The translations under genes were made by a program, and so were the position numbers. The notes below the pieces were generated by a model. That model searched no databases. It was not told the origin of the DNA and saw nothing but the letters and a program-made list of their open reading frames with translations. Positions 1 through 64,000 of a DNA stretch of 64,000 nt are shown piece after piece. The DNA is taken from the IMG/VR virus record IMGVR_UViG_2974592485_000001, positions 1 to 64,000 of that record; one strand, written 5' to 3'. Source of the DNA: a virus (taxonomy: Duplodnaviria > Caudoviricetes). The number at the start of each line of letters is the position of its first letter. Positions within the stretch are counted from its first letter, which is position 1.

Positions 1-57
1 GTCGACAGGGTGGGTAGATGAGAATGAGTCTCATTACCGCCCTCCCGTAGCCTCCTA

Positions 58-94
58 ATGGTTACACTCTGTTACTATCCCAGAGTGTAACCAT
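58..94. repeat. 14-bp perfect inverted repeat downstream of dmp
   Basis: ATGGTTACACTCTG / CAGAGTGTAACCAT with a 9-nt loop. Confidence 0.8.
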
Positions 95-110
95 AACTTT
101 TATTTATTAT

Positions 111-812
111 TTAACTTGCTAACAGTTGCATGATGTAATCAGTAGGCGACTCATACTCACTGCGCTCTAATTCCGTCATACTATGCCATGCTAGAGCGGT
201 TCGCTCTGCTAAGCTGGCGTAGTCTGCATCACTGATAGCTTGCTCATCTGCCATTTCCTCCATCGTAGAGCGTACACCCATACTCAGGATTTCATTCACC
301 ATAGTTGCGTCAATAGCATTGAAGCCCATATCGCGTGCTACCGCAAGGACGCCTTTGTGATCGTCGTATACGGTGATATCTGCTACGGGGTACATTTTCC
401 GCAACTGCTCAAAGTAGAACGCTTTATAATCCGCATCACGGCTATAGTACAGGCGTGGCACCTCGGATAAGTGAGGGGCATAGCGATGCAGGGTATCACG
501 GGACATTAACTGCACATTACTACTACCACGTCCCCGCATACCCTGACGCCGCAAGAAATAGTAATCACTTCTATTCATGCGCCTTGCGGTAACAATAGCA
601 TTTGCTTGCGTGTCAGAAGACAAACATTTAAGCATGTATTCCGCTAGGGGTAGGAGCGTGTCGCCCATAATCATTTCATGAGTACAGGCTTCCCGCGCAT
701 ACTTATTTAAATCTAAATCCCCATTGGGACGTAGACAAGGTTGCACACGATGAAACGAATTAATAACCGTTCCGTCCAAATCCCATATATTAAGCTGCCT
801 GACTTGACGCAT
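111..812 (-). CDS. dmp: deoxyribonucleoside-5'-monophosphatase (HAD family), pre-early
   Basis: WDLDGT HAD motif I, VTAR, YDD motif; first gene of T5-like genomes. Confidence 0.9.
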   Translation of the reverse strand: MRQVRQLNIWDLDGTVINSFHRVQPCLRPNGDLDLNKYAREACTHEMIMGDTLLPLAEYMLKCLSSDTQANAIVTARRMNRSDYYFLRRQGMRGRGSSNVQLMSRDTLHRYAPHLSEVPRLYYSRDADYKAFYFEQLRKMYPVADITVYDDHKGVLAVARDMGFNAIDATMVNEILSMGVRSTMEEMADEQAISDADYASLAERTALAWHSMTELERSEYESPTDYIMQLLAS

Positions 813-813
813 A

Positions 814-1095
814 TTAAGCCCCCGACAGTGTAACGGTTATTTGCAAATCAGGGCGGGGAATAAAGGTATTAGATTCTAATTCCTCGGTCATATCATCGCC
901 GTTAAATTCCTGATATACGCGAATAACACCGTTAGAATCAATGTTAATGTACCCGCTCTCAAGAGCAATAACGTATTCATCTACCAAATCGGCGTCTGGT
1001 AATACTGCCTGATATACCTTACCAGTTTCTAAAGACTGGTAAGTATAAGTCTTAGGCACTGAACTTTGTGAGGGTAATTTAACTTTAGCTTTCAT
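814..1095 (-). CDS. hypothetical pre-early protein
   Basis: 93-aa ORF, GGAG RBS, abuts dmp. Confidence 0.75.
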   Translation of the reverse strand: MKAKVKLPSQSSVPKTYTYQSLETGKVYQAVLPDADLVDEYVIALESGYINIDSNGVIRVYQEFNGDDMTEELESNTFIPRPDLQITVTLSGA

Positions 1096-1162
1096 GAAGC
1101 ACTCTCCAATTAAGGGATAAAAATAAAGCGGGACTAATTAAAGCCCCGCTCTAGCGTAATGG

Positions 1163-1525
1163 TTATTGATTGCTTAACCATTTTAACGAGTCGTTTAGCT
1201 CGTCAATACAGATAGAATCCAAAACCGGAACAACAATAAACTCTAGCCCATTACGCCCTGTAACGTCGCACTCCAGCTTAGAATCGTCACGCTGATTAAT
1301 AATAACCACGTATGAGACTTGCGCCTTAAACGGGTTAATAAACACGGTATGACAATCTTCACGCATATCAGACGAGAAGCGTTTAATACCTTCACCCTTC
1401 CCCCGCTCAATATCTAAATTAAAGGTATCGAACGAAATAAACGAAGGGTTAATGATAACGCTACCGTCAACGACGCCGGATTGAATAAAACGTTTACCAT
1501 TGCGATATTGAATTAATACTTTCAT
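1163..1525 (-). CDS. hypothetical pre-early protein
   Basis: 120-aa ORF with GGAG RBS; terminator-like hairpin at 1126-1150. Confidence 0.75.
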   Translation of the reverse strand: MKVLIQYRNGKRFIQSGVVDGSVIINPSFISFDTFNLDIERGKGEGIKRFSSDMREDCHTVFINPFKAQVSYVVIINQRDDSKLECDVTGRNGLEFIVVPVLDSICIDELNDSLKWLSNQ

Positions 1526-1539
1526 GTGTCTGACTCCAA

Positions 1540-3207
1540 TTAAAGGGATTGCAACGCGAAAAAGTCACCGTCTTTAAAATCAATCAAAGTACGAGCACCA
1601 TTTTTATAGGTAATAATATGAGTTTGGCACCAGCTAGACGCGCCGATGTTGTACCCCATATCCAGTGAACCAGTGACACCCGCCGTGTAGACACCGCCGT
1701 AAATGCTAGGCGTATGCGTGTGACCAGTATTAAGACGCCCCAATTTTTTGTACTGCTTAGGAGCGCCCCGACTGCCGTTAATGCCGTTGTGACCGTGTAC
1801 ACCACACTCAATACCTGCAATCTTGAATGACTCGTCAGTCTTGAGGAACACGGCACTGTACGAGCACCCAGCAATCACTCTTAGAGCGTAGTCAAGTACA
1901 TTAAAGTTACTATCCCCCGACTCAATAGCACCGTAGACCGCTGCATTAAGCTGGTGAAACAATTTGGCGTTTGCAGGGTCATACGTGATATTAGCGTTTT
2001 TGTCATCCAGCCAACGTGAAAGAGCTAAGTCGTGGTTAGACTCAACAACAATCGTTTGGCAAAAATCACGCTGACAGGATTCAAGAACTGCTCCAGTATC
2101 CTGCAAGTCATCAAGAACCTTATCGCGCCCTGCGGCATATTGTTCCGCTAGGAATACGCCGCTGTTTCGGTTGTGGTGGTTTCGGCTGGTGAAGTCGTGA
2201 ACATCGTGGATAAACTGGAACTTAGGCCGCAAGAAATCTAATAGCGAGTCATCACTACCAAATGACGCAAGCGCGCATTCATTATCCAGCTTTTCGGCAT
2301 GAATATCCCCATACTGTAACCCCAGCACTGAATCTTCACTGATATTCACTTCATCTGGAGTAATATGCCACTTAAGATCATAGAACTCACCAGAGTCATC
2401 CATAGTTTGCAACTGACGGCACCAGAATTGGCCTTCATCATTGAATTCAACCAATAAAGCGCCGTAACAATGCCGTGTTTCTGCGGATTGCCCTGCCTTT
2501 TGCTGAATATAGTTTTTGAGTGTAGCCGTACCAGTAGAATAAAGACGCTGGACTACTTCACCCTTCAATGCTGGTACAGCCTCGCTAGTAATCTGCGCGT
2601 GACCGATTGCAGCACTAAAACCATTCAAAGACTCAGCAAAACCCGACAGCGGATAATTAGCCGTGGGAAGAATGTTAAGCTGGGCTAAGAAAGCAAATGA
2701 CGTGTTATTAAGGAAACAGTTTGTTTCCTGTAAGAAAGGCGTAAAAATAGGATTGTAATGAATCCCTTTTTCACCTTCTCCATTCTGAAACCCATTTTTA
2801 TTATAGGTGTATTTAGACACCAATAACTTAGCACCTAAAAACTCAGCGTAGTTTACCAAGCTCTGAAAAAATGCCTCATGGGGGAATGTATTATTCTGTA
2901 CGCTGGTAAGAATAAATCTTTTACCAGAAATAACAGGCCAAGACTCGATAGCCGATGTAAGGTTACCCGCTGCAAGCGGTCGGTTATCCACTTTCTCAGC
3001 TTTAGAGGCTTTCACCCGTTCAGCTTTAGGCGGCTTGTTAGCCTCCAGATAGTTATGGATATCTACCGACTTAGAGCAATCTTCAAATAGTTTCTTTGAA
3101 ATTGTCTCACATACAGCTAGGCGGCTTGATCGTAGTCGCTTACCGTAGAAGTTTAAATCATTCGCCGCTGTTACAATGGCGGGAATGTATTTTTCAGCTA
3201 TAGACAT
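1540..3207 (-). CDS. A1: A1 protein (host DNA degradation / second-step transfer; metallophosphoesterase-like)
   Basis: 555 aa, GDIH, HDVHD, SNHD, HGH and GHTH motifs; T5 synteny. Confidence 0.9.
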   Translation of the reverse strand: MSIAEKYIPAIVTAANDLNFYGKRLRSSRLAVCETISKKLFEDCSKSVDIHNYLEANKPPKAERVKASKAEKVDNRPLAAGNLTSAIESWPVISGKRFILTSVQNNTFPHEAFFQSLVNYAEFLGAKLLVSKYTYNKNGFQNGEGEKGIHYNPIFTPFLQETNCFLNNTSFAFLAQLNILPTANYPLSGFAESLNGFSAAIGHAQITSEAVPALKGEVVQRLYSTGTATLKNYIQQKAGQSAETRHCYGALLVEFNDEGQFWCRQLQTMDDSGEFYDLKWHITPDEVNISEDSVLGLQYGDIHAEKLDNECALASFGSDDSLLDFLRPKFQFIHDVHDFTSRNHHNRNSGVFLAEQYAAGRDKVLDDLQDTGAVLESCQRDFCQTIVVESNHDLALSRWLDDKNANITYDPANAKLFHQLNAAVYGAIESGDSNFNVLDYALRVIAGCSYSAVFLKTDESFKIAGIECGVHGHNGINGSRGAPKQYKKLGRLNTGHTHTPSIYGGVYTAGVTGSLDMGYNIGASSWCQTHIITYKNGARTLIDFKDGDFFALQSL

Positions 3208-3296
3208 AGGAATAACTCCAAATTAATTTTTGGGAATCGACATATTAATATATGCCAAAAATAGCCCCGCAATAACAGGGCTATTATTTGCGTATA

Positions 3297-3521
3297 TTAC
3301 GTTATATCAATTAGGCTAGACAACATGCCTAATATAATGGCTGCTAGAGTAAACAGCCAAGCAATGATACGGATATTACGCGCCATCTTGTAGCGGCGGG
3401 AGTATTCCACCCCGCTGCTACCTAGATTGCATTTTGAAAGGAAATCCGCCGCAATAAGCCATAAAACGGAAGCCAGAATAAACATCCCGAAAATAAAAGA
3501 TTCAGATGGGTAGAAAATCAT
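3297..3521 (-). CDS. small membrane protein (2 TM)
   Basis: two hydrophobic segments; ATGA coupling. Confidence 0.7.
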   Translation of the reverse strand: MIFYPSESFIFGMFILASVLWLIAADFLSKCNLGSSGVEYSRRYKMARNIRIIAWLFTLAAIILGMLSSLIDIT

Positions 3522-3772
3522 GATTTAACTACCTCTGTTTCGATATCGTCCAGATGGAAATAATACCCGTCTAAATTTTGAAAGGATTCTCGAAAGAAAT
3601 CACCTTCGGGAATATAAACCCCTTCGATAGTCGCACCTTCCCGCAGTAAACGATACATAACACTTGTGCCTGCTAAGTCGCTATCATCCCCGTCTAGATC
3701 GAAAGTAGAGCACGTTGCGGTCACATCAGGATTATCACGCTGACGCAATTTAACCTTTTGAATATTGCCCAT
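3518..3772 (-). CDS. hypothetical protein
   Basis: 84-aa acidic ORF with GAGG RBS. Confidence 0.7.
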   Translation of the reverse strand: MGNIQKVKLRQRDNPDVTATCSTFDLDGDDSDLAGTSVMYRLLREGATIEGVYIPEGDFFRESFQNLDGYYFHLDDIETEVVKS

Positions 3773-3843
3773 ATTATTAGCCTCACTGAAAAAGAAATAA
3801 AGCCGCTAGAAACTAATAGCGGCTTATACGCACAGCTAGAATA

Positions 3844-4266
3844 TTATTCCGCTGCTTGTTTCACTTCATCAGATAGACCGAGCATTTTCGCCAGATTTTC
3901 CAGCGTGTCGAGTTTTACGCTTTCCAGACTAGCGAACTCATCCGCATCGTCGATAAGCTCTTGTTCGACAGCATGTTTACCAAACACACGCACATAATGC
4001 GCCTTGCGTACAGAAGAACCGCCACCGACTTTACGCGCTTTATCCGCTTTCTGATACGCACCAGCGCTTACCAGCTTAGAGCGCACCTTAACAGGGCTAC
4101 CAGCACCCAATTCCGCAGAAATAGTCGCTAGACCTGTAGAGTTAGCCGCTTCGATACCGTCAGCCGCGACGATTTCCTGATAACGAGACACCGCAAGAGC
4201 GCTATTAGTATCGTCCCAAGAAAACGCCTCTTTCTTGTCGCTTTTAGTGGTTTTAGCCGTAGACAT
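3844..4266 (-). CDS. A2: A2 DNA-binding protein
   Basis: start moved to MSTAKTTK (GGAG RBS); VRSKLVSAGAYQK motif; T5 synteny. Confidence 0.88.
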   Translation of the reverse strand: MSTAKTTKSDKKEAFSWDDTNSALAVSRYQEIVAADGIEAANSTGLATISAELGAGSPVKVRSKLVSAGAYQKADKARKVGGGSSVRKAHYVRVFGKHAVEQELIDDADEFASLESVKLDTLENLAKMLGLSDEVKQAAE

Positions 4267-4638
4267 AGTTAAGACTCCAAAATTGATTAATGGGATATGA
4301 CTAACGTTAATGTTAATCGCTAATAGCCTGCAAATGCATTCGCGTCGAATAGAATACACTCACAGACTATTAACAGTAACACTATTATTTTGTGTACTAG
4401 GTTTCATTTGCACTAATTAAAGTGCGGCGTTATACGATATTAAAACGCCCTAGCTACCATATTTAGCCTATTTCACGCTATAGGTTCGGATTAGCTCACT
4501 GTAGCCGCTTCAAGCAAGATATAGCATCCTCCTTTTAGAGAGGGCGCACCATAACATTGTTTGCGCTTACATGGGTAGTACATCGAAAATCCAACATAGG
4601 CACTTGCCCTATTTATTTTGCGCCGTCGGTGGCGCGGG

Positions 4639-5322
4639 TTATTGCAGGGTAATAGAGCCTGCGGCTACTACACCGTCATCAACTAAGCAAGGACGTCCCT
4701 TACTATCAGTAAAGGCTAGGAAATATTCAATGCCTTTAGATTTTTCACCCATCAGCGACAGGATGAGGAATTTAGTCGCTGGGTAGGTATCACCCACTTT
4801 ACAGTTAGGGAGTTGTTCGCTTTCTTCCTCAATGCGAACCGTTACCAGTTCCGGCACCTTTTGCAATTCTGCAAAAATTTGCAGTTCAAAAGGAAGGTCG
4901 AATACTTCAAAATCACCCGCTTTTGTACGCTCTGGCAGGTCGTTCTTAGGTTCGGCGGTAGGTTGTTCAGGTTCAGCCAAGACGTACTCGTCTGGAGCTA
5001 ACCAGCGAATAATCTTAGCGGCGTCCTTGTCTGCTTTAGATTCGTCAGACGTGGTAATAACCAGATCGCCCTTGTCATCCAAGAACGCCACCATATCGGC
5101 AGGCGGTTCACCGTCTAAGAATTCCACAGCGTCTTCATTAGCAACAAATACAGACGCATAATATTCTTTTCCTACTGTACAATCACGATACATGTTCGGC
5201 TGTACAGACGGCACGGTAACCACAGCAACATACCCCAATTTACCCTCGCGCTCATCCATTGCAAGAGGGAAAGGCATAGGCAGGTCGATCAAGCTAATAC
5301 GGGAAATAGTTGGTAAAGACAT
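4639..5322 (-). CDS. hypothetical protein with internal domain duplication
   Basis: 227-aa ORF, GGAG RBS. Confidence 0.8.
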   Translation of the reverse strand: MSLPTISRISLIDLPMPFPLAMDEREGKLGYVAVVTVPSVQPNMYRDCTVGKEYYASVFVANEDAVEFLDGEPPADMVAFLDDKGDLVITTSDESKADKDAAKIIRWLAPDEYVLAEPEQPTAEPKNDLPERTKAGDFEVFDLPFELQIFAELQKVPELVTVRIEEESEQLPNCKVGDTYPATKFLILSLMGEKSKGIEYFLAFTDSKGRPCLVDDGVVAAGSITLQ

Positions 5323-5366
5323 ATTTTGTTACTCCATCAAATTAAGGGATTATTAGGGAACCAATG

Positions 5367-5642
5367 TTAACGGATAGCTTGCCACAACGTCTGATTTTCG
5401 TTGTGTTCTTTAAGCACCACATCAACGCGATCGCCTGATTTCAGCCGTACACCATAGATTTTATTACCTTTTCTGTTAGTGTCCGTGTCACTGTAGACGG
5501 AATCAATCTTATCGAAAGGGATAAGAGCGCAGCCGCCTTGATATTCTACGGAACCCGTAACAGCGTCACTCACCGTTACAAAAGGGACGTAAACAGATTG
5601 CCCAATTTTTGGGGTAACAGTAAGTGCGGTGGTTTCTTTCAT
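5367..5642 (-). CDS. T5-like pre-early hypothetical protein
   Basis: 91 aa, GGAG RBS. Confidence 0.8.
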   Translation of the reverse strand: MKETTALTVTPKIGQSVYVPFVTVSDAVTGSVEYQGGCALIPFDKIDSVYSDTDTNRKGNKIYGVRLKSGDRVDVVLKEHNENQTLWQAIR

Positions 5643-5759
5643 GGTTAGAACTCCAGTTTAGTTAATGGTATGTTATCCAGTTAATCAGCTTACTAGAAAC
5701 AGGAAGCTGATTAACAGAAAACACACTCAATAATTGGAGTCTATAGCTAATTTCCAGAT

Positions 5760-5771
5760 TGTTAAAGAACA
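5760..5771 (-). promoter_or_regulatory. boxA antitermination element
   Basis: minus strand TGTTCTTTAACA(ATCTGGA), rrn boxA-like. Confidence 0.7.
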
Positions 5772-5843
5772 TGACTACTTAGCATTTTACTAGCGTTTCG
5801 TCGGTACATCGGAAAGCTATCATATAACCCGTTTGCTAGAATA

Positions 5844-5999
5844 TCAAACTGTTTTTTCGTACTCTTCTTTAAGGGCTTCCATCATGTTACGCCATACCAT
5901 GTCAAGCCCTTGCTGGCCGCCGCGCTTATATGATCTGTATCTGCGGCGCATGTCACGTTGAAAGAGACTTAGCATTAAAGGATATCCTGTTAATGGCAT
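5844..5999 (-). CDS. small hypothetical protein (51 aa)
   Basis: MPLTGYPLMLSLFQRD..., GGAGG RBS; below ORF-track cutoff. Confidence 0.6.
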   Translation of the reverse strand: MPLTGYPLMLSLFQRDMRRRYRSYKRGGQQGLDMVWRNMMEALKEEYEKTV

Positions 6000-6157
6000 A
6001 TTACTACCTCCACTAAGTCGAATTCCTTAGTATCGGCACTACAGGACAAGTAATAACTTTTACCGTAGTAGAATGAATTCATGCGTAGTAACAGCGCTTC
6101 TATTTCTGCAACTGTTATGTAGCCGCTGAATTCATCAACAAAGATTTCTCTTTCCAT
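5990..6157 (-). CDS. small hypothetical protein (55 aa)
   Basis: MEREIFVDEFSG..., GAGG RBS. Confidence 0.6.
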   Translation of the reverse strand: MEREIFVDEFSGYITVAEIEALLLRMNSFYYGKSYYLSCSADTKEFDLVEVVICH

Positions 6158-6212
6158 ATTGTTACCTCGTTTACTGGTTAGGCAAACGAGCTATATGATA
6201 ATTTTCCGATTT

Positions 6213-6224
6213 TTTTAAAGAGCA
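6213..6224 (-). promoter_or_regulatory. boxA element
   Basis: TGCTCTTTAAAA on minus strand. Confidence 0.7.
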
Positions 6225-6256
6225 CAAATCAAATGATACAAGCCACCTAAACAATA

Positions 6257-6376
6257 TTAAAGTGGTTTAGTAAAAAACATTTCGTTAACGGTATAAACAA
6301 CTAGGACACCAAAAGCGGTAATACATGTTAAGCCCAATACTTTAGCAATTAGAGTACCGATAAAAATAGTAGTCAT
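6257..6376 (-). CDS. small membrane peptide (39 aa)
   Basis: MTTIFIGTLIAKVLG..., GAGG RBS; enclosed by a 20-bp IR. Confidence 0.6.
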   Translation of the reverse strand: MTTIFIGTLIAKVLGLTCITAFGVLVVYTVNEMFFTKPL

Positions 6377-6418
6377 AAGTAAGCCCTCATAGGTTGAGGT
6401 GGCTTGTATCATTTGAAT

Positions 6419-6430
6419 TTTTAAAGAGCG
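6419..6430 (-). promoter_or_regulatory. boxA element
   Basis: CGCTCTTTAAAA on minus strand. Confidence 0.7.
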
Positions 6431-6480
6431 GTGGAGCAACTAGATAGTAACTTGATAGGCTTGCTTTTGCAAGCACTATT

Positions 6481-6678
6481 TTACCAGTTTTCCTCTTGTC
6501 TTTCCGTTGCGATTTTGATGTTCACACGGTAAGGTTTAACGTTATGCTCTTGTTGCATATGGGATAATGTACCCTGTGCATCAGTAGCGTCATTAGTGTA
6601 GTAAGTTGCCTTACCCACGCTTACCCTGTATTCATCATACTGCTCACTAAAGATGATAGAGGATTTGACTAGAGACAT
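6481..6678 (-). CDS. hypothetical pre-early protein
   Basis: 65 aa, AGGA RBS; enclosed by a 25-bp IR. Confidence 0.7.
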   Translation of the reverse strand: MSLVKSSIIFSEQYDEYRVSVGKATYYTNDATDAQGTLSHMQQEHNVKPYRVNIKIATERQEENW

Positions 6679-6728
6679 GATAGTTTCCTATTTTAAGAGA
6701 AGCCTATCAAGCCACTATCTAGTTATAT

Positions 6729-6740
6729 TATTAAAGAGCG
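6729..6740 (-). promoter_or_regulatory. boxA element
   Basis: CGCTCTTTAATA on minus strand. Confidence 0.7.
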
Positions 6741-6806
6741 TTGCAGGATGAAACAAGGCGATGAATCCGCTTTCATGTTTCCGTGTTGCCGTCCTACGAG
6801 ATAAAT

Positions 6807-6833
6807 ATTATCAATACCCCGCACAGCCTGCAA
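6807..6833 (-). promoter_or_regulatory. putative sigma70 pre-early promoter
   Basis: TTGCAG...GATAAT on minus strand upstream of the boxA cassettes. Confidence 0.45.
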
Positions 6834-6849
6834 GCTGATATTTGTAAAG

Positions 6850-7560
6850 AAGTGTAAAGAGAATCAGGGGACGCTAGGATAGGAAACAGGCGCACGCGTG
6901 TAGCATAAAGAAAATACTCTGTCAAACTATTTCTGTTTTACTGTATATTTATACATGCCGCTAGAAGCTCCTAAAACGCATTCTAAGCGGTTTTCTTCCT
7001 AAGCTGTACATCGGTATCAAAACAAATAGATCTCACTAATGCGAGTAATTCTCATTTGGAACGAAAAGTTGGCATGGGTATTGCTTAATCTAGTAACCCC
7101 TTGTTTTACTGCGTATTTTCGTATGTCAAGCTATTTTTGAAAACCTGTATATTTATACATACCTCTAAAACGCTCTAAAACGCATTCTAAGCGGTTTTAG
7201 GGCTAGGCTGTACATCGGTATCAAAACAAATAGATCTCGATTTAGCACTTTTTGCCACATAAAAGACTTGACACCTTGAATTTATTGAGGTTAACCGTTT
7301 GCGTCTAAATGAGAACAGCTATCAAATGCTAATCACTAGCATTTAGATTATGCACCTACTTATACACAACCTGTATAGGCATACAGTACCCTAAAAGCTC
7401 TTGAGACGAGTTATCTACAGACTTATACACAGGTTATCCTACTGTATATTTGTACAGTAGTTCTGTACAGGACGTTATGCTAATGTACCTCTAAAACGCT
7501 CTAGGAAGCCCGTAGCGGCGTTTATTTTTCTAGGACGTATAATAGGCTTACTTTTAGCTG
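6850..7560. repeat. repeat-rich non-coding block 1 (iss-like) with LexA, DnaA, Fur-like and sigma54-like sites
   Basis: ~100-bp direct repeats (6940-7036, 7144-7248); CTG-N10-CAG at 7371 and 7442; TTATACACA at 7360 and 7423. Confidence 0.8.
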
Positions 7561-7620
7561 GTGGCCTCAAAAGAAAGGGCGCGATCGTTTGCGCCCTAAT
7601 AGTTTATTTGCTGTGTACCT

Positions 7621-7809
7621 CTAGTCCTCAATTACATAACTATCAATGACACCTGACGGGGGAGTTATTACACCCGCCTCGTTTAATAGCTCCAGCATGT
7701 AAGCCTGACGGTCATCTGACTTATGCGCAAAACCTTCAATACGTTTTGCCTCACTATCACCTATACCAATATTTATTTCTGTTTGGAAATATACGGTTAG
7801 CATTGGCAT
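7621..7809 (-). CDS. hypothetical protein
   Basis: 62 aa, GGAGG RBS. Confidence 0.7.
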   Translation of the reverse strand: MPMLTVYFQTEINIGIGDSEAKRIEGFAHKSDDRQAYMLELLNEAGVITPPSGVIDSYVIED

Positions 7810-7812
7810 AAA

Positions 7813-8013
7813 CTAGTCCTCCCGTTCATATCCGCCAATCTCTATATCGGCACGATTAAATGTTAAAGTTTCGGGCAGTATTTCCAACTCTATTAAGCGG
7901 GCTTCTTCCTGAGTCTCTGCATTCTGCAATCGGTCAAGTTGCTCTTGTGTAACTTCTAAGTCAACTCCGCTAGAAGATAATTCTATCCAGACACGCAGTT
8001 TTATTTTAGACAT
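7813..8013 (-). CDS. hypothetical protein
   Basis: start moved to MSKIKL (GAGG RBS). Confidence 0.65.
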   Translation of the reverse strand: MSKIKLRVWIELSSSGVDLEVTQEQLDRLQNAETQEEARLIELEILPETLTFNRADIEIGGYERED

Positions 8014-8191
8014 GAGTAATAACCTCATTTTCTGTAAAGTTTTCACATAGGTTAATAGAGTACCCGTCATCATCATATATCAAGGTGTCATATTGACCCA
8101 CCTCACATAAGGCACGGTTTTCATCAGTATCAGGTACAAGGAAAACGTTAACCTCTGTACGTGTTTGCATGATAGTAATATGTCCGCTCAT
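8006..8191 (-). CDS. hypothetical protein
   Basis: 61-aa ORF. Confidence 0.65.
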   Translation of the reverse strand: MSGHITIMQTRTEVNVFLVPDTDENRALCEVGQYDTLIYDDDGYSINLCENFTENEVITHV

Positions 8192-8324
8192 AGAGTTACC
8201 TATAAAACAAATATTAAAAAGACTAGGACAATGATTATCCAGCTAATAGAAGAGCGGGACAATAGCCTAGCACGGCGTTGGTGCGGGTTGTGTTTCCGCT
8301 GGCTTTGGGTACGCTGAATAAGTC

Positions 8325-8708
8325 TCATTTTCTTTCCCCTAATACTGCGTGAATTATCCCGTCACGCAGGAAGAATGATTCTGTATGTAAGTTAGCAAAC
8401 ATACAGAATATATCATCCCCTGTATCCTCCACGGTTAGGGCTTCTCCCGCATGTTGTATTGTAGCTATACCGTCATTCTCTAGGGATATGAGAATAAGGG
8501 TTAATACTTTGGCGTTAATTAAATAATTAGCACCATAGAAGTTAATGGTTATATTGCCTTTATAGTCAAATGGCAAAGTAGATAATGCACGCTTGAGCAT
8601 ATAAGGCAAATTAGATACAGACGATTGATCATAATAATCGTCCCCAATGTATATAGTAATAGGACGTCTAACAGCGACGTCCTTTAATATTTCTTTACTG
8701 AAATACAT
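8325..8708 (-). CDS. hypothetical protein
   Basis: 127-aa ORF, GGAG RBS. Confidence 0.7.
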   Translation of the reverse strand: MYFSKEILKDVAVRRPITIYIGDDYYDQSSVSNLPYMLKRALSTLPFDYKGNITINFYGANYLINAKVLTLILISLENDGIATIQHAGEALTVEDTGDDIFCMFANLHTESFFLRDGIIHAVLGERK

Positions 8709-8713
8709 TTATA

Positions 8714-9271
8714 TTACTCCCACACGATACGGGTAAACGTTCCATAGAGGTAAGAGGCTGAACGGATAAACCCGTCTACTAGGCGGATAATATCGTTGTG
8801 CTCCCCCGCCATACCATTAACAATCATACTGGTATTAGCTCTAATTAAAGAGCCATCCTGAACCAGCATATCTATTGCGAACATCTGACGTACTAGCGCG
8901 GATTCATCATCCCCACCTGCTGTGTAGCCCATATGGTAACTAGGGTTGAATAAGTATATGGTGCCACATACATTGTCATTTTCTTGCCATTCTAAATCAT
9001 CGGAGCCACAAGAATCGCAGGAAGTATCAGAACCTGACACCTCCCCGCACTCGATGCAGACGTTATCCCCCTCATACCCGAACGAACTAGCGTTTTCAAT
9101 AGCTTGCTCATGCGCGAATTCGTCCAAATTCTCCCCAGCGGCGAACCCTATTAGCTCCATGCTATCAGAGCCACAATATCCCGTAGTACATACAAGTAAC
9201 CCAATTAGGGGGCGGTCTGCAATGCTAGGAGCCGATACAGAGTTACGATAATCAGTTGATGATAAGCCCAT
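8714..9271 (-). CDS. hypothetical protein with zinc ribbon
   Basis: start MGLSSTD (GAGG RBS); CIEC...CDSC. Confidence 0.7.
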   Translation of the reverse strand: MGLSSTDYRNSVSAPSIADRPLIGLLVCTTGYCGSDSMELIGFAAGENLDEFAHEQAIENASSFGYEGDNVCIECGEVSGSDTSCDSCGSDDLEWQENDNVCGTIYLFNPSYHMGYTAGGDDESALVRQMFAIDMLVQDGSLIRANTSMIVNGMAGEHNDIIRLVDGFIRSASYLYGTFTRIVWE

Positions 9272-9281
9272 GATATGCCTC

Positions 9282-9587
9282 TTAAAATACGTCGGGGTTA
9301 ATGAAGATGTAGTCTTCAACACCATAATAGCTAGGGTTGAGCACTACTACATCATTGTTGCAAATTAAGTTTTTGCCATAGCCTACTAGCTCACCATCCT
9401 GTAGTAACGCCATAAGCCCATAGCCATAGTCTTGATATACTATGAAGATACCTTGTTGCGCCACCTTCTCCCAGCAATGGGGACTCCCCATAGATTTCCA
9501 TACTTCCAAATCGTCTACCCGTCCTAGTACATGATTTGCACTTGGTCGCGTACCAGACAACACCTCTAAAATTTCTTGTTCAGTCAT
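9282..9587 (-). CDS. hypothetical protein
   Basis: 101-aa ORF, GAGG RBS. Confidence 0.7.
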   Translation of the reverse strand: MTEQEILEVLSGTRPSANHVLGRVDDLEVWKSMGSPHCWEKVAQQGIFIVYQDYGYGLMALLQDGELVGYGKNLICNNDVVVLNPSYYGVEDYIFINPDVF

Positions 9588-9602
9588 GATTTCCTCACAA
9601 TT

Positions 9603-9614
9603 TGTTAAAGAGCG
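9603..9614 (-). promoter_or_regulatory. boxA element
   Basis: consensus CGCTCTTTAACA on minus strand. Confidence 0.7.
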
Positions 9615-9620
9615 GATAAA

Positions 9621-9652
9621 GAAAAAGCCCTAGAGAATTTCTCTAGGGCTTT
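9621..9652 (-). terminator. rho-independent terminator
   Basis: AAAGCCCTAGAGAA/TTCTCTAGGGCTTT stem with U tract on minus strand. Confidence 0.75.
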
Positions 9653-9684
9653 AGCATATCAGTTACTAGCTGTTAAGGCAAGAA

Positions 9685-10671
9685 TTACTCTTGTACTTCA
9701 CCTGACAGCTTAGCCAGCTTTTCCGCGCCTACACCGTTAACCACATCAGTGATCATCTGCTCAATGTTGAAACTCTGAATGATCTCAAGGGCGGCGGCTT
9801 GCATGGCTGCGTCAGACAGCACGACAGCCGCACGGTTATTGCTTGCATACTGCGCTACGGCAAAGGAGAACAAGTTAGCTACCACGGCGCGGCCTACAGG
9901 GGTGTCGATGTAGCCCTTAACAGCGTATGGCGCTTTGGTCTTGATCACATTAGTAACCTGAACCAAAGCGATGCGCCCCGCTTCCAGTTTAGCAGCGGAT
10001 ACAGCGGCGTTTTTGTTTGCAGCAACGATATTTTGAACTTTAGACATATTGGTATCTTCCTGTACAGGTTTAGTTTCGGTTAACCCACTAGTGACACCAG
10101 CGGGACGGGTAGAATTATTATTCATAGCTTCATCATTTGCAAGGGGTAATTCAACAAAATCAGAAAAGTTATAGTCATCGGGGCAAAATGACTTAGATCT
10201 CGCAATAAACTCTAGGGGTACTAAATGATTACCCATGTAGTACATACAAATATCTGTAACGTCTGCGAATTCAAAGTGATCAAGGTACTCGATACCGGAT
10301 AGCTCATCCCGCGAATAGTCCTGCGCCAACGATTTGTCGTTAGAACAAAATAGCCACGTATAAATATCACCTGACACGGATTTGCTCATTACAAAAGCGT
10401 CCGCGCGATTATGGCTAGTCTTAAAGCAGTCTTTAAAAAGCCACTGGTTACCGCAATAGCCAAATACAACCACCCCATGAGGAAGTTTCGATACTACATC
10501 GGCTAGGTGACATAAATCTGAAATGCCTAACCCTTCTAATGAGATACCGCCAGAAGATGCATCATTAGTCCGGTAGTCTAGTGACGCAGTAGTCCCTTGC
10601 TTTAAATTGGCAACCGCTCTTTTCCCTACAGGGGTAAGCTCACTTTCTATACCGCATAATAAAATACTCAT
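9685..10671 (-). CDS. T5-like pre-early protein with conserved Ala-rich C-terminal domain
   Basis: start likely MSILLC (GAGG RBS). Confidence 0.75.
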   Translation of the reverse strand: MSILLCGIESELTPVGKRAVANLKQGTTASLDYRTNDASSGGISLEGLGISDLCHLADVVSKLPHGVVVFGYCGNQWLFKDCFKTSHNRADAFVMSKSVSGDIYTWLFCSNDKSLAQDYSRDELSGIEYLDHFEFADVTDICMYYMGNHLVPLEFIARSKSFCPDDYNFSDFVELPLANDEAMNNNSTRPAGVTSGLTETKPVQEDTNMSKVQNIVAANKNAAVSAAKLEAGRIALVQVTNVIKTKAPYAVKGYIDTPVGRAVVANLFSFAVAQYASNNRAAVVLSDAAMQAAALEIIQSFNIEQMITDVVNGVGAEKLAKLSGEVQE

Positions 10672-10805
10672 AATACTAGCCTCAGTTTGTTTGTTACTAG
10701 GGACGCATACTTTATCAGACAAGAGCATGTAAAGTAAAGCTATCATAGGCTGATTTTGTTTGCTATACTTGGATTTGGGTATCCCTTATTTAAGGAGTTG
10801 CAAAG

Positions 10806-11036
10806 ATGAGAAGTCTAGGGTATGGGTCGTATGTGATTGAGGAACCAGTAGAATTTTTTATAGCGGCAACGCTGGAACTTGACAATATCCCCTCAGCCAG
10901 TAAGAGGGCAAACACGGCTAGGATGTGGGCGTATATGGCGGCAAGAGCAGAAAATTACCCATGTATTGTTACGTTCTTTTCCGAGGCTACGGGCGCAGTG
11001 GATACGGGGGCGGTGTTCAATGTTGCAAAAAGATAA
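10806..11036 (+). CDS. hypothetical pre-early protein
   Basis: AAGGAG RBS. Confidence 0.7.
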   Translation: MRSLGYGSYVIEEPVEFFIAATLELDNIPSASKRANTARMWAYMAARAENYPCIVTFFSEATGAVDTGAVFNVAKR

Positions 11037-11169
11037 GGTATTGAATCACTGGCTGTTTAAGCTGTTTTTATGGCTGGTGGCACTGGCGGGTATGTCAGCT
11101 TTCGGTATGGCGGCGCTGGCGTGGTTAATGGTAACAATATCAATGATTAAGACGGGGCTAGGGCTATGA
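11020..11169 (+). CDS. small membrane protein (49 aa)
   Basis: hydrophobic; ATGA-coupled to next gene. Confidence 0.55.
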   Translation: MLQKDKVLNHWLFKLFLWLVALAGMSAFGMAALAWLMVTISMIKTGLGL

Positions 11170-11405
11170 ATGATAACAATGACGAATCCTTGTATGAGCA
11201 GCGGTTATTAGTTGCTAGGTCAATCCTTGCGACGTTTCAATTAAGCGTAGTAAGAGCGGCAAGGGGTATGGATAACAACGCCTTAAACATAGAGGAAGTG
11301 GCAAAGGATATCATGACGGTGAATTGCGCTCCCCATGAGTCTATAGTCATGGCTGTTTACTATAAGTATCAAGACTATATGACTAAATGGGGGTATGATG
11401 TATGA
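11166..11405 (+). CDS. hypothetical protein
   Basis: 79 aa, coupled. Confidence 0.7.
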   Translation: MNDNNDESLYEQRLLVARSILATFQLSVVRAARGMDNNALNIEEVAKDIMTVNCAPHESIVMAVYYKYQDYMTKWGYDV

Positions 11406-11614
11406 GAGTGATTCAAGAAGTAACGCTAAAATTCGTGCCTCTAGAGGGTAAAGTTACCGACCTTCCTGTAGGTCACTATGTTGTTATTATGGCAGGAGAT
11501 AGGCGCGAGTATATGGAGGTAATTAACATCAGTAACGGGCGGCTTGCTATAGTAAATGGGCATTTCTATTTTGATATGGCTAACGTTACCCATTATGCAG
11601 TTTGGCCGGAATAG
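11402..11614 (+). CDS. hypothetical protein
   Basis: 70 aa, coupled. Confidence 0.7.
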   Translation: MRVIQEVTLKFVPLEGKVTDLPVGHYVVIMAGDRREYMEVINISNGRLAIVNGHFYFDMANVTHYAVWPE

Positions 11615-11624
11615 GGGGTACACA

Positions 11625-11717
11625 ATGCCTAAGTATGTATTCTACTTGCCCACTCTAATAATAGGGGGAGCGGCTTTATTAGCGGAACTGTTTAAGTATC
11701 TGGATGGCTTACTATGA
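11625..11717 (+). CDS. membrane microprotein (30 aa)
   Basis: MPKYVFYLPTLIIGGAALLAELF... Confidence 0.5.
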   Translation: MPKYVFYLPTLIIGGAALLAELFKYLDGLL

Positions 11718-11836
11718 CAATACGTGATCGTTTATGGTTTCTAGGTCTGTATGCCTTGTGCTTCATTATGGGCGCGGTAGTTGTAGCTATAGGCGCAGGG
11801 GTTCCAATTCTGGTAGGTAAGGGGTTAGGACTATGA
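11714..11836 (+). CDS. membrane microprotein (40 aa)
   Basis: MTIRDRLWFLGLYALCFIMG..., ATGA overlap. Confidence 0.55.
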   Translation: MTIRDRLWFLGLYALCFIMGAVVVAIGAGVPILVGKGLGL

Positions 11837-11940
11837 GTAGGGATGAGAAAGAGATGGCTTGCCTACTTGCTGTTATCATAGTCCTCTTGATGTTATGGGC
11901 TACCGTAGCAGGGGCGGCAATATTGCAGAGATTCCTTTAG
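11833..11940 (+). CDS. membrane microprotein (35 aa)
   Basis: MSRDEKEMACLLAVIIVLLMLW..., ATGA overlap. Confidence 0.55.
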   Translation: MSRDEKEMACLLAVIIVLLMLWATVAGAAILQRFL

Positions 11941-11946
11941 CAGACT

Positions 11947-11970
11947 ACCCGCTCCGGCGGGTTTTCTTTT
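11947..11970 (+). terminator. rho-independent terminator
   Basis: ACCCGC-TCCG-GCGGGT followed by TTTCTTTT. Confidence 0.8.
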
Positions 11971-12019
11971 GCCTGTACCTGCGTGACCCCTGCCTAATGT
12001 ATACCCCCATAAATTAAAC

Positions 12020-12724
12020 CTCACCATGGCCTTTCTAGGAGCTTCTAGAGCTATATCAGGATGGTATGCTACCAGAAACTACTGTATATTTATCCAGTAG
12101 GATAACCTGTTGATAAGTCTGTTAATAACTCGATTCAGGCTGTTTCATGAGTCAAGCATATTTACAAAACTGTATAAGTCTGTGGATAACTTTTCTTGTA
12201 GCACAAAACACTTTTAGCATTTGTCAAGTATTATTTTAACTACTGTATGTATATACATACCGCTAGAACGCTCTAGGAAGCCCGCTACGCTGTTTTTGTA
12301 TCGAGGCTGTATGTTAGTATCAAAACAAATAGATCTCGATTTAGCATTTTATGTATAGACAGTAGTTAAAATCTATGCTCCCCCAAAATACCGCTTGACT
12401 TCAAAATATTTCTGTGATTTACCAAAAAAGCGCTTGACTTGCCCTGCGGGGCATGATAAGCGCGACTCTGGATACTAGTAGACTACCATACTAGGAATTG
12501 CCTAGCACACTCCACGCAGAAAATCAAATGAGAAAATTTCACTTGACTGTTACCGGTAACATATGGTAGGCAGGTAAATGCGAATGATTCTTACTCAACA
12601 AGGTAAATGCGAATGAGAACGATTATCATTTACAAACGGGAATGATTCTCGTTTACAAACCGAAATGAGAATCAACTGCAAATGCGAATGATTCTCATTC
12701 AACTTCCGAAATAATTCTCATTTG
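12020..12724. promoter_or_regulatory. repeat-rich block 2 (iss-like): LexA, DnaA, GntR-like sites and Fur-box array
   Basis: CTGTATATTTATCCAG at 12082; TGTGGATAA at 12181; TGTTACCGGTAACA at 12548; six 7-1-7 Fur-like boxes at 12579-12720. Confidence 0.75.
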
Positions 12725-12729
12725 CGTAT

Positions 12730-13338
12730 GTGCATATCCGACATATGTGCGAATCCGATAGTAGTTTGAAAATGTGCAAATCCGACCCTTGTGCGAATCC
12801 GATGATATTTTGAAAAGGTGCAAATCCGATTGGTCTGCTAGAAAGTGCAAAACCGATGGGAAAATTTTGGTGAAAAATTTTGCCCGAAAACTGATAAGTT
12901 TGGGAAAGAAAAACGATAAGTAATACTATGTGCAAATCCGATAGTATAAGTTGAAATTCTAGGAATTGAAAGTGCAAAACCGATGGAATTTTTGTGGAGT
13001 TCGATTGAAAGGTAGGTGGATGTATAAGTTAAAAGATTGAGGTGAGAGAGATGTTTGAAGGCTAGGGAAGACGCTAAGAGGGGCGCAGGTTTCTCTTCGG
13101 GGTGACAAGAGTATTGCCGCGTTTTTGGGGATAATTGGAGGTTTGGGGAGGTAGTTGGAGAAGATAAAATATTTTTTGCTTTTTTGGGGGCAAACTACTT
13201 GACTTTTCAAAAATTCTTGCGCCCCTCTACTCACTTACTTTTGTGGAACGCAAATTTATTCCAAGAAATAGTTTTATTGGCTATATTTTAAGTAGGGAAA
13301 AACTTAACTCTTGTGAATAACACTATGTGCAAAACCGA
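12730..13338 (+). repeat. nine dispersed copies of GTGC(A/G)(A/T)A(T/A)CCGA
   Basis: copies at 12730, 12747, 12774, 12791, 12818, 12845, 12930, 12972, 13327. Confidence 0.85.
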
Positions 13339-13497
13339 TGGAATTTTTGAGAGTTTCAGAAATTTAGTCCAGAAAATAACCGCCCTCCCATAAACCCCCC
13401 TATCCGGTAAACCGCCCTATATACTTTTTACAAAAAAGCGCCCAGACTGCCGTACGGCGAATAGGGCGAGTATATGGTTTGATATGGGAATACTAGA

Positions 13498-13588
13498 ATA
13501 TAGTTGAAAAGGACATTGATAGTATATAGTTGAAAAGGACATTGATAGTATATAGTTGAAAAGGACATTGATAGTATATAGTTGAAAA
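13498..13588 (+). repeat. 26-bp tandem repeat x3.5
   Basis: ATATAGTTGAAAAGGACATTGATAGT. Confidence 0.95.
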
Positions 13589-13944
13589 ATTGATAGAGTA
13601 GTAGTAAATTAACTTGCTAGAATTCCACCAGCGAGAAATGGGACACAATGTATCATCTCGTTTGTAACTTAGATGTAAATTACCTGTTTAAGCAGGTAAT
13701 TTCCCTTAAATACTTATTCTTTTAGTATTTTTTGAATGTAGATTCCCTAGTTTGTAATAATTGCAGCTGGGAGAGCGAGCAAGCTGAGAAGTACACTAAA
13801 AACCTTACGATTTTCCTGAACTTCTCTCCGCTCTCCCAGCAATAACTCAATCCCCTAGTGGTTAGGAGTTATCTTTTTATTATTATAACACACAACTAAA
13901 AATCTGTAAAGTGATTCTTTTATTTTGGGGATGGAACATCGTTT

Positions 13945-15147
13945 CTACACGTCCGAGTATAGATACACTTTCTGCCTAGCAAAGAAAATGAATTCAGCAA
14001 GGAAAGTTTTAGATAGGCCTCTAGCAGGCTGGGTACCTTTAACAGGGTTCTTTCCTTCCTTTATATTCTGGCGATAAATAGTATCGAACGCATCATCGTA
14101 GAGAGCTAGTTGAGGTTGCTCAAGTATTCTAGCTAACTCTTGATGGTTAACTGATGCTTGATACCTGATTGCCTCTTGGTACTGTTCTAGCTCTGCACCT
14201 TTCTTAATATCTAGGTAAAGTTTGGAAAGTTCATAAATAACTAGTGGTACAATGTCTTCCTTGTTTAGAATAGTATCTTCGGTAAACTTAGGATGCCTTA
14301 ATAGTTCTTTATCAGCATAAGGTATCTCCCCTAGTTTAGGCTCGTTAGCTTCTGGATACCAGGTTATTTCTTGGTCTATTTCTACTCTACGATTCTTAGC
14401 TGGAGTACTTCTAGCTGAATACCCTGCTGCCTTAAGTCTATTAGCAGATGGGTAGAAAATAACATGAGTTGGGTTACCTGATAACCTTTGAGTTTTAGGG
14501 TCTATTAACCTTAACTCACAAAAGAATTGAACTGCATACTTTTCATCTTCTGTTAATTCGGAATACTTTAGTACCTTATTCTCTAGAAGAAAGTCTGCAT
14601 TAATGTTAAGGTCGTGAATTATGATAGCCTTTCTAGTAATGATAGTAAAGTCTATTTCTGCTCTCTCTCGTTTGTATGGTGCTTCTGTAAAAAAGAAAGG
14701 TTTTAATCCTCCAGACTTAGAGAACGTTTTATAGTCTTTACCCTTGAAGTTTCTAGGGGATACATAATCTCCTGTTAAATAGGAATTTAAACAGTAATCA
14801 TAATAGTCTGTTATTACTTCTTTTTTATTAGGGGGGAATCCTAACTCTTCCCAATCTAGATGTTCATCTTCCTCTACTAATTTAGATAGTAGTAACTCTC
14901 TATCACTAGGTGTGACTTCCGTCTTTGACTCTAAGAACCCTAGAAACGTAACTTTACTTAGCTTAAGTACCCTAGGTAGTATGTGAATATCCCCTGATCG
15001 TCTAGCACTATCTAGTGCTATGTGGTTCTTTAGTTCTGGGTTATAAACAGATCTAACCATTACTAGATCTGTTAACTGCTTCTGCCTTAAAGACATTTCA
15101 CTCACTTTACTAGGTAGGTCTAAAATTTCTGTAATTAAATCCTTCAT
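13945..15147 (-). CDS. T5-like early hypothetical protein
   Basis: 400-aa ORF, AGGAG RBS. Confidence 0.85.
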   Translation of the reverse strand: MKDLITEILDLPSKVSEMSLRQKQLTDLVMVRSVYNPELKNHIALDSARRSGDIHILPRVLKLSKVTFLGFLESKTEVTPSDRELLLSKLVEEDEHLDWEELGFPPNKKEVITDYYDYCLNSYLTGDYVSPRNFKGKDYKTFSKSGGLKPFFFTEAPYKRERAEIDFTIITRKAIIIHDLNINADFLLENKVLKYSELTEDEKYAVQFFCELRLIDPKTQRLSGNPTHVIFYPSANRLKAAGYSARSTPAKNRRVEIDQEITWYPEANEPKLGEIPYADKELLRHPKFTEDTILNKEDIVPLVIYELSKLYLDIKKGAELEQYQEAIRYQASVNHQELARILEQPQLALYDDAFDTIYRQNIKEGKNPVKGTQPARGLSKTFLAEFIFFARQKVYLYSDV

Positions 15148-15383
15148 GCGTTCTCCTTGAAGTCTTGATAAGCTAGGATCAGTCCTCTTACCTGTTGAAT
15201 GTTTTGCACGTACCCCATGTTGTAGGATAGTTGTATTATATTTATTAGTTGAATATCCTCAATCCAAAGAAAATACTGTTTCTCCGTAATTTTAAGTACA
15301 GGAACTAATGTTGGGGTTGTTATATAGAATGGCCAAGCACACTGCGTTGCTTGGCGTTCCACTGTGATTATTTCTAATCTCAT
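15144..15383 (-). CDS. hypothetical protein
   Basis: coupled 79-aa ORF. Confidence 0.7.
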   Translation of the reverse strand: MRLEIITVERQATQCAWPFYITTPTLVPVLKITEKQYFLWIEDIQLINIIQLSYNMGYVQNIQQVRGLILAYQDFKENA

Positions 15384-15760
15384 TTTACCCCCAAACTCTG
15401 GGCGTTTTGAACTGCAAATCGCAGAGAATCTGAGACGTGATTAAACTCTGCACCCATAGCAATAATATCTAAGGGCATTTTACCTGCGGGGAACATAGGT
15501 TCCAATCCTAGAAAAGACACGTCCAGCAGGACGAAACCTTGGCTATTTAAAGTTCTGATCAGGTTAGTAGACTCTATTGTCTTAGCATTGAAAACTTCTG
15601 CGTATTCTTTGAATAAAGATAGCCAGTCTGTCGCTGTCATTCCTTCTGCTTGTGGTGCAAAAGTAAGTGCGGTTCTACGAATGTCTATAGCATCATGAGG
15701 TAATTCGACAACAATATAACGACCATTAACTTTAATTCTAGAAATATCTACTATAATCAT
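15380..15760 (-). CDS. hypothetical protein
   Basis: 126 aa; resembles the adjacent ORF. Confidence 0.75.
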   Translation of the reverse strand: MIIVDISRIKVNGRYIVVELPHDAIDIRRTALTFAPQAEGMTATDWLSLFKEYAEVFNAKTIESTNLIRTLNSQGFVLLDVSFLGLEPMFPAGKMPLDIIAMGAEFNHVSDSLRFAVQNAQSLGVK

Positions 15761-16044
15761 TACTCTAACTCCGGTAGGCTATCTAGTTTAAGTGCTTCTT
15801 TTGTAGGAATCTGTGATGTTTGTAGGATAATCATATCTACTACTTTAAGCTCGTATGCTTTACACAATTCTGTAAAATCTACTGTACTGCTATTAAATAG
15901 CTTGGCGGCCCCCTTAATCTTGTGTAGTAGCTCGGCGGAAGATAGATCCTCATGCATAAGTACTAAGTCTACAGTACCTGCGTACCTGAATGTAATCCTT
16001 ATATTAGGCCCATGTGCTCGGATGTCTGTTATATCTATAACCAT
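15760..16044 (-). CDS. hypothetical protein
   Basis: 94 aa, coupled. Confidence 0.7.
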   Translation of the reverse strand: MVIDITDIRAHGPNIRITFRYAGTVDLVLMHEDLSSAELLHKIKGAAKLFNSSTVDFTELCKAYELKVVDMIILQTSQIPTKEALKLDSLPELE

Positions 16045-16460
16045 AAATCGAATTCCTTACTATTTAATTTATTAAAGAAGATAATTTTATCTTCTTCCAC
16101 TTTATATTGAAACAAAGAACACGGCACATTAAACGTGCCATACTCCGTAATCCTAGGGATTACCTTATGTGCACATTTAGGACACCCATGCCCAGCTAAA
16201 TGAACTCTAGCTGTTTGTTGGAAATACCCTTGGTGGTCAGGACACCATATACTAACTAATCTATCCATCCTAGAATACTTAGTCCTAGAGTAGTTGTAGT
16301 GCATTCCATGTGCCTCTACTGCTTTACATATAAAGATAAAGTTTAAGGCAGTCTGTTGATACGCAGGATCTAATCTTTTAATCTTGCTTCTATTAATTGA
16401 CCCATCTAAATTTGTAAAAGAATTAACAGGAAACTTTAGAGCGTCCTCGATACTATTCAT
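16035..16460 (-). CDS. DUF723-like zinc-binding protein
   Basis: YNYS..Y......V.IWCPDH.G.F.Q....HL.G.GCPKC pattern. Confidence 0.7.
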   Translation of the reverse strand: MNSIEDALKFPVNSFTNLDGSINRSKIKRLDPAYQQTALNFIFICKAVEAHGMHYNYSRTKYSRMDRLVSIWCPDHQGYFQQTARVHLAGHGCPKCAHKVIPRITEYGTFNVPCSLFQYKVEEDKIIFFNKLNSKEFDLWL

Positions 16461-16506
16461 TGTCTCCCCATGTGGATAAAGGCCGCCCGTAGGCGGCCTT
16501 TCTGTG

Positions 16507-16869
16507 TTAGTGCATTAACTTTTTGTACTCTGGATTACTATGTTTAACTGCATTCTCTAATAATGCTAGAGAGTATTCATAATCTTCTCTAGTCTTCTTA
16601 CTCTGTTCAAGGCGTAGACTCATGTACCTTGTGATAGTAAGCATTACATAGTCCATTTGTTGCTCTTCGGGTAAGAGCGGGACTCCTTGCATAGAATCCC
16701 TTAACCACTCTAAGTCACTTGCTTCTTGCAAGATACTAGCAACGAAGTCCTTTTTAGATACCTGTAATGCATGACTTAAAATATCTTGAGACTCAACTAA
16801 GTCCATCTCCAGAAGACTCTTCAGAGCTTCTAATTGACTTACGAAGGGGTTGTCTTGTACTTTGCTCAT
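16507..16869 (-). CDS. hypothetical protein
   Basis: start likely MSKVQD (AGGA RBS). Confidence 0.7.
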   Translation of the reverse strand: MSKVQDNPFVSQLEALKSLLEMDLVESQDILSHALQVSKKDFVASILQEASDLEWLRDSMQGVPLLPEEQQMDYVMLTITRYMSLRLEQSKKTREDYEYSLALLENAVKHSNPEYKKLMH

Positions 16870-17293
16870 AGTTATTCCTATCATTAGCAGGGGCAAAACT
16901 AGTTAGGGACTTTTCAGGTCTCTGTTTACTAATCCAAGTGAGAACATCTAGTCGAGATAGCACGGTATCCGTCTGTTCCCATACCTCATAGATGTACTCC
17001 CTAGGATTGACATACTTTCCAAACTCATACACCTTGGTGAAGATATCAAAGATAAACTCTTTACCTTCTTTGTCTGGTTCAGTGAACTGAACCACTTTGC
17101 TACCCGATACTGCTTTAGTGGCAGCTAATAGCTCTTTAACTGAAAAGGTTGTATCGTAGAAAGTATTAAAAAATATATGGTTGATTGTGCCGTTAGTTTC
17201 TACAAACAACTGAATAAACAAGTCGTGGAACTGTCCAGCATTTTCATCCCAATTTTCTTCTAAAATCTTAATTGCTTCGGTTAACGCACTCAC
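16793..17293 (-). CDS. T5-like hypothetical protein
   Basis: 166 aa, GTG start with GGAGG RBS. Confidence 0.75.
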   Translation of the reverse strand: MSALTEAIKILEENWDENAGQFHDLFIQLFVETNGTINHIFFNTFYDTTFSVKELLAATKAVSGSKVVQFTEPDKEGKEFIFDIFTKVYEFGKYVNPREYIYEVWEQTDTVLSRLDVLTWISKQRPEKSLTSFAPANDRNNYEQSTRQPLRKSIRSSEESSGDGLS

Positions 17294-17372
17294 AGACTGC
17301 CTCCAGAAGATACCATAAAAAGATATAGTTCGTATAGTACAGGTACTGAATGAATTATAAGTTCAGAAAGCA

Positions 17373-17618
17373 TTACAGACCTCCAGAGTTAATTTCACGC
17401 CTGATAGCATCAGAAGCAAGTTCTAAGTAGGTATTGGTGAATTTAGTTTTAAGTAGCACGTTGATAACCCAGTACGCCCCTTGAGCGATGGAAACCCCTA
17501 CTAACGGAAATACAAATAATGCCGTTTTAATAACCTGTGCTTTGTTCCAGTTACCAGATTCGTTAACCATAAACGCAACAGTTATTAAGTACAGAATAAC
17601 TATGGTAATAAAGATCAT
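17373..17618 (-). CDS. membrane protein
   Basis: two hydrophobic segments. Confidence 0.7.
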   Translation of the reverse strand: MIFITIVILYLITVAFMVNESGNWNKAQVIKTALFVFPLVGVSIAQGAYWVINVLLKTKFTNTYLELASDAIRREINSGGL

Positions 17619-17625
17619 GTTGTCC

Positions 17626-17913
17626 TCAGCTTAGTTTACTTAGAAGTGCGGTTTTAATTGCAGTATTCAGGTTACTTAATACAACAATATTTACAGCCTC
17701 TTCTCGACGATTGATTAATTCTTTAATTATAACGTCCCTATCCGCAATATATTGCTGTAACTCCTCATTAAGTGTTTGAATCTCTAGTAGCCTGTTGTAC
17801 ATACCTGTATTTGTTTTTATTAGGTTGTTACGTACCACTACAGCATACCAAATAGTAAACACTATTACAAATAGGAGGCATAAAACACCTCCTACTATCA
17901 TTTCTGTACCCAT
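17626..17913 (-). CDS. membrane-anchored coiled-coil protein
   Basis: N-terminal TM. Confidence 0.7.
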   Translation of the reverse strand: MGTEMIVGGVLCLLFVIVFTIWYAVVVRNNLIKTNTGMYNRLLEIQTLNEELQQYIADRDVIIKELINRREEAVNIVVLSNLNTAIKTALLSKLS

Positions 17914-17989
17914 GTAACACTCTCCACTAGGTTAACTATCTTATCTGAGTTTATAACACATACCCAAATTAGTACACAGATTATAGTAA

Positions 17990-18241
17990 TCATTTAACTT
18001 CCTTAAGCTTTTCAATTTCATGCTCAAGAGCCTTGTTACGACGTTCAACAATCAGAGTCTCTTCTCTAGCAAACTTAGCATCTCGAACTACTTTGCTATA
18101 CTCTGTAGCATTAGTATTGAGAGTTTCAAACATCTTTTTCATAGCAGGAATAGAGAGCTTCATTAGCTGACCTTCCAGACCAGTCATGTTCAGAAGGATA
18201 GCTAGAGTATTTGCCATTTCAGTTTTAGTCATGTTTTCCAT
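17990..18241 (-). CDS. T5-like hypothetical protein
   Basis: 83 aa directly after a strong promoter. Confidence 0.8.
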   Translation of the reverse strand: MENMTKTEMANTLAILLNMTGLEGQLMKLSIPAMKKMFETLNTNATEYSKVVRDAKFAREETLIVERRNKALEHEIEKLKEVK

Positions 18242-18271
18242 TTGCTTTTCCTCTCATTAATTTATGAATAT

Positions 18272-18300
18272 ATTATATCAAAATAATAAGCGTTAAGCAA
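18272..18300 (-). promoter_or_regulatory. T5-type early sigma70 promoter; similar copies near 21074, 21831, 27207, 32248, 34153, 34913, 37687, 39787, 42967, 45433, 47220, 47776 and 54694 (minus strand)
   Basis: TTGCTT-17nt-TATAAT with A/T-rich UP element. Confidence 0.85.
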
Positions 18301-18397
18301 GAAAATTTAAATTAAAGTTGCTAAGAACACGCCTAAATTAAAGCTAATAATCGACGTTAATATACCTATTTTTACTATAAGGTGCATTTGATGTCCT

Positions 18398-18748
18398 TTA
18401 ATAAAATAGCTCAGCAAGTACCATAAGTACAATTGCTATGGGTATAGCTATAATTCTAGTAATTAGAATTAGCTTATCATACTTTTCTAATTGCGAGTCC
18501 TCTTTTATTATTTCATCCATACTTTCGTTATGGCATTTAGTAATAAAGTCTATATACTGTTCTGCCCTATCATGCTGTTCCGCGGTAGGCTCTTGGTGAG
18601 CTAAGAACCTCTTACCTAGCTCACCTTGTAGATCTGTTACCAGCTGAAGAAACTTAGGGGTTACCCCCTTTATACGCATCTTTAACTGGTACTTACTACA
18701 CCCCTCTAAAAGTTCTAAGGCATTTGTTATCCTATGTATTAGTAGCAT
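18398..18748 (-). CDS. hypothetical protein, C-terminal TM
   Basis: 116 aa, AGGAG RBS. Confidence 0.7.
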   Translation of the reverse strand: MLLIHRITNALELLEGCSKYQLKMRIKGVTPKFLQLVTDLQGELGKRFLAHQEPTAEQHDRAEQYIDFITKCHNESMDEIIKEDSQLEKYDKLILITRIIAIPIAIVLMVLAELFY

Positions 18749-18835
18749 GCTATCGCAACTCCTATACAGATTCCTATAAATAAAAACAAGATTGCTAGTA
18801 CACCTAGCAGTGTAACAACACTTTGGGCTATAGTA

Positions 18836-19453
18836 TTAGGTACGTAATGTATCATTAGTATACCCCCTATTTTTAGCCTGATCTTTAATAGATCTGTCTA
18901 AGGTGATAATACCTGTGTTTAAGTCCACGCACTTATTCCAAGTAACATGTTCCCCCGCTTTAATAGCCTCTACATTAATCGGGCCTTTAGGTAATAACTC
19001 TACTGACACATTGATATACCTAGAGTCAGGAATAGAGGCATCATGAACATGCCCATGTACGCTAATGTTACCCCTTAACTCTAGAGGGTGACATGGAACA
19101 TGGGAATATAAGTACCCTGATTTTTTACGCTGTAAAGTAATATCAGTAAATACACTGGACAATTCTGATACTGTAATGCCTTCTCGTTCTGCATCATGAT
19201 TACCGATTCGTAGGAAGCAGGGAATCCTGACACCCTTAAACTGCAAGACCTTGTGCAGCGCAGCAATCCCTTGCCTACCCACGATAACATCCCCTAGAAG
19301 CTCAAAAGACGTGTTTTTACTTTTAATGGACTGACTTAGCAATTCTAGAATGGCTTCGTCGTGCTCTTTCATAGACTTACCCAACCACGGACGCCACTTA
19401 TACGCGTTCGGGTGGTCTAAGTGTAAATCCGACCATACTAAAACTTGTGTCAT
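18836..19453 (-). CDS. metallophosphoesterase
   Basis: SDLH, LGD, GNHD, SHVP and HGHVH motifs. Confidence 0.88.
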   Translation of the reverse strand: MTQVLVWSDLHLDHPNAYKWRPWLGKSMKEHDEAILELLSQSIKSKNTSFELLGDVIVGRQGIAALHKVLQFKGVRIPCFLRIGNHDAEREGITVSELSSVFTDITLQRKKSGYLYSHVPCHPLELRGNISVHGHVHDASIPDSRYINVSVELLPKGPINVEAIKAGEHVTWNKCVDLNTGIITLDRSIKDQAKNRGYTNDTLRT

Positions 19454-19965
19454 TCTGCTTTCTCCTGAAGTTCTCGCATAGATGCGTTGTATCCGTTACA
19501 GTACTCAGAAATACCTCGCATAAAACTAATTTTACCCGTCTCGTTAAAAGCTCTAGCCGCTTCTGCTGCACCTCTAACGTACTCTGGAGTTAGTTGGGTA
19601 GGCTTATGGCTTTCTACGCCTCTCATGTACTCATTATACCCTTGGCAGTATTTACTAATTCCTTTTAAGAAGGATATCTTACCAGTTTCTGAGTAGTTAT
19701 TGTGAGCAGCATCAATACCTTTGCGGATATCTTCTTGGTCTACTCTATCCTCGATAAGTTTCCATGTAGGTTCATACTCTGGCCAGTCGCTTTCCACAAC
19801 AACGGTCTCTAGAAGTGGTTTTCCTTGTGCTCTACGCATAGTCCTAAGAGTCATAAGAATTAGCTGTAGTGCCTCATAGTCCTTTACTGATACATACCCT
19901 TTGCTCATGGCTTGTTCTAGATCAGAGTTCTTAATAACTGTGTACCTATTAAAGTCTCTATTCAC
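19450..19965 (-). CDS. hypothetical protein with C-terminal tandem repeat
   Basis: 171 aa. Confidence 0.75.
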   Translation of the reverse strand: MNRDFNRYTVIKNSDLEQAMSKGYVSVKDYEALQLILMTLRTMRRAQGKPLLETVVVESDWPEYEPTWKLIEDRVDQEDIRKGIDAAHNNYSETGKISFLKGISKYCQGYNEYMRGVESHKPTQLTPEYVRGAAEAARAFNETGKISFMRGISEYCNGYNASMRELQEKAE

Positions 19966-20192
19966 TTATTTACCCCTGTAATGTCACAACGGACAGATGT
20001 AATAATAGAATCAGCTTGAGGCAAGAACCCTCTAGCAACTCCTACGTAGATTCCTGAGGGGTCTACTTTACCCCCTGCCTCAGTACATGCTTGAACAGCG
20101 TCTGATAAACTTAATCGTGTTCCCCCCATATCCCCATAGCACCCGGATAACAAGGGTAATGCTAGAAATACTGCTAGTAAATGCATTTTCAT
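19962..20192 (-). CDS. putative lipoprotein
   Basis: MKMHLLAVFLALPLLSG-C lipobox. Confidence 0.65.
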   Translation of the reverse strand: MKMHLLAVFLALPLLSGCYGDMGGTRLSLSDAVQACTEAGGKVDPSGIYVGVARGFLPQADSIITSVRCDITGVNK

Positions 20193-20194
20193 TA

Positions 20195-21043
20195 TTAAAG
20201 CTCCGTTACTATTCCGCAAGAGTCATATTGGTCTGTAGTAAAAGCAATGATCTTGCCTTTATCTACATGTGCTGCTGTCATTTTACCATTGAACACCCCA
20301 CCAGTATCTAAGTATACTCGGTTAGCATATTTAAGGGGGTGTGGTACTCCAGTATGCCCGTGGAATACTGCTGCTACACCGTTAACCTGTGGTACTACTA
20401 GTGGTAGCTGTTTACCTGCTGTAGCAAATCTATTGAAGTAAGGGTCACTACTAAGCTGCTCTTTGAAAGTAGAGAAACATACCTCTTCAATGACATTACG
20501 ATCCCAGATTACAGTTTGTAGATACTCCCAAGTTTGGGGTATATTAGTAAGCTTAAACCAGTTAGGAGTTTCTGGCTGAGTACCTGATGCAGGATACTGG
20601 AAAGGTATTCCTGCATGACAAATACCATATGTGTACCCACGGTGTTCTACGGTAATAAAGAAAGGCAGTTTATTAGCCATATCTTCTGCAATACCCTGAA
20701 TAGTATCCGTATCCAGCCCATCTTTAATTACCCACGTACCCCCGTTGTACATCCAATTGTCGTAATCATCGTTGGCCATGAAAAAATCATGGTTACCCAT
20801 AACTGAGTGGAAACGCTTGTTGTACAGAAAAGTTCCTAGCACCTTAAGGTTATCTGGGCCACGATCGATCAAATCCCCTACACAGAAGACGTAATCTCCA
20901 CGTTTTTCACTGTATCCTGCTAGTTTAAGCGCTTGCATCATTAAATCGTAGCATCCGTGAATGTCCCCTAGAACGTAGAACTCTACATCATCCGGTACTA
21001 CTATAGTTTTGTGTTGTACAAAGTTATCTGGATTAAATTTCAT
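20195..21043 (-). CDS. Ser/Thr protein phosphatase (PPP family)
   Basis: GDIHG, GDLIDRG, GNHD, HGHT, LDTG. Confidence 0.92.
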   Translation of the reverse strand: MKFNPDNFVQHKTIVVPDDVEFYVLGDIHGCYDLMMQALKLAGYSEKRGDYVFCVGDLIDRGPDNLKVLGTFLYNKRFHSVMGNHDFFMANDDYDNWMYNGGTWVIKDGLDTDTIQGIAEDMANKLPFFITVEHRGYTYGICHAGIPFQYPASGTQPETPNWFKLTNIPQTWEYLQTVIWDRNVIEEVCFSTFKEQLSSDPYFNRFATAGKQLPLVVPQVNGVAAVFHGHTGVPHPLKYANRVYLDTGGVFNGKMTAAHVDKGKIIAFTTDQYDSCGIVTEL

Positions 21044-21147
21044 TTACTTACTCCTTCTCAAATTTATACATATATTATATCAAAATTTGGGATACTTAGC
21101 AAGAAATAAAAAACCCTGATCAGCTGATCAGGGTTAGTGGGTTATGT

Positions 21148-21444
21148 TTACAGATCTTCCGCGTAAAAGGTTTCATCAGTGTATTCTTTAAAGTCTCTGA
21201 TAGCATTTTCTAGCAAAGAAGATTTAAGGTAACTTCCTGTTAGTATATGATGTGCTTCCTCGTTCTCAAATAGAACTACTGTGGGCACAGATCGTATACC
21301 ACATTTCCTCATCTGCTCTGTATCATCCTCAAATACTGCGTATGGTAGCCCTGAAGTAATGGCTATATCGGTAAACACGGGTTTAAAACTTCTACAAGGT
21401 ACACACGTACTGCTTGTAAATAGGGCGATTCTCTTACCTTGCAT
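21148..21444 (-). CDS. thioredoxin
   Basis: CVPC and SVPT motifs. Confidence 0.85.
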   Translation of the reverse strand: MQGKRIALFTSSTCVPCRSFKPVFTDIAITSGLPYAVFEDDTEQMRKCGIRSVPTVVLFENEEAHHILTGSYLKSSLLENAIRDFKEYTDETFYAEDL

Positions 21445-21796
21445 TAATAGCCTCCAAAAATGCTTTCATTACTTTAACTGTTGCGGAATCCAAATCTACT
21501 GTAGTGCCTAGACAGGTACACACAGCTTCTATATACGGCTGTTTAAGTTTACCTTCTGGTACTTTTACTTTGGTACACTTATTGGCTTTGACAACCTCAA
21601 CTATTTTCCCTAGTGTTGGCATACTAAGCTTCTGCCCTTCAATATTAGTTCCCAGCAAACCTGTTAACTCTTTATTAAGATCAATTCTTGTAACTCGCTT
21701 ACTTGACATAGGAATACCTTCTCTAAGAGATATGGTTAATTCTGCGTGACTTACTTTGAAGTGGGCTGCTTGTTGCATATAGAATCTATCTGACAT
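21434..21796 (-). CDS. T5-like hypothetical protein
   Basis: 120 aa. Confidence 0.8.
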   Translation of the reverse strand: MSDRFYMQQAAHFKVSHAELTISLREGIPMSSKRVTRIDLNKELTGLLGTNIEGQKLSMPTLGKIVEVVKANKCTKVKVPEGKLKQPYIEAVCTCLGTTVDLDSATVKVMKAFLEAINAR

Positions 21797-21871
21797 TATT
21801 TAGCCCTTACCTTTGTTAATTAATACTAATATTATAACAAAATAGGGGCTAAATGTCAAATGTATTTTTAC

Positions 21872-22285
21872 CTAAACAAGCTCTATGTGTCCGCCGTCAA
21901 ACGTGCCTCTCTTGATTTCATCTTTATAATCTCCAGAGCCGTTCCAGTCTGCACCTAATTTGATAGGAATACCCATCTTTTCTGCTTCCTGCTTAAAGAT
22001 TTTTGCTATCGTCCAGAATGCCTCTAGATCATCCCAATTTATTTTACCATTAATGAATGGTGCAAAATCTATAGCATCCCCTGTTATATGCTTAGACTTA
22101 CTAGGATCTTTTAAGAAAGACGTTCCGTTAGCAACATTTTGTTGGCTTTGACTCAACGTACGTTTTCCTTGTATTACGGTGAAGTCTATAGGGCTAACTG
22201 ATAACACTTGTATAGCTAACTCTTTAAGTTGCGGTTTAACTGTGTCTAGCTGGGCTAAACTTCTACTTCCGAATCTAAAACTCAT
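21872..22285 (-). CDS. lys: endolysin, L-Ala-D-Glu peptidase (M15)
   Basis: SKH.TG.AIDF and D.GHIEL motifs; adjacent to holin. Confidence 0.93.
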   Translation of the reverse strand: MSFRFGSRSLAQLDTVKPQLKELAIQVLSVSPIDFTVIQGKRTLSQSQQNVANGTSFLKDPSKSKHITGDAIDFAPFINGKINWDDLEAFWTIAKIFKQEAEKMGIPIKLGADWNGSGDYKDEIKRGTFDGGHIELV

Positions 22286-22938
22286 ATCGCTCTACCTAAG
22301 TATCTTTGTTGCGCTGAACAAAGTCGTGATAAATAGTCCTCAAACATTGCAATTTCCCCCCTAGGAACAGGAAGTTCAGTGTATGCAATGCCTATATACC
22401 CTGCATAAATATTATTTAAATTAAAATATGGGCAAGTATATATGTAATTAAAAGTTATTGCTCTTAAAGCAGGTATATCCGCACCATTATACCGTATAAC
22501 TTTCACCTCATTATTAATGGAGTAATTAGATCCTTCTAACTGTCTTTTATACAGCTGTGAAGCTTTATTAACAGGTTTATCCTCCATATCGGCTTTGTCT
22601 AGCTGGGATTTACCTTCCCAAGCTATGATGTTTTGGTAGTCATTAATACCATCTGGTTTGTATTTTACTACAAATACTGCATCAGCCTCTGTTTGGGAAA
22701 ACAATATCATGCTCTTCTCTCTAGCTACTGTAGGGAAGGATGTAACTCTTTGAGTTTGCATATCTTCAATAACGGAATTTGTAGAAAATACCCTTAGAAA
22801 AGATACTATCTCACTTGTATGAGCTATAGATAGGTACATCAGAACTGTTACAAATATAGTAAGAATTCTTTTTAAAAGAGTGGCGGGATCTTTAGCCTCC
22901 GCCAACATAAGTGCAAGTAGTTGTATAAATTTATCCAC
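22282..22938 (-). CDS. holin (T4 T / T5-type)
   Basis: 218 aa, single N-terminal TM, CPYFNL.NIYAGYI motif. Confidence 0.9.
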   Translation of the reverse strand: MDKFIQLLALMLAEAKDPATLLKRILTIFVTVLMYLSIAHTSEIVSFLRVFSTNSVIEDMQTQRVTSFPTVAREKSMILFSQTEADAVFVVKYKPDGINDYQNIIAWEGKSQLDKADMEDKPVNKASQLYKRQLEGSNYSINNEVKVIRYNGADIPALRAITFNYIYTCPYFNLNNIYAGYIGIAYTELPVPRGEIAMFEDYLSRLCSAQQRYLGRAI

Positions 22939-23075
22939 AATATCCCCCTAACCCCTACATTATATTACATTATTTTACAGGGTACAATAAAATATTTTTG
23001 CTAGGGAATATATAATTATTTCAGTAGGGTATATAACGAAAAAGACCAGAGGTTGCTAGCCTCTGGTCATGGGTA

Positions 23076-23660
23076 CTATTGTTCAGGATACCGAAACTTT
23101 TCCAGTGTCTTAAGGCGTTCACCGATATCCTTGTGATTTAGATAAATATCGCGGTTGTTCTTAACCATATCCTCAATTTCTTCCTCTGTAAAGAATGGAT
23201 AATATAGCTCAACCATCATGTCCTCCACAAACTTAGAAGTTGATTCAAAGGAGTCCCTAGCTTCGTTCCCTTTCCCGTAGAATCCCCCTCTAAAGGTATG
23301 TGCCATTAAGGTAGAGAAAGGATACACTACCCACGAATGACAGGATAGGAATAAGGTACACGCTGCACTAGCAGACGGGCCTACTAGATGCCCTATAACA
23401 TGGGCTTTACTGGTCTGTATAAGGTTACTTAACTGAGCCGCAGTATCTATGTATCCCCCAGGGCTGTTAATCATGATGTTTACTACGTCACCTTCGTTGG
23501 CTCCTGATAAGACTTCTGATAACCCACGGTAAAGTGAAGCATCTCGTATAGGCTCATCTAAGTAGTAGGTATATTCCTTACTTTGTGCCACTTTACTAAA
23601 CAAATTAGTAGCTTTTTCTTCTTGCTCTTCGATATCTCTATCCATACGTACGTTATTCAT
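23076..23660 (-). CDS. ClpP-like protease
   Basis: INSPGG, ASAA and MAH motifs. Confidence 0.9.
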   Translation of the reverse strand: MNNVRMDRDIEEQEEKATNLFSKVAQSKEYTYYLDEPIRDASLYRGLSEVLSGANEGDVVNIMINSPGGYIDTAAQLSNLIQTSKAHVIGHLVGPSASAACTLFLSCHSWVVYPFSTLMAHTFRGGFYGKGNEARDSFESTSKFVEDMMVELYYPFFTEEEIEDMVKNNRDIYLNHKDIGERLKTLEKFRYPEQ

Positions 23661-23689
23661 AGAACTCCTAGAATACCTTTAAGGTCTTA

Positions 23690-24415
23690 TTACGCCTTCA
23701 TATCGAAGACTACATCAGCTAACGTTTTCTTAAAGGGCTCTAACCCTTCTTTACGATTAATAATATCTACAGAGATTAAAGAGTCTCTTATTCCCCCCTC
23801 AGACTTATGTGAGGATTCTGAAATTGAAGTTGTATTATTAGGTAGACTAATTCTAATTACAGAAGAGTTAGGTAGCTCTGATAGCACTAACTCAGCTTCA
23901 TTATCGAATCTAACATCAGTTATAATACATGTTTCTGCACTAGAGGAAAGTACCTTACTTTTAAGTATATCAGTCCAAATAGTCTCAGAGATCATCATTC
24001 TCCCAAATTCCGTACCTATTAACTGTAGCACGATCCTAGGGGAGGTAAACATACTAAACTCCCATACGTCTTTATTGAACACACAGTAGTTGCCCAAAGG
24101 TAATAGGTATTTTTGGAAGAACTCTCCAAAGACATAAGCAAAATCCTCTTCTTTGGTATCAATACCGTATTTTTGGTATAGTAGGTGCATCTTTCTAATG
24201 GAGTCTTGAGTTATAGTATACCAGTTGGGCAAATCTTTAATTGCATCTGCCGATATATAATCAACTGGGCTACTTATAAGTGTCGAAGTCAGATTATATA
24301 CTGGCTCAGCAAAACTGAATGTTTCAACATTAGGGAGCAGCTCAGAAATTAGAGCTGCCGCAGTGTCCTTCCCACTTCTAGCTTTCCCCGTTAAGCCTAT
24401 CACTGTCTTATTCAT
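23690..24415 (-). CDS. dnk: deoxynucleoside monophosphate kinase
   Basis: GKARSGKDT, R..LQ.IGTE.GR, TDVRF.NE, H.SE. Confidence 0.92.
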   Translation of the reverse strand: MNKTVIGLTGKARSGKDTAAALISELLPNVETFSFAEPVYNLTSTLISSPVDYISADAIKDLPNWYTITQDSIRKMHLLYQKYGIDTKEEDFAYVFGEFFQKYLLPLGNYCVFNKDVWEFSMFTSPRIVLQLIGTEFGRMMISETIWTDILKSKVLSSSAETCIITDVRFDNEAELVLSELPNSSVIRISLPNNTTSISESSHKSEGGIRDSLISVDIINRKEGLEPFKKTLADVVFDMKA

Positions 24416-24725
24416 TAGGTTTTAATCCTTTTGTTTGGCACCTTAGTTCCTGTAGATCTGCTCTATAGAAACATACCATGCTGGTTAAATTTAGTATGTA
24501 GTTAAGTTCTGTTTCTCTGCACACGGTTAGTTTTACCCAATCTGGGTACGGTAAAACTACAATAGGCTTATTATTTTCTGCCCTAAATTCAAAAGAGTAT
24601 TCACACTTATTTAGGGGCGGGGGCCAGTCTACGTGTACTGATACCGGATTCTCAGTTTTAGGGGCGGTGCACCCTACTAGTATAGATAGTATTACCGGCA
24701 GTATTGCCTGTTTCCACTTGCACAT
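24408..24725 (-). CDS. o-spanin (lipoprotein)
   Basis: LVGC lipobox, Pro-rich, overlaps the i-spanin end. Confidence 0.8.
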   Translation of the reverse strand: MCKWKQAILPVILSILVGCTAPKTENPVSVHVDWPPPLNKCEYSFEFRAENNKPIVVLPYPDWVKLTVCRETELNYILNLTSMVCFYRADLQELRCQTKGLKPNE

Positions 24726-25084
24726 GCTAATCTTTCCTCTAGGTCTGCATTTTGCTTCTTAGCAATTCTAGTTACCAATCCCGGCTTAGCTGCAATAATA
24801 TCTTCCCTAGATAAGCTATCAGTTAATTTTGATACCCTATTATTAAGAGCATTTTGGTTAGTAAGAACTGTTGTGTGATACCAACCCATAGATACCATTT
24901 TTTTAGATAGAGCTTCATTCTTCTCCTCTAAAAGAGATACTTGAGATTTGAATCCCTGTACGTCCTCAGATAGTGAGGATATTTTGTTCACTCCAAGGTA
25001 CCCCAGGGATAATACACATAGTACTAAGAGTAGCACGTATACCCAAGGGCTTGAGAATACTGATTTTAGTGCTGTTGTAAACAT
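24692..25084 (-). CDS. i-spanin
   Basis: N-terminal TM, coiled coil, AKPGLV motif. Confidence 0.8.
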   Translation of the reverse strand: MFTTALKSVFSSPWVYVLLLVLCVLSLGYLGVNKISSLSEDVQGFKSQVSLLEEKNEALSKKMVSMGWYHTTVLTNQNALNNRVSKLTDSLSREDIIAAKPGLVTRIAKKQNADLEERLACASGNRQYCR

Positions 25085-25704
25085 TATTTCATATTCCGAA
25101 AGGACTTTTTAGTGTCAAATCCTCTGGCTTCTAGCCTATCTTTTTCTGATACCTGAACAGTTTCAGGTGTAGGAGAACCTATTACTCCAAAAACATATGA
25201 TTCTAGCTGCTGGTGTAACCTGTATAGGTTAGGGTCAATCTCCTGCCAAGGTAGATCTATTAACCTAGGGTTTGTAGTTACAGTTATCGTGTTATCCCAG
25301 CCATTAGTCTTATTAACTAATACAATAGGTTCTTTATACTCTACAAATCTTTTTAGCTGTTCTGAGGATATTGATAGATTTTCAAGTTTATCCTTGGCAA
25401 AAAAGCCTATACTCTCGTTATGCTCCTTCAGATAATTCAAAGCCTTCTCTTTTGAAAAGGTCCGAAAATCTCCTAGAGTCCAAGAGGATATAGCATACAG
25501 CCAGTGTACTTCACCATATATAAACATGGGAGTTACAATAAAACTGCCGTTAGTAATTCTTATGTGTACAAACGGGAATACTGATTTTTTTGCATCCTCA
25601 TAAGGTAAGCTGTAGTCTTCGGACTTACGTACCCACTGTCTAGACCGGTCAAACATAGAATGCTGTAAGTCATACACATCTGTAAAACTAGAAATAATTC
25701 TCAT
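25084..25704 (-). CDS. conserved phage hypothetical protein
   Basis: 206 aa, MRIIS.F.D.YD...GFD.KKSFR pattern. Confidence 0.8.
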   Translation of the reverse strand: MRIISSFTDVYDLQHSMFDRSRQWVRKSEDYSLPYEDAKKSVFPFVHIRITNGSFIVTPMFIYGEVHWLYAISSWTLGDFRTFSKEKALNYLKEHNESIGFFAKDKLENLSISSEQLKRFVEYKEPIVLVNKTNGWDNTITVTTNPRLIDLPWQEIDPNLYRLHQQLESYVFGVIGSPTPETVQVSEKDRLEARGFDTKKSFRNMK

Positions 25705-25761
25705 ACCTACTCCTTATTACTGTATTCTACTACATAGTATAACTTACGTCAACTATATATT

Positions 25762-26145
25762 TTAATTTTGTTCTGCAAGCTTTCTTTGCTTCAATTGCTT
25801 TTTCCGATCTCGCAATATTAGTACAGATTCTAGATCATTAATGTTGCCCTCTGGTATAAACTCTTTAATGGTTTCTAGTTGTCGTACTACTCGATAAAGC
25901 ATCCTATTTGGTAGAGTAAATAGCATCCCTTCTACAAAGCCAGAGAACCCCGGCAAGGAAAAATATGCTTTCGCAGTAACATTACCATTGTCTGTTAGTG
26001 TCAGATCAATACTAATACCATCTTCTAGACTGTACAGCTGTACCCAGTTCCCATCACCACTAGAAGTCCATACTGAATAATCTTCACTAAGTTCTTCTTT
26101 AACATATGCAATAGCTTCTTTAATAGATTTGATATTATTCATCAT
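25762..26145 (-). CDS. hypothetical protein
   Basis: start likely MMNNIK (GAGG RBS). Confidence 0.7.
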   Translation of the reverse strand: MMNNIKSIKEAIAYVKEELSEDYSVWTSSGDGNWVQLYSLEDGISIDLTLTDNGNVTAKAYFSLPGFSGFVEGMLFTLPNRMLYRVVRQLETIKEFIPEGNINDLESVLILRDRKKQLKQRKLAEQN

Positions 26146-26473
26146 CCTCATCCTCAAGATCTGCGGCGCAGCTGTACTTGCAGTACGAACTAGCGCTGGA
26201 GCTTGTTTGTTTAGTAGTAATACTTCCATTACGGTGTACAGTTACTGCGGGTCCAGAGTAGTTTTTACTAGTGTAGATTTCCGTAGTACCATTTCTAGTC
26301 TTAACCTCACGTACTCTCCCGTACTCCTGAGTAATACCGTTTTCTTGCACACGTACCCTATTATTTTCAACGTGAACTTTTGTGGAGGCTCCTGCGGCAG
26401 CAATACCTAAAAATACTAGTGTAATTGCAAGCAGAAAACCTATGGCAATGCTTTTACAAGTAGGTTCACTCAT
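26135..26473 (-). CDS. secreted/membrane-anchored protein
   Basis: signal-like N-terminus. Confidence 0.7.
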   Translation of the reverse strand: MSEPTCKSIAIGFLLAITLVFLGIAAAGASTKVHVENNRVRVQENGITQEYGRVREVKTRNGTTEIYTSKNYSGPAVTVHRNGSITTKQTSSSASSYCKYSCAADLEDEDDE

Positions 26474-26756
26474 CTTCTAGTTCCTCGACGCAGTCAGAAC
26501 AGGTACACTCACCATTGTCGTCTACTCCTGGATCGCTAACTACCCACCAACAGTGCACACATCTACCAACTGATAGTATTTCCATAGCCTCGCATAGCAA
26601 GTCATTAGCGTCCCAGTCATCTAACTCAATGAATAGGGAAGCACAATCCTCAATAAGAAGATTTTCGAAATAGGAGTCTGACTCACAAGAACCTCTCATA
26701 TGTAAATCTACTATACGTTTGGCCAGCTCTAGGGCTTGTTTTTTATTATTACTCAT
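26466..26756 (-). CDS. hypothetical zinc-binding protein
   Basis: start MSNNKK; C-terminal CxxC...CxxC. Confidence 0.7.
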   Translation of the reverse strand: MSNNKKQALELAKRIVDLHMRGSCESDSYFENLLIEDCASLFIELDDWDANDLLCEAMEILSVGRCVHCWWVVSDPGVDDNGECTCSDCVEELEDE

Positions 26757-26946
26757 CTTCATCCTCACAAAGTATCGAGTCAATAATATCCAGCACACCA
26801 TCATAATCTATGTCTATCACACCCTTTACTTTTGGATGTTCAAGAACTCCGCTAACTATGGAACCTACAGTTATCTTTGAGTCCTGCATAGAGTCTAGTA
26901 TGGCTAGGTGTATATTTTCTATTTCGTCCTGTGTGTACCAGCTCAT
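26749..26946 (-). CDS. hypothetical protein
   Basis: 65-aa acidic ORF, coupled. Confidence 0.7.
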   Translation of the reverse strand: MSWYTQDEIENIHLAILDSMQDSKITVGSIVSGVLEHPKVKGVIDIDYDGVLDIIDSILCEDEDE

Positions 26947-27179
26947 AGCTTACTTACCCCTAGAATGGTCACATAATTTATGTTTTTCTTTTCTTTATAG
27001 TCATAAGATACTTGTTCTACAGTAGCTACTGTAGGGCTATTGCGCATTAAATTAGGTGGGACAATAACTAAATCCCCTTTAGTAATTTTTAGTTTAGAGG
27101 ATGAAGGTACTCGATAAACATAAGTACCTGAGTTGCTACTAAAAAACTTAACACCTACGTGGTAAAATTCAGGTTTCAT
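26943..27179 (-). CDS. hypothetical protein
   Basis: 78 aa after promoter, GGAGG RBS. Confidence 0.75.
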   Translation of the reverse strand: MKPEFYHVGVKFFSSNSGTYVYRVPSSSKLKITKGDLVIVPPNLMRNSPTVATVEQVSYDYKEKKNINYVTILGVSKL

Positions 27180-27306
27180 AAGGCCTCCGATTTAATTTAT
27201 AAACATATTATATCAAATAATTAGGCGTTAAGCAAGTAATAATTAATAAAAAAGCCTAGACACGGGTAGTATCTAGGCTTGCACTAAAAGTTATTTGCTG
27301 GAGAAG

Positions 27307-27789
27307 TTAATTCTTCTTCTTATTATAATAGTTTTCTAAGGTATTTCGTAATGTTAAAAGTTCTTCGGATGTTAGCTTAAACTTTTTAGATTTGAAAGGG
27401 ACTACTGTTGTGTCTAAACATACCTTAACCCCAGAATTGTCCAAAAGCTTATACGCTAAGTTCTCTAACTTAATCATGTCAGAATACTCTAGGTAGTCAT
27501 CTAATTTTCCCTCAAATGCGGAAATTAGTTTGTCAAAGTCTTTTATAGGATTAAGTTCTATTGAGAATCGGTAAATTGATCCTTGTTTAGAGTAATCAGT
27601 ATTTTCTAATTTCCACCCATGATTTAAAGTTCGGTCATAAAATATGAGCAAAGGTTTTCCGGATATAGAAGAACGCTGAACGTGTTCTTTCGGAATATCT
27701 GCCCAATAGTTTAGAACTCCTACCCACCAGTTTTTGAGCCATCTAAGCACTGTGTTACTCCTCAAGGAACTTTCTACGCATTTCTTCAT
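27307..27789 (-). CDS. hypothetical protein (start uncertain)
   Basis: 160-aa ORF. Confidence 0.65.
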   Translation of the reverse strand: MKKCVESSLRSNTVLRWLKNWWVGVLNYWADIPKEHVQRSSISGKPLLIFYDRTLNHGWKLENTDYSKQGSIYRFSIELNPIKDFDKLISAFEGKLDDYLEYSDMIKLENLAYKLLDNSGVKVCLDTTVVPFKSKKFKLTSEELLTLRNTLENYYNKKKN

Positions 27790-27943
27790 ATGACTCGTTA
27801 GGTCTATAGGTACGCCCTATAGATTCGTTATTAATAATACATGAACCATCTGGTTGTTCATACATTATGTGAACTTCATCTATAATGATGATCCTAGGAT
27901 TGCTCCCACTTAAACTGTGTTGAGTAAATTCAAAGGGTTTCAT
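27755..27943 (-). CDS. hypothetical protein
   Basis: 62 aa, AAGGA RBS. Confidence 0.65.
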   Translation of the reverse strand: MKPFEFTQHSLSGSNPRIIIIDEVHIMYEQPDGSCIINNESIGRTYRPNESYEEMRRKFLEE

Positions 27944-27959
27944 GTTTATCCTTGCAATT

Positions 27960-28045
27960 TGGTAGCGAACGTTGGAATCGAACCAACCTAGGCTAGAGCG
28001 CCGAGGGTTATGAGCCCCCTGAGTTCACCAGAACTCTAGTTCGCG
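27960..28045 (-). tRNA. tRNA-Met(CAT), initiator-like, long variable arm
   Basis: C1xU72 mismatch, GGG/CCC anticodon stem, CTCATAA loop, CCA encoded. Confidence 0.85.
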
Positions 28046-28046
28046 A

Positions 28047-28310
28047 TTATTTTCCGAGGAATATCCCTCTAGTAAGATCACGCTCTTCTTGAACGTCTAG
28101 ATACCCTTTATATGCCATAACTCCTTGAACAAAACCAAGCCAGCGATGTTTCTTCGTAAGACTTTGCTCAGGGTTATCTAACAGTTCCAGTAACATCCAG
28201 TACAAATGTTCTTCTAGAAATGGATAGTCAGGAGAAGGAGTTGGCTGTAAAAATATACTATTCTCTTTAAGAACACCGATGTACCTGTTTATAATTTCAG
28301 GGTAGAACAT
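28047..28310 (-). CDS. hypothetical protein
   Basis: start MFYPE (GGAGG RBS); K.HRWLGFVQG motif. Confidence 0.7.
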   Translation of the reverse strand: MFYPEIINRYIGVLKENSIFLQPTPSPDYPFLEEHLYWMLLELLDNPEQSLTKKHRWLGFVQGVMAYKGYLDVQEERDLTRGIFLGK

Positions 28311-28329
28311 TTTACCTCCGTAATAAATT

Positions 28330-28407
28330 TGGGGTGGTCGACGGGAGTTGAACCCGCATCTTCTTGAATCACAGTCAAGATCATTAGTCCAATTATGATA
28401 CGACCAC
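28330..28407 (-). tRNA. tRNA-His(GTG)
   Basis: cloverleaf, C73, CCA. Confidence 0.93.
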
Positions 28408-28529
28408 AAGTGAATACTATCAACGGTTGATCAGACCTTCTCTGCCAGCTATCGAACTGTTCTATTCTGACAGTTATCCCGTATTGTCCTAGATTACCTA
28501 GTCGTGGGGCTTTTAATAGTACTCACTTG

Positions 28530-28630
28530 TGGCGAGCCTAGGAAACTCTTCTCACTAACAACTAGTTGATTACTCTTAGATTGTTGCCCAAGAAATTCTC
28601 TAGAAAGGAGCACCGTTACACCATCGGCCC
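28530..28630 (-). ncRNA. tRNA-like RNA (acceptor stem + GCCA, divergent body)
   Basis: GGGCCGA...TAGGCTC-G-CCA. Confidence 0.45.
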
Positions 28631-28643
28631 ATTGTTTGTTATC

Positions 28644-28774
28644 AAGGAGTAGAAGGATTCGAACCTCCAAGAGCTAGACCATTTAGCTCAACCGGCCGTC
28701 GAGTAGTTTCATAGGAGTGGATGTTCCTAATAAACTCGTTAGCTAGTCCCGTCTACCAATTCCGGCATACTCCA
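28644..28774 (-). ncRNA. Leu-like tRNA body with a long hairpin in place of the anticodon loop
   Basis: acceptor, D (GAATTGGTAGAC), long V and T (GGTTCGAATCC) arms intact. Confidence 0.7.
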
Positions 28775-28781
28775 AGATTCT

Positions 28782-29090
28782 TTAATCGTAAACCCATTGC
28801 AGCATATAAAGGTACTTAGTATTATCAGAGAACACATCGTCCTCTTCATACTTTCTATATCGTTGTAGCTCTCTTGCTGCAAAGCGTCTACTTAATACTT
28901 TGGACTCTTCTTTTAGTCCCCTACAGTGCCTAAACATACCCCAGTCTCTAGACCATAGAGTATTCATAGACTGAACCTCTTTGTCAATTTCCTGTACAGT
29001 CTTAGGGGTTAAAGAGTTATCCTTCCAGTTTAAAGGAAGGATATTAGATCTTCTAAAGGCAAATCTTTTCCTACGAATTGTTCTAGACAT
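28782..29090 (-). CDS. basic hypothetical protein
   Basis: MSRTIRRK, AGGAGG RBS. Confidence 0.75.
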   Translation of the reverse strand: MSRTIRRKRFAFRRSNILPLNWKDNSLTPKTVQEIDKEVQSMNTLWSRDWGMFRHCRGLKEESKVLSRRFAARELQRYRKYEEDDVFSDNTKYLYMLQWVYD

Positions 29091-29155
29091 ATTTTCCTCC
29101 TAATTAATTCAGAGGAAAAGAAGTCTCCTAAAGATAATGTAAATCATGTTGCTCC

Positions 29156-29359
29156 TTAAAACTTATAGCTTTCAGGAACAGTATCAGCTTCACCTTCATA
29201 CTCCGCAAAGTAGTAGTAATCTGGCACATGATCTGTAGGTAAGTCTTTATTCTGCTCAGATACTACAGCTTTTGCTTCCTCTTCTGTATCGTAACCAATA
29301 AAAAATACTTCTCCACCCCACCCACGTTCGCTTTCTGTAAACTTAACGATATGTTTCAT
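29156..29359 (-). CDS. hypothetical protein
   Basis: start MKHIVK; ESERGWG...PDYY pattern. Confidence 0.75.
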   Translation of the reverse strand: MKHIVKFTESERGWGGEVFFIGYDTEEEAKAVVSEQNKDLPTDHVPDYYYFAEYEGEADTVPESYKF

Positions 29360-29634
29360 CGTACTACACCCCATTCATCTTGTATTGGATATGGTTGACC
29401 TGTGCAATACCAAGGGTCTTTACCATAGTCGTATGGCTTCTTTTTTGGCACCCTGTCTTCTTTAGGTACTTCAGAAAACTTCTCATTAAAGAGACAATGC
29501 CTTGATGTAGGATCTTTTATCAGCCAAATATGGGTTTCTTTCTTGTCTTTATCATATGCTGCCCCTAGAAATACATGTCCTTGCTTACTGTATTTCTCAT
29601 CTTCCCCTACTGAATAAGACATTAATAGATTCAT
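29356..29634 (-). CDS. hypothetical protein
   Basis: start MNLLMS, coupled. Confidence 0.7.
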   Translation of the reverse strand: MNLLMSYSVGEDEKYSKQGHVFLGAAYDKDKKETHIWLIKDPTSRHCLFNEKFSEVPKEDRVPKKKPYDYGKDPWYCTGQPYPIQDEWGVVR

Positions 29635-29635
29635 A

Positions 29636-29893
29636 TTAAACTCCATAAAAAGATGAAACTACAACATCTCCTGCCTGTAGATCAGAACTTGCTGGAACAT
29701 CTGCTAAATACTCTACATGTACAGACTCAGGTTTGATGCACCATGTACCCCAATTATATCCTTTCCAGTCTTCTTGATTACCGCTAGGATGTACCTTTTG
29801 TGCAGCTTCCATACTTTCTGCAACCACTACAGCCTCATCGTAGGTGTCTACATGGTTGTTTTCAGTTTGAAAAATTCTATATAGCTTAAGCAT
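29636..29893 (-). CDS. hypothetical protein
   Basis: YD.AVVVA...AQ..HP pattern, AGGAG RBS. Confidence 0.75.
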   Translation of the reverse strand: MLKLYRIFQTENNHVDTYDEAVVVAESMEAAQKVHPSGNQEDWKGYNWGTWCIKPESVHVEYLADVPASSDLQAGDVVVSSFYGV

Positions 29894-29911
29894 TATAGCT
29901 CCTATTAAATT

Positions 29912-30006
29912 TGGCGGAAGCCTAGGGGATCGAACCCTAACACCGTGTCACCACGATCAACCGATTTCAAGTCGGAGTCCGTCGCCAGCCGTCGGATGGG
30001 ACTTCC
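29912..30006 (-). tRNA. tRNA-Ser(TGA)
   Basis: long V arm, G73, CCA. Confidence 0.9.
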
Positions 30007-30016
30007 AGTAGTTTTT

Positions 30017-30343
30017 TTAATGGCTTACTTCAAACTCTCTAGTATGTATATACCCACACTTTTTACAGATTTTACTTTCAGTCTCTGTAATAGTAACTCT
30101 AGAGTACCCGTCCCAACCATCAGAATACCGTGACTCCCCGAAAGAGTGTTGACAGATACTCTGGTATTCTTTGCGTATCTCAGTTGCACGTAGCTCTAGG
30201 TTAGCAATCTTAATATTAATCTCCTTCTCTTCTTCTCTTAAGAGATTAAACTGGGCAGAGCTAGGGTCACTTTCAACTACAAAACCACGTTGGTTTAGTT
30301 CAAAGATCAAATCGTCTGTAGATGCATTAATATAAGTAGTCAT
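30017..30343 (-). CDS. hypothetical protein
   Basis: 108 aa, C.H...CKKCG. Confidence 0.7.
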   Translation of the reverse strand: MTTYINASTDDLIFELNQRGFVVESDPSSAQFNLLREEEKEINIKIANLELRATEIRKEYQSICQHSFGESRYSDGWDGYSRVTITETESKICKKCGYIHTREFEVSH

Positions 30344-30362
30344 AGTATTTCCTAGTTAAATT

Positions 30363-30454
30363 TGGCGGAAGAAGAGAGAATTGAACTCTCAAGCCTGTTT
30401 TCACAAGTCAGCCACTTTCCAAGCGGTTTTCGTCACCTATCGATTTGCTCTTCC
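30363..30454 (-). tRNA. tRNA-Ser(GGA)
   Basis: cloverleaf, long V arm, CCA. Confidence 0.9.
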
Positions 30455-30618
30455 ATTAATCTTATATTACATAAAACCAAGTTTTTCCATATTCAGAGTA
30501 TTTAGTAACATGGCATAACCATAGCCATTTAATCTCTGTAGGAATACACTCACATTCTTCAGTTATAACTCGTCTAGGGAACCATAAAAATGTTTTCATA
30601 TTACCCCTTGTTGATTAA

Positions 30619-30712
30619 GATGACGCCTCTACTACACCAGGCTGTTATGCCTCGCCGGGATTCGAACCCGTTAAAACAGTGTTTCCAACAGCAGTAGGTT
30701 TCACTGACCATC
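30619..30712 (-). ncRNA. structured small RNA with internal T-arm
   Basis: CGGG-TTCGAAT-CCCG within an end-paired hairpin. Confidence 0.55.
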
Positions 30713-30717
30713 AAATT

Positions 30718-30794
30718 TGGTACACCATCTCAGATTCGAACTGAGAACCCCTAGAACCTAAATCTAGTGCCTCTGCCAATTGGGCTAATGGTGC
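30718..30794 (-). tRNA. tRNA-Leu(TAG), short V arm
   Basis: cloverleaf, CCA. Confidence 0.9.
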
Positions 30795-30802
30795 ATTAAT
30801 AA

Positions 30803-30993
30803 TTTATTAAGGCTATAACCTAGGGTTAATACGCGGGCCTCCATTTGTTTAGAGTGCTCCGTACTAATTCAAACAGCGTCTTTACACTTAGGGTTACCAG
30901 CCCTTTCCGTGAACCACTTCGGAATCTGTCCTCACGATCTGGAGGCCGTGCTTTTTGGTAGCCGGTTCTCTGCCTAGGTTATACCTTAATAAA
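30803..30993 (-). ncRNA. ~190-nt RNA closed by a 21-bp stem
   Basis: IR 30803-30824/30973-30993; inner GGCCTCCA/TGGAGGCC. Confidence 0.6.
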
Positions 30994-31019
30994 CTGGGGA
31001 GGTTTACTCCCCAAATTAG

Positions 31020-31292
31020 CTACTTCAGATTATGGGTCTTTAAGTCAGCTATAGTTACAAAACCGTCGCCTACTAAAGAACCTGTCAAAACTACTTGCTG
31101 AACTACTAAGACCTGATTAGTAAGGGCATTGATACTATTAACTATATCTGCGCGTTTACTTTTTGTAACCTCCAGCCCTTCCTTCATCCTGACTAAATTA
31201 GCTTCTGTATCTTTAATACTAGCGGAAGTACAATTAATATCTGCGTCTAGTCTTACCAATGTTCTTTCTAGAACTTTTAGAGCTTCTGACAT
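31020..31292 (-). CDS. coiled-coil hypothetical protein
   Basis: 90 aa, AGGAG RBS. Confidence 0.75.
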   Translation of the reverse strand: MSEALKVLERTLVRLDADINCTSASIKDTEANLVRMKEGLEVTKSKRADIVNSINALTNQVLVVQQVVLTGSLVGDGFVTIADLKTHNLK

Positions 31293-31306
31293 ACTTTCTC
31301 CTAAAG

Positions 31307-31380
31307 TGGTACTCGATGATAGAATCGAACTATCGTAACTGCCGTGTAAAGACAGGGTTCTCCCATTGAACTAATCGAGT
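31307..31380 (-). tRNA. tRNA-Val(TAC)
   Basis: cloverleaf, CCA. Confidence 0.93.
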
Positions 31381-31508
31381 TTTAATCTACACCTGCAACT
31401 TCTTTAGCGGAAATTACTCACTGACCTAAAGACGCAGGCTGTTTTGTAAGAAGGCTGGTGTGATACGCACACCACTTAAGAAGTTTCTCTCACATACTTC
31501 ACCTTGTT

Positions 31509-31582
31509 TGGTACCAAGTGAGGGTAACGATCCCCCGTTTGTAGGTTATCAGCCCACTGTTCTACCTTTGAACTAACTTGGC
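31509..31582 (-). tRNA. tRNA-Ile(GAT)
   Basis: cloverleaf, atypical T-loop ATCGTTA, CCA. Confidence 0.88.
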
Positions 31583-31589
31583 TTTAATT

Positions 31590-31664
31590 TGGTGCGGACA
31601 CTCGAACTCGAATCGAGACCCCTAGTTTGGAAGACTAGAATGCTACCACTAACACTATGCCCGC
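31590..31664 (-). tRNA. tRNA-Gly(TCC)
   Basis: cloverleaf, A73, CCA. Confidence 0.9.
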
Positions 31665-31670
31665 GTAATT

Positions 31671-32015
31671 CTACATATTTTCAACAAAATCTTTAACCAT
31701 TTCAACTGTAAAGTAATCACTAGACCCTGAATGCATTGAAACAATAACAGACTGGTGCGATTCTTGATCTTTAACTAAGTCGTAAACTCCTGTTACGAAC
31801 GCTTTAAAGGTTTCTCCAGTCATATTACCTTGGGCTACTTCAATCAAGTCTGCGTAGGTTACTGTAACACCAGAGCCTTTCAAAGTAAAGGCCACTTCAT
31901 CCTTAATACTTTCTAGGGATGGAAACATGTCACTTTCCATGTCCCAACCAAGACGAATAGCATCTTCACTCAGATAGTGCCAAAAGAAAGCAGGGATAGA
32001 GTCACGAGTTTTCAT
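31671..32015 (-). CDS. hypothetical protein
   Basis: 114 aa. Confidence 0.75.
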   Translation of the reverse strand: MKTRDSIPAFFWHYLSEDAIRLGWDMESDMFPSLESIKDEVAFTLKGSGVTVTYADLIEVAQGNMTGETFKAFVTGVYDLVKDQESHQSVIVSMHSGSSDYFTVEMVKDFVENM

Positions 32016-32212
32016 TACAGTGTTTCCTGAATTTCAGTAGCAAATACACCTAAAGCTAATGCGAACGCTGCCTTGGTCTCATCCGTAACTGCCAGTTCAC
32101 TTTTTAAAGCTTCCATAGTGGCATACGTTTTCTGGTACACTTCTTTAGCAGAATCAGGCAACTCGGATAACAGCCCTTTCATCATTAGGGCTACACAAGT
32201 ATTTTCGTTCAT
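32015..32212 (-). CDS. hypothetical protein
   Basis: 65 aa after promoter. Confidence 0.7.
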   Translation of the reverse strand: MNENTCVALMMKGLLSELPDSAKEVYQKTYATMEALKSELAVTDETKAAFALALGVFATEIQETL

Positions 32213-32294
32213 TCGGATTTCCTTTGTTAGTTGACTTTATAATAAACATTATATCAAATATAGAGTATAAAAGCAACTGAATTTTTAGTAAATT

Positions 32295-32369
32295 TGGTGT
32301 TCTCCCAGGGAATTGAACCCCGACCCTGTCGTTCGTAGCGACATATTCTCTCCATTAAACTAGGAGAAC
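32295..32369 (-). tRNA. tRNA-Arg(ACG)
   Basis: cloverleaf, CCA. Confidence 0.92.
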
Positions 32370-32376
32370 ACAAATT

Positions 32377-32452
32377 TGGAAGCGAGTGATAGAATCGAAC
32401 TATCCTGTATAGGGATATGAGCCCTAGCAGTTCTCCAGAACTGTAACTCGCA
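32377..32452 (-). tRNA. tRNA-fMet-like (CAT)
   Basis: U1xU72 mismatch, 3 G-C pairs in anticodon stem. Confidence 0.88.
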
Positions 32453-32458
32453 ATTGTA

Positions 32459-32533
32459 TGGTAGTTAGTAGTGGAATTGAACCACTGTCTTCTGCTGTAT
32501 GAAAGCAGTGCATAACCATTCTGCCAACTAACT
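32459..32533 (-). tRNA. tRNA-Met(CAT)
   Basis: cloverleaf, CCA. Confidence 0.88.
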
Positions 32534-32538
32534 ATAAT

Positions 32539-32616
32539 TGGTGGCTCCCCGAGGATTCGAACCTACGTACCTTTCGATTATGAGTCGAGTGCTCATACCA
32601 TATGAGCTTGAGAACC
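32539..32616 (-). tRNA. tRNA(CAT), Ile2-like or Met
   Basis: CGA-CTCATAA-TCG arm resembling bacterial tRNA-Ile2. Confidence 0.85.
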
Positions 32617-32620
32617 AATT

Positions 32621-32697
32621 TGGTACACCACCCCAGATTCGAACTGGGAACTCTGAAGTCTTAAGCCTCATGCCTCTGCCAATTGGGCCAGTGGTGC
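32621..32697 (-). tRNA. tRNA-Leu(TAA), short V arm
   Basis: cloverleaf; paralog of Leu(TAG). Confidence 0.9.
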
Positions 32698-32863
32698 GTT
32701 AAATTATTTCTGTTCTACTTTTAGAACATCTAAATGCTTTTGATTATTAAAGAAGTCCGTCCTAAGTCTAAATTCTGACTTAGCATATACACAGAAAGGT
32801 GGCTGAGGCTTCCCTCTCTTACTACCTTTATTATAGCATGTGGTAACTAGGAACTTAATCATA

Positions 32864-33202
32864 TTATCGAATCTCGTAACCTTGATGATACCGTGGGAAA
32901 GGGGAGCCTACTTCAAAACAAATAGCCCACTCAATCTCGATTAGCTCTACTTTACTGTAGCTTTGCCCACGATCAGTAAATACGTACTGCATAAACGAAG
33001 GTGCAATAATCTGCGCATCGTCTTCAGACAAGTACACTAAATCTTCCGTGCGAAGACCCTCGTATTCTTCGAAAAATCGTTCAACAAAAAACTCTGGAAC
33101 AATAATAGTATCTTGCTCAACTGTATCATCAGTACGGTATACTTTGATACTGAAGAGAGACACACCGAGTAAGTTAATAGCAGGAGTTGTAAAAAGTTCC
33201 AT
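32864..33202 (-). CDS. T5-like hypothetical protein
   Basis: 112 aa. Confidence 0.75.
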   Translation of the reverse strand: MELFTTPAINLLGVSLFSIKVYRTDDTVEQDTIIVPEFFVERFFEEYEGLRTEDLVYLSEDDAQIIAPSFMQYVFTDRGQSYSKVELIEIEWAICFEVGSPFPRYHQGYEIR

Positions 33203-33387
33203 TACGCACCTTCAATATCTAGAGAAATTTTAAAAACAGGATTAATACCTGTTCCCTTGCATGTGGGACATTCCCATACAATATAGCCTATGTCCCCTGG
33301 TTCTGCGTCATCTTGTGTACCTGTACCCCAACAATCAGTACACATACACTCTTCAAGTTCTTGCTGTAGCTCTTGAAACCTAGACAT
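33202..33387 (-). CDS. small protein with DnaJ-type CxxCxGxG repeats
   Basis: CTDCWGTG, CPTCKGTG. Confidence 0.75.
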   Translation of the reverse strand: MSRFQELQQELEECMCTDCWGTGTQDDAEPGDIGYIVWECPTCKGTGINPVFKISLDIEGA

Positions 33388-33406
33388 GCTATCTCCTAGT
33401 TAAAAT

Positions 33407-33485
33407 TGGTAGACCGCCTGGGACTTGAACCCAGAACCTTCCGATTAAAAGTCGGGTGCTACTAAACCTATTGAGCTAGCGATCT
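33407..33485 (-). tRNA. tRNA-Lys(TTT)
   Basis: cloverleaf, CCA. Confidence 0.93.
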
Positions 33486-33490
33486 ATATC

Positions 33491-33583
33491 TGGTAAAGGG
33501 TGTAGGAGTCGAACCTACATACTAGAAGCTCGAAAGTCTAGTGCATTAGTCCTTGCATTCACGCGTTACTATGCTAACCCTTT
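33491..33583 (-). ncRNA. non-canonical tRNA (10-nt anticodon loop, 24-nt D loop)
   Basis: perfect acceptor AAAGGGT/ACCCTTT-A-CCA and T arm. Confidence 0.75.
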
Positions 33584-33589
33584 AGAATT

Positions 33590-33668
33590 TGGTGGAGAAT
33601 AACGGATTCGAACCGTTCTGGTATCCTCGGTGCAAGCGAGGCGTCCACTCCAAGCAGACCCATTCCCC
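33590..33668 (-). tRNA. tRNA-Ala(TGC)
   Basis: G3.U70, CCA. Confidence 0.93.
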
Positions 33669-33857
33669 TGAATTTTGTTATATAGTACGACCGTTTGACC
33701 AACAAGACAACCACTGTTTAACCATACTAATATTTTCGTCAGAGTGGCCTTCCTTTCGCATGATCGCCTCTAGCTGAATGTAAGAGTACTTCTTTCGGAA
33801 CACACGTTTAGCGTATAAGTAAGCGTCATTTTTAGTCATATCGTACCCTTAATAAAT

Positions 33858-33935
33858 TGGTCTCCCCGACAGGATTCGAACCTGTGACCCGATGCATCCA
33901 AGGCACCTACGCTGACCAGACTGCGCTACGGAGAG
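33858..33935 (-). tRNA. tRNA-Pro(TGG)
   Basis: cloverleaf, CCA. Confidence 0.93.
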
Positions 33936-34188
33936 TTATTATTCATACATTTTAAGAATATATTCTTTTGTTTCTTCAACACTAGAAAGACTTATACTCT
34001 CAAAAGAATTAAAGATGGTAGTTTTAACATTGCCATTTACAGGCAAATTGATTTTCATTATCTTAATTTCATTATGAAAAACAGATATTGGTACCATCTT
34101 TTTCTTCAACAAAATCTATCATTTGATTTCCTCCCTAACTTTCAATACAAATATTATATCAAACTTTAAGGAAGAAAGCAAATAAATT

Positions 34189-34536
34189 TTAAAACTTTTT
34201 AGTAAACCAGTTAATAGTCTCACCAGTATCCTGCTCATACCAGTTAACAAGCTCAGCTAGATTTCTAGGAGCATCCGTAGTTTTAAGATTTGCTAAATAA
34301 TGGCCAAGTCTATTCCAACTTTGCATATCCATTAAAGGCACACCTAATTCGCTACCAAAAGGTGAGGCGTCATGGATATCTACACGTCCTGCCCCATATT
34401 TGGTTTCATAAGTTCGAATCTTAACTACTTCACCTAAAATAGAGTTGAACTTCTCTTCCTCGGTATATGGGATATTATTCTCCTCATACCACCTATTGCT
34501 AACTGGCCCCATCCAATTTAGGAAATAAGTAACCAT
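34189..34536 (-). CDS. hypothetical protein
   Basis: 115 aa. Confidence 0.75.
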   Translation of the reverse strand: MVTYFLNWMGPVSNRWYEENNIPYTEEEKFNSILGEVVKIRTYETKYGAGRVDIHDASPFGSELGVPLMDMQSWNRLGHYLANLKTTDAPRNLAELVNWYEQDTGETINWFTKKF

Positions 34537-34537
34537 T

Positions 34538-34882
34538 TTATGCCCTTACTTTTGTTAAAGTAATCCCTAGACTTTCTAAGAATCCTTTAGCTCCATACAT
34601 ACTATCTACAGCCGCAGGGTTGTGGGAATGGATATTGATTTTTTGTATAGAAGAAAGTTGCCCATTGAAAATTGCTTCTTCAATAAAACTTAGTACATCT
34701 TTACCTTCTTTTTCAGTTCCTAGATCATTATCCAAAGAAACATAAGTTATATAGGGTCTTTCTTGCAAAAGACGTATAGCATCCACATAGTTATCAACCC
34801 ATATAACATGATTGATTCCCTTAGTAAAGATAGGGTAATCTTTAGGATCACGTAAATCATCAACCCAAAGTAATGTTTCCAT
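34538..34882 (-). CDS. stand-alone receiver-like protein (cyclic-phosphate-processing receiver type)
   Basis: LWVDDLRDP, SLDNDLG, G.DVL, IHS.NP. Confidence 0.7.
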   Translation of the reverse strand: METLLWVDDLRDPKDYPIFTKGINHVIWVDNYVDAIRLLQERPYITYVSLDNDLGTEKEGKDVLSFIEEAIFNGQLSSIQKINIHSHNPAAVDSMYGAKGFLESLGITLTKVRA

Positions 34883-34985
34883 TTGTATTTCCTCTCACTA
34901 ATTTATGAACATATTATACCCTAAATTAAGAAGAAATGCAAATGAATTTTTAGAAAAATAAAGCCACCGAAGTGGCTGTAAAATC

Positions 34986-35255
34986 TTAAACTCGATGAAT
35001 AATCTTTACTGTCTGGCCTTGGTCATTCATGAGGTATGAAGACTCGTTCTTATGAACGAAGATGGTCTTATCCTCAGAAACAACAGACGCAACTACGGAA
35101 TCAGAGTCTGGGCTACTGTAGCCTTCAAAGTGAAACTGAACTCTTACATCTACACTTAACTCAATAAAGTGCTCTTCTTCATCTACCTCAAAGGGTACTG
35201 AATCGAAAATTCTTGTCCCCGCAGGGAGTTTGCGAATAATTTTTAAAGTATACAT
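34986..35255 (-). CDS. hypothetical protein
   Basis: MYTLKI...YLMND.GQTV, AAGGAG RBS. Confidence 0.75.
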   Translation of the reverse strand: MYTLKIIRKLPAGTRIFDSVPFEVDEEEHFIELSVDVRVQFHFEGYSSPDSDSVVASVVSEDKTIFVHKNESSYLMNDQGQTVKIIHRV

Positions 35256-35286
35256 AGTGCTCCTTAGTAGTATTTAGTAGTACTAT

Positions 35287-35784
35287 TGACACGGGTATTG
35301 CCCTTCCGAAGAAGGGCTAACCCAGGCTTGTAACTTGTCATTTCTGTTTTAAGTTGGATAAGTAGTCACATAAGGGGATCTTTGTAGTTAGCCGATAGAG
35401 TACCTTATATGCTAAACCATTGACTGAAAGTTGATAGCTTCCCATACTTTGACAAGGGGATCTCTTTTGTTTTTAACGTGGATTCGTTGATCAGTTGAAC
35501 CACTACGTCTGGTCTCCCAAACGCTAGGGCAATGGCTATCTAAAGCCCTAGCTTCTACAACTCAGTGGATAGCATGAGTTAGTTATGCTGTCTCGTATCG
35601 ATTTACAGGCTTGTGGGACAGTATCCGCTGATTATTCATAACTATAGTGTAGGTTACGTGTCAGTCCAACAAAGTGAGACTATCATCCTACGTACTGGCA
35701 AGGACGGTGAACCAGTACCGTTTACACATTTTAAAGTCAACCGTCATCCTTGCTAGAAGACAAGCCCCTAGACTTACCGTGTCA
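35287..35784 (-). ncRNA. ~500-nt structured RNA, tmRNA-like topology
   Basis: end-pairing stems, H-type pseudoknot, no minus-strand ORF >=60 aa. Confidence 0.6.
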
Positions 35785-35991
35785 CCGTTGTTTCAGGATC
35801 GTACTTGCCCATCAGTGATCATTCTTTTAACTTTGCTATTGCGTCAAATAGTGCTGATAATTCAGCCTCGGCATTAACAATGCTTGTATCTAGCTCGGTC
35901 TTTTCCTTGTTGAGGTTCCTTAATCTTTGCTCAACAATGCTAGCTCGATTCTCTAGAAGTGATAGAGGTGAATTCATATTTGTTCCTTAAT

Positions 35992-36066
35992 TGGTGCTCC
36001 CACTAGGATTCGAACCTAGTTCTGATGCTTACAAGGCAACTGCATCGCCATCAATGCTTTGGAAGC
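35992..36066 (-). tRNA. tRNA-Thr(TGT)
   Basis: cloverleaf, CCA. Confidence 0.92.
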
Positions 36067-36075
36067 TAAGTTATA

Positions 36076-36279
36076 TTAATCTTTCAGAGGTTTGGATGTA
36101 CGAGTACCTTTATACTTATACATTTTACGACGCTGCTTTTCTCGCTTATAAAGTTCACGTCCACAACCAGCAGCTAAAACTCGTGGGTATCGACCTGCCT
36201 CATATGTAGTTTCCTGTGCAGGTACACCATACCCTTCTTTCACAATACGACGACATAATTTTGCTTGCTTACCATTCAT
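36076..36279 (-). CDS. basic hypothetical protein
   Basis: start MNGKQAK (AAGGA RBS). Confidence 0.7.
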   Translation of the reverse strand: MNGKQAKLCRRIVKEGYGVPAQETTYEAGRYPRVLAAGCGRELYKREKQRRKMYKYKGTRTSKPLKD

Positions 36280-36723
36280 ACTTAGGTTTCCTTTTGTTAA
36301 GTTTGGGAGATATCTATTGATATCACACACTGTACCCCTGCCACGAATTTGTGGTTCCTGTGTGATCCTACCTGAGCACTCCTCGTGGAAACTGCTCTAG
36401 TAGTTCATAAAAGATATCACCTAAACTCAACTCACTTATTAAGACGCTCTTCTCGTATTATGAGTACACTGAGGAATAGAGGTGCGAGTTCTATTATTAT
36501 CCTAACCTTACCGCCGTAAAGTTTCAGAGTCGTCTTAATAAGTAAACTTTCGTTTACTTATACTCCTGTCGGCGGTAGGTTCTAGTGCGGCCTAGAATGT
36601 CTACCCTACAATACAGAAGATTTTAGCAAGCAGAACGGCCGGAACTAACTTGCCTTGTTTACTACTAGCCTAGTAGACACACAAGCTGTTACACGAATAT
36701 GCAAGCTCAGCCTTAGTAGATTT

Positions 36724-36868
36724 TGGTGCGGTCAGAGAGGTCATTCTAGACAGGTATCGAACCTGCTATCACCACTGCGGAATTACGAGCTTGCCCTTTG
36801 ACTTCTACGGAATTGAACCGTACCTCAACCCTCGAATGGCTGGTTTCCCCATCAACCACGCTAGAATG
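36724..36868 (-). ncRNA. tRNA-like RNA with two T-arms
   Basis: CATTCTAG/CTAGAATG stem; TACGG-TTCAATT-CCGTA and GCAGG-TTCGATA-CCTGT. Confidence 0.65.
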
Positions 36869-36939
36869 TTTATTAATGAGCAGAGTCCGGTGTAGCAGTC
36901 CGTAAGGGTGCACCTACTGTAGCCTTTACTCTGTTTGTT

Positions 36940-37016
36940 TGGTACTCCCAGAAGGACTTGAACCTTCAACCCTCCGCTTAAGAGGCGGTAGCTCTAACCA
37001 GTTGAGCTATGGAAGT
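36940..37016 (-). tRNA. tRNA-Lys(CTT)
   Basis: cloverleaf, CCA. Confidence 0.92.
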
Positions 37017-37127
37017 GTTTAATGAATAGCCATAAAAATGACTATTGGTTAAACACATCTTTGTGTTCGTCGGCTTGCATCTTTCAGCGTCGCAGGGAGA
37101 GTACCGTCTCTTTACCCCTACCCAATT

Positions 37128-37202
37128 TGGCGCTACCGATGGGATTCGAACTCACATATTCCCCGTGAGAGAAGAGTATCATATCCACTAGACTATAGTA
37201 GC
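37128..37202 (-). tRNA. tRNA-Glu(CTC)
   Basis: cloverleaf with some mismatches, G73, CCA. Confidence 0.8.
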
Positions 37203-37208
37203 TTTAAT

Positions 37209-37285
37209 TGGCGGGCAGTGCTGGGTTCGAACCAGCTATCCTTCGCTTAACAGGCGAGCGCATGTACCATATATGCTCACTACCC
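37209..37285 (-). tRNA. tRNA-Asn(GTT)
   Basis: cloverleaf, G73, CCA. Confidence 0.92.
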
Positions 37286-37587
37286 AAATTTGTTGCTAGG
37301 AAGAAACCTGATTCGGAAAAACAATCCCAGCGATTTTTAGCAGACTTTTAGTTATTGGTTTAGATTAAGCGGAGTTTCCTCGGCAAATCCCTGATCAAGC
37401 TGGCTTTTGCACAGCCACCCACTTGAAACTGCTTACCTCACGCCACAAGTTAATGTCAGTATGGCGATTGACTTAGTGCAAATTCTTTATACTGCTTTGG
37501 GTGTTTCGGGGTTACTCAATACTGGTTCTACTATTAACCCTTATTCGAACTGCTAACCAGTTTAAGAGCGTACTCACAGTATAAATT

Positions 37588-37661
37588 TGGACGACGATAC
37601 TGGATTTTAACCAGTCTAAAGAAGTTTGCAATTTCTCACCTAGTCACTCGGACAATCGTCG
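37588..37661 (-). tRNA. tRNA-Cys(GCA)
   Basis: cloverleaf, U73, CCA. Confidence 0.88.
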
Positions 37662-37724
37662 GTTCTTTACTAACTTTCAATATAAATATTATATCAAATA
37701 ATATAGCTGAAAGCAAATGAATTT

Positions 37725-38201
37725 TTAATCAACAAGCTTCAGAGTAGGGCAATATTTTTCTTTTTTAGCCTTCAGGAACTCAACCGTAATGTTAGTTGCG
37801 GATACTAACTTTTTGTTAGATACTGCCGCCAGTTTTCCTACTGAAGACTCTTTAAGGTTTCTTTTACGTGCAAACTCTGTAACCCTGCCCCAGTTTTTTC
37901 TGATCAAGAATCCTAGACCAAAAATTCCGGAGGCTACTGCTGCACCTACTAAGGGTAGCACGTACAGAGTTGCTAGCGTACCTTTAAGCCCTACTAGGAA
38001 ACCTGTTGCCATTCCCACTAATCCACCAATGATTAGTAATACTGCCCAAATAAACACTAAAAGTGCAGCAGTTTTGGCTACGTTGCCAAACGTATACCAA
38101 AAGTATTCACAACCGTTTTCTAACTCATCTGCTGTGAATCTACTACCCATAGCTCGGTTAAATCGATGTAACTTAGAAGACTTACTAATAGTCCAAGACA
38201 T
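37725..38201 (-). CDS. membrane protein
   Basis: 2 TM, C.YFW and K.KYCP motifs. Confidence 0.8.
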   Translation of the reverse strand: MSWTISKSSKLHRFNRAMGSRFTADELENGCEYFWYTFGNVAKTAALLVFIWAVLLIIGGLVGMATGFLVGLKGTLATLYVLPLVGAAVASGIFGLGFLIRKNWGRVTEFARKRNLKESSVGKLAAVSNKKLVSATNITVEFLKAKKEKYCPTLKLVD

Positions 38202-38202
38202 A

Positions 38203-38397
38203 CTATTTCCTTATCACAATAAAATGTTTTCTTAAGCAAGAAGACGAAACCCACACTTCTTTACCTAGGTCATCAATTATTAGTAAACCTGCTCTTCTAG
38301 CACTTCTTGCTATTACAGGGTATTCTACCCCCATAGAAGTATGCTCTAATAAATGACCCCCTATGAAAGTTTCGTTATACTTTCTAGTAAGTTTCAT
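38203..38397 (-). CDS. hypothetical protein
   Basis: 64 aa. Confidence 0.65.
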   Translation of the reverse strand: MKLTRKYNETFIGGHLLEHTSMGVEYPVIARSARRAGLLIIDDLGKEVWVSSSCLRKHFIVIRK

Positions 38398-38411
38398 ACT
38401 ACTTTCCTATT

Positions 38412-38486
38412 TGGCAAACCCGCTAGGATTCGAACCTAGACCAGCAGTTTTGGAGACTGTTATGCTACCATTAACACCACGGGAAT
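38412..38486 (-). tRNA. tRNA-Trp(CCA)
   Basis: cloverleaf; U.U mismatches in acceptor stem. Confidence 0.88.
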
Positions 38487-38492
38487 ATTGTT

Positions 38493-38598
38493 TGGAGCCT
38501 AGCCTAGGATTCGAACCTAGATGTATTTAACTCTACTGTTAGTTCGAGTACGTTTGACCAGCCTGGATGGGCTGCGCCAGTCCAACTGGCCACTAGAC
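38493..38598 (-). ncRNA. non-canonical tRNA (6-nt anticodon loop, ~38-nt variable region)
   Basis: acceptor + U73 + CCA, perfect T arm, 6-bp D stem. Confidence 0.7.
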
Positions 38599-38605
38599 TA
38601 TAATT

Positions 38606-38680
38606 TGGTGCCCCCTGTTCGTAACGATCGAACCTCTCAAGCTCTTCAGGCAAGCGCTAATCCGTCTCAGCTAAAAGGGC
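38606..38680 (-). tRNA. tRNA-Phe(GAA)
   Basis: cloverleaf, T-loop ATCGTTA, CCA. Confidence 0.85.
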
Positions 38681-38688
38681 ATAATTTG

Positions 38689-38994
38689 TTATTCTTCAGG
38701 ATTCATTGCTTCGTCAATGAGGTCACTTAAATCAATCATACCAATTGACAGGTTACGAAGTTTAAAGACCCGTAAAACCGCTTGGTAGTCTTCTTCCTGA
38801 ATAGAATCTAGCTCTACGGCTAATTCGTTAACTTGAACGGCTTCATTTGTGCCAAAGTAAATCTCCTCAGTAGAAGAGAAGCACGCTCCTTGGGTAAGTA
38901 CCAGAAAGGCTGCCTGCTCGGCAGAGATCTCGTGCAAACCAGAAACATCAAATTCATCTGCATAATTACCTGAAATCCTAAGAATGTGTCGCAT
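38689..38994 (-). CDS. hypothetical protein
   Basis: start MRHILR (AGGAG RBS); NYADEFD and YFGTNE motifs. Confidence 0.75.
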   Translation of the reverse strand: MRHILRISGNYADEFDVSGLHEISAEQAAFLVLTQGACFSSTEEIYFGTNEAVQVNELAVELDSIQEEDYQAVLRVFKLRNLSIGMIDLSDLIDEAMNPEE

Positions 38995-39076
38995 TGTGTA
39001 TCTCCTAAGTAATATTAATGAATAGCTATTATGCTGGAACAAAATAACTATTGGTTAATACCTCTTTGACGATATT

Positions 39077-39153
39077 TGGCAGGGAATGCAGGACTTGAAC
39101 CTGGCTCTATGGGAGTCAAAGGCCCATGTGCTAACCTGTTACACCAATTCCCA
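39077..39153 (-). tRNA. tRNA-Gln(TTG)
   Basis: cloverleaf, CCA. Confidence 0.9.
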
Positions 39154-39159
39154 ATTGTT

Positions 39160-39235
39160 TGGTACACCCAACGGAACTCGAATCCGTATTCTTACCTTGA
39201 AAGGATAATGTCCTAACCTATTAGACGATGGGTGC
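39160..39235 (-). tRNA. tRNA-Glu(TTC)
   Basis: cloverleaf, CCA. Confidence 0.92.
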
Positions 39236-39242
39236 ATTTGTT

Positions 39243-39324
39243 TGGTGGGGCGTCTTGGATTCGAACCAAGGTGTGGTATGCCGGATTTACAGTCCGGTGC
39301 CTTCAACCGCTCAGCCAACTCCCC
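39243..39324 (-). tRNA. tRNA-Tyr(GTA)
   Basis: cloverleaf, CCA. Confidence 0.92.
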
Positions 39325-39333
39325 CAAAATTCT

Positions 39334-39636
39334 TTATGTATTTGACACATCTGGCATCCCAACATACTTAGGGACTACCTGTAGTTGAAACACCCAAGAA
39401 GTTACGTCTTCAAAGGTATCATCATTGTACTGACTAATAGTAGCAACCATATTAGTTAGGTTAATCTCTAAGTCTAGCCGTTTACTATTATCCACAGGTA
39501 CTTCTGCATCTTGCAGCTCTGTTAGAACTTCTGGAGTTAACACTACACTGTAGAATACCATCCATTCGTTATCCCCGTCCCAACCATCCCATGAAGTTAC
39601 TAAGCAACTCTCAATACCGCTAGCAATTAATCTCAT
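39334..39636 (-). CDS. hypothetical protein
   Basis: 100-aa acidic ORF. Confidence 0.7.
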   Translation of the reverse strand: MRLIASGIESCLVTSWDGWDGDNEWMVFYSVVLTPEVLTELQDAEVPVDNSKRLDLEINLTNMVATISQYNDDTFEDVTSWVFQLQVVPKYVGMPDVSNT

Positions 39637-39683
39637 ATCAGTATACCTTTAGTAGATGAAATTTTCAAGATAATAATTTAATT

Positions 39684-39773
39684 TGGCGGAAGGAGAGGGA
39701 CTTGAACCCACAAGGCTGTTTTGCAACCCACTGATTAGCAGTCAGCTCACTTACCAAATTAGTGTATCCTTCC
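39684..39773 (-). tRNA. tRNA-Ser(GCT)
   Basis: long V arm, G73, CCA. Confidence 0.92.
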
Positions 39774-39871
39774 AAATTTATAAATATATTATATAATAAA
39801 ACAAAGCGTTTAGCAAATGCATTTTTATATAATCTATCTATTGCCCCACCGAAGTGGGGCATACTAACAGC

Positions 39872-40459
39872 TTACTGTGCTCTTAGAGAGATTGGAGACT
39901 GAACTCCACTATTAAAAATCTCTTGAGTACGTGAATCAGAAATTACCTGACAGAGTGTGTCCAAGTTCTTCTTAGGGAACCCAGCAAACTTCAGCCAATA
40001 ACCTTTCCAGAAATAATCCAGATTGGTACGGTAATTACGACACTCTTGTAGTTTAAGGGTCTGAGCAATACGGAACTCATCTCGACCTGCCTCAATAACA
40101 GTCTGTAGATTTACAAACAGTTTTGAATCGAACTGTAAGTTATTTTCCTGAATCCACTGCATTACTGCTTTAGAACCACCAGAGCCGTAACGGCCTTCAA
40201 ACGTTGCCTTGATGACCTCTTTCAAGTCATTTTGGTACATCTCAGGAACTTGAATCATCTCCTGAATCTTAACTGTGTATGTAGACAGCTTATTTTCAGA
40301 ATCCTGATTTAGTAACACGATCTGGTTTTCAAACCGTGCACCCTCATTAGTAGCACTAACATAGCTAGCAAATAAAGTACCTCCAATTACCAAAGCAAGT
40401 GCAAAAAGACCTGCCAATACAATCCCAACTTTAGCTCCAACGGTAAGTTCTTTGCTCAT
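39872..40459 (-). CDS. membrane-anchored helical protein (LemA-like)
   Basis: start MSKELT; one N-terminal TM then helical domain. Confidence 0.75.
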   Translation of the reverse strand: MSKELTVGAKVGIVLAGLFALALVIGGTLFASYVSATNEGARFENQIVLLNQDSENKLSTYTVKIQEMIQVPEMYQNDLKEVIKATFEGRYGSGGSKAVMQWIQENNLQFDSKLFVNLQTVIEAGRDEFRIAQTLKLQECRNYRTNLDYFWKGYWLKFAGFPKKNLDTLCQVISDSRTQEIFNSGVQSPISLRAQ

Positions 40460-41522
40460 TAAACAAATCCTCTTTGTGTACATAGTATGCTGCGCCAATA
40501 GATGCTAGCAAGTTAACAATCATTAGGGTGATTAACACTGACATAGGTATTTCAATACTTTCCACCATGTACTTAAATGTTTCGTTAGGTAGACGATGAA
40601 ATTCCTTTGCTATCAGATCAGTCTGACGTTGCACTAACTCTAGTGAGAGAGCACTATCAATAGTCTCAATCCTCAGTCTAGCAAGTAATTCTCTGTTATC
40701 TTGACCATCAGCAAATGAGGTAGCTTTAAACCACTTAACTTTGCTAGAGTCTTTTTCTAGACCATAAACTAGAACCACATCATTTTTCTTACCACCTTCC
40801 CAAGCATGATAAAGAGCTTGGTAGAAGTCTTCTTCAAACTCAGTAACTACAACAGTTATGTTAACCTGCTTATCGGCTCCCAAAGTTTTAAGACGTTCGT
40901 TCAAATAGTGGTTAATGTAGTCATAGTTCTTACCATTAGTAGTTACCACTCGGTTAATCTTGTAGTAATCGTAAATACGAGGATATTTAGGAACTCTACC
41001 CTTGTACTTTTCTACTATAGTTTCATCAGTATGAAAACGAGATTCATCAATTAGCAGGAAGTTTCTAGTAAACTTTTCATCTGCTGCAAAGTCTCCAATA
41101 CTTACTTGAGTAAAACGAGGAGGTTCTTTAAGACCCCTACGGTCTACACGGTCTATGTCAAAGTAGCCTACGGTAGTTTTAACTGTCCAGTCTATATCGT
41201 AAGAATGCTCATCACAGTATATTGGAACACAGGTCTGGTTACCTTTAGAGTCCGTACTACAAGTTTGCCCACACTGGTACTGATGCTCGCATGAGACTTT
41301 CTCACTGTACTTATCTAATACATACCCATTCCAAATTTCTGTATCGCCTGTTTTGGCGTGCATAGCTAACGCTAGAAACCCACAGAGGAGTGCGGTAACT
41401 CCTAAATTAGCTAGAAACTGAACACCCCATTCTTTCAATGTAATTGTGTGGTGAAATACCCACTTAGCTAAAACTGTTACACACAGTGCAGGCAACATAA
41501 GTAGTAAAAGATAATACCCCAT
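40431..41522 (-). CDS. membrane protein with periplasmic (TPM-like) domain
   Basis: 2 N-terminal TM, Cys-rich segment, WEGGKKNDVVLV, C-terminal TM. Confidence 0.8.
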   Translation of the reverse strand: MGYYLLLLMLPALCVTVLAKWVFHHTITLKEWGVQFLANLGVTALLCGFLALAMHAKTGDTEIWNGYVLDKYSEKVSCEHQYQCGQTCSTDSKGNQTCVPIYCDEHSYDIDWTVKTTVGYFDIDRVDRRGLKEPPRFTQVSIGDFAADEKFTRNFLLIDESRFHTDETIVEKYKGRVPKYPRIYDYYKINRVVTTNGKNYDYINHYLNERLKTLGADKQVNITVVVTEFEEDFYQALYHAWEGGKKNDVVLVYGLEKDSSKVKWFKATSFADGQDNRELLARLRIETIDSALSLELVQRQTDLIAKEFHRLPNETFKYMVESIEIPMSVLITLMIVNLLASIGAAYYVHKEDLFNEQRTYRWS

Positions 41523-41875
41523 TAGTCCTCCACAAGTATGTCAGAGGATTTGTGAATTAACTCTGCTTTTGTAGACTCAAATGCTGCTGCTAGTAGCAAG
41601 TATTGAGTTGATAACTGACTTCGTACCTCAGATATATCAACTTGCAACCCTTCTGTAAAACCTTCTCTGACTTTATCGTAAGCAGCCCTCATTACATTAA
41701 GATAATTTCTATCTGTTTCAGGGATATCTGTAGAGTACTGTATTCCGTTTACTTCAACATATACCTTAAAAGGTATTTGAGTACACCCTGAAATGGCTGC
41801 TCTAACTCTCTTTAAATTCCCTAGCCTAGACTGTAGTCTAGAGATTTCACGTTGTAATTCTTCTACAGTAGCCAT
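41522..41875 (-). CDS. hypothetical protein
   Basis: 117 aa, AGGAG RBS. Confidence 0.75.
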   Translation of the reverse strand: MATVEELQREISRLQSRLGNLKRVRAAISGCTQIPFKVYVEVNGIQYSTDIPETDRNYLNVMRAAYDKVREGFTEGLQVDISEVRSQLSTQYLLLAAAFESTKAELIHKSSDILVED

Positions 41876-41897
41876 AGTAGCTCCTAGTTAGTAAAAT

Positions 41898-41972
41898 TGG
41901 TACGCCCTATAGGAATCGAACCTATATCTACGGCTTAGAAGGCCGCTGCTCTATCCATTGAGCTAAGGGCGC
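41898..41972 (-). tRNA. tRNA-Arg(TCT)
   Basis: cloverleaf, CCA. Confidence 0.94.
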
Positions 41973-42011
41973 GTTGTATTTTTAAGAACTCTCGTAAAAG
42001 CTCTTAAAGAT

Positions 42012-42890
42012 ACTGACTAGAAATAGTATCCTGACGATACAGGTTTACTCCTAGTCAATAGTCTCAGTTTTTAAAGTCATGCGTAGACTTGTTCACGGTT
42101 AGTGGAGCTAATCTCCAACAGGTATTACATCCTAGACCTTATAGGGTCATGACTCCACATTTTCGTCTAGGCACCATCGCAACATATTTTGCGTGCACCA
42201 TCGTATGTTTATTGATGTCCTTTACCCATCTTCTCAATGAGTTATCCCGTGCGTTTGGTTGAGGGCTGAGAGGCCACCTCAGATTCACTCAACTATCCAA
42301 GCTCTGTACTAAACGTTACAAACTCGAACCAGAGCGTAGAGTTTATGAGCAGTTTTACAGTCTGACAACTGTACGGTTTAGCTATTTCGATCTAACCTTG
42401 ATAAGACACATCGTGGCCGATTTGCCCTCATAGTATGTACTCTAGCAGCGATCGCGTAGCTATACGCATCAAACACCTAACTCTTTCCCACTGTAGGACT
42501 CGAACCTACGCCTGTACCCCTAGGGTACTATCATTTCCAACTAGACCAAGAGGGCAGTGTTGTTACGTGATCAATTTCGACACCCCGTAATTTGTGGCTG
42601 GTACACCCCTAATAAGACATCCTATTGGCATCCTACTCCAGACATACACTTCCCACATTTAGTAAAGAAGAGTTTACGAGATTCTCAGTCAGCACTGAGG
42701 TTTTCTAGAGGAGAGCGAGCCACAATTCCGAACTTGTCATTCCTCAAACTCACAGATTCTCTCTAGGTATACTCACGATCCAGTTTCACCCGCTAAGACT
42801 ACTACATCCACGTGTACCTCAGCATAGTCTGCCTGCTGTTCTTTACTACATAAATTAAAGCATTTTAGGTGTGCGGTGTGGCACTTTAAC
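42012..42890 (-). ncRNA. large (~870-nt) structured RNA with embedded tRNA-like module
   Basis: downstream of strong promoter, no minus-strand ORF, many helices, D/T arms at 42485-42556. Confidence 0.6.
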
Positions 42891-43003
42891 CTCTTAAGAG
42901 TACCCGAAGTGAACTTTTAGGATCTGACTCCCTCTGTAAACCTTCTTTTCTTTAATTTATGAATCTATTATACAGATTATTTAGCTAAAAAGCAAATGAA
43001 TTT

Positions 43004-43276
43004 TTAATTAAATTCGTCCAACAACTTAACTATTATATCCCCATGACACAGGTTAGGCTTACAAAAACAACCTAAACGCTTCCCCTCTAAGGCTAGAAGT
43101 CTATCTTTAAACGTAGAATCTGTAGATAGCCTATTTCTTAAATGCATCTCATATAATTTAATGCATTTTATTAGGCCATAATCCCTAGCCTCAAAAGGGT
43201 TTCCAAACTCAGAAGGGCGACCTATGTACACATCATATTCTTCGCCCTTCTTTATATTTACTACTTTAGTAGTCAT
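43004..43276 (-). CDS. DUF4326-family protein
   Basis: YDVYIGRPS.FGNPF...LGCFCKP..CHGD. Confidence 0.85.
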   Translation of the reverse strand: MTTKVVNIKKGEEYDVYIGRPSEFGNPFEARDYGLIKCIKLYEMHLRNRLSTDSTFKDRLLALEGKRLGCFCKPNLCHGDIIVKLLDEFN

Positions 43277-43722
43277 TTTCCTGCTTCTTTCAAAACTCTG
43301 TCAGCAATCTGTGATGCCATCTTACCATCATACTGACCAGCAAACTCTGCCTTAAGTAGTCGCATTAAAATGGCTTTAGTAATCACAGTATCTGTGTTTA
43401 GGTCAATAACTTGATTGAAGTACTGGACTAATTGGGCTTCCGATAGCAGTACAGGTGCATAACGTTCCCATAGCTCATCTAGAAGCTCTACAAACAGCTG
43501 ATCAGGTTGATAATCAATCCCCAGCTCATTGGCTTTTGCTTCCGTAGTCTCAATAGCTTTATTTTGAGACTTGATATATTTTAAGAGTTCATCACGACTA
43601 ATGTAATCTTTGTTTATACGTTGTAAGTCCCCTAACACTGTAGATACCGCTACAGTTGGATAACCGTTTTTACGAAAGGTTTCTAGGATTTCTCGTAGAA
43701 CCGTAAGCATATTTTCGCCCAT
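43273..43722 (-). CDS. YqeY/GatB-like protein
   Basis: P.LLSEA.L...G.YDGKMAS pattern. Confidence 0.7.
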   Translation of the reverse strand: MGENMLTVLREILETFRKNGYPTVAVSTVLGDLQRINKDYISRDELLKYIKSQNKAIETTEAKANELGIDYQPDQLFVELLDELWERYAPVLLSEAQLVQYFNQVIDLNTDTVITKAILMRLLKAEFAGQYDGKMASQIADRVLKEAGK

Positions 43723-43730
43723 GATACTTC

Positions 43731-44183
43731 CTATGTTTTTGGTTTATAAAACTTATGCCCATCTATTTTCTTTGTTTTATCTAAGCTCTTAGCCCAATAA
43801 GGGTCTTTTCCACTATGGAAATATAGTGCCCCATGTGTCAAGTCCTCTGTCCAACCTTGGTAATATGTGATTTCAGCTAGTTTCTTAGCCTTATCCCACG
43901 CTTTCTTATTTTTTATCTTTAAACTTTTGTGCTTAGTCCATGTGAATTGACTTGGCTCGTATACTACGGAACAATATGTTGTAGGAAATTTGTTACTATA
44001 AACCCTGTTCCTAATAACTTGTCCCACAGCAGCCTGACCTTCTAAGGAAGTACCTCTAGCTTCAAAGTATATAGCTTGTGCTATACAAGAGATTTCCTTA
44101 GTGTCTTTAGCACTTTTAGTAACCGTACCTACAGTATCATGAGGAATAGTTAGTAAAAGTGTTAACAGCAGCTCTGTTATCAT
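43731..44183 (-). CDS. cell wall hydrolase (SleB/Hydrolase_2)
   Basis: IYFEARG, V..VI.NRV, QFTW, GALYFH, GH.FY. Confidence 0.92.
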   Translation of the reverse strand: MITELLLTLLLTIPHDTVGTVTKSAKDTKEISCIAQAIYFEARGTSLEGQAAVGQVIRNRVYSNKFPTTYCSVVYEPSQFTWTKHKSLKIKNKKAWDKAKKLAEITYYQGWTEDLTHGALYFHSGKDPYWAKSLDKTKKIDGHKFYKPKT

Positions 44184-44192
44184 ATTACCTCC

Positions 44193-44552
44193 AGTTCTAG
44201 GGTAGCTCTATCCTGTAAACAGCCTAGCGGTGTTAAGAGTCATATCTTATGAACTGCTAACCGTTAGTCTAGGATTTCATTAGCTCTGTACTCTGTATTT
44301 TCAAGTTTGATCTTTCAAGTTTAAACTTTTATCGCTAACCTTTAAGCTTGTAAGCTTTAACCTTTGAAGATATGTTAGGCGCGCAGCCTATCAACATTTT
44401 AGAATACGGATTAAATGTCCGGTCTATAACGTCAATCTCCTAGTGAGATTTACCTTTAGGTTTGGTTAGCCACTAAGTTTAACCCCCCGACGTGGCTAAT
44501 AAGGGGTAAGATGTTATCAACTTCGTAAACAGAATAAAGCTACCTTAGAACT
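44193..44552 (-). ncRNA. ~360-nt stem-closed RNA containing 12 tandem heptamers
   Basis: 18-bp closing stem 44193-44210/44535-44552; repeats at 44281-44365. Confidence 0.65.
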
Positions 44553-44578
44553 GCCCTATTTCTAGGGCAGGATTACTA

Positions 44579-45211
44579 TCAAACTTCGATAGTAGTCTTA
44601 GCGTTAGACTCTGACAAGGCAAAGTCAACGTTAAGCTCAAAATCTTCAATAGACTCTTGAAGGGCTTTGATTCGAGCGTCAAGACCAATTGGGTCTAGGA
44701 CGTTAGGAGTGCTACGAACCTCGATAGGCTGAGTAATCATAGCAATATCCTCTGCGGATACCTTCTTATCCTTGCCAAAAGCTGCTGCTCTAGCGTCTTC
44801 TAGCTTCTTGTTAAAGCCTTCCAGACGAGTAGCATGCTCCCGATCCATTTGGATTTTCTGCTTAGTCATAGAGATAAGCAACTGCTTTTCATACCCAATG
44901 CTACGCTTAGCCTCAATTGCAGCAGCTACAGTCATAACCTTCTGACCTATAGTTACCTCTGTTACTGCGTTAGAGGCTACGATAGCTGCTTTGATCTTAG
45001 CTCGCTCAGAAATCATATCAGTAACACTTTGAAGTGCTCCAGTGATCTGGGAGGTCACGTCTTCTACGGTGTTAGAGTAGCCCGCAACCTTAGTAAAGTT
45101 ACCTGTACCATCTGTTTGTGCGTAAAACTTCAAACGAGGAAGCTCACGCTCAATTTTAGCATCCAGTGCCTTTGCAGTTGCCAGTGCTTTAGTAATTGTC
45201 ATAGTAGTCAT
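44579..45211 (-). CDS. conserved helical protein (DIP1984/DUF6847-like by eye)
   Basis: start MTTMTITKAL (AGGAG RBS); C-terminal DFALSESNAKTTIEV. Confidence 0.8.
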   Translation of the reverse strand: MTTMTITKALATAKALDAKIERELPRLKFYAQTDGTGNFTKVAGYSNTVEDVTSQITGALQSVTDMISERAKIKAAIVASNAVTEVTIGQKVMTVAAAIEAKRSIGYEKQLLISMTKQKIQMDREHATRLEGFNKKLEDARAAAFGKDKKVSAEDIAMITQPIEVRSTPNVLDPIGLDARIKALQESIEDFELNVDFALSESNAKTTIEV

Positions 45212-45469
45212 GTGTATTCTCCTAATTAATCTTTGAGGTTTAGTTTTTTTGTTATTCTTGGTTAATAACCTTAACCAGTCCACCTGTAGCTCGGTTCAGC
45301 AGGGCTAGTACTTTGATATGCCCTGAGGTAATTTCTTTCTGTTTACGTTCATCACGAGCTGAAGACTGTTTGATTTTGCGTGGCTTTTTGGATACTGGCA
45401 TTTTTATTTTCCTTTGTTCAAATTAGATAAATATTATACGACATTTTTAAGCATCAGGCAAATATAATT

Positions 45470-46159
45470 TTATACAAGCTGACTAATTAATCGGATTTCA
45501 AATCCTTCTACCAAGGCATCATATACGGGATCATGTTTGGTTGCAGTTCTAGCCTTTCCTAGCCCAAACATTTTGAAGTACTCGATTGTTAAATCTACCG
45601 CTACCTTCTGAATATCTGTTTTATACGAGTCTGCCCCGTATCTACTAGTATAAAGAGCACGAAGACTCCGGAGGTTTCCTTGCTGCCAAAAATCACATAA
45701 AGGTTTTTCAAACCCTAAGTCATGGTAGTGTGCTTCTAGAATCTTATGGTCGAACTCATTACCATTACCGTAGCTCATGTCATACTTACCCGTATTGGCA
45801 GAATACCATTGCTGGATATCCCTTAATACTTGAGTGTTGTTAGCTACTTTAACAGTAGGTATACTGTCTGATTCTTTGCCATATACTGTAACCTCTGGAG
45901 TAATATCTCCAGAAAGGATGCTAATAATCTCATCAGATGGCAACGTATTTTTATACGCTTCTTTCATCCAAAAGGCTATAGTTGAAGCTGTTGCTACGGC
46001 TCCTCGGTTAAATTGCTCCTCTACATTGAGAGTAGCCATGATTACCTTAGGATAATCATTATCGGGGAATACAGCAACTGCTACACTAGGCATAGCAATA
46101 AGGTTAGTTGTACCAGAGTTTGTACCTAAAGTCTCAATATCAATTACTGAAAATGTCAT
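45470..46159 (-). CDS. DEDD 3'-5' exonuclease
   Basis: IDIETLG, GN..FD..IL, H....DA. Confidence 0.8.
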   Translation of the reverse strand: MTFSVIDIETLGTNSGTTNLIAMPSVAVAVFPDNDYPKVIMATLNVEEQFNRGAVATASTIAFWMKEAYKNTLPSDEIISILSGDITPEVTVYGKESDSIPTVKVANNTQVLRDIQQWYSANTGKYDMSYGNGNEFDHKILEAHYHDLGFEKPLCDFWQQGNLRSLRALYTSRYGADSYKTDIQKVAVDLTIEYFKMFGLGKARTATKHDPVYDALVEGFEIRLISQLV

Positions 46160-46184
46160 TAGTTTTTCCTCTTGTTAAAAACGC

Positions 46185-46403
46185 TTAACAATCTCTAGTA
46201 TTGTTAAGCCCTTTCTTGGGCTTTGGAGGGGTAATCCAGTCCTGGTCTACTCCCCAGTTTTCCTCATTACTAGGACTAATGAAACCATCAAACTCATCCG
46301 CCATTTCTAGCAACTGTTTAGTTGTAAGGCGCGTATAGTCCTTACCGGACTTGTGCGCGCCTCCTACGTTAAAGTCATGTTTTGCTACTAGATTATTAGA
46401 CAC
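46185..46403 (-). CDS. hypothetical protein
   Basis: N.VAKHDFN.GG.H...K.Y.R pattern. Confidence 0.75.
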   Translation of the reverse strand: MSNNLVAKHDFNVGGAHKSGKDYTRLTTKQLLEMADEFDGFISPSNEENWGVDQDWITPPKPKKGLNNTRDC

Positions 46404-46659
46404 CTAAATACTCCTTACAGTATCGATCTAAGGCTTCTTTAGCTTCGTTTTCTGACAAGAAGAAACCTTGAGAGAATTGACCGCATTCATCAGAATATTC
46501 AAACCATTCAGCTTGCATGAGGTATAAAGACTCTGTATCAGGGCTACTAGCAACTGTCAATCTAAAAATATTTGGAGTACTGGTAGCGTGTGAAGTAATA
46601 GCACCCTCATAAAATAGTCTGTCTACTATTACTCCCAAAATATAACTTGGTGCTGGCAT
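46396..46659 (-). CDS. hypothetical protein
   Basis: start likely MPAPS (AAGGA RBS). Confidence 0.65.
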   Translation of the reverse strand: MPAPSYILGVIVDRLFYEGAITSHATSTPNIFRLTVASSPDTESLYLMQAEWFEYSDECGQFSQGFFLSENEAKEALDRYCKEYLGV

Positions 46660-46696
46660 AACAAATTCCTTAGTAGGGGCTTTCGCCCCTGTCAAA

Positions 46697-47182
46697 TTAT
46701 TTTGATTTACGACGTGGCTTGCTGCTAGAACGCTTGATTCCTAGGTGGAAGCAGATTGCTCGAGCATCCTCAGCATCGTACTCTTTGCCAAAGAGATTTG
46801 GCTTCACTGAACCAAAGGTTGCTCTTTGTTCCATAATAAACTTAGACAACTCACGACGTCGACTAGACATCTGTCGGGTGTAGTCCTTCGGTGCCATAGT
46901 ACCTTTAGGGTAAAACTCGTTATCCAGATATGTTCCTGTAACTACAGGGACGCTTTTGTGTCCGTATCCTGCAACAAAGGCTACTAGCCGAGCTTTAGCT
47001 CGGGACTTGGTAGAACCTTTAACCTGAGGCTTAGCTCGTGGCGTAAAGCTCTTAACTGCTTTAGCAGTCTGTGCATCGTTTGGGTGTGCCTTCAAATGGC
47101 GCGCCAGACGACGAGCACGATTAGCTTCGGTTTTGCTGGTGTCTTTTACCACTACAGTTTTTGTATTTTTAGACTTAGCCAT
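46697..47182 (-). CDS. highly basic T5-like early protein
   Basis: 161 aa, K/R-rich, RHLK.HPND. Confidence 0.85.
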   Translation of the reverse strand: MAKSKNTKTVVVKDTSKTEANRARRLARHLKAHPNDAQTAKAVKSFTPRAKPQVKGSTKSRAKARLVAFVAGYGHKSVPVVTGTYLDNEFYPKGTMAPKDYTRQMSSRRRELSKFIMEQRATFGSVKPNLFGKEYDAEDARAICFHLGIKRSSSKPRRKSK

Positions 47183-47263
47183 TTTTATTTCCTTTGTTTG
47201 TTCATTAATTTATGAGATAATTATACGCTTTATTTTGATAAATAGCAACTAAAATTTTATAAA

Positions 47264-47539
47264 TTATCGTCCGATCGTTTTTGCTTGTTCTTCGCTTGCA
47301 ATATACGTGTACGCCCCTTTATTGAATGCGGGTGCTGTGCATAGCTTCTTACGCTCTATTTCTTCCAAAGCTTTAGCTTCTCTAGCAGCCATTTCAGGAT
47401 CGAGAATCTCTTTTTGGACTGGTGGTGGAGGGTTCCTAGTACTAGGCTCTCCGATGTTAATCCCTTTGTTCGGTCTACGAGGAGACTCAGCTCTTTTACG
47501 TAAGGGGATAATCCAAGGTGGTGAGTTATACGTTGGCAC
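47264..47539 (-). CDS. T5-like hypothetical protein
   Basis: GTG start with AGGAG RBS; AP.FNKG.Y.Y. Confidence 0.75.
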   Translation of the reverse strand: MPTYNSPPWIIPLRKRAESPRRPNKGINIGEPSTRNPPPPVQKEILDPEMAAREAKALEEIERKKLCTAPAFNKGAYTYIASEEQAKTIGR

Positions 47540-47745
47540 GGGTTCTCCTTGTAAACTACATGTGAGTCTGTTCTGTAAGCAAGCACTAGGAAACCTTTTT
47601 CTTGTAGTTTCTTAGCTGCCGTAACGGTTTGATGATAGTAACCTGTAGGATTCCTGGAGACTCTGAACTCCCCATAGGCTATTAGATGGCAGGCAACCCT
47701 CTCTGCAAATTCTTTTGTTACTCCGAATTCCTTAGTAGTTGCCAT
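47356..47745 (-). CDS. hypothetical protein (3' part overlaps the next gene)
   Basis: first gene after promoter. Confidence 0.55.
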   Translation of the reverse strand: MATTKEFGVTKEFAERVACHLIAYGEFRVSRNPTGYYHQTVTAAKKLQEKGFLVLAYRTDSHVVYKENPCQRITHHLGLSPYVKELSLLVDRTKGLTSESLVLGTLHHQSKKRFSILKWLLEKLKLWKK

Positions 47746-47957
47746 TTGCTAATCCTTCTCTAAATTTATGGAATAATTATACAGATTATTAGGCTAAATA
47801 GCAAATAAAATTTTAAAAAACATTTTCTAACTCTTTTGCGTAGTTAAATTTAAACATAGATAGGCGCCATAACCGGTAGTTTCTTTCCTCTATACTAGAG
47901 GAAAAATAAACACTACGTTTTATATCGTGATATGTACGCCTAATACCTAGGATATAT

Positions 47958-48437
47958 TCAGGACTTAAGATAATCATCTAATTCGTGCTCCGATAGTACA
48001 ACATTACACAATGCGTCAACCCTGTCATTTCTAGGATCTCCCGAATGCCCCTTAACCTTAATAAAGGTTGGAATCTCCCCATGAAAATCCTTATATTTAG
48101 TTAATAGCGTGAATGCCTCTTTCCACAATTCTAAGTTTAAGGGGGTCTGGCCATCTGCCTTCTTCCACCCCTTCCTCTGCCACGACCATAACCAAGACTC
48201 CATACCATTTTTAACATAGGTAGAGTCAGTATATACTTTAATGGGTCTTCCATCAGATTTAGTTGCCCACCTAAGTAGCTCTACTACTGCAGTTACTTCC
48301 ATCTCATTGTTGGTAGTTTCTGAACTATAACCTGATTTCTTCCCTAGCATATCGTCGTTTTCATCAAACACACAGAAAGCCCAGGATCCTTTCCCGGGGT
48401 TACCTCTGCAAGCCCCATCAGTAAATACGTGAAACAT
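47958..48437 (-). CDS. rnh: ribonuclease HI
   Basis: TDGACRGNPG, TNNEME, TDS, VKGHSG...N..VD. Confidence 0.95.
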   Translation of the reverse strand: MFHVFTDGACRGNPGKGSWAFCVFDENDDMLGKKSGYSSETTNNEMEVTAVVELLRWATKSDGRPIKVYTDSTYVKNGMESWLWSWQRKGWKKADGQTPLNLELWKEAFTLLTKYKDFHGEIPTFIKVKGHSGDPRNDRVDALCNVVLSEHELDDYLKS

Positions 48438-48661
48438 TATTGATAACCTCTCTCATTTGGGTGCTCCAGTTGTGCTGGAGGTGGTGGAGGTGGAGGTATG
48501 CCCCTACGGGCTGGACTAATAATACCTAGCAGATTGTTTAGAATGTAGTCAATACCTTCTCCTATCATTTTGTCTAATATAGGTTTTGTGTAGTGGGGTA
48601 CCAAAGCTTCATATTTTCGTTTCTGCTTTTCATCTAAGTAAAATTTTGGTGTAAAAATCAT
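48437..48661 (-). CDS. hypothetical protein with poly-Pro tract
   Basis: 74 aa. Confidence 0.65.
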   Translation of the reverse strand: MIFTPKFYLDEKQKRKYEALVPHYTKPILDKMIGEGIDYILNNLLGIISPARRGIPPPPPPPAQLEHPNERGYQ

Positions 48662-48669
48662 ATTAATCC

Positions 48670-49503
48670 TTAGGCTGACATTTTGCCCACTAGTTTGCCA
48701 TGTGGGTTATAGTCCTTTAAGATAAAGTCTTTAGCATCTAGAGCTAATACCTCTTCTAAAGTAGAAAACTCAGGTAAGATTAATTCTGGTAAGTCTTTAG
48801 GCTCTCTGGTGAGTTGTTCTGTAATCTGATCTATGTGGTTCTGGTAGATGTGCGTATCCCCTAGATGTACACATAGTTCTCCAACATCTAGCCCACAAAT
48901 CTGTGCTAAAATATGTGCTAGTGTTGCGTAACTTGCAATATTATAAGGTAACCCTAGGAATACATCACAACTAGGCTGATACCAAGTAAGATTTAACTTA
49001 TTCTTGCGGGTATTAACAACGAACATAAGATGACACGGAGATAGTACCATATCTGGTAAATCTAAGGGATTCCATGCGGATACAATCATTTTACGATTAT
49101 GGAATGTATCGTTCTTAATATCTTTGATTAACTTAGTGATCTGGTCTACTTGGATAAATGATCGCCATTGTTTACCATAGATTGGTCCTAGGTAACCATC
49201 TTCGTACCCCTTTTCTTTACCCTGCTTCTCGTAATTACCCGTCCAGATAGTACCCCTCTCGCCTCTAGTGCCGTACGTCCGCTCTTCCAGATCATACATG
49301 TTAGTAGAGCCTGAAAGGAACCAAAGTAACTCCGCAACTACTCCTCTAAAGAATAGATGCTTTGTAGTAACTGCTGGGAATCCCTTTTGCAAATCGAATT
49401 TTAACATACGGTTTAAGACAGACACTGTGCCAGTCCCAGTCCGATCCATAATCCAATCACCGTTAGCTAGTACGTCTTGTGCTAGATCTAAATACTGCTG
49501 CAT
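48670..49503 (-). CDS. thyA: thymidylate synthase
   Basis: DRTGTGT, ELLWFL.G, LGPIYG.QWR, PCH, D.FLGLPYN, DTHIY.NH. Confidence 0.95.
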   Translation of the reverse strand: MQQYLDLAQDVLANGDWIMDRTGTGTVSVLNRMLKFDLQKGFPAVTTKHLFFRGVVAELLWFLSGSTNMYDLEERTYGTRGERGTIWTGNYEKQGKEKGYEDGYLGPIYGKQWRSFIQVDQITKLIKDIKNDTFHNRKMIVSAWNPLDLPDMVLSPCHLMFVVNTRKNKLNLTWYQPSCDVFLGLPYNIASYATLAHILAQICGLDVGELCVHLGDTHIYQNHIDQITEQLTREPKDLPELILPEFSTLEEVLALDAKDFILKDYNPHGKLVGKMSA

Positions 49504-50093
49504 TAATAAATCTCCCTATACTGAGCAAACTTGTTAGTGTTGGTAGCATTCTCATTGACCTTATGCATGAGAATCCTGGTTGGGGAATTTAAAGTACTGG
49601 AGGGTAAAGTTAAGTAGGTATGAGGATAGTGTGACCATCCCTTAGATTGAACTATAGAAACTAAAGCCTCAGAAATTAAGTCTAAGGAGTACAGTGTAAT
49701 TAGTAAATTAGCTCCCCCTATGCATATTCCAGTATATCCTAGACCTTCTAAGTACATATCTAAGGACTTTCCTACCTGAGATACTCTAAGGTGCCTATCT
49801 AAAGCTCCTAAGCTATACTCTTCTGACTCTTTTTGGTTTCTGCCTACTAGTACCCATTTAACGGTACCTGCCGCTTCCTCTATTTTATGTAGTATGCTAG
49901 AAGGTGTGGATTCGTACCATTTTTCTGTAGTTACTAGTATAGGTTCTTTTTCTTTACTTTTGATTTTCAGTGAGAAGTTATTTAGCCCCCAATAGAATCT
50001 TTCAAGCTCTTCGGGGTATGAGCCCCACGGTAATCCATTACCATGGTTAGACCCAAATTCTCCTCGTGGTCCTTTAGCATAAACTGCGTACAT
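49503..50093 (-). CDS. dihydrofolate reductase (divergent)
   Basis: LPW and IGGA motifs; between nrdB and thyA. Confidence 0.75.
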   Translation of the reverse strand: MYAVYAKGPRGEFGSNHGNGLPWGSYPEELERFYWGLNNFSLKIKSKEKEPILVTTEKWYESTPSSILHKIEEAAGTVKWVLVGRNQKESEEYSLGALDRHLRVSQVGKSLDMYLEGLGYTGICIGGANLLITLYSLDLISEALVSIVQSKGWSHYPHTYLTLPSSTLNSPTRILMHKVNENATNTNKFAQYREIY

Positions 50094-51229
50094 TATAGAT
50101 CTCCAATTAAGTCTGACATGTTTTCGATCTCACTATCAGACGTGGCTTTTGTTTGTCCCATCTTATAATTGGTTATTTGCATCTCTTGTGGGGCTACTTG
50201 TTGACTAGATGGGTCTAACCACTTGTTAATCCACAAGATTGGATTTTTTTCTACTACAGGAAGATTATCCGGCCATGCAATGCCTACCCCTGCAAATGAA
50301 TTTCTAGCTATAAAGTATAAATATTCAGGTAGATTGGTAGAATTTAATCCAATTATCTTTCTACCTTCTGAGAAGATAAACTTAGCCCAGTTTATTTCCG
50401 TATCTAATACGGAGGCCATGATTTCTGGTGCTGCTGCTTCTGCCTCTGCCCACTCCTTTGGAGTTACTTGAGTTTTCAGAATATTTAGAATCTCACGGCT
50501 TGCTACTGTATGCAAGGCCTCGTCCTTAGCAATCAGTTGCAAACTTTTTGCAACTCCAGGCAGTATATCCTGCTCAGCTAGTGCAAACGTACATGCAAAG
50601 GATGCATAAAACATAATAGACTCTAGGGCATAGATAGCAAAGTATACTTTACATAATAGTACCCTAAGTTCTGCTTCTACTTCTTCCAATTCTGTATCCG
50701 GATAGTCTTTAGGGTTATCCCTAACGAATGTCCAATATAGACCCTTTTCTGCTAACTCATCTAAAATACCTATGCTATTAGCTACCCTAGCAAATGCGTG
50801 TTCGTTCTTGTTAACGGACTCGATAAATTCTGAGGGGTCTGTAAGTACGTTCCTAATAATATTAGAATACGCTCTAGAGTGTAAGTTCTCAAAGTATGAC
50901 CATTGGATTAGTAGGCCTTCTAGCTCTGGACGTGATACTAGTTGAGAAATGGCTGTTTCAGGTGCTCGTGTAATCAGAGAATCTGCAATGGTCTGCCACC
51001 CAAGGTTAAGTCTAGTAATGTCCTTAATATGTTCGGGAAGTGTAGGCCACTGGGCTTTATCCTTCTCTAAGGATATCTCATTCTCATACCACATTTGGCT
51101 TCTTTGCTTTAGTGCAAGGTCTTCCAATACTTGGTATTTAACATTTACATAGTCAGCTACCCCTAGTTCATCCCCTAGGAATAACTTTTCTTCATTTAAA
51201 TTGTAGTCTCTATTATAAACTGTTGCCAT
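50093..51229 (-). CDS. nrdB: ribonucleotide reductase class Ia beta subunit
   Basis: E.LHSRAY, LE...FY.SF, DEALH, APQE. Confidence 0.95.
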   Translation of the reverse strand: MATVYNRDYNLNEEKLFLGDELGVADYVNVKYQVLEDLALKQRSQMWYENEISLEKDKAQWPTLPEHIKDITRLNLGWQTIADSLITRAPETAISQLVSRPELEGLLIQWSYFENLHSRAYSNIIRNVLTDPSEFIESVNKNEHAFARVANSIGILDELAEKGLYWTFVRDNPKDYPDTELEEVEAELRVLLCKVYFAIYALESIMFYASFACTFALAEQDILPGVAKSLQLIAKDEALHTVASREILNILKTQVTPKEWAEAEAAAPEIMASVLDTEINWAKFIFSEGRKIIGLNSTNLPEYLYFIARNSFAGVGIAWPDNLPVVEKNPILWINKWLDPSSQQVAPQEMQITNYKMGQTKATSDSEIENMSDLIGDL

Positions 51230-51310
51230 AATACCCTCCTATTAAATTTCAATACCTAGTATAGCAAAAATAAAGAAGCCTAGCAAGTGTAATTTTGCTA
51301 GGCTTTAGTG

Positions 51311-53590
51311 TTACAGTGTGCAACCACCAGATGAACAGCCTACTCCATTAGCAGACTCTGACTCAATTAAGAAGTTAGCGTAGTATAGGTTTTTTACTCC
51401 GTACTTAGACAGTAGAATTAAATCCTTAATAACAGCAGCATTAGGAATTATTCCTCCCTCATACTGATTGAAGTCGTAGTATAGATTAGTGCTTATAGTT
51501 TGTTGTACAAACTTTTGCAATACTGCCAACCATTTAATATGTTCCTCTCTGTCGATAGAGAAAGCATACTTATAGGATAATCCTGTATCCCAGTCTGATA
51601 GACCTGGAACTACAGTTACTACTGCACCTTGAGCACTAGACTTAATAGTCACAGGCTGTCTAGGAGGTTCTACGGAGTTTGTTACTCCTAACAATACAGA
51701 ACTAGACTCCCCAGGCATACAAGCTGTTAGTACAGAGTTTCTCATACCGTATTTTTTGATATCTTCTCTGAGAGAATTCCAGTCCTGCTCTAAGTCTACA
51801 GTTACTAGAGTATCTACAGATTTTTTATAGGTATCAATACACAGTATATTCTCGCTAGCCTGAGTTCTATCAAACCAGTCACATTTACCTAGTTCTCTAG
51901 CCAGAGATACGGAGGCCTTATACAAGAAGTACTGGGCTTTTTCCGCCTCTCTATGGATCCAGTTCCTAGCCTCTACACCTTCGAACGCTAAGCCCTCTTT
52001 AGCCATAGCACCCGCGGCATTCATTAAGCCTATACCTACATTTCGTCTCGCTTTAGCTGTATACTCTAGGGATGGGTATGGGTAGTACTGAATATCAATT
52101 ATGGAGTCTACAAACTTAAGTAGTACATAAGCAGTATGCTCCCAATTGCTGATATTTCCTAACACTAGTCCCCCAAGGTTACACAGGGATACTTCTCCAG
52201 TGGTTTCGGTCTTAAACAAGTCAGCTACTGATTCGTAGGGGGTTGTAGGCTGTAAAATCTCTTGACATAGGTTACTCATTCTAATAGGGTCTTTGTAAGG
52301 GGAGTTCCTATTAGCCTCCATAACGTTCATGGCATATACTCTGCCTGTTTCTAGACGAATAGTTGCCCATTGATCTAGTAGTGTAGCTGCTGGGATAGAT
52401 TTTACTCTGGATAGTCTTTGCCCTCTAAATCCTACTACTGTAGAATCCTGAAGTCTATTTTCCGCTTCTTCGTAAAGTCTGTCGAACAGCTCCTCGTCAC
52501 CCGAATGGAACGCTTCCCACACCTCAGGGGCATCCAGGATAGAGAACAGTGTTATATTTTTCTTTTGTAGATAACGCTTCAGAAGTAGGTTACTATACTT
52601 AAGACTGTAGTCCATCTTATCTATTTTATTCTCTTCTGGAGTTCTCTGAGACTTAACTTGCATAAGCTCTAGAATCTCAGGGTCGAAGAAATTATAATGT
52701 ACAGTTGCTGAACCTCCCCTGCTCTGCTGCTGATTAGCCTTTACTGCCCTATCAATATGCTTATAATAAGGGATTTTACCAGAGTGAGAGAATGCTCCGT
52801 TTCTAACTGGATTTGCAATAGATCTGCTTTCTAAGTGATATCCAATACCTGCTCTAGCAGCAGTCATAGTATATACTACTTCCGCAGCAGCCCCTATACT
52901 CCCTAAAGTATCCCCTGCGTCAACTAAACAGCAGGAAGCAAAACCATTATCTCCTGATCGTAGACCTACCAGAGGAGGTGTAGGGACATTTATACGGTGT
53001 AGGGATAACTCATTGTATAGATCAATGCCGTCCTTAACAGAGTACTGAGGTAGTTGGAGCATCTCTAGAACCATACCCATATACATGAACTGAGGGGTTT
53101 CGTATGTCTGCCCTGTAATTGTGCTGCGTCTAGAGTACTTATCTAAAAACTGTTTTAATCCCCCACTAGTAAATAGGTGATCCCTAGAGTGGTCTATTAC
53201 CTCATTTAAGGCTTCGAACTGTTCATCGGACACCCACTCAGATTTATCTGACCATTGCCCTAAGGTTACCATCCAGTCATGGTAGGCTCTAAGAGATGGA
53301 GGGTAGTAAGAGTCGAATAGTCTCTTTCTCATCTGAGCAATCATTAGTTCTTTAGCGGGTATATCATAGTCAGGATTTTCCTGAATCATGTCTATAGCTG
53401 TTCTGATTAAAACTTCTGTTAGTTCATCTGAATCAACCACAGTATCGGAGATACCTTTTATGGCACGCATGACCAGATCTGACCAGTTAGCTGTAGATTC
53501 TCCTACTGCCCATTCTCCCCACTGGTTAAGTTTCTCTGGCATGAAAGCCTCTATAGTACCGTCTCTTTTAATTACTTTTTCAATTGCCAT
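51311..53590 (-). CDS. nrdA: ribonucleotide reductase class Ia alpha subunit
   Basis: start MAIEKVIKRDG; ATP cone, ASCC, SNLCQE, LYY, C-terminal CSSGGC. Confidence 0.95.
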   Translation of the reverse strand: MAIEKVIKRDGTIEAFMPEKLNQWGEWAVGESTANWSDLVMRAIKGISDTVVDSDELTEVLIRTAIDMIQENPDYDIPAKELMIAQMRKRLFDSYYPPSLRAYHDWMVTLGQWSDKSEWVSDEQFEALNEVIDHSRDHLFTSGGLKQFLDKYSRRSTITGQTYETPQFMYMGMVLEMLQLPQYSVKDGIDLYNELSLHRINVPTPPLVGLRSGDNGFASCCLVDAGDTLGSIGAAAEVVYTMTAARAGIGYHLESRSIANPVRNGAFSHSGKIPYYKHIDRAVKANQQQSRGGSATVHYNFFDPEILELMQVKSQRTPEENKIDKMDYSLKYSNLLLKRYLQKKNITLFSILDAPEVWEAFHSGDEELFDRLYEEAENRLQDSTVVGFRGQRLSRVKSIPAATLLDQWATIRLETGRVYAMNVMEANRNSPYKDPIRMSNLCQEILQPTTPYESVADLFKTETTGEVSLCNLGGLVLGNISNWEHTAYVLLKFVDSIIDIQYYPYPSLEYTAKARRNVGIGLMNAAGAMAKEGLAFEGVEARNWIHREAEKAQYFLYKASVSLARELGKCDWFDRTQASENILCIDTYKKSVDTLVTVDLEQDWNSLREDIKKYGMRNSVLTACMPGESSSVLLGVTNSVEPPRQPVTIKSSAQGAVVTVVPGLSDWDTGLSYKYAFSIDREEHIKWLAVLQKFVQQTISTNLYYDFNQYEGGIIPNAAVIKDLILLSKYGVKNLYYANFLIESESANGVGCSSGGCTL

Positions 53591-53641
53591 TTTATCTCCA
53601 AGATAAAAATACCCAGACACTAGGCCTGGGTATTTGAGTTG

Positions 53642-53863
53642 CTATGCTAATTCTGGTTCTGTTAAGTTAAGGTTTATTTCCATGGCTTTTCTCATTAGCT
53701 CTGATGGGGATCTATAGGAATATGCTAGCCTAGCTGCCTCCATTACACTAGACTGCAGCGATAGTCTAGTGTCCTCATCCATTCTAGCTAAAATGGAATT
53801 TGCTAACTCAAGGTTTCTATGCGTGCCTTCTTTAGCGCTACGAAATTTATACACGTTGGTCAT
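53642..53863 (-). CDS. hypothetical protein
   Basis: 73 aa, coupled to phoH. Confidence 0.7.
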   Translation of the reverse strand: MTNVYKFRSAKEGTHRNLELANSILARMDEDTRLSLQSSVMEAARLAYSYRSPSELMRKAMEINLNLTEPELA

Positions 53864-54621
53864 TATACCAATCCCTTATCTTTAAAGATGGAGTAGAAAG
53901 CAGAAGACTCTGGTGATCTAACATTATCTGTCAATTCAATTAGATTGAAGGGTACATATTCGTACTCGTCCCTAATGTCCATTAACAGTTGTAGGCCTGA
54001 ATTAGCCTTAATGTCTTTTTGTGCCACATCTCCGCAAATAATTAATTTACAGTCTAGACCTACACGAGTTACTAGACACATCATAGCCTCGATAGATATA
54101 TTTTGAGCCTCATCTACAATAACGTACGCGTTATTAAATGTTCTACCTCTAGCATGTTCAATGGCTAGGTACTTTATGGTGCCTCTATTGACCATGTTCT
54201 TATACGCGTGTTCCCCAATAGCCCACTTTATACCGTCTGCTATAGGTTCTAGCCAAGGCTCTAGCTTTTCTGCTAGGTCTCCAGGTAGCATTCCTAGGGC
54301 TCTACCTAAAGGCTCGTTTGGCCTAACCATGATTATATGGTCATAGACTGAATTGGGTTTAGTCAACTCCTGTGCAGCTTTAACTGCTGGAATAAACGTT
54401 TTACCTGTGCCCGGTTCCCCTATTGCAACAGTTACTTTGTTGTTGTCAATAGCATTGACGTACTTTCTTTGCCCGTCATTTTTAGGCTGAAGAGCTTTCA
54501 CTACAGTAAAGCCAGTATCAGAACGATCTTCATATCTTTCAGTACGGTCTACTTGGGTGCTTCTACGATTATTGGTTGAAACACGTTGAGCCCTTTCTTT
54601 TCCTCTTTTTCTTCCACCCAT
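53863..54621 (-). CDS. phoH: PhoH-family ATPase
   Basis: G.PGTGKT, LPG, RGRTF, DEAQN, GD..Q.D. Confidence 0.95.
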   Translation of the reverse strand: MGGRKRGKERAQRVSTNNRRSTQVDRTERYEDRSDTGFTVVKALQPKNDGQRKYVNAIDNNKVTVAIGEPGTGKTFIPAVKAAQELTKPNSVYDHIIMVRPNEPLGRALGMLPGDLAEKLEPWLEPIADGIKWAIGEHAYKNMVNRGTIKYLAIEHARGRTFNNAYVIVDEAQNISIEAMMCLVTRVGLDCKLIICGDVAQKDIKANSGLQLLMDIRDEYEYVPFNLIELTDNVRSPESSAFYSIFKDKGLV

Positions 54622-54914
54622 AAAGTCTCCTAAGGTATTACTACGAAACGCTGTGTACGTCCGCTAGTTAATAGATCTCTACTTTTCACATATATTATAT
54701 CAATATCTACTCTCGATGGCAAGAGAAATTTTTGGTTCGCTCAAGGAAAGTATAAATAAAGCCTAAATATTATTTGACTTACAGTGGGCAAGTGTGTTAT
54801 TAGATAGTCATTTATTTATTATACGCGCGCGTACGTATATCATGTACAGGGACTCATTAGCAAATACAATTTTGTTAAATTTGTGTAACATCCGTTGTTA
54901 TACAAATAATTGGA

Positions 54915-54943
54915 TTGACATACACGATAGAATAAGGTATAAT
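54915..54943 (+). promoter_or_regulatory. consensus sigma70 promoter for nrdD
   Basis: TTGACA-17-TATAAT. Confidence 0.85.
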
Positions 54944-54972
54944 GTTGTATATTAATTGCTAAGGAGGACTAT

Positions 54973-56826
54973 ATGCAAAATAGGCTGCACAAAACCGCAA
55001 TCAACTGCAAAGAAATACTTGAAGAGACTGCTAATGATGAGCTGCTCTTTAATAACGCTAACAAACCTTCAGAACGTTTCTCTACTCAGAGGGATATGTT
55101 AGCAGGGGAAATAAATAAGTTTTTAGTTCTTGAGGAAATGCCTCACAACATTAAGATAGCACATGAAATCGGGGATATTCATTTTCACGATACTGATTAT
55201 GCTGCTCAAGGGTATACTAACTGCTGCCTTATAAATTTGGCAGATATGCTAGAAAAAGGTACTACAGTAGGTAATGCTGCTATAGAAAGCCCTAAGTCTA
55301 TTACTACTGCTGCTGCTATCACATCACAAATTATTGCTCAAGTAAGTTCCCACCAATATGGGGGGCAATCTATCGATAATATTGATATTGTCCTAGCCCC
55401 TTACGTTAGGCGTAGTTACGATAAGCACTTAGCTTTTGCTAGACGCTGGTTGAAAAATGAGGCTAAGGCTGCTGTTATGGCTACTGATATGACTGAGAAA
55501 GAGGTGTATGATGCCTGTCAAGCTTTGGAATACGAATGTAATTCCTTATATAACTCTAATGGGCAGACTCCGTTTGTTACCTTTGGATTTGGTTTAGGGG
55601 AAAGCTGGGAAGCCAGACTAGTACAGAGAGCCATACTAGAAGTTCGCATGACTGGTCTAGGAGCAGATAAACGCACGGCCATATTTCCTAAACTAGTATT
55701 CGCTCTTAAAAAGGGCTTGAATGCTGATGCAGGGGATCCAAATTACGATATTAAGCAACTGGCCATTAAATGTACGTCTGAACGAATCTATCCTGACTAT
55801 GTATTCTATGATAAAGTGGTAGAGGTTACAGGGGATTTTAAATTCCCTATGGGATGTAGATCTTTTCTAGGCTCTGTACCTTCTGGAGAGACGTCTGGTA
55901 GAAATAACCTTGGAGTTGTCACGGTCAACCTGCCGCGTATTGCTATAGAATCAGAAGGGGATGAGTATAGATTCTTTGAAATTCTAAAGGCTAGAGTAGA
56001 GCTTGCTATCCAAGCCCTCAACTGGAGAATAAAACGTCTAGAGCATGTTCAAGCTAAGGCTGCCCCTATCCTATATATGCATGGTGCGTTTGGTCTTAGA
56101 TTACCTCCTAATGAATATGTGCTAGATCACTTAAGAGATAGGGCTTCAGTGTCTCTAGGGTACATTGGCTGTAATGAAATGCTACAATTCATGTTTGGTA
56201 AGGATATAGACCCTTTATCGGACAAAGCTATCAGTTTTGTGTCTGGGGTTCTAGGGTATATGAAGTTTAGAGCTGAAGTGGAAAAAAGAGATACAGGTTT
56301 TGGGTTCTCTCTTTATGGCACTCCTTCTGAGTCCTTATGCGATAGGTTTAACCGTCTCGATAGGGAATGGTACCCAGAGCATGAGGATATTCTAGGTAAG
56401 GGATATTATACTAATTCGCACCACTTAGACGTAGAACGTAAAGTCTCCCCAAATACAAAGATAGATTATGAGAGCAATTTTACTATCTTAGCTACAGGGG
56501 GTTGTATCACTTATGTAGAGCTACCAGATATGAAGAAAAATCTTAAGGCTCTTGAGTGGGTTGTAGACTATGCTAGTACTAAGGTACACTATTTCGGAGC
56601 TAATAGCCCCATAGATTCCTGCTACGAGTGTGGGTTTTTAGGTGAAACAGTAGCTACCGAGAACGGATTCTCGTGTCCTCACTGTGGTAACCATAACCCT
56701 GAGACTATTGAAGTCACTAGGAGAGTTTCCGGGTACCTAGGTAACCCAGGAGCAAGACCTTTCAATCCTGGAAAACAGCACGAGGTCATGGGAAGGGTTA
56801 AGCACTCAGATATTCGAGCTAAGTAA
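54973..56826 (+). CDS. nrdD: anaerobic (class III) ribonucleotide reductase
   Basis: NANK, NCC, MGCRSFL, YYTNS, Zn finger, RRVSGYLG. Confidence 0.95.
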   Translation: MQNRLHKTAINCKEILEETANDELLFNNANKPSERFSTQRDMLAGEINKFLVLEEMPHNIKIAHEIGDIHFHDTDYAAQGYTNCCLINLADMLEKGTTVGNAAIESPKSITTAAAITSQIIAQVSSHQYGGQSIDNIDIVLAPYVRRSYDKHLAFARRWLKNEAKAAVMATDMTEKEVYDACQALEYECNSLYNSNGQTPFVTFGFGLGESWEARLVQRAILEVRMTGLGADKRTAIFPKLVFALKKGLNADAGDPNYDIKQLAIKCTSERIYPDYVFYDKVVEVTGDFKFPMGCRSFLGSVPSGETSGRNNLGVVTVNLPRIAIESEGDEYRFFEILKARVELAIQALNWRIKRLEHVQAKAAPILYMHGAFGLRLPPNEYVLDHLRDRASVSLGYIGCNEMLQFMFGKDIDPLSDKAISFVSGVLGYMKFRAEVEKRDTGFGFSLYGTPSESLCDRFNRLDREWYPEHEDILGKGYYTNSHHLDVERKVSPNTKIDYESNFTILATGGCITYVELPDMKKNLKALEWVVDYASTKVHYFGANSPIDSCYECGFLGETVATENGFSCPHCGNHNPETIEVTRRVSGYLGNPGARPFNPGKQHEVMGRVKHSDIRAK

Positions 56827-56832
56827 CCACAT

Positions 56833-56864
56833 AAGCCAAGTCAATTGACTTGGCTTTTATTTTA
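56833..56864 (+). terminator. rho-independent terminator
   Basis: AAGCCAAGTCA/TGACTTGGCTT followed by T tract. Confidence 0.8.
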
Positions 56865-56925
56865 TTTGCTAAATAGGTGTAATTTTGGTATAATAGCTTT
56901 ATTAAATTAATAAAGGAGATTTACC

Positions 56926-57291
56926 ATGACCTTACCTAAATATTTGGTTGTACATAGTTCAGGATACTCTCTAGGGGTTGCTGAGTATAATGATGCTTTA
57001 TTTGCCATTCTGGGCTGCCGTGATATTTATGCCAATCACAGCTATCCTAGTGTGGTGGCTGACTTTTTTGAAAATACTAGCAGTGAGTACTATGTTTGGA
57101 GTATGGATGGCTTTCTAGGGTGGGAAGATAAAGAAGTTACTGATACTCTAGAGCAGCAGCTTAAGTACATCGAAGAAAACTTCAAAGTATTTATACTCTG
57201 GACAGATGAAGAGGGTCATAACGGTGAGTATGAGAACATTACCAAGATGTTCTATAAATCTGCTAGGGAGCTGGTAACTGAATGTCTATAA
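56926..57291 (+). CDS. hypothetical protein
   Basis: 121 aa, AAGGAG RBS, own promoter. Confidence 0.75.
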   Translation: MTLPKYLVVHSSGYSLGVAEYNDALFAILGCRDIYANHSYPSVVADFFENTSSEYYVWSMDGFLGWEDKEVTDTLEQQLKYIEENFKVFILWTDEEGHNGEYENITKMFYKSARELVTECL

Positions 57292-57436
57292 AACGAGATA
57301 TTGAAGTACTAGAGGATCAACTTCAGTTTGGTAGAAAGCTAACCATACCAGAAACCTTTATGGTAATAGAGTTTTCAGATAAGCCCCATCTACGGGTTCA
57401 AGCTTTTGAACAGTATCGAGAAGGGAGGGTTAAGAG

Positions 57437-58237
57437 ATGCCAAGACGAGTGATATTTATCAGTGGAGCCGGTATTAGTGTGGAGAGTGGGATTAGAGCCT
57501 TCCGTGTAGATACTGATAGTGGACAAGCTATGTGGGACGAGTATTCACTAGATGAAGTCTGTGAGATTCAGGCATTTGAGAGAGGGTACTGGAACTATCA
57601 GGGGGAAAGCGATCCTGCAGGGTATGATAAAGATGGTGTGGATTTGTATACTAAAACACACCAGTTCTACGATAAGCGTCGCCAAGAACTAGAAACTGTG
57701 GAGCCTAATTTAGCACACATGCGTATTGCTGAGTGGGCCTTTCACTACCCAGGTCAGGTACTTAACATAACCACTAACGTTGATGATTTATTTGAACGTG
57801 CGGGTATAGACAGATCTGACATTGTTCACGTTCATGGCTATCTTCCGGAGGTTAAGACCGATCGTTCGGGCACCCTATTAGATGTGGGGTACAGTCCTTC
57901 CAACTTTGAGCAGTACGACTATTGCAAACCTAACGTTGTGTTCTTTGGGGAAGTTAGTGGGTACTATAAGGATATGTATAATATTCTGGATACCTTAACG
58001 GCTCAGGATATGGTTGTAGTTGTAGGTTGTAGTAACCAAGTTATTAACTTCAATTGGGAGATATTTCCTGCAATGAATTGGGGGGTTAAAATGGCTGTGG
58101 TTAACCCTAGAATTAACTACCTAGAAGAGCAGGAGTATGCTCAACGGGGTGTTGTAGTGTATAGGGCAGGGGCTGTAGAGACCTTTAGTAATATTAACTT
58201 TATCAGTATGATTGAGAGGCATCTAAATGGTGCTTGA
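57437..58237 (+). CDS. Sir2/sirtuin family NAD-dependent enzyme
   Basis: SGAGISVESGI..FR, PN.AH, T.NVDDL.ERAG, HVHG, PNVVFFGE, VGCS. Confidence 0.92.
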   Translation: MPRRVIFISGAGISVESGIRAFRVDTDSGQAMWDEYSLDEVCEIQAFERGYWNYQGESDPAGYDKDGVDLYTKTHQFYDKRRQELETVEPNLAHMRIAEWAFHYPGQVLNITTNVDDLFERAGIDRSDIVHVHGYLPEVKTDRSGTLLDVGYSPSNFEQYDYCKPNVVFFGEVSGYYKDMYNILDTLTAQDMVVVVGCSNQVINFNWEIFPAMNWGVKMAVVNPRINYLEEQEYAQRGVVVYRAGAVETFSNINFISMIERHLNGA

Positions 58238-58456
58238 TTTATCGCAGATTATACAGGACGCTACAGCAGCAATTATCTACTGCTTGATCCTAGTGTTTGT
58301 ACTACTACCTCTCATGCTGGTGGGCAGTATTTTACTACTATGTTTCGGATCGAAAGTTAAACTTAGTGAACGGCGTAATATCCCTGGACATTGATGCACT
58401 CAACTCAATATCCTATTAAATAGGTCACTACAAAACGTTAAATTATAGGAGAATGT

Positions 58457-58708
58457 ATGTTAAAGCGAATTGGTAAAGGTTTAGGTTCAATTGGATTGGG
58501 TATCTTCTTAGCCCTAATTATGGTAGGTGCAGGTTTGTGTAAGGGTATTCAACATATTTTTGTAGGAGATAAGCCCAGTAAAAAAGATTTTGGCAATTTT
58601 GCAGGGGTAACTATCCATACTACTAAAGATAGTGTAGGCAGTTGGTTCGTTCAAGTTGAGAAGGACGGTGAAAACGTCTACGAGGAAGAGGTTGCTACTA
58701 ATGCCTAA
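58457..58708 (+). CDS. membrane-anchored hypothetical protein
   Basis: 83 aa, AGGAG RBS. Confidence 0.7.
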   Translation: MLKRIGKGLGSIGLGIFLALIMVGAGLCKGIQHIFVGDKPSKKDFGNFAGVTIHTTKDSVGSWFVQVEKDGENVYEEEVATNA

Positions 58709-59099
58709 AATCTATAATGTGTGTTGGGATGCTGTCTACCCTTACCTAGTAGATGAAATGCTAGGAGTATTCGAATCAGTATTAGGCATGGCTAATCCTA
58801 GAGTCGTCCTTAACTCTTTTGGTGTTAGTGTAGGGATATCCCATGATCGAGATGGTTCTCACATATTTTCAGAGGTTATTGACTGGAATGCTCTATCAAA
58901 GATGGGGCTTATTGTTTATCTGAATAATAAGATTTTTCACCCGCAAGGGTTGGCTCTTGCTAGAGACCCTGAACTAGGCACTAGCCCTTACTTTCAGAAG
59001 GTAGACAATGATGTATGGGAGTATGATGACTATGCACTTGAAGAGGCAGAAGTTAAGCTTAAGCAGGCAGGCTTATTTCTCCCGCTAAATAGAAACTAA
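58701..59099 (+). CDS. T5-like hypothetical protein
   Basis: start MPKIY; DWN.LS..GLI..LN..IFHP.GLAL. Confidence 0.75.
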   Translation: MPKIYNVCWDAVYPYLVDEMLGVFESVLGMANPRVVLNSFGVSVGISHDRDGSHIFSEVIDWNALSKMGLIVYLNNKIFHPQGLALARDPELGTSPYFQKVDNDVWEYDDYALEEAEVKLKQAGLFLPLNRN

Positions 59100-59312
59100 G
59101 TGCCCAGACCCATAGACCAAGTCAAAATGACTTGGTCTTTTTCGTGTTTAAAGACCCTCCCAGTCCGAATATAAAAATTTTACTTGCAATTTATCTCCGG
59201 AGTTGTTATAATATTTGCATCAGTTGAGAGAACTTAGACAAGTTTTTTGATTTGTCTAATTTTTCTTTGCTAATAGGGATACGGAACAGTTCGGCTGCCC
59301 CATCGCCTTTTG

Positions 59313-59635
59313 ATTATTATACAGTAGTATATTTAGTCGTAAACAGAGCATTAGTTATCTACACCCCGTAGGGACTGCGAAAAGGCCAGAGTCCGAAACA
59401 ATCTAGCAATTAAGGTGATTGTGACGTGGAGCGGGAGGGGCTAATAAACCCTGAGAAGTGTTACTGAGTATATTCTTCACTTAGTCTGCGGTTAAGTCCG
59501 ACAGTAAGTGGGTGCGGGTGGGCTTAGCGGCCTCCTTAACCCTGCACTTGAGTATATATCGGTCAGTGTAGGACGATGAGGGAGTTGCCACCCCAAACGA
59601 TGCTTGATGCGGCTATTTATATTCTGTATAATAAT
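59313..59635 (+). ncRNA. ~320-nt structured leader/ncRNA upstream of the origin-binding protein gene
   Basis: 12-bp closing stem ATTATTATACAG/CTGTATAATAAT; promoter at 59184-59212. Confidence 0.55.
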
Positions 59636-59699
59636 TCTTCTTTCCTAGGAAAGTTGGGTTAAAGGAATATTTGTTGTAACTAACTAGAAGGAAGTGCGA

Positions 59700-62516
59700 A
59701 TGTTCTCTATATTGGAAGGACATGATAGTTTCTCCAGAGACCCCTCAACAGGTTTATGGAAAAGTACTAAGACGGCTGAGTACTCCTTTGCTAAGGAGTT
59801 TAGTCTAGAGCACCCTAATGGTAGGCCTTCGGCTCTACCATTTAAATTTAATGTAGTTGACGAAGTATACCCAGAAACTTTGGGTGATGCATATCGTCTT
59901 CTGAAAAGGCTCACTACGAACCCCCATGTTGTCGCTGTTAGGGGTAAATGTGTTGTGCCTAAGAAAGCCCTCCGTAGACGTAAACCTAACTTTGATGTAT
60001 CTGTTCCTAGTAGAATTATAGCTATGGACGTTGACGGCATTACCTTAAAAGAGGATATTCCGTTTTGGGACATTAATAGGTTAGCTAAACACGTTATCAA
60101 GATGCTTAATAGTATTAGTGAGGATATGTTCCCACTTAATGCAGGGTTTGTAGCTCATGCATCGTCTTCTGCTGGTCTTAAGCCAGGTATTCGTATGCAC
60201 TTGATGCTAGAAAGTAATATACCTGTAACTCAAGGGCAGCTAAAATTTTTATTTACTACTATTAATGACTCTAGTAAATTAAAGTATGGTGGTGAAATCG
60301 CCGACCTAGCCTATTACTCTTCTGTGCAGGCACACTATTTTGCAGACCCAATCTTTAAAGATGGTATTGTCGATCCGTTTATAGCGGAGAATAAATCACG
60401 TCTAGTATTTGTTAGGGGTGCAACGGTCAACTTACCTACTAATCTGCCTGACTTTGAAACTACTCGTGGAGAGTTTAAGGAAGAGTTTCTTTCCCTGTTA
60501 GACCAAGTAACAGGTATTACGGGTGCTACTGAGAAAGTAGAAGCAACTATTTCTGAGTTAGAGGAAGCTGACGATGGTGTATATCTACGTATTATACCTA
60601 AGCTTTACCACAGAGCTTTGGAAGACGGGGTAGACTTTGCTTGGCTAGAACGTGAGATAACTCCGGCTCTAAGTGAATATATTGCTACCAAGGATAACTC
60701 CAGAACTATTGTTGATTACTTCAATAATGGTCGTAGACAGGCGCTCAAAGCATTTGTTAATAATGCTAAACGCGAGATTCCTGAAAGTAACTTGAAAGGT
60801 ATTCCACTTAAGAAGTTATCTGCGGACATAGAACCGCATAACAACTACTTGAAAATGACAAAAGTACCACCGGAAGGCACACTTACTTTTGTAAAGGCTA
60901 GTCTTGGTACAGGTAAGACAACAGCTGTGGTTAAATGGTTAGAGGCTGGAGTACTTCCCGGAAAGTTCCTAGCTATCACAAATACTAGGGCATTGGTATC
61001 TTCAAACGCTAAAAAGTTTATGGCAGGGCAGTATAACCAGTCAGTGGACATGCTCAACTTTAAGAGGGGGGCGGAACAACGAATGTCCTCCACTATTCAC
61101 TCTATACATAAATTTAAATCATTTGTTGGTGAGATAGATACTATATTTATAGATGAATGTGACGCCGTTATGAATGACTTATTATTCTCCCCCGTTGTAA
61201 AACAGCGGAGAGAGTGTATCTCAGTGCTGAGAGATATTTTAATTAGCGCAAAACGTGTTATTCTGTCTGATGGGGATATCAGCGGGGAGACTATCGAAGC
61301 ATATGGTAGTTTGATAGACTTTGATAAACCTATTAACTATTATGTGCATCACCGTAAGATGTTAACAGGAGTACACGCCTACGAGTTTCCAGACGAAAAT
61401 AGTATCTGGGTAGCGTTACAAACTAGTCTAGAGCTAGGGGAGAAGTGCATTCTAGTATCAGACTGTGGCCCTGACGAGCTAAATGAAAAGGGTATGTCCC
61501 TGCGTAACAGTACTGATTGTATAGTTAAAGAAATTCACTCTAATTCAACCTCCGATGTGGATATTAGACGTATACTGGACTACACTAGTGAAGAACTAGT
61601 TGCACAACAAATTGATGCCTTACTATGTAGCCCTTCGGTAACTAGCGGAGTTGACTTTAACTACTTTGATAGTGTATTTGTTATAACAAGAACATCCAAT
61701 CAGGCGCCAAACATGCGCTTTCAGGCAATTAGGCGCGACCGTGGAGCTAAAAATATCTATTACTTCATAGATAAGTCTACTAGTGGTTTCTCCGCAGGAT
61801 CTGATCAGTATAATATAGATGAGGGCTGGTTTGAGTTTTCCCAGCAGCTTTACGCGAAGCGTAGGGAGCTGGAGTCTAAGAATTACATTAGTACTCTTAG
61901 ATACTATCTATTAGATCAAGGAGCATCTATAAACATCTTCAGTGAAAGTTGGGGCAATATTGATAGTGCATCAGCAGAGTACACAGAAGAACGTGTTAAA
62001 GCAATATTCCATAGCACCCCGGAATACTCTATGCCTAGGCATGCAGATGCATATGAAGCTAAATTGCTACTGATGCAGTATTACCATCTAGAGAAATTAT
62101 CAGACATAACTGAAGAACTTGTGCTACAGTTTATAACCGAAAAACCAGACCAAAGGGCAGCGTTTCTGCATAAGTTGCAGGATATATTCTGGCCTTCCAT
62201 ACTAAAGTGTAACAACGTTACTTTGTATCCTTTCATAGAGGCACTGCGTAACCATAAGAAAGACTTTTTTATTAGGACTGGACAGAGTGCTAATCCTAAG
62301 TATGCTAGAATGTACTTGGGTATGATGGGAATTAAATCAGACTTTAACTTTGATCAGGTAATAGACTGGTATAGAACCTATTGCAAGATAGAAGGAATAC
62401 CTGTTCCAGTCCAATTTATGACCAAGGAAGAGGTAGCTATGCATGAGGAGACCAGAGCAGAATTAGGGGCTAGAAATGGATCAGAGATGGAAAGTGCCGA
62501 AGAAAAAGAAAGCTAA
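59700..62516 (+). CDS. obp: replication origin-binding protein (SF2 helicase, N-terminal primase-like domain)
   Basis: KASLGTGKT Walker A, IDECD, Q..RR.R; T5 synteny before D2/D3. Confidence 0.88.
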   Translation: MFSILEGHDSFSRDPSTGLWKSTKTAEYSFAKEFSLEHPNGRPSALPFKFNVVDEVYPETLGDAYRLLKRLTTNPHVVAVRGKCVVPKKALRRRKPNFDVSVPSRIIAMDVDGITLKEDIPFWDINRLAKHVIKMLNSISEDMFPLNAGFVAHASSSAGLKPGIRMHLMLESNIPVTQGQLKFLFTTINDSSKLKYGGEIADLAYYSSVQAHYFADPIFKDGIVDPFIAENKSRLVFVRGATVNLPTNLPDFETTRGEFKEEFLSLLDQVTGITGATEKVEATISELEEADDGVYLRIIPKLYHRALEDGVDFAWLEREITPALSEYIATKDNSRTIVDYFNNGRRQALKAFVNNAKREIPESNLKGIPLKKLSADIEPHNNYLKMTKVPPEGTLTFVKASLGTGKTTAVVKWLEAGVLPGKFLAITNTRALVSSNAKKFMAGQYNQSVDMLNFKRGAEQRMSSTIHSIHKFKSFVGEIDTIFIDECDAVMNDLLFSPVVKQRRECISVLRDILISAKRVILSDGDISGETIEAYGSLIDFDKPINYYVHHRKMLTGVHAYEFPDENSIWVALQTSLELGEKCILVSDCGPDELNEKGMSLRNSTDCIVKEIHSNSTSDVDIRRILDYTSEELVAQQIDALLCSPSVTSGVDFNYFDSVFVITRTSNQAPNMRFQAIRRDRGAKNIYYFIDKSTSGFSAGSDQYNIDEGWFEFSQQLYAKRRELESKNYISTLRYYLLDQGASINIFSESWGNIDSASAEYTEERVKAIFHSTPEYSMPRHADAYEAKLLLMQYYHLEKLSDITEELVLQFITEKPDQRAAFLHKLQDIFWPSILKCNNVTLYPFIEALRNHKKDFFIRTGQSANPKYARMYLGMMGIKSDFNFDQVIDWYRTYCKIEGIPVPVQFMTKEEVAMHEETRAELGARNGSEMESAEEKES

Positions 62517-62700
62517 AATAAAGCCTAGAGACTCTGTAGAAATGTGCAGAGTCCTCCCAACACGACTAGCTAATATTAAAGGCAGTGTGGACTGGTTGAG
62601 GAAATATCCTCGCACTAAGTTAGGGGAAAATATATCTCATGACCTTAATAATCTATATAAGCAGTTAGCTGAACTGGTAAAGGATTCGGAGATTAAATAG
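62476..62700 (+). CDS. hypothetical protein
   Basis: 74-aa basic ORF. Confidence 0.7.
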   Translation: MDQRWKVPKKKKAKIKPRDSVEMCRVLPTRLANIKGSVDWLRKYPRTKLGENISHDLNNLYKQLAELVKDSEIK

Positions 62701-62761
62701 TATTTGCAAAGTAGCTGAGAATTTGATATAATGTATTTATAAATTGAATAAGGAATTAATT

Positions 62762-63460
62762 ATGTCAACTCGCAGAAAGAAAAGCATAAACGATATCAGT
62801 GATGAGGTGTTCAAAGCTGTTATTGCCCACCTAGAAAATGGAGGTACTAAAAAGGCAGCTTGTGAAATGCTATCCGTATCTTCTAATGCAACTATGGAAA
62901 GAATGGTTGAGGAGTGGAAAGACCTTCAGATTCTAACCGCAGAAATGAAGAAGAAAAAGAGAGGAACCCCAATTGAGGGGGTAGAACTTGCAAACATGAT
63001 TGAATCCTATTTGCAGGGGGACTCTTTTGAGGAGATAGCTACTAGAAACTATCGCTCTACTGCTATGGTTAAAGCAGTTCTAGAACGCAATGGTGCACTA
63101 CTACGTGTTCAGGGGTCTGTAGACCCACTTAATCCTCCAATGATTCCTGACGAGGCTGTATCAGAATCTTTTGAAGTAGGGGAACACGTATGGGTAGCAG
63201 GATACCAATGTATTGGTGAAGTAATGAAAGTAATGGATAACCCTGTGGGGGCTTACAGGGTATACCTGTTGAGCGAAAGTACTCAACAATACGTTCACGT
63301 AATGTTCTATGAGCTGGCTTCTGTTAAGCATCTAGAAGAGCTGGGAGTTAATATCAAGTCCCTAGGGTACAAATGGTCTAAGGAAGACTCCTACACCCTA
63401 CTCAATGCTGCTGTAGCGTCAGCTCTTAAACGGGAAAAGGGAGACAAGAATGCACGTTGA
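62762..63460 (+). CDS. D2: D2 protein
   Basis: HLENGGTKKAACEML; T5 synteny; start MSTRRKK. Confidence 0.85.
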   Translation: MSTRRKKSINDISDEVFKAVIAHLENGGTKKAACEMLSVSSNATMERMVEEWKDLQILTAEMKKKKRGTPIEGVELANMIESYLQGDSFEEIATRNYRSTAMVKAVLERNGALLRVQGSVDPLNPPMIPDEAVSESFEVGEHVWVAGYQCIGEVMKVMDNPVGAYRVYLLSESTQQYVHVMFYELASVKHLEELGVNIKSLGYKWSKEDSYTLLNAAVASALKREKGDKNAR

Positions 63461-63702
63461 AGAAATAGACATTGGGGTTAGCTCACGGCTTTTTAGTTAC
63501 AGATGACTTACCTAATTGTTGCTATAAATTGGAGTTACTCTACTGGTTAGTAGATCCTACTGAACTAGGGCTACATTTAACTGCCCTAGGGTGGGGGCTA
63601 TACACGCAGATGACTGACTGCTTAGTGCAAAATTTTAGTTGCTAAGTCTACAAACACTTGATATAATTATTGTATAAATTAATTACACAACCGAGGAAAT
63701 AA

Positions 63703-64000
63703 AATGTCAACACCTACCCAATGGACCGATGAACTGTTCTCCACTCTGGCTTCTGAATACACGTCTAAAATCACTGCGTATCCAGAAGATGAACGAGCTG
63801 GTGTGAGCATGGAGATTGTTAGTGAAGTAGCAAAAGCAGCAGGCGTTACCCCAAACGGCTTTCGTATTAAGCTTACCAATGCGGGTCTTTATATTAAGAA
63901 GGGAGCAGCATCTAAAGAAACTGCGACCAAGTCTGAGGCTAAATCTGGTGGAGCTAGAACATCCAAAGCAGATGCCCACAACGCACTGCGCTCAGCATTT
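63703..64000 (+). CDS. D3: D3 protein (runs off the window)
   Basis: MSTPTQWTDELF...GVTPNGFRIKLTNAGLYIKK; GAGG RBS. Confidence 0.8.

What the first reader, a model, noticed from the sequence alone, without database searches (positions are those of the whole stretch)
6940..12724. First-injected DNA carries a battery of host-regulator operators (LexA, DnaA, Fur, GntR, sigma54): possible protein sponge or injection brake
Seen: SOS boxes CTG-N10-CAG at 7371, 7442 and 12082, with one-mismatch copies at 6941, 7145 and 12243. DnaA boxes TTATACACA at 7360 and 7423, perfect TGTGGATAA at 12181, and near-matches at 7411 and 12108. A sigma54-type TGGCA-N6-TTGC at 7070-7084, GntR-type TGTTACCGGTAACA at 12548-12561, a weaker PurR-like site at 7289-7304, and Fur-like boxes. 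The sites sit in gene-free blocks, not in front of obvious regulated genes. Established: the T5 injection-stop region has repeats and DnaA boxes. Inference: the mix suggests loading or titration of host DNA-binding proteins, as a ratchet or stop for two-step transfer, DNA protection, regulon derepression or host-state sensing.
Basis: partly seen in the sequence, partly recalled or inferred. Interest (0 to 1): 0.78.

Follow-up and report, generated by a model that had tools for sequence, protein, structure and literature searches.

The report
Host-protein sites in T5-type injection-stop repeats
The two gene-free blocks are this phage's copies of the known repeat regions where phage T5 pauses DNA injection; their LexA and DnaA sites (and a sigma-54 site in this lineage) are real and conserved, the GntR and PurR sites are chance-level, and a "protein sponge" role is unlikely.

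Summary
The window is the left end of a T5-like phage, collinear with Pectobacterium phage My1. Blocks 6926-7620 and 11941-13416 are homologues of T5 Repeat Regions 2 and 3, the injection-stop region.

- **LexA:** the sites are far above chance. All six genome 20-mers with 15 or more of 20 matches to the SOS-box consensus lie in these blocks, two at 18/20. E. coli K-12 has only three sites that good, all SOS operators. The box equals T5 "palindrome D" and is kept beside DnaA boxes across four Demerecviridae lineages.
- **DnaA:** the boxes are real but already published (Davison 2020), as is the DnaA brake idea.
- **Sigma-54:** the site is unremarkable in this window alone. It is conserved in My1, Vibrio phage JSF10 and metagenome relatives, with its spacing preserved.
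- **Fur:** the likeness is borderline.
- **GntR and PurR:** these sites fail multiple-testing or conservation checks.
- **Sponge reading:** titration is implausible on stoichiometry.

My best reading is a landing pad for host proteins already present in the cell, which builds an architectural complex on the last-entering first-step DNA. No binding has been tested. This scan had already noted the LexA/DnaA and sigma-54 sites on other T5-like genomes.

The parts
6920..7034 (+). Type-II repeat unit, copy 1. It runs TGTCAA, then a LexA-like box at 6939-6958 (16/20, right half ACAT not ACAG), then an AAAACGC...GCGGTTTT palindrome, then the ATCAAAACAAATAGATCTC block.
   Evidence: Repeat families D1-D5. 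LexA scan. Aligned to My1 and Vibrio JSF10.
7070..7085 (+). Sigma-54-type -24/-12 element, TGGCAT-N5-TTGCT, about 130 nt downstream of type-II unit 1.
   Evidence: It is the only such match in the 106-kb genome. My1 has TGGCAC-N5-TTGCT in the same alignment column, with a diverged spacer. JSF10 has one at the same relative place. In My1 and JSF10 the only genome-wide matches lie in the first-step-transfer (FST) non-coding blocks. Metagenome relatives carry 7075 T>C, and one carries paired indels that keep the spacing.
7124..7238 (+). Type-II repeat unit, copy 2, with a LexA-like box at 7143-7162 (14/20).
7348..7388 (+). IRC-type module: a DnaA box pair 3 bp apart (7348-7356 with one mismatch, 7360-7368 consensus), then a LexA-like box at 7369-7388 (15/20, CTGT-N8-ACAG).
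   Evidence: Inverted repeat I11 pairs it with 12171-12189.
7402..7462 (+). IRD-type arm: a DnaA box pair (7411-7419 with one mismatch, 7423-7431 consensus), then a LexA box at 7440-7459 (18/20).
   Evidence: Inverted repeat I1 pairs it with 12077-12137 (61 nt, 84%)..
7576..7597 (.). GC-rich hairpin that looks like a terminator on both strands and closes the block.
12077..12137 (+). IRD'-type arm: a LexA box at 12080-12099 (18/20), then two DnaA-type boxes 3 bp apart (12108-12116 and 12120-12128, one mismatch each, on the minus strand).
   Evidence: Window 12080-12129 is the part matched at 86-96% identity in the most distant of the 548 T5-like phage records. It is homologous to T5 palindrome D plus IRD'.
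12165..12196 (+). IRC'-type arm: a weak DnaA-like 9-mer, 3 bp, then the perfect TGTGGATAA at 12181-12189.
   Evidence: Inverted repeat I3 and direct repeat D19 with 61-nt spacing, the same as the spacing of T5 direct repeat B.
12222..12364 (+). Type-II repeat unit, copy 3, with LexA-like boxes at 12241-12260 (16/20) and 12345-12364 (15/20).
   Evidence: Aligned to My1.
12547..12562 (.). GntR-operator-like palindrome, 11 of 12 specified positions of ATGTTA-N4-TAACAT. Judged chance-level.
   Evidence: Two matches in the window against 0.46 expected, and 7 of 100 shuffles reach that. It lies in an insertion absent from My1. No E. coli homologue.
12572..12724 (.). Array of AATGA-N3-TCATT-type palindromes. 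This is the Fur-like array, homologous to the T5 direct repeat C and palindrome E-I region.
   Evidence: Families D11, D13 and D15. Fur scores of 13-15/19. T5 sequence.
12738..13340 (+). Eight GTGCRAAWCCGA iterons, equal to T5 direct repeat D, all in one orientation. They overlap DnaA-like 9-mers.
   Evidence: T5 annotation and sequence.

Best explanation
The two blocks are this phage's versions of T5 Repeat Region 2 (IRC-spacer-IRD) and Repeat Region 3 (IRD'-spacer-IRC' plus downstream repeat arrays). These are the conserved cis-acting DNA at and before the injection stop signal.

The core module is a near-consensus LexA box that abuts a phased pair of DnaA boxes. It is present in inverted orientation 4.6 kb apart. 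This lineage adds three copies of a roughly 115-bp unit with a half-degenerate LexA-like box, and one sigma-54 -24/-12 element.

Most likely mechanism (inferred): as first-step DNA enters, host proteins already in the cell (LexA dimers, DnaA-ATP, and here sigma-54 RNA polymerase as a silent closed complex) load on these sites. They build a bulky complex, possibly pairing the two blocks, on the last DNA to enter. That complex organises or anchors the DNA during the pause, until the phage proteins A1 and A2 act. It is an architectural use of host proteins, not titration of them.

Shown here: identity with the T5 regions, the quality of the sites, and their conservation. Inferred: that the proteins bind, and any role in the pause.
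For: Identity:
- The gene order (dmp, A1, A2) matches My1 and T5.
- The non-coding blocks align to My1 at 64-78% along their whole length, while the genes between them align only in patches.
- The same inverted repeats, DnaA pairs 3 bp apart, 61-63-nt repeat spacing and D-type iterons occur as in T5.

LexA:
- All six genome 20-mers with at least 15/20 matches lie in the blocks.
- None of 2000 shuffles of either block reaches the observed counts.
- In E. coli K-12 only five sites reach 17/20, and they sit at sulA, umuDC, sbmC, dinD and tisB/istR.
- In 47 T5-like loci anchored on the unrelated D iterons, the only sites at 16/20 or better are the Repeat Region 3 copy (18-19/20, always followed by DnaA-type boxes) and the Repeat Region 2 copy.
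- The box is also present in Vibrio, Proteus and Erwinia phages.
- CTG and CAG are nearly invariant, while the centre flips between AA and TT.

DnaA: counts exceed all 500 shuffles. Davison describes the same boxes in 25 phages.

Sigma-54.

Host factor needed: from my own knowledge, not tested here, the stop does not need phage protein synthesis and does not occur in vitro with purified receptor.
Against: - No binding data exist for any of these proteins on this DNA.
- Proteins bound to DNA already inside the cell do not obviously stop further entry.
- T5-type phages plate on recA hosts (my own knowledge), so LexA cleavage cannot be the restart signal.
- The three type-II boxes keep ACAT instead of ACAG in window, My1 and JSF10. 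That looks like selection for something other than optimal LexA binding.
- T5 itself lacks the sigma-54 site.
- A Salmonella screen found that an rpoN rpoS double mutant restores infection by a T5-like phage, so sigma-54 is not essential there (PMC8744999).
- All known hosts share one LexA motif, so conservation cannot separate LexA from a phage protein of like specificity.
Confidence: 0.4

Rival explanations
1. The palindromes and repeats are binding sites for phage proteins, such as A2 (a known DNA-binding protein), A1, a virion protein or terminase. Their likeness to host operators is then mimicry or coincidence of specificity.
For: - The type-II boxes conserve ACAT, a poor LexA half-site, in three lineages.
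- The Fur-like palindrome type also occurs about 20 nt from the left genome end, within a terminal element conserved in My1, JSF10 and partly T5. That points to a phage DNA-end function.
- The Vibrio phage replaces the Fur-like array with unrelated repeats.
- A2 is conserved with the blocks.
Against: - Matches of 18-19/20 to the full 20-nt LexA consensus, including the flanking TA, are better than any E. coli site. Such a site would bind LexA whatever else it binds.
- The neighbouring boxes fit the DnaA consensus.
- The stop needs no new phage protein (my own knowledge).
- The A2 model is all-helical and has no significant structural match, so nothing links it to LexA-type recognition.
Confidence: 0.2
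2. The sites control transcription. LexA, and sigma-54 with a host activator, would gate expression of a non-coding RNA or of accessory pre-early genes according to host state (SOS, nitrogen or membrane stress).
For: - In JSF10 the sigma-54-type element lies upstream of plus-strand pre-early genes.
- The type-II unit lies about 100-160 nt upstream of the sigma-54 element, the usual distance for an activator site.
- A weak sigma-70-like pair (TTGAGA, 17 nt, TATACA) precedes the 7440 box (read).
Against: - No sigma-70-type promoter was found in 6700-7700, against 2.5 expected.
- In the window the sigma-54 element faces about 480 nt with no ORF over 33 aa, then a terminator.
- The phage encodes no sigma-54 activator.
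- In T5 the LexA boxes lie about 200 nt from the annotated promoters.
- No Rfam family matches there.
Confidence: 0.15
3. Repeat Region 3 mainly serves genome-end biology: terminase recognition, the cut at the terminal-repeat boundary, or repeat duplication. Host proteins would act as bending helpers, as IHF does at lambda cos.
For: - In T5 the region spans the end of the terminal repeat at 10139. In the right repeat it therefore lies within about 1 kb of the physical genome end.
- Iteron arrays such as the eight D-type repeats are typical terminase small-subunit sites (my own knowledge).
Against: - This does not explain the inverted second copy 4.6 kb inside the repeat.
- It does not explain why the LexA-DnaA module rather than the iterons is the most widely conserved part.
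Confidence: 0.12
4. One reading: the sites titrate LexA, DnaA, Fur and other regulators and so derepress host regulons.
For: Many site types are clustered in DNA that enters first.
Against: - Stoichiometry: 2 strong and about 4 weak LexA sites, about 8-12 DnaA-type boxes and one sigma-54 site per entering genome. Against these stand roughly 1300 LexA, over 1000 DnaA and several thousand Fur molecules per cell (my own knowledge).
- Host DNA is degraded within minutes, so derepression would have little to act on.
- The GntR and PurR members of the supposed battery are chance-level.
Confidence: 0.04

Closest known systems
Phage T5 Repeat Regions 2 and 3: IRC-spacer-IRD, IRD'-spacer-IRC', palindrome D, direct repeats B, C and D, and the injection stop signal (GenBank AY587007 annotation; Davison, bioRxiv 10.1101/866236)
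   Same: - The position in the left terminal repeat is the same.
- There is an inverted repeat pair with DnaA boxes in pairs 3 bp apart.
- The palindrome abuts the boxes.
- The B-type repeat spacing is 61-63 nt.
- An AATGA-N3-TCATT-type array follows, then GTGCAAATCCGA iterons.
   Different: - Three copies of a roughly 115-bp unit carry a half-degenerate LexA-like box.
- There is an extra LexA-like box in the IRC-type arm.
- There is a sigma-54 -24/-12 element, shared with My1 and Vibrio JSF10 but absent from T5, Erwinia KEY and Proteus PL1.
- The genes between the blocks are mostly on the minus strand.
- None of the papers I could read calls palindrome D a LexA site. The 2015 Davison review, and the 1987 and 2005 T5 papers that I recall as the first descriptions of this region, were not available to me.
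E. coli SOS operators (sulA, umuDC, sbmC, dinD, tisB/istR)
   Same: It is a 20-nt palindrome with CTGT-N8-ACAG and an AT-rich centre. The window sites match the consensus as well as the three best K-12 sites, at 18/20.
   Different: It does not overlap a recognisable promoter or precede a gene. It is always coupled to DnaA-type boxes.
DnaA box clusters that load DnaA away from oriC (datA, DARS) and Davison's DnaA membrane-brake model
   Same: It has phased, same-orientation boxes that mix consensus and one-mismatch forms.
   Different: It lies on a virulent phage's first-injected DNA and is paired with a LexA box. No origin function is expected, since T5 origins map mid-genome.
Sigma-54 promoters and silent sigma-54 binding sites
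   Same: It has -24 TGGCA(C/T) and -12 TTGC at exact spacing, with the spacing conserved while the spacer sequence changes.
   Different: No downstream gene in this window, no phage activator, and no identified activator site.

Membership tests
T5-type Repeat Regions 2/3 (injection-stop region) | Lies in the left terminal repeat, to the right of dmp, A1 and A2, with non-coding blocks flanking an accessory gene block | tested here: met
   The gene order and A2 identity (58% to T5) match.
T5-type Repeat Regions 2/3 (injection-stop region) | Long inverted repeat pair carrying DnaA-type boxes in pairs 3 bp apart | tested here: met
   Inverted repeats I1, I3 and I11. Box pairs at 7348/7360, 7411/7423, 12108/12120 and 12169/12181.
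T5-type Repeat Regions 2/3 (injection-stop region) | Downstream GTGCAAATCCGA (D-type) iterons | tested here: met
   Eight copies lie at 12747-13338. T5 has nine.
T5-type Repeat Regions 2/3 (injection-stop region) | DNA transfer pauses here | not testable with these tools
   Needs infection and shear experiments.
LexA operator (SOS box) | CTGT-N8-ACAG palindrome with consensus similarity in the range of proven operators | tested here: met
   Two sites at 18/20 and one at 15/20. In K-12 only five sites reach 17/20 and all are SOS operators.
LexA operator (SOS box) | Overlaps or adjoins the promoter of a regulated gene | tested here: not met
   No sigma-70-like promoter in 6700-7700 and no real ORF in the blocks.
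LexA operator (SOS box) | Bound by LexA | not testable with these tools
   Needs EMSA, footprinting or ChIP.
DnaA box cluster | TTWTNCACA matches enriched over composition | tested here: met
   Five perfect boxes in 2.2 kb, of 12 in 106 kb. At one mismatch or fewer, the counts exceed all 500 shuffles in both blocks.
Sigma-54 promoter | -24 GG and -12 GC elements at fixed spacing, conserved in relatives | tested here: met
   Not significant in the window alone (P=0.35). It is conserved in position and spacing in My1, JSF10 and metagenome relatives.
Sigma-54 promoter | Activator available and a gene or RNA downstream | tested here: inconclusive
   No phage activator. No ORF before the terminator in the window. 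JSF10 has genes downstream. Host activators were not examined.
Fur box | Match to the 19-bp consensus above background | tested here: inconclusive
   The best score is 15/19, equalled at four places outside the blocks. Shuffle P values are 0.012 and 0.003. The array is conserved in enterobacterial phages but not in Vibrio JSF10.
GntR operator | ATGTTA-N4-TAACAT match above chance and conserved | tested here: not met
   It matches 11/12 positions, but 7 of 100 shuffles reach the observed count. It is absent from My1. The consensus is taken from memory.
PurR box | 16-bp palindrome ACGCAAACGTTTGCGT | tested here: not met
   It matches 12/16 with only the right half, P=0.07.

The most novel reading that the evidence does not exclude
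LexA, DnaA and (in this lineage) sigma-54 RNA polymerase, all present before infection, are the long-sought host factors that physically hold T5-type DNA at the first-step boundary. The conserved LexA-DnaA module would then be the injection stop signal itself.
Probability: 0.15. Interest if true: 0.85.

Novelty: new variant of a known kind. Interest (0 to 1): 0.55.

Why it matters
Why T5 stops injecting after 8% of its genome has been unexplained since the 1960s. Papers from 2023 and 2026 still say the repeat region's role is untested. Naming specific host proteins whose near-consensus sites are conserved exactly there turns the puzzle into cheap experiments: footprinting, ChIP, host mutants and edited phages. 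dnaA is essential and lexA nulls are lethal without sulA (my own knowledge). Transposon screens such as PMC8744999 would therefore have missed both. The sigma-54 element adds a lineage-specific variant that can be tested in Pectobacterium and Vibrio phages.

Tried and rejected
- **A2 as a LexA-like binder:** Pfam gave nothing. An AlphaFold model from 20 homologues (pLDDT 81.6, all-helical) had no Foldseek PDB match at E<=0.001.
- **More close relatives:** The search for related loci with A2 in viral contigs found none. A 16-nt pattern from the type-II unit returned mostly unrelated contigs.
- **Expression data:** no RNA holder is listed for the stretch.
- **Rfam:** nothing relevant.
- **GntR-palindrome segment against E. 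coli genomes:** no match.
- **IHF consensus:** not enriched.
- **LexA-cleavage timer for restart:** rejected, because T5-type phages grow on recA hosts (my own knowledge).
- **Literature:** I could not obtain Davison 2015 (PMC4743489), nor the 1987 and 2005 T5 papers that I recall as the first descriptions of this region. "Not in print" therefore holds only for the papers I could search.

Full report
**What the DNA is**

The window is bases 1-64000 of a 106,185-bp virus record. Its first 16 kb are collinear with the left terminal repeat of Pectobacterium phage My1 (Demerecviridae). The genes dmp, A1 and A2 lie on the minus strand, followed by small genes and two long gene-free blocks. A2 is 58% identical to T5 A2.

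Block 1 (6926-7620) and block 2 (11941-13416) align to My1 along their whole length, at 64-78% identity. The genes between them align only in patches. Davison noted the same pattern for T5-like phages: non-coding repeat regions better kept than neighbouring genes.

The T5 annotation and sequence show that block 1 corresponds to Repeat Region 2 (IRC-spacer-IRD). Block 2 corresponds to Repeat Region 3: palindrome D, IRD'-spacer-IRC', direct repeats B, C and D, and the injection stop region.

Features shared with T5:
- A 61-nt inverted repeat, 7402-7462 against 12077-12137.
- DnaA-type boxes in pairs 3 bp apart.
- A 61-63-nt spacing of the box pairs (T5 repeat B at 9357 and 9418).
- An array of AATGA-N3-TCATT-type palindromes.
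- Eight GTGCRAAWCCGA iterons.

**Checking the observation**

To control for motif hunting, I scored 20 transcription-factor consensus sequences against 1000 dinucleotide-preserving shuffles of the two blocks.

| Factor | Result against shuffles | Verdict |
|---|---|---|
| LexA | P<0.001 for best score and for count | Clears Bonferroni |
| DnaA | Count P<0.001 | Clears Bonferroni |
| Fur | 0.012 and 0.003 | Borderline |
| GntR | One 11/12 site, P=0.007 | Fails Bonferroni |
| PurR | 0.07 | Not significant |
| Sigma-54 | 0.35 | Not significant in the window alone |
| IHF | Not enriched | Not significant |

**LexA**

All six 20-mers in the whole genome with 15 or more of 20 matches to the SOS-box consensus lie in the two blocks. 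None of 2000 shuffles of either block reaches the observed counts. The sites at 7440 and 12080 score 18/20.

As a base rate, the E. coli K-12 chromosome has only five sites at 17/20 or better and three at 18/20. These lie directly upstream of sulA, umuDC, sbmC, dinD and tisB/istR.

T5 palindrome D (9330-9349) scores 19/20, and the IRD copy at 6135 scores 16/20. I took 47 T5-like loci from IMG/VR, anchored only on the unrelated D iterons. In them, the only sites at 16/20 or better are the Repeat Region 3 copy and the Repeat Region 2 copy. The Repeat Region 3 copy scores 18-19/20 in the Tequintavirus-type loci and 16/20 in two divergent metagenome contigs. It is always followed by DnaA-type boxes.

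The module is also present in Vibrio phage JSF10, Proteus phage PL1 and Erwinia phage KEY. Across distinct variants, CTG and CAG are nearly invariant, while the two centre positions flip between AA and TT. A BLAST of 12030-12360 finds 548 phage records. In the most distant of them, only 12080-12129, the box plus the first DnaA pair, still matches, at 86-96%.

No paper I could search links these sites to LexA. I could not read the 2015 Davison review, nor the 1987 and 2005 T5 papers that I recall as the first descriptions of this region. Earlier follow-ups in this scan reached the same reading on other T5-like genomes. Those are not independent evidence.

**A caveat on the extra boxes**

The three copies of the roughly 115-bp type-II unit (6920, 7124, 12222) carry CTGT...ACAT, not ACAG. 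This form is kept in My1 and in the Vibrio phage. It looks like selection for something other than best LexA binding.

**DnaA**

Five of the genome's twelve perfect TTWTNCACA matches lie in the 2.2 kb of blocks. Counts at one mismatch or fewer exceed all 500 shuffles. This is the published observation of eight boxes in 25 phages, together with the membrane-bound DnaA brake proposal. A 2023 paper states the boxes' role is untested.

**Sigma-54**

The site at 7070 (TGGCAT-N5-TTGCT) is the only one in the genome and is unremarkable on its own. Conservation changes that picture:
- My1 has TGGCAC-N5-TTGCT in the same alignment column, with a diverged spacer.
- JSF10 has one at the same distance after its type-II unit, and a second beside its Repeat Region 3 boxes.
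- In the complete My1 and JSF10 genomes, these are the only matches to TGGCAY-N5-TTGCW.
- Metagenome relatives at about 96% identity carry 7075 T>C, which gives TGGCAC. One has paired single-base indels inside the spacer that keep the spacing.
- T5, KEY and PL1 lack the site.
- The phage encodes no sigma-54 activator.
- In the window the element faces about 480 nt without a real ORF, then a hairpin.

**Fur, GntR and PurR**

- **Fur:** the Fur-like array is a real repeat array, homologous to the T5 repeat C and palindrome E-I region. Its best Fur score of 15/19 is equalled at four places elsewhere in the genome. The Vibrio phage has unrelated repeats there.
- **GntR:** the palindrome lies in a segment absent from My1. 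It has no E. coli homologue and is within chance.
- **PurR:** the site is a half-site only.

**How it most likely works**

The sponge idea fails on stoichiometry; the protein numbers are from my own knowledge. Operator function is not supported, because no sigma-70-like promoter or gene is in place.

From my own knowledge, the stop needs no phage protein synthesis and does not occur with purified receptor. That points to a host factor. My best reading is that abundant host proteins already in the cell load on the inverted modules and build an architectural complex on the last-entering first-step DNA. I put this at about 0.4.

Rivals:
- Phage proteins bind these sites.
- LexA and sigma-54 control transcription.
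- The region serves genome-end or packaging functions.

A2 gave no structural hint either way.

Noticed in passing
window 12738-13340; L053 (Vibrio JSF10) 10166-10300: The D-type iterons overlap DnaA-like 9-mers (TGTGCAAAT or TGTGCAAAA on the plus strand), all in the same orientation as the DnaA boxes of the arms. One window iteron (13326) and one Vibrio iteron give the perfect consensus TTTTGCACA. The iteron array may be a further run of weak DnaA sites.
   Followed up: partly
window 19-45; L001 19-45; L053 2720-2750; L005 20-45: A conserved element ending in AGTCTCATTACCGCC lies about 20-45 nt from the physical left end. In the window it forms an AATGAGTCTCATT palindrome of the same type as the Fur-like array at 12572-12724.
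   Followed up: partly
window 12394-12470, 12542, 13198, 7267: There are repeated CTTGACW (-35-like) hexamers without a good -10. One sits in a 45-nt block at 12426-12470, with a small GC hairpin, that differs from My1 at a single base.
   Followed up: no
window 6500-13500: Contigs in runs labelled root, food-fermentation and wastewater metagenomes cover parts of this stretch. They cover the non-coding blocks more fully than the genes between them. One run has contigs that join 7255 to 12403, and 7480 to 12066 on opposite strands. These joins are probably rearrangement or assembly collapse across the repeats.
   Followed up: no
PMC8744999: In a Salmonella genome-wide screen, rpoN, himA, himD and glnDLG mutants resist the T5-like phage Aji_GE. 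The authors attribute this to raised RpoS activity, and an added rpoS deletion restores infection.
   Followed up: no
window 7621-10746 and 10806-11940: The accessory genes between the two blocks include DUF7566 (9685-10746). Most of them lack any Pfam match, and they diverge far more from My1 than the flanking non-coding DNA does.
   Followed up: partly

Follow-up and report, generated by a model that had tools for sequence, protein, structure and literature searches.

What does a T5-like phage encode in the stretch of nearly 1 kb that lies between an early promoter and a tRNA-Arg gene and holds no long open reading frame? We addressed this question in a window of 64,000 nucleotides (the whole stretch of DNA analysed, positions 1 to 64,000 of IMG/VR record IMGVR_UViG_2974592485_000001). 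The source record is a 106-kb T5-like phage whose nearest public relative is Pectobacterium phage My1. A sequence-only reading of the window had proposed a large, ornate non-coding RNA with an embedded tRNA-like domain beside the phage tRNA cluster, and had assigned it to a GOLLD-like or a new large RNA class. To our knowledge, large intricate non-coding RNAs are rare, and each of those described so far (GOLLD, ROOL, OLE and raiA) has been structurally surprising. The first part of the proposal is supported by our analysis, and the stretch very probably encodes a large, structured non-coding RNA that belongs to the RNAX family, which is found in T5-like phages (Demerecviridae). The RNA of the window is a new, divergent, My1-like member of this annotated, uncharacterised family and not a new class.

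All features of the RNA described below lie on the minus strand. The strong promoter that had been read at 42967-42995 was found at exactly that place. It is an early sigma-70 promoter with a -35 hexamer TTGCTT (42995-42990), a spacer of 17 nt and a -10 hexamer TATAAT (42972-42967), and its sequence is nearly the same as that of T5 promoter P16-17, a homologous site that is annotated in both T5 and BF23. Identical hexamers and spacing were present in all collected relatives. A generic sigma-70 scan did not list this promoter because its -35 hexamer fits TTGACA at just three of six positions. The presumed start of transcription was placed at 42960 by analogy with T5 early promoters. From this presumed +1 to the base preceding tRNA-Arg the RNA spans 41973..42960, about 988 nt, an extent that rests on synteny, the lack of a conserved ORF and covariation. 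The unit had previously been drawn at 42012-42890; its location holds, whereas its size of 870 nt was too small and its start lies some 70 nt further upstream. Immediately downstream is tRNA-Arg(UCU) at 41898..41972 (ARAGORN, and Rfam with 74.2 bits), which is probably co-transcribed with RNAX. The same order of promoter, RNA and tRNA-Arg recurs in T5, BF23 and others. On its other side the RNAX locus lies downstream of a phrog_1460 gene. Assignment of the upstream gene to the YqeY-domain proteins was rejected, with 16 bits only against a Pfam cut-off of 27. The window thus presents the whole RNAX setting, namely a P16-17-type promoter, an ORF-free stretch, tRNA-Arg(UCU) and the phrog_1460 gene upstream.

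A counterpart named rnaX or RNAX is already annotated at this position in T5 and BF23, and the idea of a new large RNA class is therefore not upheld. The annotation is found in T5 (AY734508; NC_005859, locus tag T5s08), BF23 (AJ604530) and Salmonella phage 5 (AJ604531). The rnaX entries, in three GenBank records, come from one laboratory, and T5 rnaX has been listed since about 2004. In T5 it is a misc_RNA of 719 nt running from P16-17 to tRNA-Arg, and the BF23 feature measures 784 nt. Records NC_005859 (T5) and AJ604530 (BF23) describe rnaX as a 'stable RNA with unknown functions', and AJ604531 gives rnaX by name only. Several hundred T5-like genomes have a match to the final 42 nt of the stretch, and in three GenBank entries the match lies within rnaX. 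Most genome records leave RNAX blank, call part of it as a tRNA or overlay it with spurious small ORFs; in another T5 record the tRNA-like element inside it is entered as a pseudo-tRNA. Our literature search found no paper on the structure or role of RNAX, nor an experimental basis for the 'stable RNA' label of T5 and BF23, which is a database note. The AY734508 segment is the st0 deletion of viable T5 mutants and contains T5 rnaX. RNAX is therefore dispensable in the laboratory, and any function would be conditional.

The locus was collected from about 45 loci covering Tequintavirus, Epseptimavirus, Sugarlandvirus, Myunavirus, Novosibvirus and Priunavirus, and a pattern scan of viral contigs gave 32 loci. 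From promoter to terminal hairpin the RNA has a length of 638-984 nt in those T5-like loci that were measured first, and in Klebsiella phages it is longer than 1200 nt. The window and T5 RNAX are about 56% identical overall, yet conserved blocks persist. A covariance model of the core (R1; 153 positions), built from 28 relatives with the window and My1 left out, matched the window over its full length at 42592-42444 with 103 bits (E 3.5e-27). The next-best matches in the window reached at most 39 bits, all of them on or over tRNA genes. Versions from Proteus and Providencia phages scored 61-68 bits. A strict 20-base core pattern gave a single match among 185,579 bacterial and archaeal species genomes, and the covariance model rejected it.

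The window RNA shares with T5 RNAX its promoter type, position, core blocks, clamp helix, tRNA-like arm, GGAGUCAUGACC loop and terminal hairpin. It differs in length (about 988 nt against 719 nt) and at its 5' end, where T5 has 39 nt from +1 to the core and no 5' domain, whereas the window has the full domain and a 110-nt 5' extension. Within the arm, the window anticodon arm is closed (6-bp stem, 3-nt loop), and two acceptor pairs are flipped relative to T5 (G4-C69 to C-G and C7-G66 to U-A). Part of the window 3' domain follows the variant of Citrobacter phage CitS1 and not the T5 type, which points to modular exchange. My1 (NC_018837, about 40.4-41.3 kb) is far closer, being 92% identical where aligned, with the same architecture and a core identical to that of the window. 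Its homologous stretch is annotated as 'tRNA-Leu' only, without an RNA gene. My1 lacks the 17-nt and 66-nt segments of the window, has small insertions of its own, and carries a 546-nt ORF between the terminal hairpin and tRNA-Arg.

Single-sequence folding energy was not distinctive (z = -1.66 sense and -3.25 antisense, the better score thus falling on the antisense strand) and says little about an RNA of 1 kb; the structural evidence comes from comparison with relatives. The minimum-energy fold, compared between the window and My1, gave 2 compensatory pairs and 24 one-sided breaks against about 20 expected, which is not significant. A full-length fold is therefore not established, and what follows concerns the named helices only.

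The conserved core (42444..42592), defined by R1 and by pair counts, comprises the block GGGGUGUCGAAAU..AACACUG, a clamp helix P4 and a hairpin P5. P4 (42575-42562 with 42481-42468) encloses the tRNA-like arm. P5 follows at 42467-42454; its loop is often self-complementary. Pairs were counted in an alignment of the core (A3) of 35 distinct sequences, with 500 shuffles and slid partners as controls. The 12 bp of P4 are paired in 99.5% of cells and seven of the twelve have changed on both sides (for example A-U/C-G, C-G/G-C and G-C/A-U); 11 of the 12 form in the window, along with the full-length R1 match. Over all 29 pairs of the clamp, acceptor, T stem and P5, 93.6% of cells are paired. Double changes occurred at 18 pairs, against 9.3 ± 1.4 in shuffled controls (none of 500 reached this number) and 0-6 with slid partners, and the covariation score was 0.337 against 0.146. 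Core G.U pairs make up about 7% of paired cells and would be A.C on the opposite strand, which fits an RNA read from the promoter strand. Alignment with the syntenic T5-like regions, which had been suggested as a check, thus revealed covariation, with compensatory changes in both the core and the 5' domain. As it is seen across about 30 distinct relatives of at least six genera, it speaks for a genuine RNA fold. A linker (42587..42659) joins the 5' domain to the core, and in the window-My1 alignment it consists mostly of a 65-66-nt segment absent from My1.

The tRNA-like arm occupies 42485..42555 and is delimited by ARAGORN, by the Rfam tRNA model and by covariation in its T and acceptor stems. 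ARAGORN called a tRNA at 42556-42484 and Rfam at 42555-42485, with 38.3 bits against a gathering score of 29; Rfam tRNA scores in the window range from 33 to 74 bits, the arm being among the lowest. The mid-way tRNA fold described earlier was verified, with its T arm GUAGG-UUCGAGU-CCUAC, its anticodon arm GUACCC-UAG-GGGUAC and no CCA. This arm is not built to decode, as the anticodon loop has 3 nt (UAG) on a 6-bp stem and there is no seven-base loop. Equally, it has no free acceptor end, with G1.A72 and U5.U68 mismatches, no encoded CCA and a 3' side that continues into the clamp. Of the 35 relatives in A3, 24 retain the U5.U68 mismatch. The D-loop GG and the T-arm bases are invariant (alignment A4), the T stem and acceptor stem covary across relatives (A3), and the anticodon arm varies freely among them in length and sequence. 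The feature of the arm that the relatives conserve is therefore the tRNA elbow and not an ability to decode.

The slot between AACACUG and AAGA holds a tRNA-like element in most members. Proteus phages Stubb and VTCCBPA139, Providencia phages PSTCR5 and PR1 and two IMG/VR loci (L077 and L078) have an unrelated hairpin there instead, and all six still score 61-97 bits with R1. Because unrelated hairpins fill the slot in Proteus and Providencia phages, the arm is a swappable peripheral module. T-arm-like hairpins, judged by eye, occur elsewhere in the Proteus (Stubb) and Providencia (PR1) RNAs. In the window, an Rfam scan found no further tRNA-like element inside RNAX, and a single element is detectable. 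A tRNA-shaped domain within a larger non-coding RNA is likewise found in the bacterial Y-RNA-like YrlA, in tmRNA and in the 3' elements of MALAT1 and NEAT1. These modules keep the acceptor, T arm and elbow and have lost decoding features. In contrast to them, the RNAX domain is clamped in a 12-bp helix and a plain hairpin substitutes for it in some relatives. RNAX matched no Rfam family other than tRNA, and ARAGORN made no tmRNA call.

Upstream of the core, a pseudoknotted 5' domain spans 42660..42848 and was assessed by pair counts in an alignment of 28 sequences (A2). Its closing helix P0 pairs 42848-42839 with 42669-42660, and a hairpin P1 pairs 42838-42834 with 42824-42820. The P1 loop CAGA (42831-42828) pairs with UCUG (42756-42753) to form the pseudoknot PK1. 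Helix P3 (GAGUU, 42751-42747, with AACUC, 42674-42670) stacks on P0, and a further hairpin, P2, pairs CUCAG (42699-42695) with CUGAG (42688-42684), its covariation in A2 being judged by eye. P0, P1, PK1 and P3 all form in the window. Over 25 pairs, 96.8% of cells in A2 are paired, and double changes occurred at 7 pairs, against 2.4 ± 1.2 in shuffled alignments (none of 500 reached this number) and 1-5 with slid partners. The two sides of PK1 occur as CCGA/UCGG (the common form), as CAGA/UCUG, a compensatory variant of the common form, in the window, My1 and a Proteus phage, and as CUGA/UCAG in a Pantoea phage. The domain is common in the family and not universal, T5 being without it.

Beyond this domain, the 5' extension (42850..42960) has ends that can pair with each other, AUAAAUUAAAG (42960-42950) with CUUUAAUUUAU (42860-42850), a pairing seen in the sequence alone. 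The complete 110-nt extension was found only in the window and My1, and pieces of it, such as CUAAAAGU, occur in Proteus and Providencia phages. The RNA had been described as bracketed by similar hairpins (about 42893-42920 and 41976-42013). Their mutual likeness is weak; the 3' hairpin is a near-invariant element of the family and the 5' one is part of the extension.

The helices of the 3' domain are candidates that were read directly from the sequences. Two that had been pointed out before, GTTGAG..CTCAAC (42293-42258) and TTGACTAG/CTAGTCAG (42058-42051 with 42020-42013), are present. The first (42258..42293) is a hairpin GUUGAG...CUCAAC that encloses CUGAG/CUCAG, seen in the sequence and in comparison of the window with My1. 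In this two-sequence comparison the My1 inner hairpin reads CGUAGUGG/CCACUACG, unlike that of the window. A further hairpin (42131..42171) pairs CCUAGAC (42171-42165) with GUCUAGG (42137-42131) and presents a loop with GGAGUCAUGACC (42156-42145), a motif conserved throughout the family that occurs once in the window. Within this loop is an 8-nt palindrome, GUCAUGAC (42153-42146), kept in 22 of 23 distinct versions; in My1 it is broken (GUCAUGCC). The stems flanking the palindrome vary (AGGCU/AGCCU, AGACU/AGUCU, GUGAC/GUCAC and UAGGCA/UGCCUA), with an ambiguous register in some members. A palindrome in a hairpin loop is a classic site of kissing-loop dimerisation, and the palindromic loop GUCAUGAC suggests self-association. 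As the palindrome is without covariation and is broken in My1, self-pairing is a reading of the letters. The 3' end (41976..42058) consists of a sub-terminal stem, UUGACUAG (42058-42051) with CUAGUCAG (42020-42013), which shows two compensatory changes relative to My1 (42042/42031 and 42049/42022), and the terminal hairpin (42013-41976). The latter is near-invariant, with matches in more than 400 T5-like genomes; the window has a single copy, which ends 4 nt short of tRNA-Arg.

Our best guess is that RNAX is an accessory RNA scaffold or decoy in a tRNA-related conflict between phage and host, dispensable in permissive laboratory hosts. RNAX would be transcribed early as the first part of the tRNA-operon transcript, and RNase P would cut at the 5' end of tRNA-Arg, four bases past the terminal hairpin, so setting the RNAX 3' end. 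The terminal hairpin may then protect this new end, which would fit the 'stable RNA' label in the databases. Once released, RNAX would act in trans as a folded scaffold, with the tRNA-like elbow as a module for structure or docking and not as a decoder, and copies of the RNA may pair with each other through the palindromic loop. A bolder reading, which we consider rather unlikely, is that RNAX joins ROOL and GOLLD as a third type of giant phage RNA that works as an RNA-only assembly, here formed via the GUCAUGAC loop and perhaps also via the P5 loop, and whose outward-facing elbow docks or traps a host tRNA-handling factor to the benefit of the phage tRNAs. The candidate factor would be a host processing enzyme or a tRNA-cutting defence nuclease.

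RNAX could instead act mainly in cis, as the leader of a tRNA operon that controls read-through, processing order or the stability of tRNA-Arg and the tRNAs downstream of it. The layout of the locus speaks for this, as RNAX lies directly upstream of tRNA-Arg, no terminator-like site was seen on the minus strand from the promoter to tRNA-Arg, and RNAX heads a cluster of 25 tRNA calls (27960-42556), all on its own strand. In addition, tRNA-like elements can recruit RNase P. Nevertheless, RNAX is a pseudoknotted multi-domain RNA of 640-1300 nt, and the bacterial leaders known to us are far smaller. Moreover, the RNA is intact in many relatives in which an ORF separates its terminal hairpin from tRNA-Arg (546 nt in My1 and about 510 nt in beppo, HMD-P2 and CitS1), and adjacency to the tRNA is therefore not required. 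Others carry a homing-endonuclease gene between the promoter and the core, again with the RNA modules undisrupted. That the modules survive either insertion argues against a purely cis-acting leader, and the T5 and BF23 records speak of a stable RNA. A mainly cis-acting role is thus improbable in our judgement.

It is very unlikely that RNAX is a decaying, non-functional spacer made of dead tRNA genes and remnants of mobile endonucleases and transcribed by chance. Such a spacer would agree with the length, which varies widely even between close relatives (638-984 nt in T5-like loci and more than 1200 nt in Klebsiella phages), with the missing 5' domain and the deletable region of T5, and with the homing-endonuclease genes inserted at the borders of RNAX. 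It does not agree with the compensatory changes that keep long-range helices and a pseudoknot across genera, nor with conserved blocks that persist at about 55% overall identity. The RNA also contains a single tRNA-like element, without a trail of tRNA remnants.

Membership of, or distant relationship to, the GOLLD and ROOL families is hardly credible, although the setting is of the same type. RNAX is encoded by a T5-like phage beside a tRNA island of 25 calls; like GOLLD and ROOL it is large, ornate, pseudoknotted and phage-borne. GOLLD linkers sometimes hold tRNAs, and both ROOL and GOLLD assemble through kissing loops (PMC12286853), whereas for RNAX the conserved palindromic loop is the one hint of self-pairing, and so of an RNA-only homo-oligomeric cage of the kind that marks those families. 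The hosts differ from those of GOLLD and ROOL, RNAX being carried by lytic T5-like phages of enterobacteria. The covariance-model check for GOLLD (RF01998) and ROOL (RF03087) returned neither family at the gathering score or at E<=10, and GOLLD-like membership, as once suggested, is not borne out. At gathering thresholds Rfam 15 found only tRNA in the whole 64-kb window, and a search of 41700-43300 on both strands with permissive filters (E<=10) gave only tRNA and three chance-level matches. The scan covered every family, and RNAX is in no Rfam model. The blocks and helices of RNAX were derived independently, and it is by the Rfam models that RNAX is set apart from GOLLD and ROOL.

The stretch is equally improbable as a source of one or more small proteins. 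The earlier observation that it lacks an ORF of at least 60 aa was confirmed, the longest sense ORF having 49 aa and the others 32 and 31 aa; automatic annotation of some relatives has also put 'hypothetical proteins' here, frequently on the opposite strand. Against this, the 49-aa frame is interrupted in My1 by stop codons and an indel of 1 nt, most of the 31-aa frame is lost with the 65-66-nt deletion, and the 32-aa frame begins at a GUG that lies within a conserved block of the RNA, at a place where no start codon is present in T5-type relatives (A1 and A3, judged by eye). Most of the indels between the window and My1 (17, 66, 1, 9, 1, 20, 7, 1 and 8 nt) have lengths not divisible by three, and the substitutions show no third-position bias.

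A structured RNA of the RNAX family thus remains the preferred reading. T5, which carries RNAX, ranks among the oldest model phages, and RNAX is also present in several hundred of its sequenced relatives used in phage therapy and biocontrol. The window holds a divergent My1-like version, and its differences supply several of the compensatory changes. An exchangeable tRNA-like arm held by a clamp, together with a pseudoknotted 5' domain, offers specific helices and loops as targets for mutation in a system whose genetics are easy.

RNAX, the large structured non-coding RNA, has a core in which clamp helix P4 surrounds a tRNA-like arm and is followed by hairpin P5. In laboratory T5 the distance from the start of RNAX to this core is only 39 nt (L002:315-354 versus window 42960-42587), and all that is left of helix P0 there is a small hairpin; T5 RNAX is therefore without the pseudoknotted 5' domain, whereas BF23 and most relatives have kept it. 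T5 may be a poor model for this domain of RNAX. The order of the modules is altered in Proteus phage Stubb (L082:4250-5011) and in the Providencia phages PSTCR5 and PR1 (L084, L085), where the GUCAUGAC block precedes the core and a plain hairpin takes the place of the tRNA-like arm. T-arm-like hairpins are found instead in the 5' part of RNAX in Stubb (CUGGGUUCAACUCCCAG) and PR1 (GAGGUUCGAUUCCUC).

The centre of the P5 loop is often self-complementary (window 42467-42454; columns 147-163 of A3, the core alignment, for the relatives), reading AGCU in the window, ACGU in T5, CCGG in Epseptimavirus, AACGUU in AAS21 and UAAUUA in PSTCR5; some members lack this property. The P5 loop might offer RNAX a second site for self-pairing.

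Both borders of RNAX host ORFs in relatives. An annotated ORF of ~480 nt occupies the interval between promoter and core in KFSSM and CitS1 (L039:1011-1493, L044:1011-1493), as a homing endonuclease in the former and a hypothetical protein in the latter. Between the terminal hairpin and tRNA-Arg, ORFs of ~510-546 nt annotated as hypothetical are present in beppo, HMD-P2 and CitS1 (L040:2151-2660, L043:2170-2679, L044:2110-2619) and in My1 (L001:3978-4523). The window carries neither the promoter-core nor the hairpin-tRNA-Arg ORF. Separately, the metagenome pattern scan returned a conserved ~40-nt element, GGGGAGUUGAAGCGUCCGGUAGUGGAAACACUGCCGGACG, with a GUCCGG/CCGGAC hairpin, common to ~20 metagenome contigs (L049, L051, L054, L055, L058 and ~15 other loci); it is unrelated to RNAX.

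Just upstream of RNAX are genes for a DUF4326 protein (window 43007-43276, minus strand) and a phrog_1460 protein ('tRNA amidotransferase'; 43276-43722, minus strand), the latter matching Pfam YqeY at only 16 bits, under the cut-off. Wherever neighbours are annotated (T5, Epseptimavirus phages, AAS21, Stubb, PSTCR5 and PR1), a phrog_1460 homologue adjoins RNAX on this side or is one small gene off; none was seen upstream of RNAX at the Klebsiella loci. YqeY-type domains in GatB bind tRNA elbows, and by this analogy the phrog_1460 protein is a conceivable candidate protein partner.

Three further tRNA-like elements on the minus strand (window 32542-32616, 37131-37202 and 38609-38680) score 33-41 bits with Rfam and receive no ARAGORN call. 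These Rfam-only elements may be other remodelled tRNA look-alikes of the tRNA cluster.
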